Shown: positions 1-37,556 of the stretch, piece after piece | Numbering within the stretch: position 1 is the stretch's first letter | Layout: each line of letters begins with the position of its first letter | Assembly: GCA_030704795.1 (NCBI GenBank) | Contig: JAUYCZ010000021.1 | Coordinates: 1-37,556 of the forward strand | Direction: 5' to 3' | Length of the DNA: 37,556 nucleotides | Source of the DNA: a bacterium | Lineage (GTDB): Bacteria > Patescibacteriota > Minisyncoccia > Minisyncoccales > GWA2-46-15 | Position numbers and translations under genes: made by a program | Notes under the pieces: generated by a model | What the model saw: only the letters and a program-made list of their open reading frames with translations | What the model was told of the DNA's origin: nothing | Databases searched by the model: none

Positions 1-1523
1 CGGCTGCCAATTTGGGGCTGGAAACAATTGCCGTTGACGTGGAAGTGCATTTGGCCAACCGCGGTTTGCCCGGTTTTGAAATTGTCGGCCTGCCCGACAA
101 AGCAGTGGACGAGAGCAAAGAAAGAGTGAGGGCGGCGGTGACGAGCTCCGGCATTGAGTTTCCCCCCAAGAAAATCACCGTTAACCTGGCGCCGGCCGAC
201 ATTCCCAAAGAGGGCTCTTGCTATGACTTGCCGATTGCCCTCGGGATATTAAAAAGCGTCTTACAGTTTTCTCTGCCGGAAAAATCTTTGTTTTTCGGCG
301 AGCTGTCGCTCGACGGTTCTTTGCGGCACACCCGAGGAGCTTTTTTGCTGGCGCTCTTTGCCAAGGAAGCCGGCTTTGAAAATTTATTTGTCCCCAAAGA
401 TTCGGCCAACGAAGCCAGCGTTATTAAAGGAATCAAAGTTTATCCCGTCGAGAATCTTTTTCAGCTCGTTTCCCACTTCTTAAACCGGCAGCTGATTACG
501 CCAGCGGTTTACAAAAAGGACGCAGTGGAAGACAAATTTTCGGTTCCGGCCGAATTTGATATGAAAGAAATTTTGGGGCAGGAACAGGCTAAAAGAGCCA
601 TGGAAATTGCCGCCGCCGGCAGTCACAACATCATTTTAATAGGTAGTCCTGGGTCGGGAAAAACCATGCTGGCCCGGGCTTTGCCCGGCATTTTACCCGC
701 TTTAAACGAAGAAGAATCTTTGGAAGTGACAAAACTTTATTCGGCGACCGGCAATATACCGCCCGGCGGTTCCTTAGTCACCAGCCGCCAATTCCGGGCG
801 CCTCACCACACCGCTTCCCAGGTCGGCCTCATCGGCGGCGGCGCCAAACCCCAGCCGGGAGAAATCAGCCTGGCGCATCGGGGCGTCCTTTTTCTGGACG
901 AATTCAACGAATTCCCCCGGTCGGTCATGGAGGCCCTGCGCCAGCCATTGGAGGACGGCTGTCTGACCATCTCAAGAAGCAAAGAAAGAGTGAAGTACCC
1001 GGCCGATTTTATGCTCGTCGCCTCGGCCAATCCCTGCCCCTGCGGTTATTTGGACCATCCGAAGAAAAATTGCCTTTGCTCTCTTCGCCAGATCAGAAAA
1101 TACCAGAAAAGAATTTCCGGACCCATTCTCGACCGAATTGATTTGCACGTGATTGTGCCGCCGGTCGACGTCGAGGAATTCGCGGAAAACCAAAAAGCCT
1201 CGGAATTTTTGGAGTCGTCCTCGACCATTAAAAAACGGGTGGCCTTGGCCCGGAAAAAACAGCAGCAGCGCTTTAAGAGGGAAGTCATTTATACCAATGC
1301 TCAGATGAAAAACAGCCACGTTAAAAAGTACTGTCGTCTGACAAAAGAAGTGGAACAACTTTTAAAACAGGCCGGTCTGAAATTCCAACTGTCGGCCCGC
1401 TCTTACATGAAAATGATCAAAGTCGCCCGCACTATTGCCGATTTGGAAAAAGCCGAAGAGATCACCGTGCCTCATATGGCCGAAGCTTTGCAGTACCGGC
1501 CAAAAATTTACGAAGATGTCTAA
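1..1523 (+). CDS. comM: YifB/ComM Mg-chelatase-like AAA+ ATPase, 5'-truncated by the window edge
   Basis: GLPGFEIVGLPDKAVDESKERVR, NLAPADIPKEG, Walker A GSPGSGKT, GEISLAHRGVLFLDE, NPCPCG, EALQYR. The frame is open back to position 3, so the true start is upstream. Confidence 0.93.
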   Translation, partial: AANLGLETIAVDVEVHLANRGLPGFEIVGLPDKAVDESKERVRAAVTSSGIEFPPKKITVNLAPADIPKEGSCYDLPIALGILKSVLQFSLPEKSLFFGELSLDGSLRHTRGAFLLALFAKEAGFENLFVPKDSANEASVIKGIKVYPVENLFQLVSHFLNRQLITPAVYKKDAVEDKFSVPAEFDMKEILGQEQAKRAMEIAAAGSHNIILIGSPGSGKTMLARALPGILPALNEEESLEVTKLYSATGNIPPGGSLVTSRQFRAPHHTASQVGLIGGGAKPQPGEISLAHRGVLFLDEFNEFPRSVMEALRQPLEDGCLTISRSKERVKYPADFMLVASANPCPCGYLDHPKKNCLCSLRQIRKYQKRISGPILDRIDLHVIVPPVDVEEFAENQKASEFLESSSTIKKRVALARKKQQQRFKREVIYTNAQMKNSHVKKYCRLTKEVEQLLKQAGLKFQLSARSYMKMIKVARTIADLEKAEEITVPHMAEALQYRPKIYEDV

Positions 1524-1911
1524 AACAAATTTAGAGCCTGTGCTTAACCTGGTTAAGCACTTGGAGACGGGCAGGCGGGGGGAGGAGATCGCCAGAGAAT
1601 ACTTAGAGAAAAAAGGATATAAAATAATCGAGCAAAATTACAAAACAAAATACGCGGAGATCGATTTGGTGGCCCGGCAGAAAAACGAATTGGTCTTAGT
1701 GGAAGTGAGGACAAAGACTGGAGAAGATTTTGGCGCGCCGGAAGAAACCATCAACGGGAAGAAAAAAAGAAAACTTCGCGGCAACGCCCTGGCCTACGCC
1801 CGGGCCGCCAAATGGTCGGGCCCTTTGCGGGTTGACGCCGTCTGTATCGTTTTGAAGAAAGATCATTCCGTGGAACGTTTAAACCACTATGAAAATGTCA
1901 TTGAAGATTAG
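1516..1911 (+). CDS. yraN: YraN/UPF0102 family PD-(D/E)xK nuclease-like protein
   Basis: GRRGEEIAREYL..KGY.IIEQNY...AEIDLV...LVLVEVRT motif. ATG at 1516 overlaps the end of comM; the listed start at 1435 is probably too long. Confidence 0.9.
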   Translation: MSKTNLEPVLNLVKHLETGRRGEEIAREYLEKKGYKIIEQNYKTKYAEIDLVARQKNELVLVEVRTKTGEDFGAPEETINGKKKRKLRGNALAYARAAKWSGPLRVDAVCIVLKKDHSVERLNHYENVIED

Positions 1912-1929
1912 CCTCAAATAGGTTATAAT
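1901..1929 (+). promoter_or_regulatory. Putative sigma70 promoter for the 1956 gene
   Basis: TTGAAG (1901-1906), 17 bp spacer, TATAAT (1924-1929). Confidence 0.55.
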
Positions 1930-1955
1930 TAATCATTAACCAACTTAACAAAAAC

Positions 1956-4403
1956 ATGATGGAACAAGCCAATTCAACGAAAACCTGGCAAAAGGTCTCT
2001 AAAACCGCGATTTTCCTGGCCGTCTTTTTAGTGCCATTAATCTTTTTGCCCTTTACCAGCAACGTTCTCGATTTTAACAAACAGACCGTTTTGGTCTTTC
2101 TTGTCCTGGCCTCGCTCTTCTCCTGGCTCTTAAAATCCTTAATCGAAGAAAGGATCACCCTGGAACTGAGCTGGTTTAATCTGGCCCCGGTCATCTTTGT
2201 TTTATTTTCCGCTCTCTCAACCTTTTTCTCGGCTTACAAGTACGCCAGTTTTTGGGGCTGGCCCTTGGTCATTGCCTCCAGTTTCCTGACTACCTTGGCT
2301 TTGGTGCTCCTCTATTTTCTCGTCATCCATCTTTTCAAGCAGCCCGAAGACGTTTTTGGCCTCATTTTTGTTTTGGTCTTTGCCGGGCTTTTGGTTTCCC
2401 TGATTTCTCTGCCCCAGATTTTGGGTAAGTTTCCCTTGCCCTTTGATTTCACCAAGGCCAATTCCTTCAATCCCATTGGCACGGTCAATTCCTTGGCCAT
2501 TTTTCTGGCCAGTCTTTTGCCCCTGGCCGCCAGCCTCATCTTTATTTCCCGTTCGAGAATGATCAAATTCCTGGTCTGGTTTTTTATCATCCTCTCCCTG
2601 TTCTTGCTTTTGGCTATTAATTTCCAGACGGCCTGGCTGGTGCTGCTGGTGGGCTCGTCTTTGATTCTCGTCTTCGGCATCTCGAGACGGGAAATCTTTA
2701 ACTTGAGCTGGCTGTTCTTGCCCATGCTCCTTTTGGCGGTGGCCTTGTTTGCTTTGGTCATGAGGGCTTCGATCATTCCCACGGCGGATCTGCCGGCCGA
2801 GGTTTCGCCAACTTTAGGCACGAGCTTTAATATCGCTTTCAGCGCGATCAAAGATTTCCGGCCGCCTTTTTCCTGGTTCTTTGGTTCTGGTCCTGGCACT
2901 TTTGTCTATGACTATGCCAAGTACAAGCCCCTGGAGATTAACCAGACGGTTTTCTGGGGAACGAGATTTGGCTCCGGCTCTTCGGAGGTGGTAGATCGCC
3001 TCGCCACCACCGGCATCTTCGGCTTTCTTTCCTTCCTGAGCGTCATCCTCACGGGTTGGATTTTGGGCTTGAGATCGATTGTCTCCCGGGAATTCAGAAA
3101 AGAGAATTTCGCCTGGATTCTGCTCATCGGCATTTTCAGCAGCTTTGCCGGACTGACCCTGGGCCTCTTCTTTTATTCGGCCAATCTGTCATCAATGTTT
3201 TTGCTCTTTTTGTTGCTGGCGGCCATCTTCAGTTTGGTGGGCGCCAAAAGCCGGAGCTTTGACCTAAAGCCCGCCGAGCCGGTGGAAGGCAAAAAGTCCA
3301 GAATGAACGCGCCTTTTGTCACCGTGGGCGTTTCCTTTGCCTTCATTGTTGTTCTCATCGCCTCCATGGGCATTTTCTTTGTCCAGGGACAAAGATACTT
3401 TGCCGAAATCAATTATCTGCAGGCCCTGCGGGCCGTGCAAAAGGGGAACAATACCGCCGCCGTCAATCACCTGGCCTCGGCTATCCGTTTGACCAATTCG
3501 TCCCAGGACAATTACTGGCGTGACTTGTCTCAGGTTTATCTTTTTCGCATCAACGAAGAGGCGGCCAAACCGGACCTGACCCAGGAAGAAAGATCTAAGA
3601 GGGTCTCAGACCTCATTACTCTTTTGGTGGCTTCGGCCAAATCCTCTTCTGACGCCTCGCCCCAGAACGTGGCCAACTGGAGCATCCGCGGCTACGTTTA
3701 CAGCCAGCTTTTAAATCTCATTAACGGTGCGGACAATTGGGCCGTCAGCGCTTACGAAGAATCCCTGAAGCTCGAGCCGGCCAACCCTTTCACTTACACC
3801 GCCCTGGGCCAGGTCTATGCCAACCGGGCTGACAACCTGGCGTCGGACAAGGAGAAAGTTGCCGAAAGGCAACAGGCCCTGGATCAGGCCCGAACTCAAT
3901 TCCAAAAAGCCAAGGACCTAAAATCAGATTATGCGCCCGCGCGCTTCCAATTGGCAATGATTGACATCCGCGAAAACAAAGTTAAAGACGCCATTACTAA
4001 ACTGGAAGAGACTAAAGTCATTGCGCCGTTTGACACCGGCCTGGCTTTTCAGCTGGGGTTGATCTATCAGGCCGATAACCAGAAAGGCAAAGCTCAAACC
4101 GAGTTCGAAAGAGCCGTCGCCTTGGATACCAATTACGCTAATGCCCGCTATTTCCTCGGCCTCTTGTATGACCAGGCCAACGAAAAACAGAAAGCCATTG
4201 ACCAGTTTGAGAAGATCGTTCAGCTCAATCCGGACAACGAATTGGTCAAAAAGATTTTGGAGAATTTGCGCGCCTCAAAGCCGGCCCTGGAAGGATTGAC
4301 CCAGGCCCAACCCCAGCCGCCCATTCAGGAAACACCCAAAGAACAGCTTCAGCCTCAACAACCCACAACTTCGCCCAAACCCTCGGTTCTCCCCAAGAAG
4401 TAG
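1956..4403 (+). CDS. Polytopic membrane protein, O-antigen ligase (Wzy_C)-like, with C-terminal TPR repeats
   Basis: About 12 hydrophobic segments, FFGSGPGTF loop motif, C-terminal TPR-like units (AYEESLKLEPANP, ARYFLGLLYDQ) and a Pro/Gln-rich tail. Confidence 0.75.
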   Translation: MMEQANSTKTWQKVSKTAIFLAVFLVPLIFLPFTSNVLDFNKQTVLVFLVLASLFSWLLKSLIEERITLELSWFNLAPVIFVLFSALSTFFSAYKYASFWGWPLVIASSFLTTLALVLLYFLVIHLFKQPEDVFGLIFVLVFAGLLVSLISLPQILGKFPLPFDFTKANSFNPIGTVNSLAIFLASLLPLAASLIFISRSRMIKFLVWFFIILSLFLLLAINFQTAWLVLLVGSSLILVFGISRREIFNLSWLFLPMLLLAVALFALVMRASIIPTADLPAEVSPTLGTSFNIAFSAIKDFRPPFSWFFGSGPGTFVYDYAKYKPLEINQTVFWGTRFGSGSSEVVDRLATTGIFGFLSFLSVILTGWILGLRSIVSREFRKENFAWILLIGIFSSFAGLTLGLFFYSANLSSMFLLFLLLAAIFSLVGAKSRSFDLKPAEPVEGKKSRMNAPFVTVGVSFAFIVVLIASMGIFFVQGQRYFAEINYLQALRAVQKGNNTAAVNHLASAIRLTNSSQDNYWRDLSQVYLFRINEEAAKPDLTQEERSKRVSDLITLLVASAKSSSDASPQNVANWSIRGYVYSQLLNLINGADNWAVSAYEESLKLEPANPFTYTALGQVYANRADNLASDKEKVAERQQALDQARTQFQKAKDLKSDYAPARFQLAMIDIRENKVKDAITKLEETKVIAPFDTGLAFQLGLIYQADNQKGKAQTEFERAVALDTNYANARYFLGLLYDQANEKQKAIDQFEKIVQLNPDNELVKKILENLRASKPALEGLTQAQPQPPIQETPKEQLQPQQPTTSPKPSVLPKK

Positions 4404-4416
4404 TTGATCTTCAACT

Positions 4417-6630
4417 ATGGAATTAAAATTGAGCCGTCTTTTGTACTACGGTTTTGCGGTGCTCGTTTTTCTCGTGCCGCTTTTCTGGCTGCCTTTTTCC
4501 TTTGAAGCCTGGGAATTCCAGAAGATCTTTTTAATTTTCTTTCTGGGTCTGGCCATCGTAATTATTTCAGCCATCGAGAGCCGCCGGGAAAACCCCGGAG
4601 GTTTTTCCTTCAAGATCCTCTGGCCGTTTGATTTCCTGGTCCTGATCTTCCTGGCCTTGGCTTTGGTTTCGGCTTTTTTCTCGGTCGATAGAATCGCCAG
4701 CCTCTTTGGGTTTTACGGCCGTTTCTCCGACGGCCTGGTCGGCCTCTTAAGTTTCATCCTGGTTTATCTTTTGGCCCGGCGGCAAAAGAACACAGATCAG
4801 TTGGTCAAGATTCTGCTGGCCTCAGGCCTGATTGTGGTCGGGTTGGCTTTCTTATCTTTGACCGGGATACTTGGTCGCTTGACTGGTTTCAACGCCACTT
4901 TAAAACAACTCAACTTTAATCCGGTTTCTCCGTCTTTTGAGGGCCTGACTTTGTTTTTGGTGCCCCTGGTTTTTTTGGCTTTCGGCTTCCTCAAAGAGAA
5001 AACCAAATTTATCTTTCTGGTTTTTTCTTTGGGCCTGATCTTTTTAGTTGATTACACTCCGGCCTGGGTGGTTTTGGGGCTGACCTCTCTTCTGGCTTTA
5101 ATTTTCCTTTTCTTAAAGAGCTTTAATGACAAGGAGGGGAACTTTCTCAGGAAAAACCTGGCGCTGGCCTTATTTTTAGTATTGGCGACTTTGGGCATCA
5201 GTTTTAATCTGAATCAAGTTGTGCCGCCGGCTTTGGTCGGCTTTCCCCGCGAAGTGACTCTGGATCAAACCACCAGCTGGCAGATCGCCCAGGATTCTTT
5301 AAAGATCAGACCTTTCTTGGGGTCCGGCCCCGGCACCTTTTTTTATGATTTTTCCCGCTTTCGTCTCGCCAGTTTCAACGACGATCCTTTATGGCAAGTA
5401 AGGTTTGACCGGCCCGTTAGCCATGTGGCAGAGATGGCCGCCACGATGGGAATACTTGGCTTGCTTTCATATTTATTGCTGATCGCGACAACAATAGTGT
5501 CTAATTTTCAATTTTCTCCCGCCTTAGGCGGGATTCAATCAAATCCCTACAAACGATTGTTACTATTCGCTTTTTTGGCGACGGTGATTGGTCAGTTCGT
5601 TTATTACCAGAACGCGGTTTTGGGATTTAGTTTTTGGCTGTTCTTGGGACTGATCGCCGGTCAGACAGGCCAAGCCAAAAGCTTATCTCTGCCCTGGCTT
5701 TCTCGGTTTAAATTGCCCAGCCCGGACAGTCTGAAGGGAAGAGTTATTTTAATGGGTTCTTTTTTGATTTTTAGTCTGGTTTTGTTTTCAATCGTCTTTG
5801 TCGGCTTTCGGGTTTATGTGGCCGATTTCTTTTACAGCCAGGCTTTTCAGTCGCCCCCGGGCGATGAGAAAAGCGCTCTCTTACAGAAAGCGGTGGTCGT
5901 CAATCCTTTCTTTGCCGAATACCAGATTATTCTAGGCCGCGCCTTATTGAATTCGGCTTTGACTGATGGGCAAAAGCCCGAGCGCAACCTAACCAAGATT
6001 TTTCAGGATTTGAGCGAGGCGGCGGCCGTGGCCAAGAAGGCCACCCAACTTTCGCCCCGGTGGGTGGCCGGCTGGGAAACCCTAGGCATGATTTACCAGG
6101 AAATTCAAGGCCTGGCGACGGGCGCCGAAAAAGCCAGCCAGCAGTCTTTTGAAAAAGCGATTGAATTAGAGCCGACCAATCCCTTGCTTTATTCCCGGCT
6201 GGGAAAAGCCTTTTTCGCCCAAGATAAGTTTGACGAGGCCCAGACGCAATTTGAAAAAGCCCGTCGCCTTAAATCCGACTTGCTCGAGCCGAAACTTTAT
6301 CTGGCTTTGATTAAGGAAAAGAAAGGGGATCTGCCCGGCGCCACCCGGGGGATGGCGCATCTGCAAGAGCTCTATCCTTTGAATGCCGATACCGCTTTTC
6401 AGCTCGGCCGGCTCTACTTTAACCAGAATCAGAACGACCCGGCTATCCAGCAGTTTAAAAAGGTTTTGACCCTCAATCCTTCTCATCTCGACAGCCTTTA
6501 TTCTTTGGCCCTGGCTTTTGAAAAAAAAGGCCAGAAAACCCAGGCTCTTTCCTATCTCAAACAGGCTCTTGAGATTAGTCCGGCTAACCCAACGCTGAAA
6601 GAAAAACTAAAAGAGCTACAGGAGCAGTAG
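4417..6630 (+). CDS. Paralogous O-antigen-ligase-like membrane protein with TPR repeats
   Basis: Same architecture as the upstream gene: PFLGSGPGTFFYDF, AFQLGRLYF, FEKAIELEPTNP. Confidence 0.75.
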   Translation: MELKLSRLLYYGFAVLVFLVPLFWLPFSFEAWEFQKIFLIFFLGLAIVIISAIESRRENPGGFSFKILWPFDFLVLIFLALALVSAFFSVDRIASLFGFYGRFSDGLVGLLSFILVYLLARRQKNTDQLVKILLASGLIVVGLAFLSLTGILGRLTGFNATLKQLNFNPVSPSFEGLTLFLVPLVFLAFGFLKEKTKFIFLVFSLGLIFLVDYTPAWVVLGLTSLLALIFLFLKSFNDKEGNFLRKNLALALFLVLATLGISFNLNQVVPPALVGFPREVTLDQTTSWQIAQDSLKIRPFLGSGPGTFFYDFSRFRLASFNDDPLWQVRFDRPVSHVAEMAATMGILGLLSYLLLIATTIVSNFQFSPALGGIQSNPYKRLLLFAFLATVIGQFVYYQNAVLGFSFWLFLGLIAGQTGQAKSLSLPWLSRFKLPSPDSLKGRVILMGSFLIFSLVLFSIVFVGFRVYVADFFYSQAFQSPPGDEKSALLQKAVVVNPFFAEYQIILGRALLNSALTDGQKPERNLTKIFQDLSEAAAVAKKATQLSPRWVAGWETLGMIYQEIQGLATGAEKASQQSFEKAIELEPTNPLLYSRLGKAFFAQDKFDEAQTQFEKARRLKSDLLEPKLYLALIKEKKGDLPGATRGMAHLQELYPLNADTAFQLGRLYFNQNQNDPAIQQFKKVLTLNPSHLDSLYSLALAFEKKGQKTQALSYLKQALEISPANPTLKEKLKELQEQ
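5503..5544. repeat. Palindrome nested in an AATTTTC repeat inside a CDS
   Basis: AATTTTC AATTTTC [TCCCGCCT-T-AGGCGGGA, 5517-5533] TTC AATCAAAT. Confidence 0.7.
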
Positions 6631-6651
6631 AAGTAGTTTAGATTTTTCTCT

Positions 6652-6709
6652 TTGACAAATATCATAAAAGATGTTATAGCGAGTACGATATATCGCTTCG
6701 CGCTATAAT
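6652..6709 (+). promoter_or_regulatory. Sigma70 promoter whose -10 box is interrupted by palindromic element A
   Basis: TTGACA 6652-6657, 17 bp spacer, then TATA[element]AT. Confidence 0.55.
6674..6708. repeat. Two-hairpin palindromic element, copy A
   Basis: TTATAG CG-AGTA-CG ATATAT CGC-TTC-GCG CTATAA. The first 22 nt are identical to copy D (19398-19419). Confidence 0.9.
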
Positions 6710-6750
6710 TTAGCATTGGAATGAAGACAGATCAAATCTAGGAGGACAGT

Positions 6751-7212
6751 ATGAATATCTGGTTCTTTCTCATCTTGCTTCTGCCCGTGGCAGGAGCTCT
6801 CGCTCTGCGATTCTGTTTGGAGCAAGCCATTAGGCGAGCCAGGGACACGACGCCGGACTGGGGGCAAGCACTGATCTGGGCGGGCAGCGGCTTGATGACG
6901 CTGTTCTTCCTGATTCTCGTGTCTCTTCTGGGCATGTGGTTCCTGAAGGCGGGAGTCATCGGCGCTGGACTGGCGCTGGTGGCGACAGTCTTTGGGCTAG
7001 TTTCGCCCGAACTCTGGACGGCGACGGCGGCCTGGCTGCGCGATCCCCGCCACCTGCCCTGGTTGGTCGTTCCCTTCGTTCTCGTTGGCCTGGTGATTTT
7101 CTTCCTGACCAACGGGAGCCTGGCGATCACCCTGATCTCCGAACTGCTCGTTCTGCTCGTGATCGGCTTGGGCATCGGCCTGATGTTCAGACCGTTCCGC
7201 CGGCGGAAGTAA
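6751..7212 (+). CDS. Hypothetical multi-TM membrane protein, GC-rich, probably horizontally acquired
   Basis: 153 aa, nearly all hydrophobic, with a basic tail. AGGAGG SD at about 6740. Visibly higher GC than the flanks. Confidence 0.7.
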   Translation: MNIWFFLILLLPVAGALALRFCLEQAIRRARDTTPDWGQALIWAGSGLMTLFFLILVSLLGMWFLKAGVIGAGLALVATVFGLVSPELWTATAAWLRDPRHLPWLVVPFVLVGLVIFFLTNGSLAITLISELLVLLVIGLGIGLMFRPFRRRK

Positions 7213-7230
7213 GACAGAATCGCAAAGCCA

Positions 7231-7269
7231 AAAGACGGGTTTCTACGAAGAAACCCGCCTTTGCTTTTT
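7231..7269 (+). terminator. Intrinsic terminator
   Basis: CGGGTTTCT-acga-AGAAACCCG stem followed by ccTTTGCTTTTT. Confidence 0.75.
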
Positions 7270-7289
7270 ACAAACTCTCAGGTCGGAGT

Positions 7290-7318
7290 TTGACAGAGTA
7301 TCAATAGGAAGATATTAT
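7290..7318 (+). promoter_or_regulatory. Putative sigma70 promoter for the 7368/7595 ORFs
   Basis: TTGACA 7290-7295, 17 bp spacer, TATTAT 7313-7318. Confidence 0.6.
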
Positions 7319-7320
7319 AA

Positions 7321-7368
7321 TTATAGCGAGCGGGACGCCGCTCGATATATCGAATCCTATTCGCTATA
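7321..7368. repeat. Two-hairpin palindromic element, copy B
   Basis: TTATAG CGAGCGG-GACG-CCGCTCG ATATAT CGAAT-CCT-ATTCG CTATA. The last A is the A of the ATG at 7368. Confidence 0.9.
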
Positions 7369-7586
7369 TGATCAAGGATTTAAGCGAATTAGTTGGATAC
7401 CTGGACCAGAAGTTTCAGGAAACGGCCAAAAAAGAAGATTTATTAAAACTCGCCCGGCGGGAAGAATTCGACGTTCCCAAAAGAGAGATTCGCGAAGATC
7501 TACGCGACCTAAAGGAAAAAGTTCAAGCGTTGACGGCTTCTGTTGATCGACTCGTTCAAGCCGTAAATAATATCAAAACCAGATAG
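7368..7586 (+). CDS. Small coiled-coil hypothetical protein, possibly C-terminally truncated
   Basis: 72 aa with a heptad pattern and an AKKEDL motif related to the next ORF. Confidence 0.6.
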   Translation: MIKDLSELVGYLDQKFQETAKKEDLLKLARREEFDVPKREIREDLRDLKEKVQALTASVDRLVQAVNNIKTR

Positions 7587-7594
7587 CGATAGCG

Positions 7595-7849
7595 ATGACG
7601 ATGAATCTTACTCCAGAAGACATCCAAAAATTGATTGAGGTTTTTGCGACTAAAGATGATTTGAAGGAAGCCACAAAAGATCTTGCTACTAAGAGCGATT
7701 TTAATGAATTAATGACCGCCATTGACGCTTATGCCAAGAAAGCAGATACTTATTTCCAGGAGATGGTGATGTTGTCGCGCAAAGTGGACCGTCATGAAAA
7801 ATGGCTTTTGCAACTGGCGGAAAAACTCGGCATCAAACTCGAATATTGA
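7595..7849 (+). CDS. Small coiled-coil hypothetical protein (ATKDDL/ATKSDF repeats); start may be 7601
   Basis: 84 aa: ATKDDLKE..ATKSDF...RHEKWLLQLAEKLGIKLEY. Confidence 0.7.
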   Translation: MTMNLTPEDIQKLIEVFATKDDLKEATKDLATKSDFNELMTAIDAYAKKADTYFQEMVMLSRKVDRHEKWLLQLAEKLGIKLEY

Positions 7850-7904
7850 AGGCGGCTTGACAACAATTGTCAAAACGTTTTATTATTATTCTAGACTTAC
7901 CCAC

Positions 7905-7933
7905 TAGACATTTTCTGGGTTCTTTGCTATACT
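7905..7933 (+). promoter_or_regulatory. Putative rpoBC promoter
   Basis: TAGACA 7905-7910, 17 bp spacer, TGc-TATACT 7928-7933. A second candidate is TTGACA 7857 with TATTAT 7881 (18 bp spacer). Confidence 0.55.
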
Positions 7934-8125
7934 TAGCCCATCGCCAATTTAAATAATTTTTAAGTTAACTTGAAGCCCATTAGGCTTACTTAAAGACTTA
8001 AACCATTCTAACCCCAAGCTTTTCGGGGATTTTTTAGCTTCAAGAACCTTGCTTCGCAAGAACTTAATTTCGTCAGAAAAAAACTTGTTTATTCTCGCTA
8101 ACGCTCGAATTAGCTTTGCTCGAAA

Positions 8126-11100
8126 ATGAACGTAAAATCTTTCTCTAAGGCGAAGGTTTCTTTCCACCTTCCCTACTTAGGGTCTCTCCAGAGAGACAGC
8201 TGGCAATGGCTTCTGGAAAGAGGCATTAAAGATCTATTTGCCGAGGTTTCGCCCATCCGGGATTACACCAAAAAAGAGTTTGAACTCTGGTTTTTGGATT
8301 ACAAGCTCGACACACCCAGATACAAGGATGACTTGGAGGCCAAAAATGACAACGGTTCATACGAAGCTTCCCTGAGAGCCAAGACCCGCCTGATTAATCT
8401 CAAAACCAAAGAGGTTAAAGAGCAAGAAGTCTTTCTGGCCGATTTTCCCATTATGACCGAGAGAGGCACTTTTATTGTTAACGGCGTCGAAAGAGTCGCC
8501 ATCGCCCAGTTGATCCGTTCGCCGGGCGTTTTCTTTACCAGCCAGAGAATCGGCGGGCGTCACTATTTCGGCGCCAAGGTCATTCCCAACCGGGGCGCTT
8601 GGCTGGAAATGGAAACCGATGCCACGGGCTTTATAGGCATCAAGATTGACCGCAAAAGAAGGGTGGCCGCCACCACTCTCTTGAGGGCTTTTGGCATTGA
8701 TAATGACTTAGCCATCAAAGAGCTCTTTTCGGATATCGACAATGATCCCGACCTCAAATACCTGGACGAAACCTTAAAGAAAGACCCGACGCACAATCAG
8801 GCCGAAGCCTTGGTTGAGATCTATGAGAGACTGAGGCCGGGAGACCTAGTGACGCCGGACACGGCGCGGGAATTGATCGAAAACATGTTCTTTAACTTTG
8901 AGAGATATGACCTTTCCCGTGTGGGGAGGTGGAGGATGAATCAGCGCTTTTCGCGCGAGCGCAAAACTGGCGCAGAACCAAACGCAAAACAGACGCAGAA
9001 GTTTAGCGGAGACGAGATCACCGTCAAAGAAAGAGTTCTCCGGCCCGGGGATATCGTCGCCGTCATTCATGAGATCATCCGCTTGAACAACACGCCGGGC
9101 GCCCTGCCCGATCCGATTGATCACTTGGGCAACCGCCGCGTCAGAACCTCCGCCGAAGTTCTGCAAAACCGCATGAGAGTGGGGATGCTCCGGATGGAAA
9201 GAATCATCAAGGACCGGATTTCCACCTTAGAAGAAGGCATGCTGGCCCCTTCCCAACTCATCAACCCTCGTCCCTTAATGGCCGTCATTAAAGAGTTCTT
9301 TACTTCTAGCCAGCTCTGTCAGTTCATGGATAATGAGAATCCTCTGGCCGAGCTCGAACACAAGAGACGGTTGGCGGCGACGGGCCCGGGCGGTTTAACC
9401 CGGGAAAGAGCCGGTTTGGAAGTGAGAGACGTGCAGCCTTCGCACTATGGCCGCATCTGCCCGATTCAGACCCCCGAAGGCCAGAACGTGGGCTTGATCT
9501 CTCACATGGCCTGCTTTGCCCGGATCAATTCTTTGGGCTTTCTGGAGACCCCCTACTTTAAGGTGGAGAACGGCAAAATCACCGACGAGGTTCATTATCT
9601 CAATGCTTACGAGGAAGAAAGATATAATATTGCTCACGCCGGCACTGACATTGATAAAAACGGACACATTATTCCCGCCAAGGTGGCCGCCCGCATCAAG
9701 GGCGAGCCGGGCGAGATTGAAAAAGAAAAAATTAATTTTATTGATGTTTCTTCGAAACAAGCCATTTCCGCGGCCACTTCTTTGATTCCCTTTTTGCAGA
9801 ACGATGACGCCAACCGCGCTTTAATGGGCTCAAATATGCAGCGTCAGGCCGTGCCTCTTTTGAATCCCGAGGCGCCTTTGGTTTGCACCGGGGTGGAGCC
9901 CAAGGTGGCCGAAGACTCGGGCCAGATTCTCCTGGCCCAGGACGACGGCCGGGTGACCGAAGTCGATGCCCGCGAGATCGTCATTCAAAACACCAAGACC
10001 CGAGTTCAGACCCGTTACCAACTCCGCACCTTTGTCCGAACCAACCAATACACTTGTTTTCATCAACGCCCCATTGTCAAAAAAGGGGAGCCTGTCAAAA
10101 AGGGCCAGGTTTTGACGGATGGAGCGGCCATTGAAGATGGCTGGCTGGCCCTGGGCCGGAATATTCTCGTTTCCTTTTTATCCTGGCGGGGCTCAAACTT
10201 TGAAGACGCCATCATCATTTCGGAAAAACTGGTTAAAGAATACGTTTATTCTTCGATCCATTTAGAGAACTTTTTCTGCGATGTCAGAGAAACAAAACTG
10301 GGTCCGGAACTGACCACCGGCGACATTCCCAATGTTTCGGAAGAAAAACTGAAGGACCTGGATTCCGAAGGCATTATCCGCATCGGCGCCGAAGTCGGTT
10401 CCCACGACATCCTGGTCGGGAAAATCTCGCCCAAGGGTGAGACGGACCTGACGCCGGAAGAAAGGCTCTTGAAAGCCATTTTCGGGGAAAGAGCCCGAGA
10501 GGTCAAAGACAGTTCGCTTTTGCTCGAATACGGCAAAAGAGGCCGGGTCGTCGGCGTTAAAGTCTGGGAAAGAGAAAAGGGCGCCAAGCTCGAACCCGGC
10601 ATCATTAAAAGAGTTCAGGTGGAAGTGGCCGCCCTGCGCAAGATTCAGGCCGGTGATAAATTAGCGGGGCGCCATGGCAACAAAGGCGTCGTTTCTCTGG
10701 TTTTACCCGAAGAAGAAATGCCCTTCCTGGAAGACGGCACGCCCGTGGACATTATTCTCAACCCTTTGAGCGTCGCTTCCCGCATGAACCTGGGCCAGAT
10801 TCTGGAGACGCATTTGGGTTTAGCCGCCAAGAAGCTGGGCTACCGGGCCGTTTCCCCGGCCTTGCTCGGCGCCAACGAAAAAGACATCAAAGAGGAATTG
10901 ATTAAGGCCGGCTATCCCGCCGACGGCAAATTGCAGGTCTTTGACGGCCGGACCGGCGAACCCTTCCCGGGAAAGATCACCGTCGGCTATATCTATATGA
11001 TGCAGCTGATCCACATGGTCGAAGACAAACTGCACATGAGATCGATCGGCCCTTATTCCCTGATCACCCAACAGCCCTTGGGCGGTAAATCCCAATTCGG

Positions 11101-11362
11101 CGGCCAGCGATTCGGCGAGATGGAAGTCTGGGCCTTGGAAGGCTACGGCGCCAGCCACATCCTGCAAGAGATGTTGACCATTAAATCCGATGACGTGCCC
11201 GGGAGAGCCGCCAGTTATGAGGCGATCCTCAAAGGCGAACCCATTCGTCAGCCCAGCGTTCCGGCTTCCTTCAGTCTTTTGGTGGCCGAATTAAAATCAC
11301 TGGGATTGGCGGTGGAGGTGAAGGAGAAAATGAGGGAAGAGAGGGAAGAAGATAAAAGATAA
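8126..11362 (+). CDS. rpoB: DNA-directed RNA polymerase beta subunit
   Basis: GTFIVNGVERV, QFMD..NPLAELEHKRR, GDKLAGRHGNKG, GGQRFGEME motifs. Confidence 0.99.
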   Translation: MNVKSFSKAKVSFHLPYLGSLQRDSWQWLLERGIKDLFAEVSPIRDYTKKEFELWFLDYKLDTPRYKDDLEAKNDNGSYEASLRAKTRLINLKTKEVKEQEVFLADFPIMTERGTFIVNGVERVAIAQLIRSPGVFFTSQRIGGRHYFGAKVIPNRGAWLEMETDATGFIGIKIDRKRRVAATTLLRAFGIDNDLAIKELFSDIDNDPDLKYLDETLKKDPTHNQAEALVEIYERLRPGDLVTPDTARELIENMFFNFERYDLSRVGRWRMNQRFSRERKTGAEPNAKQTQKFSGDEITVKERVLRPGDIVAVIHEIIRLNNTPGALPDPIDHLGNRRVRTSAEVLQNRMRVGMLRMERIIKDRISTLEEGMLAPSQLINPRPLMAVIKEFFTSSQLCQFMDNENPLAELEHKRRLAATGPGGLTRERAGLEVRDVQPSHYGRICPIQTPEGQNVGLISHMACFARINSLGFLETPYFKVENGKITDEVHYLNAYEEERYNIAHAGTDIDKNGHIIPAKVAARIKGEPGEIEKEKINFIDVSSKQAISAATSLIPFLQNDDANRALMGSNMQRQAVPLLNPEAPLVCTGVEPKVAEDSGQILLAQDDGRVTEVDAREIVIQNTKTRVQTRYQLRTFVRTNQYTCFHQRPIVKKGEPVKKGQVLTDGAAIEDGWLALGRNILVSFLSWRGSNFEDAIIISEKLVKEYVYSSIHLENFFCDVRETKLGPELTTGDIPNVSEEKLKDLDSEGIIRIGAEVGSHDILVGKISPKGETDLTPEERLLKAIFGERAREVKDSSLLLEYGKRGRVVGVKVWEREKGAKLEPGIIKRVQVEVAALRKIQAGDKLAGRHGNKGVVSLVLPEEEMPFLEDGTPVDIILNPLSVASRMNLGQILETHLGLAAKKLGYRAVSPALLGANEKDIKEELIKAGYPADGKLQVFDGRTGEPFPGKITVGYIYMMQLIHMVEDKLHMRSIGPYSLITQQPLGGKSQFGGQRFGEMEVWALEGYGASHILQEMLTIKSDDVPGRAASYEAILKGEPIRQPSVPASFSLLVAELKSLGLAVEVKEKMREEREEDKR

Positions 11363-11372
11363 TTTATAAATT

Positions 11373-14300
11373 ATGAGAGTTGCCGACCTAGAAGCCATCC
11401 GCATCAAGCTCGCCAGCCCCGAGGAGATTTTGCAATGGTCCCACGGCGAAGTGACCAAGCCCGAGACGATCAACTACCGCACGCAAAAGCCCGAAAAAGA
11501 AGGCCTGTTTGACGAAAAGATTTTTGGCCCGGAAAAAGATTACGAGTGCTATTGCGGCAAATATCGCGGCATCCGCCACAAGGGCATTGTCTGCGACAAG
11601 TGCGGGGTGGAAGTGACCAAGGCTCAGGTGCGGCGGGAAAGAATGGGGCACATCAAGCTGGCTTCGCCGGTTTCCCATATCTGGTTCCTGAGAGGCGTGC
11701 CGTCCCGCATGGGCCAGGTTTTGGATTTGCCCATGGCTCACCTGGAGAAAGTCATCTATTTTAATGCCTACATTGTGACCAAGGTGGAGGAAGCGGCCAA
11801 GCAGCAGATTTTAGAACAGATTGAAAAAGAATACAAAGTAAAATCCAAGGCTCAAAACGCCCAATCTCAAAACGTCAAGAAGCCCACCAAGGGAGAAAAA
11901 AAAGACCAGCAGGATTTAAAGGCGGCCCGAGACCGGGCCAAAGACGAACTTTTAAGCATCAAACCTTTAAAAATTCTTTCGGAAGTCGATTATTTTGACC
12001 TATCTATTAAGTACGGCCAGTCTTTTGAGGCCGGCACCGGGGCAGAAACTCTGAGAAAGATCTTCAGCGAAATTGATACCAAGAAAAAGATTGCCGGACT
12101 CAAGGAAGAACTGGAAAAAGCCTCTCCCTTAAACCGGAGAAAGATTTTGAGACGGCTCAAGCTTTTTCAGGGCCTGGAAAGGGCCAATATTAAGGCCGAG
12201 TGGATGTTTCTGACCATCCTGCCCATTCTGCCGCCGGATCTTAGGCCGATGGTTCAACTGGACGGCGGCCGCTATGCCTCCTCTGATTTGAACGATCTTT
12301 ATCGCCGGGTCATTAACCGCAATAATCGCTTAAAGTATTTGTTGGAGATTGCCGCGCCCGAAGTCATCGTGCGTAATGAAAAGAGAATGCTGCAGGAAGC
12401 CGTTGACGCCCTGATTGACAACGGCATGAGAAAGGGCACCATGACTCAGGCCACCACCGGCGGCCGCCGCCTTTTGAAGTCTCTGGCCGATATTCTAAAA
12501 GGGAAACAAGGCCGGTTTAGGCAGAATCTTTTAGGCAAGAGAGTAGACTATTCGGGGCGATCCGTCATCGTCGTGGGCCCGGATTTGCCGCTGAACCAAG
12601 TGGGCATTCCCAAGAAAATGGCCCTGGAACTCTTTAAACCCTTTGTCATTAAAAAAATTCTGGACAAGGAACTGGCCTACAACGTGCGGGGCGCTTCTCG
12701 TTTGATTGAGCAGGAAACCGATGACGTCTGGGCCATTCTCGAAGAAGTGGTGACGGACAAACTAGTCCTCTTGAACCGGGCCCCGACCTTGCACCGGCTG
12801 GGCATTCAGGCTTTCCAGCCCATCCTGATTGAGGGCGAAGCGATCCGGGTTCATCCCTTGGTTTGCAAAGCTTTTAACGCGGATTTTGACGGAGACCAGA
12901 TGGCCGTTCATTTGCCTTTGTCCAAAGAAGCTCAGGCCGAAGCCCGGGAGATCATGCTTTCTTCGTTGAATCTCTTGAAGCCGGCCACGGGCTTGCCCAT
13001 TGTCAGTCCTTCCCAGGATATTGTTTTGGGCTGTTATTGGCTGACCAAGATAAGGCCTGGCGCCAAGGGCGAGGGCAAGATTTTCGGTTCGGCCCAGGAA
13101 GCTTGCCTGGCCTATGAATTTAAGGAAGTCGATATGAAAGCCTTGATCAAGATGCCTCATCCGAAGTCTAAGGACCGGCTGGAATTCATAGAAACGTCGG
13201 TGGGCCGCTTGACCTTTAACGAGGCTTTGCCCGAAGATTTTCCTTTCCAGAATAAGGAGATGAATTCCCGGGAGCTAGAAGAACTCATCCGCGAGGTCAT
13301 CGAGAGATACGGCATTGAAAAAACCCCGCCCATTCTGGATAAAATTAAGAGTACGGGCTTTGAAGGCGCCACCTGGTCCGGCGTGACCTGGGGCATGGAT
13401 GATCTGATCGTGCCGGCCGAAAAACCCAAACTGATTGCGGCCGCCGAGCAAGAGATCGCTCAGCTGGAAATCCATTTTCAAAAAGGACTTTTGTCCCGCG
13501 ATGAAAAATATCAGAGATCAATTGAAGTTTGGCAGCGAACCAAGTCGGCGGTGGAAAAATTAGTGCCGAAATCTCTGCCGGCGGATGGAAGCGTCTTTAC
13601 CATCATTGATTCGGGGGCCCGGGGTTCCTGGGCTCAGCCGGCGCAGATGGCGGGCATGAAGGGCTTGGTCATCAACCCAATCGGCCGGATTATTGAACTG
13701 CCGATCAAGCATTCTTACAAAGAAGGCTTTGACGTTTTGGAATACTTTCTTTCGACTCACGGCGCCCGCAAGGGTACGGCCGACACGGCGTTGCGGACAT
13801 CCACGGCCGGCTACCTGACGAGAAGGCTCGTCGACGTCAGCCATGACATCATCATCCACGAAATTGATTGCGGCGATGCCGTGGGCACGGTCTTTTCACG
13901 CCCGGAAGCCCAAGAGATCGGCCAGAACTTCCTTTTTAAAATTGTGAGCCGTATTTCTCTGGATAGTATTAAATCAAGCAATCCGGAAAGCAAAAATAAA
14001 ACCCTGGTTAAGGCGGGCGAGGTGATTGATTGGGAAAAGGGCAAAGAAATCATCAAAGAAGGCATTGACGAAGTGCGGGCCCGTTCGCCTTTGAGCTGCC
14101 GGCTTTTAAGAGGCGTCTGTCAGAAATGCTACGGCTGGAGCCTGGGATCGGGCCAGATGGTTAAGACGGGAGAAGCGGTGGGCGTCATTGCCGCTCAGGC
14201 CATTGGTGAGCCGGGGACTCAGTTAACGATGAGAACTTTCCATTTGGGCGGCGTGGCCGGCGGCAGTGATATTACCATGGGCTTGCCGCGGGTGGAAGAA

Positions 14301-15026
14301 ATATTTGAGGCCCGGGTGCCTCTAGGCCAGGGCGCGATCACCCTGGTTGATGGCCAGGTTCTGGAAATTATTGGCGGAAAGACGGTCCGGATAAAGCCAT
14401 CCGAGCCAGCCAGCTCAGCCCTTGGTTTAGCCACTGGCTCAGCCAGGAAGAAAAAGAGCTCGAAGCTGGAGAAAGACGAGATTTTGGAATACGAAATCCC
14501 CGAAGGCAAGGGCATTTTAGTTAAGGCGGGGGATCGGGTCAAAGCGGGGCAAGCCCTGTCCGAGGGCAACCTGGATTTAAAGGAGCTTTTCAAGGCGGTG
14601 GGCCAAGAACGAACCCAGCATCATATTATTAAAGAGATTCAGCGGATTTATGCTTCTCAGGGGGCGACCATTCATGACAAGCACGTGGAGGTGGTCGTCC
14701 GGCAAATGTTTTCCCGATTGAAGGTCAAGGATCCGGGTGACAGCATTTTGATTCAGGGAGAAACCATCACCAACCAGAAATTATTTGAAGAAAACCAGCG
14801 GCTGAAGAAAGAAGGGAAAAAGACCGTGTCGGCCACCTCGATTTTATTGGGCATCTCCAAGGTGGCTTTAACGACGGACAGTTTTTTGTCGGCCGCCTCT
14901 TTCCAGGAGACTTCCCGGATTCTTATCTCCGCCGCCATCTCGGGCAAGGAAGACAAACTCCAGGGCTTAAAAGAAAATGTCATCATCGGCAAGTTGATTC
15001 CGGCCGGCACAGGCCTGAAGAAATGA
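11373..15026 (+). CDS. rpoC: DNA-directed RNA polymerase beta' subunit
   Basis: Catalytic NADFDGD motif, zinc finger [49 protein letters not shown]. Confidence 0.99.
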
Positions 15027-15062
15027 TTCACTCGGCGGCCAAAAAATGTTAGAATTTACTCA

Positions 15063-17306
15063 GTGAGTAAAAACAACAAGAATCACAATTCAAAGAACTC
15101 TCTTTCGAAGAAAGACAAGGAACCAAAGTCCTTGTTCCTTCCGGCTTTAGCCCAGGGCTATCTCTTGGGCTTAGTTTTTCTCTTAGCGGCGGCCATTCTC
15201 ACTCTTTCATTTTTCGATTTGGCCGGCGGGGGAGGAGAAAAAATTCTCAGTTCCCTCACTTTTTTGTTCGGCCAGGAGACGATCCGGTTGCTGCCTTTGT
15301 TTTTGATTTTGGTCGGCGTCTTCTTTTTTGTCGTCAGCCCGAATTCTCAGAAAATCTGGAAAATGATTATTCTGGCGCTTTTTTCCTGTTTAATCGGCCT
15401 GAGCGCGGTTTTGACTTCTTTAAACGGTTATGACAAATTCTCTTTGAGCGATCCGGGGCCCGGTGGTTTTCTGGGACGCCTTTTGAGCTGGCCCATTCTC
15501 AAGATATTTGATTTCTGGGTCAGTCTGGCGGTTTTCGGGGGCTTGATCATCTTTGGCTTTTTTATCTTTTGGCAGGTGAGCCGGAAGATTCGGCCCAAAG
15601 AGGTTGAGGATCTGGCGGAAAAGCCCCAGGCGCTCCAGAGGAGCATCCGGAGGATTTTTGAACCCCAGCTCAAAATTAAAGAAATCTCGGACAATAAATC
15701 CCGTTCCCTGACGGGAGCGACGCCTTTACCCGAACTCAAAACCAAACCCATTCCCCAAGGGATGAGATCATCAATCTACAAAAAACCACCTTTGGATTTA
15801 CTGGAAGTTGATCGGGGCGAACCCGTCACCGGTGATATCCGCAACAACCTGACCATTATTAAAAAAACCTTAGAGACCTTTGGCATTCCCGTGGAAATGG
15901 GCGAAGTTAACGTTGGTCCGACCGTCACCCGATACACCTTAAAGCCGGCCGAAGGCATCAAACTTTCTAAAATCACCACTCTTAATAATGATCTTTCCCT
16001 GGCCTTGGCGACTCATCCCATCCGCATCGAAGCGCCGATTCCGGGCCAGTCCTTGGTGGGGATTGAGGTTCCCAACAAGGTCCGAACCCAGGTCAGATTG
16101 CGTAATCTTTTTGAATCGCCGGAATTCCAAAATTCCAGTTCATCTTTGGTTTTTGCTTTGGGCCGGGATGTCGCCGGCAACCCTCTTTTTGCCGACCTGA
16201 CCCGCATGCCGCATTTGCTGGTAGCCGGATCGACCGGCACGGGCAAAACCATCTGTTTAAACAGCCTTATTTTAAGCTTGATTTATCGCAATTCACCCGA
16301 GGTGATGAGGTTGATCCTGGTTGACCCCAAGCGGGTGGAGTTCCCGGTTTATCAAGACATCCCCCATCTTTTGTCCCCCGTTATCTTTGACGGCCAGAAA
16401 ACAATTAATACCCTAAAATGGCTGGTTAAGGAAATGGAGAGACGTTTCGAAGTTCTGGCTCAGGCTAAAGCCCGGGACATCGGCGGGTACAATCGCGAGA
16501 TCAATTCCCGTCGCGCCAAGACCTCGGTCAAAAATGAGGAAGAGGATTTGGACCCCATGCCCTACATTGTCGTCGTCATTGACGAGCTGGCCGATTTGAT
16601 GGCCGCCCGCGGCAAAGAGATTGAAGGCGGCATTGTGAGGCTGGCCCAGATGGCCCGCGCCGTGGGCATTCATCTGGTCGTGGCCACGCAAAGACCGTCC
16701 GTGGAAGTCATTACCGGTTTAATCAAGGCCAACATTACTTCCCGGATTACTTTCCAGGTGGCTTCACAGGTTGATTCCCGGACTGTCATTGACATGGCCG
16801 GAGCGGAAAAGCTCCTGGGCTCCGGCGACCTGCTCTTTATCTCTGCAGAAACGGCTAAGCCCCGCCGGATTCAGGGCGGTTATGTCACGGATAAAGAAGT
16901 CAAAAGAGTCACCGAGTTTTTGAAAACTCAAAAACATGACTTTGCCGCTTTGAAAGAAAACTTTTTGGCCGAGGAATTGGAAAGAGAACTGGCCGTCGGG
17001 GAACCCGACAGGGGCGAGTTTTATGCCGGCGAGGAAGACCCTCTCTATCCCCAGGCCAAGCAATTGGCGATTGAATCCAAAAAAGCTTCGGCTTCCCTGA
17101 TGCAGCGCCGGTTAAGAGTGGGCTATGCTCGGGCGGCCCGGCTCTTGGATATTCTGGAAGAAAGAGGCGTGGTCGGACCGGCCGACGGCGCCAAACCCCG
17201 GGAGGTTTATCTGACCGGCGAAGTCAAAGAAGAAGAAAGGGGTGTTCCCATTAAGATTCAGAGGCCGGGGGGAGAAAAACAGGATGACGAATGGGAGAAG
17301 GTATAG
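15063..17306 (+). CDS. ftsK: FtsK/SpoIIIE DNA translocase
   Basis: N-terminal TMs, [30 protein letters not shown], gamma domain [18 protein letters not shown]. Confidence 0.97.
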
Positions 17307-17326
17307 ACAATTTTCAATCAATTACA

Positions 17327-18334
17327 ATGGTTAAGAAAAACCCAGAAAAAAAAGAAACAGGCGTCCGCAAGGATTTGCTGGAAGCGGTGGCCGAGATCAG
17401 ACAGAGATTTGGCGAGGGCGCCATTATGAAATTAAAAGACGTGAGGGCGGTCGATGTTGACGTTATCCCCACCGGCTCGCCTTCTTTGGATTTGGCTCTG
17501 GGCGTGGGCGGCGTTCCCCGCGGCCGGGTCGTGGAAATATTCGGCCCCGAATCGAGCGGAAAAACAACCTTGGCGCTGCACATCTGCGCCGAAGCCCAGA
17601 AGACGGGCGGGGTGGCCGCTTTTATTGATGTCGAGCACGCTTTGGATCCGGACTACGCCAGAAAAATCGGGGTGGCGGTGGAAGATATTCTCATTTCTCA
17701 GCCCGATTCCGCGGAAGAGGCCTTACAGATCGTGGAAACCTTGGTTCGATCGAACCAGGTTGATGTCGTTGTCGTCGATTCCGTGGCCGCCTTGGCGCCC
17801 AAGAATGCCATTGAATCAGAGATGGGGGAGTTTCAGATCGGTCTTCAGGCCCGGCTCATGTCCTCGGCTTTGCAAAAGCTTTCGGGCGCCATCTCTAAGA
17901 GCAAGGCAACCGTCATTTTTCTTAATCAAATCCGCATGAAGATTGGCATCATGTTTGGTAATCCGGAAACTACTTCCGGCGGTCTAGCTCTTAAGTTTTA
18001 TTCTTCGGTGCGGATTGATTTAAGGCGGATTGCCCAGATCAAGCACGGGGAAAGCATCATTGGTTCCCGGGTCCGGGCCAAAATCGTCAAGAACAAAGTG
18101 GCCGCTCCCTTCCGCCTCGCCGAATTCGACATCTATTATAACGAAGGCATTTCCTATCTCACCGATCTTTTGGCTTTGGGGATAAAGCAGGAAGTGATTA
18201 AGAAATCCGGCAGCTGGCTGGACTTTGGAGAAACGAGATTGGGCCAGGGAATCGAAGCGGCCAAACAGTTCTTAAAGGAAAATCCCAAGATCGCCGAAAA
18301 AATCAGGCAAGCTGTTTTCGCTTCGCAAAAATGA
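17327..18334 (+). CDS. recA: Recombinase RecA
   Basis: [54 protein letters not shown]. Probable start is the ATG at 17327. Confidence 0.98.
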
Positions 18335-18411
18335 AGATTTTGCTTCGCAAAAATAAAAAAGACAGTTTTTGCTGCCCCCGGTACTTAAAATTCAAAGTTG
18401 TATTTTGAGTC

Positions 18412-18609
18412 TTACCTCATGACGTAAGGCAGCAAGGCTAAGAAGCGGGCTCTTTTGATGGCCTGGGCTAATTTCCGCTGGTGGCTGGCGCAAACGCCGG
18501 TTCTTTTTTTGGCCCGGATCTTGGCCAAACCCGAAGTAAACTTCCGGAGAAGCTCTAAATTTTTGTAATCGATTTCTTCAATGCCCTTTTGGCAAAAAAA
18601 ACAATCCAT
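18412..18609 (-). CDS. rpsR: 30S ribosomal protein S18 (zinc-binding C+ form)
   Basis: CFFC..IDYKN..LL..F...KI...RTGVC..HQR.LA.AIKRARFLALLPY. Confidence 0.97.
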   Translation of the reverse strand: MDCFFCQKGIEEIDYKNLELLRKFTSGLAKIRAKKRTGVCASHQRKLAQAIKRARFLALLPYVMR

Positions 18610-18615
18610 GAGTCT

Positions 18616-19293
18616 TTAGATTAAATAAGCTAAATTATCATGCTTTTTCATATTTTTAATTTTTTCCAACGGTTGAAGATTCTTTAAACCCCAACACTCT
18701 TTGAATGCCGAATCGCTCGGCGAAATATAATTAAATGAGGATTTTGGTTTTATATGATCAACCACCCAGTAGCTACCATAGTTATCCCAATTCATTTTAG
18801 CGTCAAATCTCTTCTCTAGATATCGTATTAATTCTGTTAAGGTATAATTGACTAAAGTTTTCCACGTTTGCCCAGCCTTTTTATCCTTTAGACAACGAGA
18901 GATAGCCGAGCCCATATTTTCGTCAAGACGATATTTTGGATTTGTTTTTCTCTGGTATTTCCCCCACGCCCCCTTATACCGCAGTAGTTTCTTTTTATTT
19001 TCTCGATTATATTTTCTGTGACATCGTTGCAATCGGATCTTGTTGCGCTGATAATACTTTTTACATTGTTGCAGTATTCTATTTTTGTTTATCCGATACC
19101 ATTTCTTATGATATTGGGATACGCGCTCCTTATTGTTTTTATAATATTCTTTGTGTTGTAATCGTACCCTCTTCCGGTTTTTCTGGTACCATTTTTTGCC
19201 GTATAAAGACGTTCTTTTTAATATCCTCTCCTTATTTTTCTGATAATAAGCCTTTTTGTTTTGCCGCTCTTTTTCTTTATTCCTATAGGCCAT
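18616..19293 (-). CDS. Free-standing HNH (HNN-type beta-beta-alpha-metal) endonuclease with N-terminal basic 15-aa repeats
   Basis: C-terminal YLEKRF...MNWDNYG.YWVVDHIKP...CW.LKNLQPL...N motif, six Y/W-Y-x-x-N-K repeats, and strongly AT-rich relative to the flanks. Confidence 0.8.
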   Translation of the reverse strand: MAYRNKEKERQNKKAYYQKNKERILKRTSLYGKKWYQKNRKRVRLQHKEYYKNNKERVSQYHKKWYRINKNRILQQCKKYYQRNKIRLQRCHRKYNRENKKKLLRYKGAWGKYQRKTNPKYRLDENMGSAISRCLKDKKAGQTWKTLVNYTLTELIRYLEKRFDAKMNWDNYGSYWVVDHIKPKSSFNYISPSDSAFKECWGLKNLQPLEKIKNMKKHDNLAYLI

Positions 19294-19332
19294 AATCTGG
19301 TATATTTATTTCATCCAGGCATTCTTTGTTCG

Positions 19333-19373
19333 ATAGCGATCACGATATATCGGGCGGAGTACCGCCCGCTATA
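19333..19373. repeat. Two-hairpin palindromic element, copy C (inverted relative to B)
   Basis: ATAG CG-ATCA-CG ATATAT CGGGCGG-AGTA-CCGCCCG CTATA. Confidence 0.9.
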
Positions 19374-19397
19374 AACAGAAAAACGCTGTGGCCAATA

Positions 19398-19434
19398 TTA
19401 TAGCGAGTACGATATATCGAGCTCTGCTCGCTAT
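19398..19434. repeat. Two-hairpin palindromic element, copy D
   Basis: TTATAG CG-AGTA-CG ATATAT CGAGC-TCT-GCTCG CTAT. Confidence 0.9.
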
Positions 19435-19455
19435 TAATTAAGACCCTTTAAAGTA

Positions 19456-20320
<865 letters not shown>

Positions 20321-20328
20321 ATATTTGT

Positions 20329-20357
20329 ATCTTACCAGAAAAAGATTTGTTTGACAA
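20329..20357 (-). promoter_or_regulatory. Putative rpsF promoter, near-leaderless
   Basis: Minus strand: TTGTCA (20357-20352), 17 bp spacer, TGg-TAAGAT (20334-20329), then ATG 8 nt later. Confidence 0.6.
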
Positions 20358-20385
20358 GGAGATCAAATCCCCAAAATCTGTTAAA

Positions 20386-20495
20386 CCCCGTAGGAATCTC
20401 GAGTAAACCAATCGATTCTCAACGACCAAGAGGCGGAGCCGCCTATCGGCTTAGGCCAATTGTTGACGAAAGTTTGACCAAAGATTCCTACGGGG
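20386..20495. mobile_element. MITE-like element 1 (110 bp)
   Basis: TIRs CCCCGTAGGAATCT / AGATTCCTACGGGG, flanked by direct TAAA (20382-20385 and 20496-20499). No ORF. Confidence 0.8.
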
Positions 20496-20507
20496 TAAAA
20501 TAGAGAT

Positions 20508-21905
20508 ATGAAACTTAACCCCGACATCTTCCGGGCCTACGACATCCGGGGCATCTACCCCAAAGACCTCACCGCCAAGGGGGTCTTGGCCATTACCCGG
20601 GCTTTTCTGGTTCTCTACCCCGGCTTGAAGAAGGTCGTCGTCAGCCACGACACGAGACAGAGTTCACCCCGCTTGGCCAAAACCATTGCCCGGACTTTAA
20701 AAGAGGCGGGCCGGGAGGTTATCTTTCTTGGCATCGCTCCCGATCCTCTGTTCTACTTTGCCATTCTCAACCTTGGCTTTGACGGGGGCATCATGGTTTC
20801 CGGCTCCCACAACCCGCCCGAGTACAACGGCTTGATGCTGCACGTCAGAAATAAAGGGGATCTGATCGGCCGCGATCTGGAGAAAATCCGGCAGATTGCT
20901 TTACAAGATAGGAAACCAATTAAGACGGGGGAAGGCAAGATCACCCTGCTCGACCCGACTTCAGACTATATCGATTATGTCACCCAAAGGATCAAGCTGA
21001 AAAAGCCCTTAAAGATCGTGGTAGACACGGGCAACGGGGCGATGGGCTATCTGCCGGCCAAGGTTTTCCAGCGGCTGGGCTGCCAGGTTTTCACTCTCTA
21101 CGGGGAGTTCGACGGTTCTTTCCCGCACCACTTGCCCGATCCCTACGAGAGAAAGAACCGGCTGGCCGCCAAGCGGGAGGTTTTGAAAAAGAAGTTTGAC
21201 CTGGGTTTTGTCTTTGACGGGGACGGCGACCGGGTGGCGGCTATTGATAACCAAGGACGATCGGTCGGCGGCGACTTCTGCTTTCTGATGCTGGCCCGTC
21301 AGGCTTTAAAAAAGAAAAAGGGAAGCATCGTGCACGACATGAGAGTCTCCCAAGCTTTCTTAGACGAGATGAAAAAAAGAAAGGTTAAAACCTACTTTTG
21401 CGTTTCCCACCACACGGCCATCATCGAAAAGATCAAGAAGGTCAAGGCTATTTTTGGGGGAGAGGTGACCCTGCACTTTCTTTTTCCCCAGGACTATTAC
21501 CTCTGCGACGAGGCCCTCTTCGCTTCTTTGAAGCTGGCCGAGATCGCCTCCAGCCAGAAAGACTTTGCCGCCTACATCGATACCCTGCCCCGCTGCCAAT
21601 CCAGCCCCGAGGTCTTCATTCCTTGTCCGGACCGGGAGAAGTTTAAGATCATCAAGAAGCTCCAGGACTATTTGAAGAAGAACAATTACGAATTTATCGA
21701 CATTGACGGCGCCAGGATCTCTTTCCCGCACGGCTGGGCCCTGGCCCGGGCGGCCAACACCACGCCCGTCATCAAGTGCCGCTTTGAAGGCGACACCCAG
21801 GAGCACTTGGTGGAAATAGAGAAGCAGGCTCTGGAGATCTTCGAGAAGGTGGGCATCCCGGTAACAAAAAAGACTTTTAAAGAACTGGGCTTAAAAAATC
21901 TCTAA
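20508..21905 (+). CDS. Phosphomannomutase/phosphoglucomutase (alpha-D-phosphohexomutase)
   Basis: IFRAYDIRG, catalytic SGSHNPPEYNG, metal loop FDGDGDR. Confidence 0.93.
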   Translation: MKLNPDIFRAYDIRGIYPKDLTAKGVLAITRAFLVLYPGLKKVVVSHDTRQSSPRLAKTIARTLKEAGREVIFLGIAPDPLFYFAILNLGFDGGIMVSGSHNPPEYNGLMLHVRNKGDLIGRDLEKIRQIALQDRKPIKTGEGKITLLDPTSDYIDYVTQRIKLKKPLKIVVDTGNGAMGYLPAKVFQRLGCQVFTLYGEFDGSFPHHLPDPYERKNRLAAKREVLKKKFDLGFVFDGDGDRVAAIDNQGRSVGGDFCFLMLARQALKKKKGSIVHDMRVSQAFLDEMKKRKVKTYFCVSHHTAIIEKIKKVKAIFGGEVTLHFLFPQDYYLCDEALFASLKLAEIASSQKDFAAYIDTLPRCQSSPEVFIPCPDREKFKIIKKLQDYLKKNNYEFIDIDGARISFPHGWALARAANTTPVIKCRFEGDTQEHLVEIEKQALEIFEKVGIPVTKKTFKELGLKNL

Positions 21906-21912
21906 GTACCAA

Positions 21913-22887
21913 TTATACTAAGCCCGTTTTTTTGCGGACTTCTTCCATGGTCGATTGGGCAATTGAACGGGCTTTTTTCGCTCCTTGCGAGAGAATTTCC
22001 TTGACATAAACTTCTCTTTGGGCAAGTTCTTTGTGTTTTTTGCGGAAAGGCTCGAGGGTATCGATGACGACCTGGGCGAGAGCTTTTTTAAAATCGCTAT
22101 AACCCTTGGTCCGGAATTTTTTTTCAATTTTGGGAATTGGGGTTTCTGAAAGCAAGCTGTAAATTATTAAAAGGTTGGCAATTCCGGGTTTTTTAGTCGG
22201 GTCGTATTTTATTTCCCGGCCGGTGTCAGTGATGGCAGCCATGATTTTCTCTTTGATTTGATCTGGCTCGTCAAAGAGATAAAGGCAACTTCCCGGAATT
22301 GATTTTGACATCTTTTTCCGGGGGTCGGAGAGGGACATTATTTTCGCCCCCTCTTTCGTCAATTTGGTTTTAGGCTCGACAAAAACCTCGCCGAATCGTT
22401 TGTTAAATTGACGGGCGATCGTTCTCGCCAGCTCGACGTGCTGTTGCTGGTCTTGGCCCACCGGTACCACCTCGGTCTGGTAAAGCAGGATGTCCGCGGC
22501 CATGAGGATGGGGTAGTTGAGGAGGCCGGCGTTGAGGTCTTTCTGGAACTGCCGGGATTTTTCCTTGTACTGAGTCATTCTCAAGAGGTCGCCGACCGGC
22601 GTGACACAATTCAATATCCAGGCTAATTCGGTGTGCTCGGGAACATGAGATTGGACAAAGAGAATGGATTTTTCCGGATCAATACCCGAAGCCAGGTAAC
22701 AAACGGCCGCGTCCAAGACGTTTCGGGGCAGAGCCGAAGCTTGGTAGGGAGCGGTCATGGCGTGGAGGTCAACCACGCAGAAAACGCAATCTTCTTTTTC
22801 TTGAAGTTCTAAGAATTGTTTGATGGCGCCCAGATAGTTTCCGATGTGGAGGGCGCCCGTTGGTTGAATGCCGCTGAAAATCCTCAT
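21913..22887 (-). CDS. trpS: Tryptophan-tRNA ligase
   Basis: MRIFSGIQPTGALHIGNYLGA (HIGH motif), YPILMAADILLY, VPVGQDQ, KMSKS. The true start is the ATG at 22887, not 23034. Confidence 0.97.
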   Translation of the reverse strand: MRIFSGIQPTGALHIGNYLGAIKQFLELQEKEDCVFCVVDLHAMTAPYQASALPRNVLDAAVCYLASGIDPEKSILFVQSHVPEHTELAWILNCVTPVGDLLRMTQYKEKSRQFQKDLNAGLLNYPILMAADILLYQTEVVPVGQDQQQHVELARTIARQFNKRFGEVFVEPKTKLTKEGAKIMSLSDPRKKMSKSIPGSCLYLFDEPDQIKEKIMAAITDTGREIKYDPTKKPGIANLLIIYSLLSETPIPKIEKKFRTKGYSDFKKALAQVVIDTLEPFRKKHKELAQREVYVKEILSQGAKKARSIAQSTMEEVRKKTGLV

Positions 22888-22894
22888 ATTTTTA

Positions 22895-24586
22895 TCATAC
22901 CTCAATAACAACAGGCAGAACCATGGGGCGCCGTTGCGTCTGCTGGTACAAAAATTCACCGACCTTATCTCTAATTTCTTCTTTAATGTAGGTCCAGTTG
23001 ACGGCGCCGCCGGAGCCGGCGGCCCGGTCGACAATAGTCACCACTTTCTTTCTGGTTTGGCGGAGCAATTCTTTAGATTCTCTCAGATAGACAAAGCCCC
23101 GGGAGATGATATCCGGAGAGCCGTGGACCTTGCCGGTTTGGCGGTCAATCGTAGTAATAATGACGAACATGCCGTCTTTGGCTAAAGTTTGCCTGTCCCT
23201 TAAAACGACTTCGCCAATATCGCCGATACCCAAGCCGTCAACAAAGACGTAGCCGGTATCAATTTTTTTATTCAAAACCTCGGCTGTTTTGTTGTGAAAT
23301 TCAATGATGGAACCGTTGTCTAAAACAAAAATGTTTTTTTCTGGGTAATTGATGCCCACCGCTAGCTTAGCCGCCTCTTTTAGGATGTAATGATTAGCAT
23401 AGACGGGGAGGAAGAAGTCCGGCTGAATTTGTTTGATCATCTTTTTAATGCTGTCGGCGTTGGAGTGGCCGCTGATGTGGACGTCCATAATGTCACTATG
23501 AACAACATTATCGCATTTTCTGTAAAGGCCGTCTTTTAGCCGCTGGATGGTTCTTTCGTTGCCCGGGATGACCGAAGAAGAGAAAACGATGGTGTCATTT
23601 TTCCTGATTTTGACGAATTTGTGGTTGTCACTGACGATCCGCGACAAAACGGCGTTGCCTTCGCCTTGAGCGCCGGTGCAGATAATAATGACTTTTTCTT
23701 CAGGATATTTGTTGATGCTGTTGATGGGGATGATGGTGCCGCCGCCAACTTTTATATAGCCCAGCTCTTTGGCAATCTCGACGTTCATTTTCATACTGTA
23801 CCCGTCCAGGGCGACTTTTTTGCCGATCTGTTTGGCATATTCCAAAAGATAATTGATTCTTTTTATTTGGGAAGCAAAAGTGCCGATAATGATTTTACCT
23901 TTAGCCTGGCTGATTAATTTTTCCAGATTGGCGTACATTTCTTTTTCCGAAATAATTTTCGGAGAGGTGTTGACAGCGCCTAAGCTTTCCAGCATCAGGA
24001 TTTTTGGTTTGGGCAGTTTGGCTAAATGATGATAAGTCAACGGCTCGCCGTTAACGGGATTTTTTTCCATTGTCCAGTCGCCCGGATGGATGATCGTTCC
24101 TTGCGGCGTGTTGATGATGACGCCCACCGCGTCCATGATAGAATGTTCAATTTCGAAAAAACCGATGCGGAATTTCCCAAAATTAAACCGGTCGTTAACG
24201 GAATTTATCCTAATGACGTTTAATCTCTTGGCCGAATTTTTTTCAAAATCCTCCATCCGTTTTTTTATCATGGCGATGGTCAAGTCGCGCCCCACGACCG
24301 GGGGATAGCCGAGTTTTGGCAAGAGCAAGGGAGCGGCGCCGATATGATCAAGATGGCCGTGGCTGAAAATGACGGCGCGGATATTTTTTTCCTTGCCTTT
24401 AAGATAACTGATGCTGGGAATAATATAGTCAATGCCCAGCATGTCTTCTTCCGGGAATTGAATGCCCATATCCAAGATGACGATGTCTTTTTCATATTCA
24501 AAGACGGTCATATTGCGGCCGACCTCTTCCTGCCCGCCCAAGGGGATTATTCTTAGCGCGCTTTCTTTTTGATGATATTTTTCCAT
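22895..24586 (-). CDS. rnj: Ribonuclease J
   Basis: PLGGQEEVGRNM, SHGHLDHIG, TGAQGE, HISGH, C-terminal RRPMVLPVVIEV. Confidence 0.96.
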   Translation of the reverse strand: MEKYHQKESALRIIPLGGQEEVGRNMTVFEYEKDIVILDMGIQFPEEDMLGIDYIIPSISYLKGKEKNIRAVIFSHGHLDHIGAAPLLLPKLGYPPVVGRDLTIAMIKKRMEDFEKNSAKRLNVIRINSVNDRFNFGKFRIGFFEIEHSIMDAVGVIINTPQGTIIHPGDWTMEKNPVNGEPLTYHHLAKLPKPKILMLESLGAVNTSPKIISEKEMYANLEKLISQAKGKIIIGTFASQIKRINYLLEYAKQIGKKVALDGYSMKMNVEIAKELGYIKVGGGTIIPINSINKYPEEKVIIICTGAQGEGNAVLSRIVSDNHKFVKIRKNDTIVFSSSVIPGNERTIQRLKDGLYRKCDNVVHSDIMDVHISGHSNADSIKKMIKQIQPDFFLPVYANHYILKEAAKLAVGINYPEKNIFVLDNGSIIEFHNKTAEVLNKKIDTGYVFVDGLGIGDIGEVVLRDRQTLAKDGMFVIITTIDRQTGKVHGSPDIISRGFVYLRESKELLRQTRKKVVTIVDRAAGSGGAVNWTYIKEEIRDKVGEFLYQQTQRRPMVLPVVIEV

Positions 24587-24609
24587 AGATTTAGTTTTTT
24601 GTTAGTTCG

Positions 24610-24693
24610 TGCCGGGAGCGGGAGTCGAACCCGCATGGAGTTGCCTCCACAGCGTTCTGAACGCTGCGCGTAAACCAGTTCCGCCACCCCGGC
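24610..24693 (-). tRNA. tRNA-Leu(CAG)
   Basis: Reverse complement folds as acceptor GCCGGGG/TCCCGGC, anticodon arm CAGCG-TTCAGAA-CGCTG, long variable arm TGGAG-GCAA-CTCCA and T arm GCGGG-TTCGACT-CCCGC. CCA is not encoded. Confidence 0.95.
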
Positions 24694-24702
24694 TTTTTGT
24701 TT

Positions 24703-24740
24703 TTTTGTAAAGTATTTTGTAAAGTATCTGATACTTTACA
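24703..24740. repeat. Direct repeat plus perfect 11-1-11 palindrome upstream of tRNA-Leu
   Basis: TTTTGTAAAGTA twice (24703-24726); TGTAAAGTATC-T-GATACTTTACA (24718-24740). Confidence 0.8.
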
Positions 24741-25308
24741 CTTGTCGCCGCAGAAAGCTTAAATCTTCGGGGATTGCTTTCAGGGGTTTTTTCTCTTTCA
24801 ATTTGGGGATTCTTTTGTAATTCTTATCTTTTTGCCAGCCCGAAACAGTGTAGTAATAACCGAAACCGTGTTGTCCTTCGATATTACGGTAATCGCTCTC
24901 GCATCTTTTGTCCATCCAGGTAGCGATTTTCAAATCTTTTTTCAGGGGGTTAATGGTAGTATGGGAATAGCCCGAAGGAGAAAGCACGGCCTGTCCTTTT
25001 TTGGCCCGGACAAAGTAGACATCCTCGATCTGGTTACCCTCGTCTTTCTGCAAGAGGAAGATGGCTTCTCCTTTTAAGACGAGAAGGAGTTCCCGGCACT
25101 CTGGAGGATGTTCGTGGCCTTTGGTTTTGGGAAACTCGGCTCCCAGCATTTTGGGGAAGATGACGGTTTCGTCATAGCGCAAATTCCTGCGGAATTTCAA
25201 GCCTCGCCAGACCTGATAGACGTTAAAATTGGGAGCCTTTTTGGCCCAACTCTGGTCAAAGAGAACCTCTTTTAAATCAGAGAGAGAGCGTTTCATGGCT
25301 ATTTCCAC
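24736..25308 (-). CDS. Cupin-type (archaeal-like) glucose-6-phosphate isomerase family protein
   Basis: LRYD.TVI.P.MLG.EFPKTKGH.H...E...VL.G.A, YSHTTINP, SDY..I....G.GYY. Start is either GTG 25308 or ATG 25296. Confidence 0.82.
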   Translation of the reverse strand: MEIAMKRSLSDLKEVLFDQSWAKKAPNFNVYQVWRGLKFRRNLRYDETVIFPKMLGAEFPKTKGHEHPPECRELLLVLKGEAIFLLQKDEGNQIEDVYFVRAKKGQAVLSPSGYSHTTINPLKKDLKIATWMDKRCESDYRNIEGQHGFGYYYTVSGWQKDKNYKRIPKLKEKKPLKAIPEDLSFLRRQV

Positions 25309-27332
25309 ACTCTTTTAGTTATAAGATACCAATTTTGGATGTCCTCAAATCTCTGGCTGGGGTCGGCAATCAGGCCCGCCTTGATGCCCCTGATCTCGGG
25401 GCTGGTCAGATAAGCAAAGTCGGGGCGATAGAGGAAGACCGCCGGCGCATCGGCCAAAAGAATCTCCTGGAATTTCTCCAGCTTTTCTTTTCTGACGCCC
25501 TCATCATTGGTTTGCCGGGCTTCTTCTAAAAGCTTATCCGCCTCTTTGTTTTCATAGAGAGCCAGATTGAGCCCGGGATCCTTTTTCTGAAGCGAATGCC
25601 AGAAAGGAAAGAGATCCGGCACTTGGCCCAGAACTTCGCCGAAGAGAAGGGCGTCATATTCCCGGGGTTTGAGAAAATCCGAATTTAATTGGGAAAAGCT
25701 AAAAGACCTGATTTCCACTTTGGCGCCAATCTCGGCCCACTGTTTTTTCAAGATTTCCGCCGCCTTCAAAAGAACGGGATCATCCACCGTGACCAAAGAG
25801 AATTTTAAGGCCAGAGTTTGCTGGTTCGGGCCAAAGCAGATTTTGTTCAGTTTCTGGCGCGTTAAGGGTCCGGTTTCGCCGTTGCCGCTGATTAGTCCGG
25901 CCGGGGTCAAGATATCCGCGCGGTACTTTTCCTGGAATTTAATGATGGCTTCGCGCGTTTTAGGGCCAAAGACGCCGGTGATTTCGCCGTCCGGATAGAT
26001 TCCGGGGTCCCGGGCCAGACACTTTTGCAATTCTTTGACTTCGGCTCCCTGAGAGTTTTTAGAAAGCGTACTTTTAAATTCAAAGCTCAGTTTTTTCTCA
26101 ACCGTCTTTTCCCAGACATTGGTTTGAGGATTAAGCTTAAAACCGGCTTTTTCTAGAAGATCCCTGGCTTTATTGGGGCTGAAGCGGTAAGTGGTTTGGG
26201 GTTCCTCAAAGCTGAAAAGATCTGGCAGGATCGGCGAATCCACCGCCACCCCGCTGTTCCCGAGAACCTGGTCAATGATTTCCTTTTTGTTAACGGCGTA
26301 GTTGAGGGCCAGCCGGACATTCTTTTCCGCTAAGACCAAAGCATTCTTCTGGTTGAAGAAAACGGCGAAATAGCGAGGCAGATCAAAATGATGAATGACG
26401 AAGCCGCGGTTTTCAAAGAAGAGTTGTTTTTCCGGGGCAGAAAGGACAAGGGCCTGAATTTCCCGATTTTGCGCCGCCTCAATTAAGTCTTTTTCTTCGG
26501 AAAAAAAGGCAAAGGTAATTTCCTTGATTTTAGGGAGCTCGGCGTGATAACGGGGATTAATCTCGAGGGTTAATAGTTTGATCCGGCCCGACTGGTCTTT
26601 TTCCTGAATGATTCTCGCCACTCGATAGGGGCCGGAGCCGACGGGTTTTAAGTTGAAAATGGCCAGAGGGAAGTTTTCGGCCGTGATCTCTTCCCACGTC
26701 TTTTTAGGAATGATCTTTAAGGTCAGGCTTTCCAGGAAACCGGGATAGACATTCTTTAATTTGAAACGGACGGTGAGATCGGAGACTCTTTCGGTCTCAA
26801 TGCCGAGCCAGCTGGGCCTTAAAGGACTTTTATAATCGGGGTTTTGAATGGTCTTAATGGTGAAAATGACATCATCGCTGGTCAGGGGAGAACCGTCTTG
26901 AAAGACGAGGTTTTCTTTTAAATTAATTTCCCAGGTCTGGCCGTTTTGGCTGACCTGATAACCTTTAGCCAGGTCCGGCTGGATTTGGCCGTCGACGGAA
27001 TATTTCATCAGGCCCGAAAAGATTAATTCCGTCAAATCGCGGTCGATGTCATTGGCTGGAGCAAAAATGGGGTTGATGAATCGGGGCTGGCCGATCATGC
27101 CCTCGGTGAATTCTCCTCCGGCGGCGGCTCGGACCTCGGTATGCTTAAAATAAAAGTTAACGGTCAAAAAGGCAGAAGAAACCAAACCCAAAACAAGAAA
27201 GATGAAAAAAGCCTTTTTCTCTCTGCGGCCGAGAATTTTAAAAAACTTCCGGTACTGGCCTTGTTCGGGCAAAGTTTTGAGTTTTTCGATAAGATCCCTT
27301 AATCCCAGTCGGGAGGGAAGGAAAGAAAACAT
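25299..27332 (-). CDS. Family 5 (peptide/nickel) ABC substrate-binding protein with inserted peptidoglycan-binding domain
   Basis: N-terminal TM, IFSGLMKY, FQDGSPLTSDDVIFT, PVGSGPY, VRLALNYAVNK. The insert reads VKELQKCL..TGVFGPKTREAIIKFQ. Confidence 0.88.
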   Translation of the reverse strand: MFSFLPSRLGLRDLIEKLKTLPEQGQYRKFFKILGRREKKAFFIFLVLGLVSSAFLTVNFYFKHTEVRAAAGGEFTEGMIGQPRFINPIFAPANDIDRDLTELIFSGLMKYSVDGQIQPDLAKGYQVSQNGQTWEINLKENLVFQDGSPLTSDDVIFTIKTIQNPDYKSPLRPSWLGIETERVSDLTVRFKLKNVYPGFLESLTLKIIPKKTWEEITAENFPLAIFNLKPVGSGPYRVARIIQEKDQSGRIKLLTLEINPRYHAELPKIKEITFAFFSEEKDLIEAAQNREIQALVLSAPEKQLFFENRGFVIHHFDLPRYFAVFFNQKNALVLAEKNVRLALNYAVNKKEIIDQVLGNSGVAVDSPILPDLFSFEEPQTTYRFSPNKARDLLEKAGFKLNPQTNVWEKTVEKKLSFEFKSTLSKNSQGAEVKELQKCLARDPGIYPDGEITGVFGPKTREAIIKFQEKYRADILTPAGLISGNGETGPLTRQKLNKICFGPNQQTLALKFSLVTVDDPVLLKAAEILKKQWAEIGAKVEIRSFSFSQLNSDFLKPREYDALLFGEVLGQVPDLFPFWHSLQKKDPGLNLALYENKEADKLLEEARQTNDEGVRKEKLEKFQEILLADAPAVFLYRPDFAYLTSPEIRGIKAGLIADPSQRFEDIQNWYLITKRVWK

Positions 27333-27334
27333 TT

Positions 27335-27586
27335 TTAGAGGAGTAGGTTCAAGAGAGCGGTGGCAATGAAGATGAAGCCCAGAAAAATGGTAAAAAAGAA
27401 AATCTTTTTAGATATCCCCCGCAGTTTGCCCGTGCCGGTAAAGCTCTGGCCAAAGGCCGATCCCAAGGATTCGCCGCGAGGTTGGAGCAAGACCAATGAA
27501 GTTAAAAGCACGGCAATGACAATCTGAATGACCGGCAAAAAGGGCTTGATTTGAGAGAGAGCGGCCACTAAGTTTTGTAGATTCAT
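27335..27586 (-). CDS. secG: Preprotein translocase subunit SecG
   Basis: QIVIAVLL..LVLLQPRG.SLGSAFG..., two TM segments. Confidence 0.88.
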   Translation of the reverse strand: MNLQNLVAALSQIKPFLPVIQIVIAVLLTSLVLLQPRGESLGSAFGQSFTGTGKLRGISKKIFFFTIFLGFIFIATALLNLLL

Positions 27587-27596
27587 GGTTTATCTT

Positions 27597-27944
27597 TCAT
27601 TTATCGGGCATCCACTTTGTTAGCGCAAAGATGACGAGCCAAATAATAACGGTGGTCCAGAAGAGAGGGACAATTCCCGTGATGACCAGTTCCGTAAAGG
27701 CGATATCCACCAACCAGACCAAGAGCATGTTAACGATAAAACCGAAAAGGCCCAAGGTCAGAATCTTTAAAGGCAGGGTCAGAACGTTGAGCAGGGGCCG
27801 GAGAAAGAAGTTGACGGCTCCCAAGACCGTGCCAATCAGGACAAAGGTTTTCCAATCACCGAGAACATTAACTCCCGGAACGAAACGATCGGCCAACCAG
27901 AGGCCGGCCGTACTGCCGGCAATTTGCAAGAGGAGGGACCACAT
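27597..27944 (-). CDS. 4-TM phage-holin-like (YvlD) membrane protein
   Basis: LGAVNFFLRPLL.VLTLPL.ILTLGLF..IVN motif. Confidence 0.85.
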   Translation of the reverse strand: MWSLLLQIAGSTAGLWLADRFVPGVNVLGDWKTFVLIGTVLGAVNFFLRPLLNVLTLPLKILTLGLFGFIVNMLLVWLVDIAFTELVITGIVPLFWTTVIIWLVIFALTKWMPDK

Positions 27945-27950
27945 TGTTTA

Positions 27951-27979
27951 ATGATAGCAGGATTTTACTCCGAGGTCAA
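27951..27979 (-). promoter_or_regulatory. Putative leaderless promoter for the holin-secG-SBP unit
   Basis: Minus strand: TTGACC, 17 bp spacer, TGc-TATCAT, then ATG 6 nt later. Confidence 0.6.
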
Positions 27980-29178
27980 GACAAGAGCTTTTTCCTTCTC
28001 AAGTAAAAGTGGTATCTTCGGGCAAAGCGGTGGGCCTCGTCTCTCAGCTGCAAAATGAGGTTAAAGACAGGCCGGGGCAGGCTTTTGAGTAGAAGCGGTT
28101 TTTTTCTGTTTTCTAAAAATAACTCATTGTGTCGTTTCGCTAAGGCTAAAACGCTGATTGACAGACGCTGATTTAAAACGAAGATGGCGGCGTTGAGTTG
28201 AGCTTTTCCGCCGTCAATCAAGATTAGGTCAGGGTATTGCCATTCAGGGTGGTTAAATCTTCGTTGGAGAATTTCTTTAATCATCGCTACGTCGTTTGGT
28301 TTACCAGAGGTTTTTATCTTAAACTTCCGGTATTGATTCCTATCGGGCAGGCCCTTGGTAAAAACAACCATCGATCCCGTGGCTTGCTGGCCCTGGAGAT
28401 TGGAAATGTCATAGGCTTCCAGGCGAAGGATGGGTTTTTTCATCTTGAGGATTCTCTGCAATTCTTCTGAGCCGGAGAGATTTTGACGATGGGCAAAAAT
28501 CTTTTCTAGGGCCCGGATCTGATCTCGCTCCCTGGCGGCTTTTTCAAAATTTTGGATTTTGGCCGCCGCCATCATTTCTTTTTTAAGATTTTTAAGGAGC
28601 TTAGCTCCTTTGCCCCGGAGGATCGTTTTTAAGTTTTTAATATTTCTGCGGTATTCTTTTGAATTAGGGTTTGGTCCCGGGCAAAGACCGAGATGGCAAT
28701 CCGGACAGAGATTTTTGGGATGAGTCTTTTTGGCGTAGTGAGGAAAGACTTGACGCAAGAGCCTCAGGGTGATTTTAAGGGCTCGGCTGTCAACAAAAGG
28801 TCCCAGATAATCCACCTCCGGCTTGGTTTGGTGGGTCAGGAGAACTCGAGGCAGTTTTTCTCTGGTTAAGCCGACAAAAAAATAGTTCTTGTCGTCTTTC
28901 CAAACAACGTTGTATTTCGGCTGGTATTTTTTAATGAGGCTGGCTTCGAGGATCAAGGCTTCGATTTCTGAAGCGGTGGATTTAGAACCAACTCTTTTAA
29001 CCTGGCCAATGAAGAAACCGTCTCGCCAATTTCGTTGCTGAAAGTGGCTTTTAACTCTCTCTCTGAGGTTGAGAGCTTTGCCGATATAGAGGGGGCGAGA
29101 CTTTTTGTCGTCAAAGCGATAAACGCCGGGCCCCAGCGGCAGATCCCCGACCCTCTTTTTGGGTAAGAAGGAAAACAT
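27976..29178 (-). CDS. uvrC: Excinuclease ABC subunit C, compact form
   Basis: GIY-YIG (PGVY..LYIGKA.NLR.RV.S), UVR (FEKAARERDQI) and RNase H-like (EAYDISN, PDLILIDGG, QLRDEAHRFA) domains. No C-terminal HhH. Confidence 0.9.
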   Translation of the reverse strand: MFSFLPKKRVGDLPLGPGVYRFDDKKSRPLYIGKALNLRERVKSHFQQRNWRDGFFIGQVKRVGSKSTASEIEALILEASLIKKYQPKYNVVWKDDKNYFFVGLTREKLPRVLLTHQTKPEVDYLGPFVDSRALKITLRLLRQVFPHYAKKTHPKNLCPDCHLGLCPGPNPNSKEYRRNIKNLKTILRGKGAKLLKNLKKEMMAAAKIQNFEKAARERDQIRALEKIFAHRQNLSGSEELQRILKMKKPILRLEAYDISNLQGQQATGSMVVFTKGLPDRNQYRKFKIKTSGKPNDVAMIKEILQRRFNHPEWQYPDLILIDGGKAQLNAAIFVLNQRLSISVLALAKRHNELFLENRKKPLLLKSLPRPVFNLILQLRDEAHRFARRYHFYLRRKKLLS

Positions 29179-29181
29179 GTT

Positions 29182-30222
29182 TCACTCTACCAGTTCGGGC
29201 TGGAAAAATTCATTCATTTTTATTTCTTTGGTGATGACTTTTTTTATCTTTTTGTTCTCAATAGTAATTTCTACAATTTCTCCTTGTGTCGTTTCTTTTG
29301 AGAAGCCCTGATCAAAGACGAAATTGCCCAGGCCGTAGAAAATGTAGCCCGAACGATATTCTTCTGATTCTTGGATGACGTGACTGTGATGATTAACGAC
29401 GATGTCGGCGCCGGCGTCAATGAAAGCCCGCGAAAAAGTGGTCTGAGAAAGAGTCGGTTCTCTGGTATATTCCTGGCCGGCGTGAAGAGAGACAATGACG
29501 ACGTCGGCCAGCTCCCGGGCCAGGGTCAGGTCGGCTTTAATTCTTTCGAGATTGTTTTCCGAAACTCGGGCAATACCGATGTCCTCGCCTTGGGCCTGCC
29601 AAGCAGAGGGGGCTTGGTCGGTGTAGGCAAAAAAAGCTATCCTAGTCCCTTTGGTGGTTTTAATAGCGGGGGCAAAGGCCTGGGCTTCTTGCCCCGCTCC
29701 GATCGGAGCCAGGCCGGCGTCAATCAAGCGATCCAGGCTGTCTTTAAGGGCGGCTTGAGTGTAATCCAGGGCGTGATTATTAGCCAGGGAAAGAACGTCA
29801 AAACCGGCAAACTTTAAACCCTCAATCGCTTTGGGGTCGGCGCGGAAGGAATAAATACTGCCCACTTTCGTGCCCCGGTCAGAAATCTGGCTTTCCAGGT
29901 TGCCGAAGACCAGGTCCGCCTTTTTCATTTCGTCCACCATCTTTAAAAAAGGAAATTTAAAATCACCCTGACCCTCCTTTTCAATCATATATTTAACCCC
30001 GCGGTCGAGCATGATGTCGCCGGCTAAAAAGAGTTTGACTGATTTTTCCGCCGGGCTTGGTTCGGGAACCGTAGTCTTAATCTCAATGGTCATTGTCCTT
30101 AAGAAGAAAAAAGTCAGAGCCAGAACCAAGACGCTCAAGGAAACACCCGAAACTATTTTAAGAACCTTGCCTCCGGCAAGAACCTTGTTTTTCGCTCTGC
30201 TCAAAATTATCAATTTGGTCAT
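29182..30222 (-). CDS. capA: CapA family (PGA_cap) metallophosphatase-fold protein
   Basis: GDIMLDRG, GNLE, LANNHALDY, SLHAGQEY, HHSHV, YGLGNFVFDQ. Confidence 0.88.
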   Translation of the reverse strand: MTKLIILSRAKNKVLAGGKVLKIVSGVSLSVLVLALTFFFLRTMTIEIKTTVPEPSPAEKSVKLFLAGDIMLDRGVKYMIEKEGQGDFKFPFLKMVDEMKKADLVFGNLESQISDRGTKVGSIYSFRADPKAIEGLKFAGFDVLSLANNHALDYTQAALKDSLDRLIDAGLAPIGAGQEAQAFAPAIKTTKGTRIAFFAYTDQAPSAWQAQGEDIGIARVSENNLERIKADLTLARELADVVIVSLHAGQEYTREPTLSQTTFSRAFIDAGADIVVNHHSHVIQESEEYRSGYIFYGLGNFVFDQGFSKETTQGEIVEITIENKKIKKVITKEIKMNEFFQPELVE

Positions 30223-30247
30223 GGTTCTTCTTTGATATTACCAGAGA

Positions 30248-30276
30248 TTGAAATCTTTCTGAAATTATGCTAGCAT
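30248..30276 (+). promoter_or_regulatory. Putative uvrA promoter
   Basis: TTGAAA 30248-30253, 17 bp spacer, TGc-TAGCAT 30271-30276. Confidence 0.5.
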
Positions 30277-30290
30277 ACTTGATTGCCATG

Positions 30291-30439
30291 CCCCGTAGGA
30301 AATCCTGGGGGTTTTCGTTGAATGGCAAGAGAGTAAAATATTTTCATCTAAAACCCCTTGATAGCTTCTAAACAATAGCTTGATGGTAATTTTTAAAAAT
30401 AATAAAATAATCACGGAAAATATTTAATTTCCTACGGGG
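30291..30439. mobile_element. MITE-like element 2 (149 bp) at the uvrA start codon
   Basis: TIRs CCCCGTAGGAAAT / ATTTCCTACGGGG, flanked by direct ATG (30288-30290 and 30440-30442). Confidence 0.82.
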
Positions 30440-33253
30440 ATGTCGGAAAATTATATTAAAATCCGGGGAGCGAGAGTCCATAACTTACAGAATATCGACG
30501 TTGATATTCCCAAAAACAAATTGGTCGTCATCACCGGTTTATCCGGCTCGGGGAAATCTTCTTTAGCCTTTGACACTCTTTATGCCGAAGGTCAAAGAAG
30601 ATATCTCGAAAGTCTTTCGGCTTACGCCCGGCAGTTTTTGGGCGTCATGCAGAAACCGGACGCGGACAAGATCGAGGGCATTTCTCCTTCCATCGCCATT
30701 GATCAGAGAAAAGCCAGTCACAATCCCCGGTCCACCGTCGGCACGATCACCGAAATCCATGATTATTTAAGGCTTCTCTTTGCCCGCGTAGGCTTGCCGC
30801 ACTGTCCCCAATGCGGCCGATTGGTCAGTCGCCAGACGATTGACCAGATTGCCTCACAGATCCGGCAGCTGCCTTCCCAGAGCGAAATCATTATTCTGGG
30901 ACCGGTCATCCGGGGCAAAAAAGGAGAACACCTCGGGGTCTTAGAGGAAATCAAGAAGGCGGGTTTCCTGCGCGTCCGGATTGACGGCATTGTTTTTCGC
31001 ATTGAAGAGGCTTTGGAGAAAACTTTGGACCGGCAGAAAAAACATCATCTCGAAGTCGTCATTGACCGCCTGGTCATTGATAAAGAGTTGGATAAATCGA
31101 GATTGGTTGACTCCTTGGAAACGGCCCTAAAACTGGGCAAAGGCATCGTGATGGTGAACGATTTGATCTTTTCGGAACATTTCGCCTGCGAAGAGTGCGG
31201 CATTTCTTTGCCCGAATTAGAGCCACGTCTCTTTTCTTTTAACTCGCCCTACGGGGCGTGTCCGGCTTGCCAAGGGTTGGGGCGGAAACTGGAAGTTGAC
31301 CCGAAATTAGTCCTGCCTAACCCGAATCTGACTTTGGGCGAAGGCGCCATTTTTCCCTGGGCTCATGCTTCGCACAAGACGGGCCGCCAGGGATTCTTTT
31401 GGTTTAGGTTGCAGAACCTTTCCGAGAAATACCAGATTCCTCTGGATGTGCCGGTCAAAGAACTTTCTGAAAACGATCTCCAGCAGATTCTTTACGGGGA
31501 CAGCCAGATCGAAGGCGTTATTCCCTGGCTGGGGAGAAGATACCACGAGACGGATTCAGATTACGCCCGGGCCGAAATTGAACAGTACATGGTGGAAAGA
31601 ATCTGTGAGGCGTGCCGCGGCCAAAGATTAAAACCCGAGGCCTTGGCCGTGACGGTGGCGAAAAAGTCTCTGGCGGATCTGGCGGAGATGCCCATTATTC
31701 AATTGCAGAAATTCTTTAAAGATCTGGGCGCTTCGACCAAGCCCGCCTCAAGACTCAAGGTGAGTGAGTTGAGAATTGCCCAGCCAATTATTAAAGAAAT
31801 TCTCAGCCGGCTGCAGTTTTTAATTGACGTGGGGCTGGATTACCTTTCTTTGAACCGTCAGGCTTCGACCTTGGCCGGGGGAGAGGAGCAGCGCATTCGC
31901 CTGGCCACTCAGCTGGGTTCTCAGTTGACCGGTGTTTTGTACATCCTGGACGAACCCTCGGTGGGCTTGCATTCCCGGGATCAGGGCCGGTTGATTGAAA
32001 GCCTCAAAAAATTGCGCGACCTGGGCAATAGCGTCATCGTCGTTGAGCACGATGCCCAGACGATTCGGGCCTCAGACTGGGTCATTGATATTGGCCCGGG
32101 CGCGGGCAAACACGGCGGCCGGGTTGTTTTTACGGGTACGCCCCGGCAGTTATTAAAAGCGCCGACCTTAACCGGAGATTATTTAGCCGGACGAAGAAAG
32201 GTTGAGGTCGGGAGTAAGGTTAAGGCTTTAGATAAGCAAAACTATTTGACGATAAAGGCTGCCCAAGAACACAATCTGAAAAAGATTGATGTTCAGATTC
32301 CTTTGGGCCGGTTCGTCTGCGTCACGGGCGTTTCCGGTTCGGGCAAATCTTCTTTGGTCAATGATGTTTTGGCCAAAGCCTGCTTGAAGAAGTTTTACCG
32401 GGCCAAAGAAGAGCCGGGCCGGCACGAAACCATTTTGGGTTCGGAGAATCTGAATAAGGTCGTTTTGGTTGATCAATTGCCGATTGGCCGGACGCCCCGG
32501 TCAAACCCGGCCACTTATACCGGCGCCTTTGCCTATATCCGTGACCTCTTTACCAAGACGCGCGAGGCCAGAGTGAGGGGTTATCGGCCCGGCCGTTTCA
32601 GCTTCAACGTCAAGGGCGGCCGCTGCGAAGCCTGCGAGGGCCAGGGCGAAATCAAGATTGAAATGTATTTTCTGCCCGATCTCTATCAGGAATGCCAGGA
32701 ATGCCACGGCCAGAGATTCAACCAGGAAACTTTGTCGATTGAATACACGCCCATAGGCCAGGCCAAGGGCAAAAACATTGCCCAGGTTTTGGAGATGACG
32801 ATCGAAGAAACCCTGCCGTTTTTTAAAAACATTCCGGGGCTTTGGCAAAAACTTCAGACCTTAAATGACGTTGGCCTGAGCTATCTCGAACTGGGACAAC
32901 CGGCTATTTCCCTATCCGGGGGAGAAGCCCAGCGCGTCAAGTTAGCCACGGAACTCTCTCGGCGAGACACGGGTAAAACCCTTTACATCCTCGACGAACC
33001 CACCACCGGCCTGCATTTTGAAGATGTCCGGAAACTGGTTGAAGTTTTGCGCCGCTTGGTGGATAAAGGGAACACCGTTCTGGTCGTCGAACACAATTTA
33101 GAATTAATTAAAAACTCAGACTGGATTATTGATCTGGGTCCGGAAGGCGGAGAAAAGGGCGGCCGAATTGTTGCTCAAGGCCCGCCCCAGGAAATCTCCA
33201 AGAGCAAAACCGGCTATACCGGTCGGTATCTCAAATTGTCGCTGGCAAAGTAA
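30440..33253 (+). CDS. uvrA: Excinuclease ABC subunit A
   Basis: Two ABC domains ([18 protein letters not shown]), zinc fingers, [20 protein letters not shown]. Confidence 0.99.
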
Positions 33254-33260
33254 TTGGCCC

Positions 33261-33280
33261 CTTGCCCCGTACAGGGCTTG
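33261..33280. repeat. Minimal 12 bp remnant of the CCCCGTA/TACGGGG family with CTTG duplication
   Basis: CTTG-CCCCGTACAGGG-CTTG. Confidence 0.5.
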
Positions 33281-33306
33281 ACAGAGAGCCAGGGCTTGCC
33301 TAGAAT
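33278..33306 (+). promoter_or_regulatory. groESL sigma70 promoter
   Basis: TTGACA 33278-33283, 17 bp spacer, TAGAAT 33301-33306. Confidence 0.8.
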
Positions 33307-33319
33307 CTAAATGACTCCA

Positions 33320-33346
33320 TTAGCAGTCAATCCGTTTAATTGCTAA
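33320..33346 (+). promoter_or_regulatory. CIRCE element (HrcA operator)
   Basis: TTAGCAGTC-N9-AATTGCTAA versus consensus TTAGCACTC-N9-GAGTGCTAA, located between the promoter and the groES ATG. Confidence 0.88.
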
Positions 33347-33357
33347 CCACACATATT

Positions 33358-35318
<1,961 letters not shown>

Positions 35319-35347
35319 AAGCAATAAATAATAAGCAATAGCTGGGG

Positions 35348-35374
35348 AGCGGCGGAGAACAGTTCTCCGCCGCT
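35348..35374 (+). terminator. Perfect 13-1-13 palindrome after groEL (terminator or stabiliser hairpin)
   Basis: AGCGGCGGAGAAC-A-GTTCTCCGCCGCT; only a weak U-tract follows. Confidence 0.55.
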
Positions 35375-35416
35375 TCGATTTGCCAAGCCGGCAGTTTTTG
35401 CTAGAATAAAGAAACT

Positions 35417-35471
35417 TTAGCCTCGCTAGGGCGAGGTAAGCAAATCTTAGCCCCGCTACTAGCGGGGTAAG
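35417..35471. repeat. Tandem pair of related hairpins upstream of lemA
   Basis: TTAG CCTCGC-TAGG-GCGAGG TAAG and TTAG CCCCGCTA-C-TAGCGGGG TAAG. Confidence 0.8.
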
Positions 35472-35527
35472 AAAAGTCGATTTAAAAATATTAATTAATT
35501 ATTTGGGTATACCAAATAATCAAGAAA

Positions 35528-36082
35528 ATGAATATTTTTTATGTTATTTTGGGGGTTCCGCTTATTATTGTCGGTTGGTTGGTTTTAACCTATAACCGCC
35601 TGGTGGCTTTAAGACAGCGAGCCAAAGAAGCCTGGTCCGACATTGAGGTTCAGCTGAAGAGAAGATATGACCTGATCCCCAACTTGGTCCAGACGGTCAA
35701 GGGCTACGCGGCCCACGAAGCCGGCGTCTTTGAAAGAGTGACTCAGGCCCGAACTCAGGCCATGGGCGCGAAAACTATGGCTGAACACGCCCAAACCGAG
35801 AACATGCTGTCTGAGACTCTGAAGAGTCTTTTTGCCGTCGCCGAAGCCTATCCCCAATTACAGGCGGCCCAGAATTTCTTGGCCTTGCAGAATGAGCTGA
35901 CCGATACCGAAGACAAAATTCAGGCGGCTCGCCGGTTCTATAACGCCAATGTCCGTGATCTAAGCATCGCCGTCCAGACCTTTCCTTCGAGCCTGATCGC
36001 CCAGGCCTTCGGTTTCAAGGTACCGGAATTCTTTGAGACGGCCAATCAAGCCGAAAAAGAACCGGTCAAAGTTCAGTTTTAA
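35528..36082 (+). CDS. lemA: LemA family protein
   Basis: N-terminal TM, YN.LV, AWSDIEVQLKRRYDLIPNLV.TVKGY..HE, AEAYPQL.A, ARRFYN. Confidence 0.96.
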   Translation: MNIFYVILGVPLIIVGWLVLTYNRLVALRQRAKEAWSDIEVQLKRRYDLIPNLVQTVKGYAAHEAGVFERVTQARTQAMGAKTMAEHAQTENMLSETLKSLFAVAEAYPQLQAAQNFLALQNELTDTEDKIQAARRFYNANVRDLSIAVQTFPSSLIAQAFGFKVPEFFETANQAEKEPVKVQF

Positions 36083-36973
36083 ATGACTATTTATACTCAA
36101 GCCTCTTCCAACGTTCGTAAAACCTGGATTCTTTTGGGTTCATTTTTGGTTTTTATCATCGGCCTGGGCTGGCTCTTCAGTTACGTTCTAGATAACCAGA
36201 TCATCCTGGTTTTTGCCACGGTCTTCAGCTTGCTGACCAGCCTCGTCAGCTATTGGTATTCGGACAAGATTGTTTTGGCGATGACCCACGCCCAAGAGAT
36301 TGACCACGCTAAAAACCCCGAACTCTATCACCGGCTGGAGAACTTATGCATTGCTGCCGGCTTGCCGCAACCCAAGTTTTACATCCTGGAGGAAGCCCAG
36401 CCCAACGCCTTTGCCACCGGTCGGGATCCTCAACACGGCGTCATTGTCGTGACGCGTGGCTTACTGGAGAAGCTGGAAAAACCCGAGCTAGAAGGCGTCC
36501 TGGCCCACGAATTGTCCCACATCGGCAACCGCGACAGCCTTTTGATGACGGTCGTCGTCATCCTGGCCGGCCTGGTTTCCAATCTGTCTAGTTTCTTTTT
36601 CCGGATGAATTGGCGAGGCAGCCGCGACGACAACAACAAGGCCGGCGCCATTCTGATGGTGGTGGCTCTGGCGGCCGCCATCCTGGCTCCCTTAGCCGCG
36701 CTCTTGATTCAGCTGGCCATTTCCCGGAAGCGGGAGTTTTTGGCCGATGCCTCGGGTTCCCTTTTAACCCGTTATCCCGAAGGCCTGGCCCGGGCCCTGG
36801 CTAAGATCAGCCTGGATCCGGCGCCCCTGAAGGTGGCCAATCCCGGCACGGCCCACCTCTACATCATTAATCCTTTAAGAGGGAAGGCGGCGGCGGGCTG
36901 GCTGGCCGGTCTCTTTTCCACCCACCCGCCGATCAACGATCGCATCAAAGCTCTGCGCGAGATGAGTATTTAA
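36083..36973 (+). CDS. htpX: HtpX-like M48 zinc metalloprotease
   Basis: PNAFATGR, HELSH (HEXXH), SRKREFLADA, STHPP...RI; lemA-htpX synteny. Confidence 0.95.
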   Translation: MTIYTQASSNVRKTWILLGSFLVFIIGLGWLFSYVLDNQIILVFATVFSLLTSLVSYWYSDKIVLAMTHAQEIDHAKNPELYHRLENLCIAAGLPQPKFYILEEAQPNAFATGRDPQHGVIVVTRGLLEKLEKPELEGVLAHELSHIGNRDSLLMTVVVILAGLVSNLSSFFFRMNWRGSRDDNNKAGAILMVVALAAAILAPLAALLIQLAISRKREFLADASGSLLTRYPEGLARALAKISLDPAPLKVANPGTAHLYIINPLRGKAAAGWLAGLFSTHPPINDRIKALREMSI

Positions 36974-36995
36974 ACCTTTAAATATCTCTAGATAT

Positions 36996-37436
36996 ATGAA
37001 ACAACCTTTAATTCGCACCATTTATCTTTATCTTTTTACTTTAATCGGACTGGTTTTAATTACTATTGGTTCAGTTAATTTGATAAACTTGGGATTAAAA
37101 AGATTTATCTTTACCAAAGCAGACCAGGAATTAAACTATAATCTCAAGCCGTCTTTTCCGATGACGATCGATGGCAGAGCAGCAACCGAGGAAGACTTTA
37201 TTTCGGCAGTAGAAAAATGCCAGGAAAAGTGCGATTTAACTTCAGAGCAAAAGCAACAGATTGCCAGCTGGCTGAAAGATTACAAAATTTGGCAGGAGCA
37301 AGAAAAACAATTTGATTATCTGGCTCAGCAAAGACAAAGAGAGTTTTCTTTGGCTTTGGCTTTGATTATTGTTGGTTTGCCGCTTTACCTTTATCACTGG
37401 TCAACCATCAAGAGAGAAACCAAAGACGAAGCCTAG
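36996..37436 (+). CDS. Two-TM membrane protein, DUF5671-like
   Basis: IRTIYLYLF.LIGL ... ALALIIVGLPLYLYHW pattern. Family recalled from memory, not searched. Confidence 0.65.
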   Translation: MKQPLIRTIYLYLFTLIGLVLITIGSVNLINLGLKRFIFTKADQELNYNLKPSFPMTIDGRAATEEDFISAVEKCQEKCDLTSEQKQQIASWLKDYKIWQEQEKQFDYLAQQRQREFSLALALIIVGLPLYLYHWSTIKRETKDEA

Positions 37437-37446
37437 GCTTTCGGGA

Positions 37447-37469
37447 ATTAAGGAGCTAAGCTCCTTAAT
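37447..37469. repeat. Perfect 11-1-11 palindrome immediately upstream of tRNA-Ser
   Basis: ATTAAGGAGCT-A-AGCTCCTTAAT. Confidence 0.85.
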
Positions 37470-37471
37470 AA

Positions 37472-37555
37472 GGAGGAGTCGCATAGCGGCCATTGCAACG
37501 GCTTGGAAAGCCGTGATCCGAAAGGGTCTCGTGGGTTCGAGTCCCACCTCCTCCG
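37472..37555 (+). tRNA. tRNA-Ser(GGA)
   Basis: Acceptor GGAGGAG/CTCCTCC, anticodon arm ACGGC-TTGGAAA-GCCGT, long variable arm GATCC-GAAA-GGGTC, T arm GTGGG-TTCGAGT-CCCAC, discriminator G. Confidence 0.95.
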
Positions 37556-37556
37556 C

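Follow-up and report, generated by a model that had tools for sequence, protein, structure and literature searches.

Very small REP/REPIN-like palindromic repeats, probably selfish insertion elements, in the genomes of Paceibacteria-type CPR bacteria

A two-hairpin repeat of 31-46 bases, present in four copies in the window (the whole 37,556-nt stretch of DNA analysed here), probably represents an undescribed family of very small, non-coding, REP/REPIN-like selfish palindromic insertion elements of Paceibacteria-type CPR bacteria. Its scaffold reads (T)ATAGCG-arm1-CGATATATCG-arm2-CGCTAT(A). Mobile or insertional behaviour is supported by the existence of both empty and filled orthologous sites, and of the two possibilities raised by the initial annotation, an undescribed tiny mobile element or a gene-capture site, these sites favour the first; gene capture is not supported, flanked genes being present without copies in the sister genome, G007. 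Among the papers returned by full-text literature searches, none, judged by title and abstract, describes repeats of this kind in CPR bacteria.

The pattern ATAGCG-N-CGATATATCG-N-CGCTAT has exactly four matches in the window (copies A to D, Table 1) and none in any of 100 dinucleotide shuffles; the core CGATATATCG was likewise observed four times against 0.48 expected. The initial annotation had proposed four copies fitting this scaffold, and the exact matches bear this out, along with the arm sequences that it quoted, the compensatory change of GAG/CTC to GGG/CCC between arm 1 of copy B and arm 2 of copy C, and the positions given relative to the membrane gene, the small ORF and the HNH gene. 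Copy A lies 44 nt ahead of the ORF starting at 6751 (the membrane gene), copy B directly abuts an ATG at 7368, and copies C and D are both upstream of the minus-strand HNH-like ORF, inside an 846-bp segment that is absent from the sister genome. The scaffold contains two 10-bp palindromes, one of which is made by the fixed 6-nt ATATAT spacer between the two hairpin units.

Table 1. Positions of the repeat copies and neighbouring features in the window
Feature	Position	Strand	Description	Basis
TTGACA of the promoter split by copy A	6652-6657	+	followed by a 17-nt spacer	
TAT of the split promoter	6675-6677	+	directly before copy A	
Copy A, full scaffold and flanks	6675-6709			pattern search
Copy A, exact match	6676-6706			pattern search
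Copy A as insertion	6678-6706		AGCG-AGTA-CGATATATCG-CTTCG-CGCT plus second AT, 29 nt	alignment to G007:C19, gap exactly here
AAT of the split promoter	6707-6709	+	directly after copy A	
Promoter-like site	7290-7318		TTGACA-17-TATTAT	11/12 score
Copy B	7323-7367		arms AGCGGGACGCCGCT and AATCCTATT, both long	exact pattern match
rpsR	18412-18609			Pfam S18
Inserted cassette	18610-19455	-	between ssb and rpsR; absent from G007; context, outside the repeat family	
HNH-like ORF	18616-19293	-		PHROGs HNH, E 7.6e-6
Copy C	19333-19372		arms ATCA and GGCGGAGTACCGCC; 39 nt upstream of the HNH-like ORF	exact match
Copy D	19400-19434		arms AGTA and AGCTCTGCT; 21 nt past the ssb stop codon	exact match
Small hairpin	19444-19465		within the inserted cassette	
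ssb	19456-19908			Pfam SSB

The arms of the repeat vary in sequence and keep their ability to pair, as the initial annotation had claimed. Among 42 distinct long arms, 141 of the 163 possible pairs form, against 26.8 +/- 6.2 in 1000 shuffles (maximum 49). When 33 distinct arm rows are compared, 99% of cells are paired and three pairs (11 cells) have changed on both sides; the observed number of both-side-changed cells and the covariation score were reached in 0 of 500 shuffles, and three pairs changed on both sides in 7 of 500. The shortest arms measure 4-5 nt. The proposed folding into a three-way junction found no support: in the outer ATAG/CTAT "stem", 5 of the 21 copies of the host genome have an ATAACG or CGTTAT variant with no compensating change, as do many more in the wider set, and the folds predicted for individual copies disagree with one another. 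The expectation that the repeat belongs to no Rfam family held even at E<=1: at the gathering threshold the whole window gave two tRNAs only, and at E<=1 nothing was found in 6640-7400 and one chance-level miRNA match (E 0.82) in 19290-19480.

The genome from which the window comes (G000, 0.64 Mb) contains 18 exact cores and 21 full copies, every one of the latter an inverted doublet with its tags outside. Among close relatives, full copies number 19 in the sister genome and 54-59 in G005, where one element occurs about every 9 kb; a more distant member of the genus, G001, has 3-4 and G004 has one. A reversed-pattern control gave no match in all 41 genomes searched. The distribution over 151 genomes of the order is patchy: core counts were 18 in the host genome, 14 in a member of another family (G092), 5 in G003 and 0-2 elsewhere, with none in G015, which belongs to the same genus as G092. 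The scaffold is identical in different bacterial families, and in a search of contig collections only CPR-titled records held several copies each.

Some copies form head-to-tail arrays (G007:C6:2614-2720, G005:C14:5547-5624 and G033:C72:1216-1303) with a period of 35-43 nt, in which adjoining units have one AT in common. Such an arrangement recalls the guide-RNA arrays of TIGR-Tas systems, in which two conserved repeats alternate, two segments vary and units recur about every 36 nt: an "edge" CGCTATAGCG and a "loop" CGATATATCG alternate with variable segments at comparable periods, and TIGR systems have been reported in Parcubacteria (PMC12045711). This reading is almost certainly wrong. The variable segments are self-complementary hairpins rather than spacers, most copies are single and dispersed, some of them inside genes, and the UG...CCA boxes described in PMC12045711 are absent from the scaffold. 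Furthermore, no protein with a Nop/Tas domain (PF01798) was found in five element-rich genomes, in a search that matched the archaeal controls.

The initial annotation had suggested comparing orthologous loci for empty sites, and such sites were found, with the presence or absence of a copy precise to the base at nine loci shared by the host and sister genomes. Both flanks of 8 of the 21 host copies were located in the sister genome, where three sites are cleanly empty, two are filled as in the host and three are complex or unalignable. In the reciprocal comparison both flanks were located for 13 of the 19 sister copies; six sites are cleanly empty in the host, two are filled in both genomes and three are complex, and a tandem pair of the sister genome adds one further locus that is empty in the host. 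The copy upstream of rplJ is missing from G005 and G001. The two loci filled in both genomes differ in their arms despite flanks of 88-90% identity. At the orthologous loci the sequence beside the element ends in AT without exception; of 206 AGCG ends in all, 151 have AT next to them, and no other flank position is conserved. Since a single AT is present in empty alleles and an AT stands at each side of a filled site, either the AT is duplicated or a TAGCG...CGCTA unit is inserted between A and T without duplication. Any single locus, taken without an outgroup, fits insertion or precise deletion, but insertion is favoured by a split TATAAT and by the 12-codon inserts that conserved genes carry. 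The read data, assembled contigs only, showed neither an excision product nor a polymorphic allele.

The split TATAAT is that of copy A (Table 1). At the orthologous position of the sister genome TTGACA-17-TATAAT is unbroken, excision of copy A in silico restores TTGACA/17/TATAAT, and a consensus promoter scan of the window detected no intact promoter at this site. Copy B is probably transcribed, since 3 nt separate its start from a strong promoter-like site; this segment could not be aligned with the sister genome. More generally, -10 boxes were found at 10 of 78 copies versus 251 of 4160 control AT sites, a weak enrichment. Copies also occur within genes: net 36-nt insertions lie in frame in the PBP transpeptidase, MnmA and DHH-family genes of the sister genome, its GlmS gene contains a tandem pair in frame, and a metagenome contig has a tandem pair within an ORF that is GreA-like by reading of its sequence rather than by family search.

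Most copies of the host genome lie 0-60 nt from a start codon, and this position would suit cis-regulation of a regulon, through a structured 5'-leader RNA or an operator recognised by a DNA-binding regulator, as would the probable transcription of copy B, the covarying arms and the two scaffold palindromes, which could bind a dimeric protein. Such a role is quite improbable, however. Orthologous genes in the sister genome lack the repeat with base precision, some copies are in frame within coding regions, and copies face the downstream gene either way round (long arm first in 7 copies, short arm first in 4). No common theme unites the downstream genes (dnaA, rplJ, tgt, GH1, GDH, a copA-type ATPase, ABC-F and HNH-like), the conserved blocks are set apart by distances that differ by more than 10 nt, and Rfam offers no match. 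Proximity to start codons is to be expected in any case, because the host genome is 91% coding by crude ORF calls and any tolerated insertion thus falls near a gene start.

The claim that copies stand only upstream of accessory genes, and never before core genes, does not hold: genome-wide, copies directly precede dnaA/rpmH, rplJ, tgt, a PBP1A-type gene, mfd and others, and in the window the membrane gene that follows copy A is itself conserved in the sister genome. Copies are no commoner in variable-content regions than are random intergenic sites, with both flanks kept in the sister genome for 8 of 21 copies versus 149 of 378 random sites. The same comparison speaks against a recombination site, attC-like or other, that captures or shuffles gene cassettes. 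Recognition of structure over sequence would be plausible for such a site, four pairs of host copies bracket 1-3 genes at distances of 0.6-3.2 kb (C15 6676/7323, C9 5608/8765, C29 21327/23210 and C30 61530/62231), arms seem to have been swapped between copies, and C30:44139-44175 can be read as an array of 1.5 units with the junction palindrome at its centre. We nevertheless consider this explanation very doubtful. The membrane gene bracketed by copies A and B is conserved in the sister genome, there without copy A, and single copies within ORFs are not cassette borders.

The segment inserted at the ssb-rpsR locus, where Pfam also identifies S6, leads to the same conclusion. This cassette contains the HNH-like ORF, copies C and D and a small hairpin; in the sister genome ssb and rpsR are only 2 nt apart. 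Homologues of the HNH-like protein (68% and 60% identity) sit at the corresponding position between ssb and rpsR in genomes of two other families, and these genomes hold no cores. As to attC sites in particular, their consensus boxes are RYYYAAC/GTTRRRY. The repeat resembles attC in that a folded single strand could be recognised by its shape while its sequence varies, but by reading of the copies its scaffold has no R or L boxes, and neither a cassette array nor evidence of gene capture was found. Membership among attC sites was rejected on these grounds. The host genome yielded no integron-type integrase; its recombinases are one large serine recombinase and one Phage_integrase match (a tyrosine recombinase) at C4, in a 343-aa open frame.

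The initial annotation could identify no cognate enzyme, and this remains so after a genome-wide look. The 173 sequences examined around copies show no recurrent neighbouring gene family and no parent insertion sequence. RAYT-like Y1 genes were detected by protein search in G004 (7), G001 (5) and the sister genome (4), but their numbers do not track repeat copy number: G005, which is 87% complete and has 54-59 copies, gave no Y1 match by protein or Pfam search. The flanks were read for nine RAYT-like genes (one in the host genome, four in the sister, two in G002 and one each in G092 and G015). Seven are bordered on each side by a near-identical perfect hairpin of their own, different from the repeat; of the others, one sister gene has an imperfect repeated motif only and one in G002 has unrelated hairpins. 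The association with RAYT genes that had been suggested was thus not borne out, none of the nine being flanked by the ATAG repeat. TnpB (PF07282) is missing from the five element-rich genomes, and no TnpA of the IS200 type was found in such genomes, where the Y1 genes are RAYT-like with other hairpins.

With no enzyme found, the repeat might have spread without active mobility, by slippage, quasi-palindrome template switching and gene conversion. Template switching is an established mechanism for quasi-palindromes, and within a hairpin it could renew the complementarity of the arms; identical tandem duplicates at G007:C27:10673 and 10709 would also fit. Spread by host replication or repair is unlikely, since it leaves unexplained how the same 20 scaffold bases came to lie at dozens of unrelated AT sites, and why an identical scaffold is found across families at 0-2 to 59 copies per genome.

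Among known systems, the closest parallel to the proposed insertion element is provided by REP, BIME and REPIN sequences, which are palindromic repeats tagged by GTAG or CGTC (PMC3733652, PMC3116915). REPs are hairpins of 20-40 bp with a short terminal tag, mostly found as inverted (HH) dimers with the tags outside; heterodimers, clusters, arrays and occasional in-frame intragenic copies are described, and copy number differs greatly between relatives (PMC3733652). The repeat has the same tags-outside dimer plan, with ATAG for GTAG, as well as heterodimers, arrays and intragenic copies, and each of its halves (ATAGCG-arm-CGATAT, 16-28 nt) has the size and stem-loop form of a REP unit. The tag differs: it is ATAG, often ATAA, which shares three of the four letters of GTAG, and the string ATAG does not occur in the main text of PMC3733652. 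Other differences are the fixed 6-nt spacer, arms down to 4-5 nt, the CPR host and a location mostly upstream of genes, whereas REPs lie predominantly downstream of coding regions (PMC3733652). Thus the stem-loop units, inverted doublets and arrays of REP/REPIN sequences are present, and a GTAG or CGTC tag and a RAYT of the REPtron type are absent, although the CGTC super-family likewise has no known transposase according to PMC3733652. The initial statement that the repeat matches neither the attC core nor REPs was right about the boxes and the GTAG tag but too strong on unlikeness to REPs, given the shared dimer plan.

Other small elements offer more partial likenesses. Rickettsia palindromic elements are selfish palindromes of a reduced genome that lie in frame inside conserved protein genes (PMC3733652). 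The repeat too is palindromic and in frame in conserved genes of a reduced genome. The Rickettsia elements are several times longer, at about 100-150 bp, unrelated in sequence and from a different phylum. Elements derived from IS200/IS605 have a hairpin near each end and insert after a short fixed sequence without duplication. The repeat also has hairpins near its ends, follows AT and has the same letters at its far end (..CTAT), and recognition by structure is plausible; its ends, however, are symmetric like terminal inverted repeats and its scaffold is palindromic. Correia/NEMIS MITEs are about 100-155 bp long, with 26-bp inverted repeats, and duplicate TA. Like the repeat they are non-coding, have termini of the form TATAG.../...CTATA and a two-base AT-rich target, and can create or disrupt promoters; the repeat is 3-5 times smaller and its body consists of two hairpins. 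Of the traits that mark MITEs in general, the repeat has inverted termini, AGCG/CGCT (with TAT/ATA), and may have an AT duplication; no autonomous relative was found.

The preferred model treats each element as two hairpin units in inverted orientation, AT/AGCG-arm1-CGATATATCG-arm2-CGCT/AT, of about 27-44 bp plus AT, which would act as DNA and not as an RNA gene. Copies land at any AT-containing, mostly intergenic, position, and persist within genes only where the net length is a multiple of three. Propagation would need no more than the scaffold sequence and arms that can each fold back on themselves, which would explain why arms drift, are swapped and show compensatory pairs with the scaffold identical across families. 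Movement would most likely proceed via folded single-stranded DNA with an enzyme acting in trans, as modelled for REP/REPIN and IS200/IS605-type elements. Effects on the host would be incidental, as where copy A splits a -10 box or copy B sits at a transcript 5' end; a sub-family ending TGCTATAAT may offer an extended -10 box. A more specific and rather unlikely version is that an enzyme of a type not yet linked to transposition moves a folded single-stranded "dumbbell" with two interchangeable palindromic joining sites, CGAT/AT/ATCG in the middle and CGCT/AT/AGCG at the junction of the two ends. If either site could be opened and rejoined, this would explain the AT-sharing arrays and the 1.5-unit array, as well as single-arm exchange at orthologous sites and a fixed scaffold with free arms. 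If this were true, copies in -10 boxes such as copy A could be supercoiling-dependent promoter switches, in which hairpin extrusion rejoins TAT and AAT.

Repeats of this kind could be mistaken for regulatory RNAs, guide-RNA arrays or attC sites, and they interrupt assembly, as seen in the probable source run, whose unitigs terminate within copies B and C. That no transposase is linked to the repeat points to an unknown mobilising activity. CPR bacteria (Patescibacteria) have some of the smallest and most streamlined genomes known, commonly said to be poor in repeats, yet the sister genome tolerates the repeat inside cell-wall and tRNA-modification genes. The element is close in size to the smallest reported for mobile DNA, and it provides a clean natural case in which the sequence of a scaffold is fixed and the arms need only fold.

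When the pattern ATAGCG-N(2-25)-CGATATATCG-N(2-25)-CGCTAT was run against the window, a complete contig (C15) of the 636,697-bp, 30-contig genome G000, it re-found exactly the four copies of the two-hairpin ATAG element that the initial annotation had picked out, with their arm sequences as quoted there. None of 100 dinucleotide-preserving shuffles of the window contained a match, and the 10-mer core by itself occurs 4 times versus 0.48 expected, so that the sequence observation is real. Throughout G000 there are 18 exact cores and 29 with at most one mismatch, about 25 of the latter in a recognisable scaffold; allowing one mismatch in each block gives 21 full copies. The canonical copy combines one minimal arm (AGTA, ATTA, TACT, CTTCG etc.) with another that is a hairpin of 9-14 nt, the long-arm types including GGCGG-NGTN-CCGCC, AGCGG...CCGCT, GGC-N4-6-GCC, AGC-TCT-GCT and AAT-CCT-ATT; both arms are long in five copies. 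Degenerate extra units adjoin full copies at G000:C30:44139-44190 and C27:6116-6160, giving 1.5-unit arrays with the common sub-family signature CGATATGCG-TAMT-CGCCAT.

Positions of ATAG-element copies in the window and of related or compared features
Feature	Location	Strand	Remark
Copy A	window 6676-6706		exact pattern match
Copy B	window 7323-7367		exact pattern match
Copy C	window 19333-19372		exact pattern match
Copy D	window 19400-19434		exact pattern match
HNH-like gene	window 18616-19293	minus	free-standing, between ssb and rpsR
Y1 HUH (RAYT-like) gene	G000:C17:34704-35417		single such gene of G000
GTAAAGTATC-W-GATACTTTAC hairpin	G000:C17:34640-34680		flanks RAYT-like gene, REPtron-like unit
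GTAAAGTATC-W-GATACTTTAC hairpin	G000:C17:35420-35460		flanks RAYT-like gene, REPtron-like unit
GTAAAGTATC-W-GATACTTTAC hairpin	window 24721 (24700-24745)		near tRNA 24610-24693
RAYT-like locus	G007:C19:1534-1998		private hairpins
RAYT-like locus	G007:C21:10586-11269		private hairpins
RAYT-like locus	G007:C19:21286-21750		private hairpins
RAYT-like locus	L183 (G002:C70)		private hairpins
RAYT-like locus	L182 (G015:C3)		private hairpins
RAYT-like locus	L180 (G092:C45)		private hairpins
Composite relative	G007:C5:3709
Composite relative	G007:C20:5109
Composite relative	G007:C3:7933
Composite relative	G007:C21:2360
Composite relative	G005 L247:3989
Composite relative	G005 L236:5296
(A)AGGAACTTAGTTCC(T)	G000:C2:7420-7445
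(A)AGGAACTTAGTTCC(T)	G000:C20:3050-3100
(A)AGGAACTTAGTTCC(T)	G000:C29:31559
(A)AGGAACTTAGTTCC(T)	G000:C30:61505-61530

The arms are hairpins, and the self-complementarity and covariation first noticed in four copies hold up in the larger sample. Among 42 distinct long arms from G000, its sister genome G007 and the genus relatives G005 and G001, 141 of 163 possible consecutive pairs are formed, versus a mean of 26.8 +/- 6.2 and a maximum of 49 in 1000 shuffles. In a MAFFT alignment (A2) of 34 exact-scaffold copies, 33 of the rows being distinct, 99% of cells pair, and in arm 2 three pairs have changed on both sides, in 11 cells, mostly from G-C to A-T at the base of the arm. The observed number of both-sides cells and the covariation score were reached in 0/500 shuffles, and three such pairs in 7/500. 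Because the rows were chosen for an exact scaffold, the scaffold pairs are invariant by selection and uninformative in this alignment. The outer stem is a different matter: ATAACG or CGTTAT stands at one end only, uncompensated, in 5 of the 21 G000 copies and in many G005 copies, and the predicted single-strand folds vary from copy to copy (z-scores -1.6 to -3.7). Pairing of ATAG with CTAT is not preserved, and the three-way junction that had been proposed does not describe the scaffold. A search of Rfam for an already described family gave no match to the element.

Comparison with G007, with which the window is syntenic, indicates that the element is inserted DNA, and the earlier idea of a mobile element is thereby supported and extended. 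Upstream of the membrane-gene orthologue, G007 carries an uninterrupted TTGACA-17 nt-TATAAT, and the G000 counterpart reads TTGACA-17 nt-TAT[AGCG...CGCTAT]AAT. Relative to G007, copy A is a 29-nt insertion at the middle of a perfect -10 box, and on this reading it splits the predicted promoter of the membrane gene. Clean empty sites were found at orthologous loci in both directions. Both flanks could be located in G007 for 8 of the 21 G000 copies; three of these sites are cleanly empty there (C2:7361, C15:6676 and C17:37109), two are filled in both genomes, one has a different partial copy in G007 and two are unalignable. For 13 of 19 G007 copies both flanks were located in G000, where six sites are cleanly empty (C5:8252, C21:721, C24:10142, C26:15010, C27:33985 and C28:7854 in G007 coordinates) and the tandem pair C27:10673/10709 marks one further empty locus; of the remaining copies, two have a filled counterpart in G000 and three are complex. 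G005 and G001 lack the rplJ-upstream copy.

Every clean case shows AT at the end of the adjoining flank and, in the empty allele, a single AT or a diverged GT, so that the unit is either AGCG...CGCT with the AT duplicated, or TAGCG...CGCTA placed between A and T without duplication. AT adjoins 151 of 206 element ends, other flank positions not being conserved, and arrays run head-to-tail with one AT common to neighbours (...CGCTATAGCG...). Since AT is the target, the last bases of the element run straight into the start codon at several genes (CGCT-ATG). Contigs assembled from four public runs contain no copy-removing joint across 6000-20500, a result with no bearing on excision or expression; one 151-nt contig from a second study covers copy A intact, and unitigs of the probable source run end inside copies B and C.

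The flanks of the two sites occupied in both G000 and G007 share 88-90% identity, and the arms are different. Both arms differ at the first site (AGCGGGACACCGCT/AATCTTATT vs GGCAGTAGCC/CTTTG) and one at the other (AGTA vs CGAAG), and one long arm pairs with different partner arms inside a single genome. Such arm turnover suggests that the element has inserted more than once at a given AT, that copies exchange halves, or that the hairpins change fast internally.

The initial annotation had placed the copies only upstream of accessory genes and had raised the possibility of gene capture. By ORF calls that are crude and cover 91% of G000, 16 of the 21 copies fall between ORFs, and an over-extended N-terminus explains at least three of the five overlaps (C9:8765, C17:10147 and C23:7940). 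Directly downstream lie, among others, dnaA and rpmH, rplJ, tgt, mfd and the genes for a GH1 glycosidase, glutamate dehydrogenase and a GGDEF protein, as well as ABC-F ATPase, AhpC-type, copper-type P-ATPase, PBP1A-type plus DJ-1, ATP-cone and DksA-type zinc finger genes; these are not accessory. Nor are copies enriched in variable regions, since both flanks are conserved in G007 for 8/21 copies vs 149/378 random intergenic midpoints, and the gene-capture reading is unsupported. With respect to the downstream gene, the long arm comes first in seven copies and the short arm in four. At G000:C9:7729-9867, a glycosidase-like gene, copy C9:8765 and the glutamate dehydrogenase gene follow one another in a single open frame uninterrupted by stop codons.

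General targeting of -10 boxes was considered and rejected: a promoter spans the restored junction in 10 of 78 copies versus 251 of 4160 control intergenic AT sites (6%), and the position of copy A in a -10 box is therefore an instance and no rule. Copy B occupies the stretch from 3 nt past a TTGACA-17-TATTAT site up to the start codon (ATG) of a coiled-coil ORF of 72 aa. Two small coiled-coil ORFs (window 7368-7586 and 7595-7849) come after this copy, with homologues elsewhere in G005, G002, G006 and G007 (DNA identity 70-77%) and none in G001; they resemble a wandering pair of small genes.

Copies also occur inside genes. Four loci of G007 carry them within long ORFs with the frame kept, each copy adding 36 nt (12 codons) net; the genes affected encode a DHH-family protein, a PBP transpeptidase, MnmA and GlmS, the last with two tandem copies; the G000 orthologues of all four lack them. 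The metagenome contig L308 has a tandem pair within an ORF that, from the printed sequence, was read as GreA-like. A degenerate copy in G000 (C17:17071) lies in frame in a 398-aa ORF, with no clean empty site to corroborate it.

Copies C and D lie within an 846-bp segment (18610-19455) that is absent from G007, where ssb and rpsR are 2 nt apart. The HNH-like protein encoded here has repeats of a Y-x-x-N-K-E/R motif at its N-terminus. Its nearest homologues, with 68% (G014) and 60% (G028) identity, are in other families and in genomes without cores, and the other seven genomes of the genus have no homologue; on both grounds the gene was rejected as mobiliser of the element. Judged by ORF size and order alone, the G014 homologue has the same surroundings as the window gene, in the order recA-sized ORF, S18-sized, HNH homologue, SSB-sized, S6-sized. 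A 68% homologue at apparently the same site suggests site-specific homing into the rpsF-ssb-rpsR operon, and the presence of such homologues in core-free genomes argues that the HNH gene is separate from the element, a putative homing-type insertion in which C and D would be passengers or later arrivals. The DNA upstream of the HNH gene gave no useful alignment between families.

The remark that no cognate enzyme was identifiable stands after a wider search, as neither a phyletic filter nor clustering of neighbour genes (173 sequences) gave a candidate mobiliser. The filter retained G000 proteins found in G007 and G005 without a match in G001, and among its 22 proteins there is no evident recombinase or nuclease except a small GIY-YIG protein (C6:1725-1982); because G001 is more distant from G000, it recovers mostly clade-specific genes. 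The GIY-YIG protein was rejected, its family being multi-copy in 25 of 41 genomes and unrelated to copy number. This family, common across the order, has six matches in G000, and paralogues lie directly beside copies at G000:C30:30209-30481 and G003:C9:4412-4633. TnpB and Nop/Tas domains are absent in five element-rich genomes, and recombinases in G000 come down to one of the large serine type, at the end of a contig, and one tyrosine-recombinase (Phage_integrase) match. For an autonomous version, with half-units bracketing a gene, only full copies mutated at one end and a second, composite family were found.

A link to RAYT-like (REP-associated tyrosine transposase-like) genes likewise failed. 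The G000 gene scores 29.2 bits against PF01797, over the family cut-off, and 59.7 bits against the NCBIfam REP-associated tyrosine transposase model, under the cut-off of 80. On either side of the gene stands a perfect hairpin, GTAAAGTATC-W-GATACTTTAC, that is unlike the ATAG element and has four copies in G000; the loop of another hairpin, at window 19444-19465 beside copy D, consists of a 12-nt piece of this sequence, TAAAGTATCAGA. Six of eight further RAYT-like genes (G007, G002, G092 and G015) have their own hairpin on both sides, the exceptions being one G007 gene with only an imperfect repeated motif and one G002 gene with unrelated hairpins. In most of those examined the hairpin is private, perfect, 21-31 nt long and near-identical on the two sides, and it differs from gene to gene. 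The ATAG element flanks none of the RAYT-like genes read in these five genomes. Gene counts do not track element counts: protein searches gave 7 in G004, 5 in G001, 4 in G007, 3 in G006, 2 in G002 and 1 in G003, Pfam searches 1 in G015 and 2 in G092, and neither search found one in G005 (87% complete).

The exact pattern is present in 6 of 41 related genomes (G005 20, G007 12, G000 10, G002 8, G033 2 and G004 1), and a reversed-pattern control gave 0 in all 41. With the relaxed pattern, whole genomes hold 19 copies in G007, 54-59 in the 477 kb of G005 and 3-4 in the 849 kb of G001; median amino-acid identities to G000 are 88.7%, 78.4% and 66.7%, respectively. In a set of 151 genomes from the order, only G000 (18), G003 (5) and G092 (14) exceed the background level of 0-2 cores. 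G092 belongs to a different family, and its copies have the identical scaffold with different arms, some being 35-39 nt; G015, of the same genus, has 0 cores, and a G092 locus sought there for an empty-site comparison has no counterpart. A one-genome-per-species scan returned 53 stretches, all multi-copy records carrying CPR titles (Wildermuthbacteria, Nealsonbacteria, Patescibacteria group, Paceibacteria, 'Saccharibacteria' and others). Single matches from other phyla mostly have 'arms' that do not pair, and these resemble chance matches; L139, with 4-pair stems on either side, is the clearest exception. Metagenome contigs contributed at least 120 stretches, and the viral contigs scanned 0.

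The composite relative shares the left half (ATAGCG-AGTA-CGATAT) and continues with ATAAGC-NNN-GCTTAG-CCTCG... and an additional hairpin; this could represent a sister family or else a parent form of greater length. The sequence (A)AGGAACTTAGTTCC(T), a third short palindrome, is found repeatedly in G000, and it adjoins two ATAG-element copies (C2:7361 and C30:61530).

Among known repeats, Rickettsia palindromic elements survive in frame within genes, as does the ATAG element, and Correia elements share with it TATAG/CTATA termini and promoter effects. Identity with an attC site, a TIGR array or an Rfam RNA was rejected by membership tests. Nearest among the described kinds is the REP/BIME/REPIN group. 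According to PMC3733652, its members are short hairpins carrying a tag and for the most part paired as inverted doublets whose tags face outward; they form heterodimers and arrays, vary from strain to strain and occasionally have in-frame intragenic copies, and one REP super-family is without a known transposase. What separates the ATAG element from REPs is the tag, which is ATAG or ATAA, the constant spacer of six bases, the extremely short length, the lack of a linked RAYT and the CPR host lineage. Among small palindromic selfish repeats it represents a previously undescribed variant, whose notable features are its size, the combination of an invariant scaffold with arms free to vary, and the way it has spread through streamlined CPR genomes.

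Follow-up and report, generated by a model that had tools for sequence, protein, structure and literature searches.

Background

Several classes of small dispersed repeat come close to the family described here. Prokaryotic MITEs such as RUP, ERIC and Nezha are, like it, non-autonomous and intergenic, with terminal inverted repeats, a short target duplication and stem-loops; MITEs are said to span 50-800 bp and to have inverted ends no shorter than 10-15 bp (PMC11602168), and they are described as able to inactivate or rewire promoters (PMC10969869). The Correia elements of Neisseria (CREE, nemis) are likewise non-coding, dispersed and transposon-like, with inverted ends. Those ends begin TATAG and are flanked by TA, and the element borders can form -10-like boxes, much as in the present family. 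A length of ~104-157 bp is given for Correia elements (PMC3184786), and published accounts place them mostly 5' of genes, infer their mobility from strain comparisons, report effects on promoters, and attribute to them long inverted ends, an IHF site and strong promoters of their own (PMC3184786, PMC10969869). REP and REPIN sequences, again like the family at issue, are tens of bases long, form imperfect GC-rich hairpins with variable tips, and occur in high and variable copy number with tandem or clustered copies. Enzymes acting on folded single strands, at the ends of IS200/IS605-type elements and at integron attC sites, recognise hairpin feet that contain a fixed mismatch; the hairpin tips are free to vary. 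IS200/IS605-type elements insert beside a fixed tetranucleotide, and integron cassettes insert at attI.

Patescibacteria (CPR bacteria) have tiny genomes, few recognisable regulators and few classical insertion sequences, and the literature searched by title and abstract yielded no description of repeats of the present kind in them. Compared with MITEs, the direct duplication of our family (AT, 2 bp) lies within the expected 2-10 bp, but its bodies (27-51 bp) and terminal complementarity (6-8 bp, ATAGCG/CGCTAT) fall below the size and inverted-repeat limits, and no related autonomous element, transposase or parent insertion sequence with matching ends was found among the five Pfam families searched. 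As the family is beneath the limits of MITE-finding pipelines, such elements have probably been under-counted. Correia elements, as described, are set apart from it by its shorter body and ends, by its having no detectable -35 and by a duplication of AT rather than TA. It is REP-like in being an imperfect palindrome with a stable hairpin in many copies; in contrast to REP/REPIN-RAYT systems, it has a 2-bp duplication, weakly avoids convergent (3') spacers, and is not the repeat that flanks the RAYT-like gene of its host. With IS200/IS605 ends and attC it shares conserved feet, a fixed mismatch and variable tips, and it differs from them in having no associated TnpA or integrase gene and in its constant AT and preference for TATA.

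An interrupted extended -10 promoter

The window, 37,556 nt long, is the whole of contig C15 in a 636,697-bp assembly (G000), 46% G+C, from an ultra-small groundwater bacterium of the Patescibacteria. Read directly, positions 6652-6709 have the order reported in a preliminary description made from the window: TTGACA, 17 nt closing with TGT, TATA, 25 nt and TATAAT (Table 1). Conceptual removal of 29 nt leaves TGTTATAAT at 17-nt spacing, that is TTGACA-17-TGtTATAAT, and the description's claim that this deletion restores an ideal promoter is confirmed by the orthologous site of a congener (G007), which is that promoter, scoring 12/12 with TG in a consensus scan. By the sigma-70 extended -10 criterion (TTGACA, 17 nt, TGnTATAAT) G007 carries a promoter as it stands, and the window does so only after the conceptual removal; run on the window, the same scan leaves the split site without a promoter call.

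On the right of the insert, TATAAT is rebuilt by virtue of the element's terminal T. This hexamer is now 46 nt from the -35 and has GAGTAC at its 17-nt position; so situated it has no usable -35 and no TG. Examined by eye in both orientations, the element shows no built-in -35 at 16-19 nt ahead of the border TATAAT. A cruciform or loop joining the old -35 to the regenerated -10 was considered and rejected: the 25-mer is a poor palindrome overall and this short copy folds no better than shuffled sequences (z = -1.2).

We propose, with a probability of roughly 0.85, that 6678-6704 together with one flanking AT entered a consensus extended -10 promoter as an insertion, and that the inserted element is the smallest in a mobile family of tiny, non-coding palindromic repeats. 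The element would have entered at A2T3 of the -10 hexamer in the promoter TTGACA-17-TGtTATAAT of a small membrane-protein gene, leaving the -35 followed at 17 nt by TATAGC and shifting the regenerated TATAAT 29 bp downstream, away from any -35.

At 6637-6665 the window, unlike G007, has a weak promoter-like sequence (TTTAGA-17-TATCAT, 9/12) that overlaps the old spacer; where the window reads TATCAT, G007 reads TAACAC. The site may be fortuitous or may serve as a compensating start.

Table 1. Features of the split promoter and of the repeat family in the window, and sites filled in one of the two compared genomes and empty in the other
Feature	Position	Strand	Observation
-35 hexamer TTGACA of the interrupted promoter	6652..6657	+	read directly; same base for base in G007, there paired with TATAAT at 17 nt
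Spacer, 17 nt, ending TGT (6672-6674); extended -10 TG at 6672-6673	6658..6674	+	spacer in G007 also 17 nt with TGT end
TATA left of insert	6675-6678		read directly
Residual left half-promoter TATAGC	6675..6680	+	T1 and A2T3 of the old -10 plus the element's first bases; lacks the critical final T; unscored by consensus scan
Putative left copy of duplicated AT	6676..6677	+	from filled/empty pairs and from AT being almost invariant at either flank of family members
Element body, 27 bp, AGCGAGTACGATATATCGCTTCGCGCT	6678..6704	+	shortest subtype, both arms cut to AGTA and CTTCG; 50.4 bits, E 2.5e-13 to model R1; missing in G007 ortholog
25-mer GCGAGTACGATATATCGCTTCGCGC	6679-6703		read directly
Regenerated TATAAT	6704..6709	+	element's last T, AT and old AAT; read directly
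Putative right copy of duplicated AT	6705..6706	+	as for left copy
Shine-Dalgarno AGGAGG of downstream gene	6740..6745	+	read directly
Downstream gene, 153-aa hydrophobic protein	6751..7212	+	ATG at 6751; by eye ~4 membrane-spanning segments; no Pfam family
Second promoter TTGACA-17-TATTAT (11/12)	7290..7318	+	immediately upstream of second family copy
Second family copy, AT + 41-bp body (7325-7365) + AT	7323..7367	-	two hairpins; between promoter and ATG at 7368
Third family copy, body 19335-19370	19333..19372	+	spacer between ssb and 225-aa ORF
Fourth family copy, body 19402-19432	19400..19434	+	27 nt from third copy
Filled in G000, clean empty in G007	C15 6674; C17 37108; C2 7361		
Filled in G007, clean empty in G000	L098 17184; L100 13985; L094 10140; L098 7852		
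Filled in G007, untidy in G000	L096 15008		

The empty allele in a congener

A DNA search of the genus placed the ortholog of window positions 5600-7268 in G007, at 78% identity. The spacer aligns base for base on both sides of a single gap of exactly 29 nt, placed at the insert, where the empty allele reads TTGACAAATAACACAGACGGTGT joined directly to TATAATTTGTCATTGG. Entry of the element into a -10 box, as first suggested from the window, agrees with this intact ortholog, which lacks exactly 29 nt at that point. The preliminary description had proposed a search for the empty allele, and held that its absence from every relative, joined with normal initiation from the occupied allele, would refute the proposed reading; the allele is present in G007 and again in a metagenome contig (L108) found with the membrane protein as query. 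That contig, the sole locus returned by the contig scan, is identical to G007 over the spacer and hence adds no independent lineage. In another study, a contig (X2 record 2) carries the occupied allele with 1 difference.

A family of small two-hairpin repeats

Within the window the exact 25-mer has no second match, even when up to 3 mismatches are allowed (1 match, 0 expected). The core CGATATATCG occurs four times, at 6686, 7343, 19343 and 19410, against 0.48 occurrences expected, and all four cores sit between ATAGCG and CGCTAT. Core search and alignment gave 24 clear copies in G000; nhmmer (E<0.01) counted 27 there and 25 in G007. Scores of the G000 copies under the covariance model R1 reach 62.6 bits. 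Between two flanking ATs, the body (27-51 bp) consists of AGCG, an arm X, the core, an arm Y and CGCT, each arm being a 4-5-nt loop (AGTA, CTTCG), a GC-rich hairpin (e.g. GGCGG-AGTA-CCGCC) or, in some copies, an AT-rich hairpin. Across the 24 aligned G000 copies the core GATATATC is invariant, the ends ATAGCG/CGCTAT are nearly so, and one hairpin pair covaries (GC 12, AU 9, CG 2, unpaired 1). Full-length copies fold as single-stranded DNA into two adjacent hairpins (z = -3.6 to -5.3) with conserved feet, ATAnCG/CGnTAT, that contain one mismatch each, and with tips that vary freely and stay paired. The right half of the body at 6678-6704 is identical to G000:C30:98899-98924.

When 41 related genomes were scanned with R1, all 7 congeners matched (both strands counted: G006 1, G004 2, G001 15, G003 33, G007 37, G002 62, G005 96), and outside the genus matches were appreciable only in G033 (25) and G034 (4), which belong to two other families of the order. 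An exact 20-mer of the repeat family was found at 16 loci in 4 assemblies, all titled as Patescibacteria lineages. Against Rfam 15 the whole window at gathering score returned 2 tRNAs only, and positions 6550-7450 at E<=1 returned 0 matches.

Tandem arrays occur in G007: three non-identical copies at L069 2612-2721 and two at L097 10671-10748, with a single AT common to each junction. Elsewhere in that genome (L066 7937-8095) one family copy is interrupted by four tandem 16-nt units.

Filled and empty sites

Almost all of G007 (527 kb) was covered, and the flanks of every copy were compared with G000 in both directions. For the 27 G000 copies examined, both flanks could be paired in 11, comprising 3 clean empty sites in G007, 2 sites occupied in both genomes and 6 complex cases; for the 25 G007 copies examined, 18 could be paired, comprising 4 clean empty sites in G000, 1 untidy site, 2 occupied in both and 11 complex cases (Table 1). 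A further pair comes from a metagenome contig (X5 record 19), which joins window position 7321 to 7365, skips the 43 nt of the second window copy and contains 4 ambiguous letters; it represents an environmental relative that has this site empty. The total is nine filled/empty pairs, eight of them between G000 and G007 (one untidy). Mobility of the element, which the preliminary description took to be supported by the single site at 6679-6707, is thus borne out by a dispersed family and eight further pairs. On these comparisons the family gains and loses copies in both the G000 and the G007 lineage, and its 2 shared orthologous copies place its origin before their split.

In one copy occupied in both genomes (G000:C27 6070-6117 and L065 8611-8650) the hairpin parts differ by indels and substitutions between flanks that are 88-90% identical; the copy may have been replaced or converted, or a second element may have inserted at that position.

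The pairs also define the duplication. In the cleanest, the filled site CCAGTA[ATAGCG...CTCGCT]ATATGCC corresponds to the empty site CCAGTAATATGCC; in clean pairs the net insert exceeds the body AGCG...CGCT by 2 (29, 43, 38, 36 and 36 nt), and 6 of the 7 empty alleles read have AT at the site. The description that best fits these alignments is a 2-bp duplication of AT, flanking a 27-bp body AGCG...CGCT at the split promoter, with blunt insertion of TAGCG...CGCTA into A^T as a possible alternative. The TATA/TA duplication put forward earlier fares less well: were TA duplicated around GCG...CGC, empty sites would be 2 nt longer than they are in the two cleanest pairs, and a 4-bp TATA duplication is not a general rule, the 4-mers being unequal in most clean pairs (AATA/TATA, TATA/TATG, TATA/TATC, TATA/TATT). 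The accompanying caveat, that a palindromic TATA makes a target duplication indistinguishable from the element's own inverted ends, is right for this site taken alone and is overtaken by the other family members, which favour AT.

The same comparisons bear on whether the repeat is instead a functional cis-regulatory module, either the operator of a global DNA-binding protein or a 5'-leader RNA hairpin, such that 6652-6709 would be regulated and not broken. Copies do lie in gene-upstream spacers: the 21 that could be classified comprise 16 in tandem, 5 in divergent and 0 in convergent spacers, with six more inside over-long ORF calls, and several sit directly between a promoter and a start codon. 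Convergent spacers make up 12.7% of spacer bases, so that the avoidance is weakly supported (p ~0.06 for 0/21, calculated by hand). Covariation in the hairpin also points to selection on the structure, or to its transmission. Against a regulon, no common function links the neighbouring genes (dnaA, ssb, mfd/GGDEF, tgt, GH1, GDH, ABC-F, PBPs, L25, L10, an ECF sigma factor and others), copies in tandem spacers face the downstream gene in both orientations (6 versus 10, our own reading), arm lengths between the conserved blocks vary in a way ill-suited to a fixed protein site, and Rfam offers no match. Most copies are unshared between two congeners whose flanks are 75-97% identical, match numbers run from 1 to 96 inside one genus, and orthologous promoters are perfect consensus without the element in the consensus scan. 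Given heterogeneous neighbours, both orientations, variable internal spacing and presence/absence between congeners, we rejected operator or leader RNA as the primary nature of the element and regard a cis-regulatory module as a very unlikely account of this locus.

Target preference and a second split promoter

Pre-insertion sites were reconstructed for 45 unique non-tandem copies from G000, G007 and sampled loci of other genomes, and compared with 4786 intergenic AT sites of G000. With orthologous pairs counted twice and a background drawn from G000 only, T-AT-A is found at 15 of the 45 reconstructed sites versus 5.3% of intergenic AT sites (p = 6e-9), and a perfect TATAAT overlaps 9 of the 45 versus 3.4% (p = 2e-5). 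TATA targets are therefore preferred, which makes -10 boxes natural targets. Whole promoter-like sites (at least 10/12) are not significantly enriched at targets (3/45 versus 2.5%, p = 0.10); two of those three are perfect 12/12 promoters with TG, namely the site at 6652-6709 and one at G000:C13 9009.

The latter (9009-9058) likewise reads TTGACA-17(TGT)-TATA[...]TATAAT. Its counterparts in G001, G002 and G003 are intact, TTGACA-17-TATAAT/TAATAT, ahead of a conserved ~130-nt non-coding stretch, and G000 and G005 carry different element subtypes there, at different offsets. Together with the preference for TATA, this second case shows that splitting of -10 boxes is recurrent and a consequence of that preference.

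It also bears on the direction of change at 6652-6709. Because the membrane gene is carried by one independent lineage besides the host, G007 and contig L108 counting as one, the locus has no outgroup, and we infer insertion in the G000 lineage and not loss in G007. Were the split state the older one, G007 would have regained its promoter through a precise loss of 29 bp, whether the element was excised or slippage took place between the TATA repeats. A family older than the G000/G007 split, and short direct repeats around a hairpin, which favour precise deletion by replication slippage, speak for such a loss, as does the missing outgroup. A deletion that yields a 12/12 promoter with TG, however, presupposes an earlier insertion into just such a -10 box, and at the C13 site, where three congeners are intact and two have different subtypes at different offsets, repeated insertion fits better than repeated precise loss. 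We consider loss in G007 unlikely, and take insertion in the G000 lineage as the working direction.

The ~130-nt stretch itself (G000:C13:9081-9211; L005 2555-2685) lies between the consensus promoter and a GGDEF gene, is present in five congeners at up to 89% identity, and has long-range complementary ends, GGTCTACTGAC...GTCAGTAGGCC. Rfam returned nothing for it at E<=0.01. We regard it as an unannotated candidate for a structured RNA.

Search for a mobilising enzyme

Five transposase Pfam families (PF13358, PF01548, PF00665, PF07282 and PF01797) were sought in all 8 genomes of the genus, and none co-occurs with the repeat. DDE_3 was found only in G000, IS110 and rve essentially only in G002, and TnpB gave no match above the cut-off. 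Y1_Tnp is present in 7 of the 8 genomes, with counts that run opposite to repeat copy number: G005, 87% complete, has 96 R1 matches and 0 Y1_Tnp, and G004 has 2 matches and the most Y1_Tnp (7). On either side of the G000 Y1_Tnp gene stands a different palindrome, GTAAAGTATCAGATACTTTAC, which belongs to another repeat family. This RAYT-like gene (G000:C17:34704-35417; L008 79-792) encodes 238 aa with an HFH motif.

The architecture of the hairpin feet suggests that a mobilising enzyme would recognise folded single-stranded DNA. A broader conjecture, doubtful as it stands, is that these repeats constitute a hitherto undescribed class of 'nano-transposon', a 27-51 bp two-hairpin element that would be moved by an unrecognised and possibly host-encoded enzyme reading the hairpin feet in single-stranded DNA, would duplicate AT and seek TATA (-10) targets, and would serve gene-poor CPR bacteria as a general device for the reversible rewiring of promoters and leaderless starts. 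The enzyme that mobilises the family is in any case a concrete target for discovery. A family of 27-51 bp that is gained and lost between sister species, and that can cut a promoter or part a promoter from a leaderless start, would be a cheap source of regulatory variation, and annotators who meet short palindromes in CPR promoters have reason to read them as insertions and not as operators.

Consequences for the downstream genes

The final T of the -10 hexamer is one of the two most important bases of sigma-70 promoters. TATAGC lacks it, and the rebuilt TATAAT has GAGTAC as its -35 and no TG, so the promoter of the membrane gene should be much weaker than the uninterrupted one; its perfect -35 and TG motif may keep TATAGC partly active. 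The scan of the window revealed no terminator-like site between the upstream TPR gene (4417-6630) and the membrane gene, and read-through could therefore still express the latter. The membrane gene would then be expressed weakly or by read-through, and read-through could explain why the insertion was tolerated. Silencing or switching of the membrane gene, as the preliminary description suggested, is plausible on the sequence of the locus.

Precise loss of 29 bp would restore the promoter, through the mobilising enzyme or through replication slippage between the short direct repeats across the hairpin. This raises a stronger version of the switching idea, in which the 29 bp leave and reinsert often enough within a population to toggle the gene as a phase-variable on/off switch. 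Both allele states exist in nature, excision would yield an ideal promoter, and the family prefers TATA targets. The two states, however, occur in different species (78% identity) and not in one population, which looks like a fixed difference rather than phase variation; the contig of another study repeats the occupied state, and contigs hide minority alleles. We think a working switch quite unlikely.

The second window copy illustrates another outcome. In the empty allele of X5 at 7290-7370 the ATG would follow ~7 nt after the -10 box, a leaderless arrangement; dnaA (G000:C17, GTATAAT-6 nt-ATG) also looks leaderless. Insertion between the promoter and the ATG would convert what is probably a leaderless mRNA into one with a structured leader and no Shine-Dalgarno sequence. 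At some places, of which 7323-7367 is an example, inserted copies will be transcribed as leaders.

Among the 7 congeners the membrane gene was found in G007 only. The stretch ~6631-7900, which contains it and two small ORFs, is missing in G001, in which the rpoB leader comes directly after the TPR gene, and is partly present in G007, without ~7243-7610. Its absence from G001 fits an accessory membrane gene, and the stretch appears to be an accessory islet between conserved genes.

Upstream of rpoB lies another repeat, ~69 nt long (8042-8110), which corresponds to a clean gap in the G007 ortholog and has an 89%-identical copy at G000:C17:9868-9938 and further copies in G002; by these comparisons it represents a second, putatively mobile, repeat family with an empty site.

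Follow-up and report, generated by a model that had tools for sequence, protein, structure and literature searches.

The 37,556-nt stretch of DNA analyzed here (the window) carries, between the ssb and rpsR genes of the rpsF-ssb-rpsR operon, an 846-bp insert that is probably the cassette of a free-standing homing endonuclease gene, the activity being predicted. This reading was favored because the gene is sporadically present at a specific site, the corresponding empty site was found, the base composition appears foreign, some copies are decayed, the adjoining end of ssb forms a divergent tract, and the encoded protein possesses a D-H..N..N core. A homing endonuclease had been one of two options in the original prediction, made from the sequence alone; the same observations spoke for that option, while gene trees yielded no sign of transfer.

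The window comes from an ultra-small groundwater bacterium of the Patescibacteria. Open reading frames (ORFs) and Pfam matches placed rpsF, ssb, a 225-amino-acid ORF, and rpsR in the same orientation on the minus strand (Table 1). The gene order and spacing first reported for this region were correct, in that 6 nt separate the stop codon of the ORF, whose last base is 18616, from the rpsR ATG, whose first base is 18609. The accompanying premise that rpsF, ssb, and rpsR are normally contiguous also agreed with the 31 unique sites that lacked the nuclease gene, at which ssb and rpsR were adjacent and 0 to 233 nt apart (8 nt or less at 13 of the 31). At the 36 unique occupied loci, the distance from the nuclease gene to rpsR was mostly 3 to 17 nt. 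The leader opens with bases similar to those at which the L009 cassette starts. Scanning the operon strand of the leader for a sigma-70 promoter consensus gave no match; the promoter-like site upstream of rpsF was the sole consensus match on that strand within 18300-20500, in a scan that found 5 sites against 3.5 expected. An Rfam search of 18300-20500 at E values up to 1 likewise gave no match. Since the cassette lies between two essential cotranscribed genes and stops just short of the rpsR ATG, read-through would transcribe it, and any inexact removal would harm the operon.

Table 1. Features of the rpsF-ssb-rpsR region (window positions)
Feature	Positions	Strand	Basis or content
Promoter-like site 5' of rpsF (TTGTCA-17-TAAGAT, with TG)	20329..20357	-	Consensus scan only
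rpsF (operon's first gene; ribosomal protein S6)	19895..20320	-	ORF; Pfam Ribosomal_S6, E 4.5e-16
ssb (single-strand DNA-binding protein)	19456..19908	-	ORF; Pfam SSB, E 6.3e-34
Final 45 nt of ssb, divergent tract beside the insert	19456..19500	-	Encodes tail ..EIDVSQIPF; 14/45 mismatches to G007
Insert, 846 bp, in place of the 2-nt spacer (GA) of the closest relative	18610..19455	-	Comparison with G007 locus L020
Leader, 162 nt, ssb stop to nuclease ATG	19294..19455	-	First bases CTTTAAAGGGTCTTAATT
Hairpin repeat copy D, short form TATAGCGAG-TA-CGATATATCG-AGCTCTG-CTCGCTAT	19399..19437	.	Repeat pattern; stem also in predicted fold
Hairpin repeat copy C, long form with inner GGCGG-AGTA-CCGCC hairpin	19332..19375	.	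Repeat pattern; depth peak
225-aa ORF, predicted free-standing His-Me/HNH-type nuclease gene, including stop codon	18616..19293	-	ORF; 378 relatives; single copy in the window's genome
N-terminal domain, residues 1-135	18889..19293	-	Six 15-aa repeats ([YW]Y.xN[KR]..), pI 10.6, 47 K+R
C-terminal domain, residues 136-225	18619..18888	-	Core W169-N171-Y-G..W176..D179-H180..N205-L-Q-P..N214..K217 on predicted strand/strand/helix unit
D179-H180 codons	18754..18759	-	End of strand 1 in the model; conserved in at least 90% of relatives
N205 codon (start of strand 2) to N214 codon (helix)	18652..18681	-	Both invariant
Spacer, 6 nt, nuclease stop to rpsR ATG	18610..18615	-	Sequence
rpsR (ribosomal protein S18)	18412..18609	-	ORF; Pfam Ribosomal_S18, E 2.6e-22
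Terminator-like hairpin 3' of rpsR, between convergent rpsR and recA	18358..18379	-	Consensus scan only

The ORF had been described as AT-rich, and this was borne out by a GC content of 0.32 to 0.38 compared to about 0.50 in the flanks (300-nt windows). At third codon positions, GC (GC3) was 0.38 in the nuclease ORF versus 0.60 to 0.61 in ssb, rpsR, and recA, making it the 25th lowest value among the 482 ORFs of at least 150 amino acids in the genome (z = -1.85). This composition argues for a foreign gene that arrived recently in the genome of the window.

In the closest relative, G007 (RecA 96.5% and SSB 91% identical), the two flanking genes were joined as ssb-TGA-GA-ATG-rpsR with no nuclease gene, and the same joined form was present in a contig of runs X2/X3 from another study. 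The synteny check suggested with the original prediction thus found a clean junction in G007 and a gene that is sporadic at the site, being absent from all 7 congeners and all 10 other genomes of the same family. Among 401 genomes of the order, 17 had a match to the nuclease, and in 10 of these the gene lay beside rpsR in this operon, with recA convergent; these ten comprise every match of at least 53% identity plus one decayed copy, the locus L007 ending before ssb. A metagenome scan placed 50 of 80 kept loci in the ssb|rpsR context (L029-L077 and L091), and all metagenome matches of at least 53% identity whose contig reached a flank were at this junction. Genomes with the gene at the ssb|rpsR junction belong to at least 9 families, and presence and absence of the gene on a 58-row RecA tree required at least 16 changes. 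A second lineage of the nuclease family recurred at another operon junction, with an ECF sigma gene on one side and a DUF5667 gene on the other, in 15 loci. Decay (stops, truncations, or lost motifs) was evident at 8 of the 36 unique occupied loci, and 28 were intact. Remnants of the promoter-like start of the cassette were searched for in 31 cassette-less gaps, including the Ser-tail sites L117 and L120, and none were found. A contig of low depth (3.79) from the source-sample run X1 skipped from 18545 to 19460, the two positions being joined by 107 letters of different sequence; it probably represents a related organism without the nuclease gene and was left out of the argument. A relative of 84% identity, P0002, was located on a 3.7-kb contig, and a single-protein scan of genome contigs gave only one locus, which duplicates the L010 record.

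Divergence from G007 was concentrated in the end of ssb. The final 45 nt contained 14 mismatches in 45 positions (69% identity) versus 16 in 393 (96%) for the rest of the gene (Fisher P = 8.7e-8), and the first 45 nt of rpsR contained 2 differences, so that the divergent tract was on the ssb side only. The encoded tail was ..EIDVSQIPF in the window versus ..EIDVKNIPF in the closest relative. Six purely synonymous codon changes were present among the differences in these 15 codons, which favors import of the tract over selected substitutions. The tract is a candidate for a co-conversion tract, for a cleavage-resistant target variant, or for both. Serine at position -5 of the tail was encoded by 23 of 33 unique nuclease-bearing ssb ends versus 2 of 31 gene-less ends, a comparison whose nuclease-bearing rows are overrepresented because of how the search was designed. 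With kinship controlled for, the association was no longer significant: over 7 independent pairs, about 4 differed the same way, none differed in the opposite direction, and about 3 showed no difference (sign test, P about 0.125).

The C-terminal motif on which the nuclease assignment was first based was indeed present in the translation of the ORF. Residues W169, N171, W176, N205, P208, N214, and K217 were invariant in alignments of 72 and 85 diverse relatives, and D179-H180, conserved in at least 90% of the same relatives, may provide a metal ligand and the general base. In AlphaFold models (pLDDT 95.6 and 92.4), strands at residues 176-180 and 206-210 were followed by a helix at 211-217 or beyond, and the C-terminal D-H..N..N domain is thus predicted to form a beta-beta-alpha unit. 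The arrangement corresponded to the HNH/His-Me pattern, with the conserved D-H ending strand 1, an N in strand 2, and an N in the helix. The N-terminal domain was modeled as eight helices in succession, and we infer that it is the DNA-binding part; residues 7-65 matched PHROG 7091, 'HNH endonuclease' (E = 7.6e-6).

Structure searches gave individually weak but thematically consistent matches to HNH nucleases. When both models were compared to the PDB with Foldseek, there was nothing at E of 0.001 or below; HNH nucleases were listed, but the best match, the ZRANB3 HNH domain, was weak (E = 0.29 to 0.43). For the VIA search the C-terminal domain was modeled alone, because the search with the whole model was swamped by coiled coils over residues 1-104. 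The best match had a Z score of 4.8, under the stated noise level of the tool, and CAD (Z = 4.5), PacI (Z = 4.0), the GVE2 HNH and Gme HNH domains (Z = 3.1), and endonuclease VII (1e7d; Z = 2.6) were likewise below this noise guide. Seven of the matches to the C-terminal domain were titled HNH or endonuclease VII (5h0o, 4h9d, 8f43, 7mpz, 5mkw, 9n6b, and 1e7d), and about a dozen more were to proteins that we take to be His-Me nucleases.

Profile searches with the protein itself gave no relevant Pfam match at E values up to 1 (one weak match was unrelated), no NCBIfam match, and no PADLOC match. A sequence-profile search of the PDB (alignment A1) gave no nuclease, and the coiled-coil-like matches to the N-terminal repeats had E values of at least 0.11. 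Among the 85 relatives, 1 touched the Pfam HNH family PF01844 (E = 0.0094), 5 touched GmrSD_C, 35 matched PHROG 1035, 'endonuclease VII' (best E = 6.2e-23), 15 matched PHROG 2340, 'endonuclease', and 3 carried NUMOD3. The earlier label of an endonuclease VII-like protein was right only in a loose sense; the protein lacks the DHDH, Cys4, and Arg features that define that family. Relatives were numerous: 27,696 cluster representatives matched the protein, and 378 relatives were identified. Phage records with relatives numbered 106, and the nearest ESM Atlas clusters were 90 to 100% viral; by these sequence matches, the wider family appears to be mainly viral.

The homing reading predicts the following sequence of events. 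The basic helical array of 15-residue repeats would lie along the DNA, and the small C-terminal His-Me-finger (HNH-type) domain would nick or cut it. The enzyme would recognize the conserved 3' end of ssb and 5' start of rpsR in chromosomes without the cassette and would cut there, and RecA-dependent recombination with a cassette-bearing copy, probably delivered by DNA uptake, would mend the break. Repair would bring in the cassette together with the final ~45 nt of ssb, and the imported tail (..VSQIPF for ..VK[DN]IPF) may give carriers immunity to their own enzyme. Cleavage, target sequence, immunity, and transfer route are the parts of this scheme that we infer.

The textbook examples of free-standing homing endonucleases come from T-even phages. 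To our knowledge, such enzymes have rarely been documented between protein-coding genes of cellular chromosomes, and a search of the literature on homing endonucleases of CPR/Patescibacteria found only LAGLIDADG enzymes in rRNA introns. I-HmuI is an intron-encoded nicking homing endonuclease of the HNH (H-N-N) type, with an N-terminal nuclease and an extended modular DNA-binding region. The window protein resembles this type in its Asp-His..Asn..Asn core without a zinc site and in its long modular part, predicted to bind DNA, and NUMOD3, carried by three of its relatives, is a module of I-HmuI-type enzymes. There was no sequence match and no significant structure match between I-HmuI and the window protein. 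The F-CphI/DHHRN family and T4 endonuclease VII share with the window protein a C-terminal nuclease domain of the beta-beta-alpha-metal kind, in a free-standing phage homing endonuclease in the former case and predicted in the window protein, and the first Asp-His pair and the distal Asn are shared in kind. The passages cited for the DHHRN family describe CX2-4C and CX2C zinc ligands on either side of a central DHDH, the second His of which is catalytically important, and a conserved Arg after it (PMC6083498). The window protein has VDHIKP at this place (consensus DHIKP, with Lys at +3) and so is without the second His, and residues 136-225 are also without both Cys pairs, C200 being the lone conserved Cys (at least 90%).

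The closest parallel in genomic setting is with the mobA-E genes of T-even phages, especially mobE. According to the sections cited, free-standing endonuclease genes of T4 lie in intergenic positions between conserved genes, cut a neighboring gene, and leave co-conversion tracts, and mobE, between nrdA and nrdB, depends on upstream promoters (PMC2988022). Like the mob genes as portrayed in the same sections, the cassette has an HNH-type gene between conserved, cotranscribed, essential genes, with transcription from upstream, sporadic presence, co-conversion of a flank (a candidate here), and an expected target in a neighboring gene (PMC2988022, PMC2790892). The host differs, being a Patescibacteria chromosome with no phage coinfection to join donor and recipient. 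The cited account also has the HNH domain of mob enzymes fused to a C-terminal region (PMC2988022), whereas the nuclease of the window protein is itself C-terminal, behind the 15-residue repeats; unlike the mob enzymes, moreover, the window protein has no Pfam HNH match, and its nuclease is predicted from sequence and model. Within the host group, the portions cited for I-ShaI describe LAGLIDADG homing endonucleases in CPR rRNA introns (PMC11270868). I-ShaI and the cassette would share a host group and a selfish logic, and homing endonucleases do spread in CPR by this account, but I-ShaI belongs to a different enzyme family and is intron-encoded in rRNA genes, whereas the cassette is free-standing between protein-coding genes (PMC11270868).

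A more comprehensive version of the homing reading is plausible but on balance doubtful. It would combine a Patescibacteria homing lineage that spreads by DNA uptake and targets the codons of the SSB tail with a resistant tail allele of its own, such that the docking tip of SSB would be rewritten at each invasion (..VK[DN]IPF to ..VSQIPF). The lineage would be a member of a large, unannotated, mostly viral family in which 15-residue repeats of variable copy number would serve as a modular DNA-reading array, and other lineages would be aimed at different junctions, such as the one between the ECF sigma and DUF5667 genes. If the homing reading is confirmed, homing would be shown in bacteria reliant on DNA uptake, and SSB would be a natural case of an essential protein whose interaction tip is dragged along, and so altered, by a selfish gene. 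A huge phage and CPR family with neither a Pfam nor an NCBIfam model would gain a name and a testable activity. The combination of a repeat array and a small nuclease domain might be a source of new sequence-specific nickases.

We also considered that the gene might be an old, vertically inherited accessory gene of the order with many losses, encoding a predicted nuclease or nucleic acid-binding factor with a cellular job, for instance in DNA uptake, in repair, or in work with the SSB tail encoded just upstream, and kept in place as a member of the operon. This is unlikely, but the phylogeny is compatible with it. Trees of the nuclease and RecA (23 unique loci) were broadly congruent; the conflicts marked in them, the grouping of L007 with L053 and the placement of L062, were not significant, and none of the four AU tests of conflicting clades led to rejection (P = 0.29 to 0.45). 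Tree conflict as proof of transfer was dropped for this reason. Pairwise nuclease identity tracked RecA identity (r = 0.68, slope about 1), the intact copies predominate and are well conserved with invariant core residues, and the gene keeps the same position and tight junction with rpsR throughout. The nuclease protein was even better conserved between genomes (53 to 87%) than SSB or S6 of those genomes, which would be unusual for a purely selfish gene, and the linked SSB-tail variant could represent a fit between proteins rather than a DNA target. Against vertical descent are the rarity of the gene at the site (10 of 401 genomes in the order and none of 10 others in the window's own family), the many state changes on the RecA tree, the clean 2-nt junction in the closest relative, the low GC3 relative to the neighboring genes, which suggests recent arrival, the synonymous changes that suggest an imported ssb tail, and the mainly viral makeup of the wider family. 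Less probable still is a selfish or defensive nuclease gene that would have entered through recombination of the usual kind, for example transformation with homologous flanks, its own empty site remaining uncut; it would persist by harming incoming DNA or phages or because no clean deletion from an essential operon is possible. Composition, empty site, and one-sided tract do show import by recombination, though not the agent of the break. Defense systems often contain HNH-type domains (the structure matches included Cap5, a retron HNH, GmrSD/BrxU, and McrA), and the five relatives touching GmrSD_C fit such a role. However, the protein had no counterpart in PADLOC, and no partner genes were seen to travel with the nuclease gene at the loci compared. 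Moreover, one lineage recurs at one junction in at least 9 families and a second lineage recurs at another, a pattern expected from target-specific cleavage and not easily produced by chance recombination.

The remaining alternative, the second option of the original prediction, was that the nuclease is cargo of, or the mobilizing enzyme for, the two hairpin elements in the leader. Adjacency in the window is all that favors it, and we consider it extremely improbable. The 21-nt pattern derived from the hairpins had 3 matches in the window versus 0 in 100 shuffles. Both copies do lie inside the gap between ssb and the ORF, which they had been said to fill, but they occupy only roughly half of it. 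In the genome of the window there were 18 copies of the repeat versus a single nuclease gene, and the congeners G007, G005, G002, and G003 had 14, 40, 11, and 10 copies, respectively, with no nuclease gene. No other locus of a nuclease relative bears the hairpin repeat; among the loci compared, its core was found outside the window's genome only in L097, within the coding sequence of a sigma factor. The co-occurrence expected of an element and its mobilizer was thus not borne out, repeat and gene occurring separately in the congeners and at the other loci. Taking out both hairpin copies (about 85 nt) would leave a leader of about 77 nt, close to the 63 to 75 nt of the leaders in L008, L009, L011, and L039, which fits later insertion of the hairpins. 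By these comparisons, the hairpins are best described as copies of an independent repeat, specific to the genus, that entered the leader of the putative homing cassette later, and as neither carrier nor cargo of the nuclease gene. Contig depth peaked at 235.7, versus about 20, over positions 19326-19382 at copy C, as expected because the repeat is multicopy.

The original prediction described an AT-rich ORF, co-oriented with the rpsF-ssb-rpsR operon and lying just before rpsR. This observation was correct, since the gene order, the 6 nt between the ORF stop and the rpsR ATG, GC content, and GC3 all agree. GC is 0.32 to 0.38 in the ORF and ~0.50 in its surroundings, and its GC3 (0.38, versus 0.60 to 0.61 in ssb, rpsR, and recA) is the 25th lowest (z = -1.85) when the 482 genomic ORFs of >=150 aa are ranked (genome size, 636,697 bp). 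A leader of 162 nt separates the ssb stop from the ORF. The further claim that ssb and rpsR are normally contiguous also held. In the closest relative, G007 (RecA 96.5%, S18 94%, and SSB 91% identical to the window), the junction reads ...CCGTTT-TGA-GA-ATG-GACTGT..., a spacing of 2 nt, and runs X2/X3, which belong to a different groundwater study, include a contig with the same joined form. The 31 unique cassette-less sites surveyed across the order had spacers of 0 to 233 nt, and at most 8 nt in 13 of them. From the G007 junction, the insert in the window is therefore 18610-19455, or 846 bp. Three genomes without the nuclease (L023, L111, and L131) have a common 125- to 136-nt GC-rich, highly self-complementary element filling the ssb-rpsR spacer (..CCTCCTTCGCTAAAGCTTCGGAAGGACATCCTTCGC...GGATGGC.TGCCATCCGTAGCTCC.AGCGAAG.GAGGAGCGAAGG); it may belong to a separate repeat family or serve as a leader of rpsR.

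Features of the operon region and copies of the hairpin repeat in the window
Feature	Coordinates	Strand	Remark
recA	17291-18334	plus	convergent with operon
rpsR	18412-18609	minus	Pfam S18
nuclease-like ORF	18616-19293	minus	225 aa
hairpin copy C	19332-19375		leader
hairpin copy D	19399-19437		leader
ssb	19456-19908	minus	Pfam SSB
rpsF	19895-20320	minus	Pfam S6
promoter-like site of rpsF	20329-20357
further hairpin copy	6675-6709
further hairpin copy	7322-7368

Matches (E <=1e-10) were present in 17 of the 401 genomes of the order. The gene adjoined rpsR in the same operon, with recA convergent, in 10 of the 17; these ten, with nine family codes, comprised all matches of at least 53% identity plus one decayed copy, and the L007 locus, one of the ten, stops short of ssb. 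The gene lay elsewhere in the remaining seven (identity <=52%). A metagenome scan yielded 224 stretches encoding a relative, from which 80 loci were kept: rpsR and/or ssb adjoined, as far as the contig reached, in 49 loci of 53 to 69% identity (L029-L077) and in L091, and the other 30 were without rpsR or ssb neighbors. Among the 36 occupied loci with both flanks that remained after duplicate removal, the distance from nuclease stop to rpsR ATG was mostly 3 to 17 nt; 28 looked intact and 8 were decayed by premature stops (L006, L015, L061, and L073), N-terminal truncation (L012 and L077), loss of the C-terminal motif (L032), or reduction to a 74-aa remnant (L091). The gene was found in 0 of 7 congeners and 0 of 10 genomes of the same family (completeness, 64% to 100%). 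Mapped onto a RecA tree with 58 unique rows, of which 30 (a proportion enriched by design) have the gene, its presence and absence required at least 16 changes.

Nucleotide identity between the window and G007 was 94 to 96% across rpsF, recA, and the greater part of both ssb and rpsR. In the terminal 45 nt of ssb, which abut the insert, 14 of 45 positions differed, versus 16 of 393 in the rest of ssb (Fisher P = 8.7e-8); on the rpsR side, the first 45 nt differed at just 2 positions. Purely synonymous changes were present in 6 of the 15 codons of the ssb end, an indication of import rather than of substitutions under selection. The SSB tail thereby reads ..EIDVSQIPF in the window and ..EIDVKNIPF in G007. 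Ser at tail position -5 occurred in 23 of 33 nuclease-bearing versus 2 of 31 nuclease-free unique ssb 3' ends, rows that are kin, and phylogenetically independent pairs (about four the same way, none opposite, three unchanged; P ~0.125) left a link of the Ser-type tail to the gene no more than suggestive. A second tract of low identity to G007 lies at 18275-18450 (last 39 nt of rpsR, 64%; rpsR-recA spacer, 53%; last 60 nt of recA, 70%; gene bodies, ~96%). It could have arisen when the convergent 3' ends and terminator were replaced in a separate event, or it could belong, discontinuously, to the same import.

Free-standing endonucleases of T4, according to PMC2988022, lie between conserved genes, cut in the neighboring gene, and leave co-conversion tracts. 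The cassette likewise lies between conserved genes, with a divergent tract in the adjoining ssb, and this likeness suggests a putative target within the codons for the SSB tail, of which the Ser-type form would be a cleavage-resistant allele. The proposal of a homing endonuclease sheltering in an essential operon thus agrees with the single site, its sporadic occupation, the empty site, the foreign GC3, and the ssb mosaic, but the trees do not reject co-divergence. The nuclease and RecA trees (23 unique loci, pseudogene L015 left out) were poorly resolved and broadly alike, with a few supported conflicts (L007 with L053; the placement of L062), and four AU tests gave P values of 0.29 to 0.45. 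Moreover, pairwise nuclease identity tracked RecA identity (r = 0.68; slope, 0.98), and between the same genomes SSB and S6 were less conserved than the nuclease. A long vertical history with many precise losses thus still has a place, but we regard it as unlikely: it would require a very recent clean loss in G007 and would leave the base composition and ssb mosaic unexplained. Recent horizontal arrival in the window's genome is likely, and homing by self-made breaks is the means that we moderately favor.

The C-terminal motif quoted in the original prediction was located in residues 136-225. Among 72 and 85 diverse relatives, W169, N171, W176, W201, N205, P208, N214, and K217 were invariant and D179, H180, and C200 were conserved in at least 90%. 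Modeled alone (pLDDT, 92.4; pTM, 0.82), the domain has a strand (59-63, domain numbering), a loop with a short helix, a strand (89-93), and then a helix; D-H closes the first strand, N205 opens the second, and N214 lies within the helix, a predicted layout that matches the H-N-N class of beta-beta-alpha-metal sites (His-Me, HNH-type). The 225-aa protein had no Pfam, NCBIfam, or PADLOC match, and a profile search of the PDB found no nuclease. Structure searches scored weakly (best Foldseek E, 0.29 to 0.43, to the ZRANB3 HNH domain; VIA Z <=4.8), but the VIA list for the domain was rich in HNH/His-Me nucleases: seven rows had HNH or endonuclease VII in the title, and about 12 more we take to be His-Me enzymes (CAD, PacI, Cap5, McrA, BrxU/GmrSD, VcaM4I, Vvn-type endonuclease I, and Cas9/IscB HNH parts). 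Among 85 relatives taken at phmmer E < 1e-30, 35 matched PHROG 1035 "endonuclease VII" (best E, 6.2e-23), 15 PHROG 2340 "endonuclease," 12 PHROG 7091 "HNH endonuclease," 5 GmrSD_C, and 3 NUMOD3. By its predicted fold, conserved D-H..N..N, and relatives, the protein is thus likely a nuclease of the HNH type, but the endonuclease VII part of the prediction fits only loosely: by the family definition in PMC6083498, membership in endonuclease VII/DHHRN was rejected, as the protein lacks the Arg, the two Cys pairs, and the second His of DHDH. Residues 1-135 hold six 15-residue repeats ([YW]Y.xN[KR]..), with a pI of 10.6 and 47 Lys+Arg, and are predicted as eight consecutive helices (mean pLDDT, 95.6). 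Orthologues (P0003-P0079) are 208, 223, 238, or 253 aa long, steps that match the apparent gain or loss of single repeat units.

Among named proteins, its closest catalytic kin are D-H..N..N-type nucleases of the HNH/His-Me group, of which I-HmuI presumably resembles it most in active-site residues and modular build. In function, the best analogue is MobE of T4, whose free-standing HNH gene is flanked by nrdA and nrdB. A word-indexed search gave 378 relatives, all named just "hypothetical protein" (Patescibacteria, Nealsonbacteria, Staskawiczbacteria, and Parcubacteria), and an exhaustive search gave 27,696 cluster representatives at E <=0.001 and 10,525 at <=1e-10. Of 50,697 phage records, 106 contained relatives, most of which were labeled "hypothetical protein," and the nearest ESM Atlas clusters were 90 to 100% viral. 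Among the papers listed by literature searches, with most subscription journals outside their coverage, the homing endonucleases of CPR bacteria were LAGLIDADG enzymes of rRNA introns only (PMC11270868), and an ssb-rpsR nuclease element was not described. The window has a putative homing-type nuclease gene, free-standing and from a family without annotation, inside the rpsF-ssb-rpsR operon of a cellular chromosome. A second lineage of this nuclease family (L004, L005, L013, L014, L084-L089, L093, L094, L097, L103, and L107), with proteins of ~280 to 290 aa bearing an N-terminal HTH_38 and Cys pairs, recurs downstream of a DeoR-like HTH gene, with an ECF-type sigma-70 gene on one side and a DUF5667 gene on the other, which is another fixed operon junction for the family.

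The hairpin repeat has the consensus ATAGCGAG-TA-CGATATATCG-(variable GC hairpin)-CGCTATAA. Counted by a 19-nt pattern that allowed at most 3 mismatches (reversed-pattern controls, 0), it occurred 18 times in the window's genome, as did exact cores, and in the congeners 14 (G007), 40 (G005), 11 (G002), 10 (G003), 1 (G004), and 0 (G001 and G006) times; it was absent from the three genomes that represent other genera of the family. The suggestion that the nuclease is cargo or mobilizer of this element did not survive, as the repeat-bearing congeners lack the nuclease gene. Outside the window's genome, among the loci compared, the core was found only in L097, inside a sigma-factor coding sequence. 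Without its two copies (~85 nt), the leader shrinks from 162 to ~77 nt, near the 63 to 75 nt of several other genomes. Because of these counts, the locus survey, and the leader length, the hairpins are rejected as carrier or cargo; they are secondary insertions, almost certainly unrelated to the nuclease gene. The repeat, also written TATAGCGAG-TA-CGATATATCG-variable GC hairpin-CGCTATAA, is genus-specific. Its inner hairpin varies with compensating changes, its 3' arm pairs with both 5' segments, an arrangement resembling an 11-bp stem interrupted by a 14-nt piece that contains the 10-bp palindrome, and copies are often paired, 35 to 45 nt apart. The copy at 6675 is located exactly 17 nt downstream of a TTGACA, and its end is TATAAT, which would fit insertion into the -10 box of a promoter.

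Most other nuclease copies have a promoter-like TTGATA-N17-TATAAT directly after the ssb stop and a leader ending ..AAGAATT-ATG; the window leader, L009-like, retains just the first bases and had no Rfam match. Since a consensus scan found no promoter in it on the operon strand, the gene is probably transcribed by read-through from the promoter-like site of rpsF. The leaders of L038 and L043 (~655 nt) contain an extra open reading frame beginning MNWKSFLKPTKDK.., an insertion nested within the cassette. Those of L049, L051, L053, and L059 have their own tandem 45- to 60-nt repeats (..AAGAACCTG.C..CG.CAGAACCTTGATTC..), and since L049, L051, and L053 hold different repeats there, the leader tolerates small insertions, and small repeats from different families have landed in it repeatedly.
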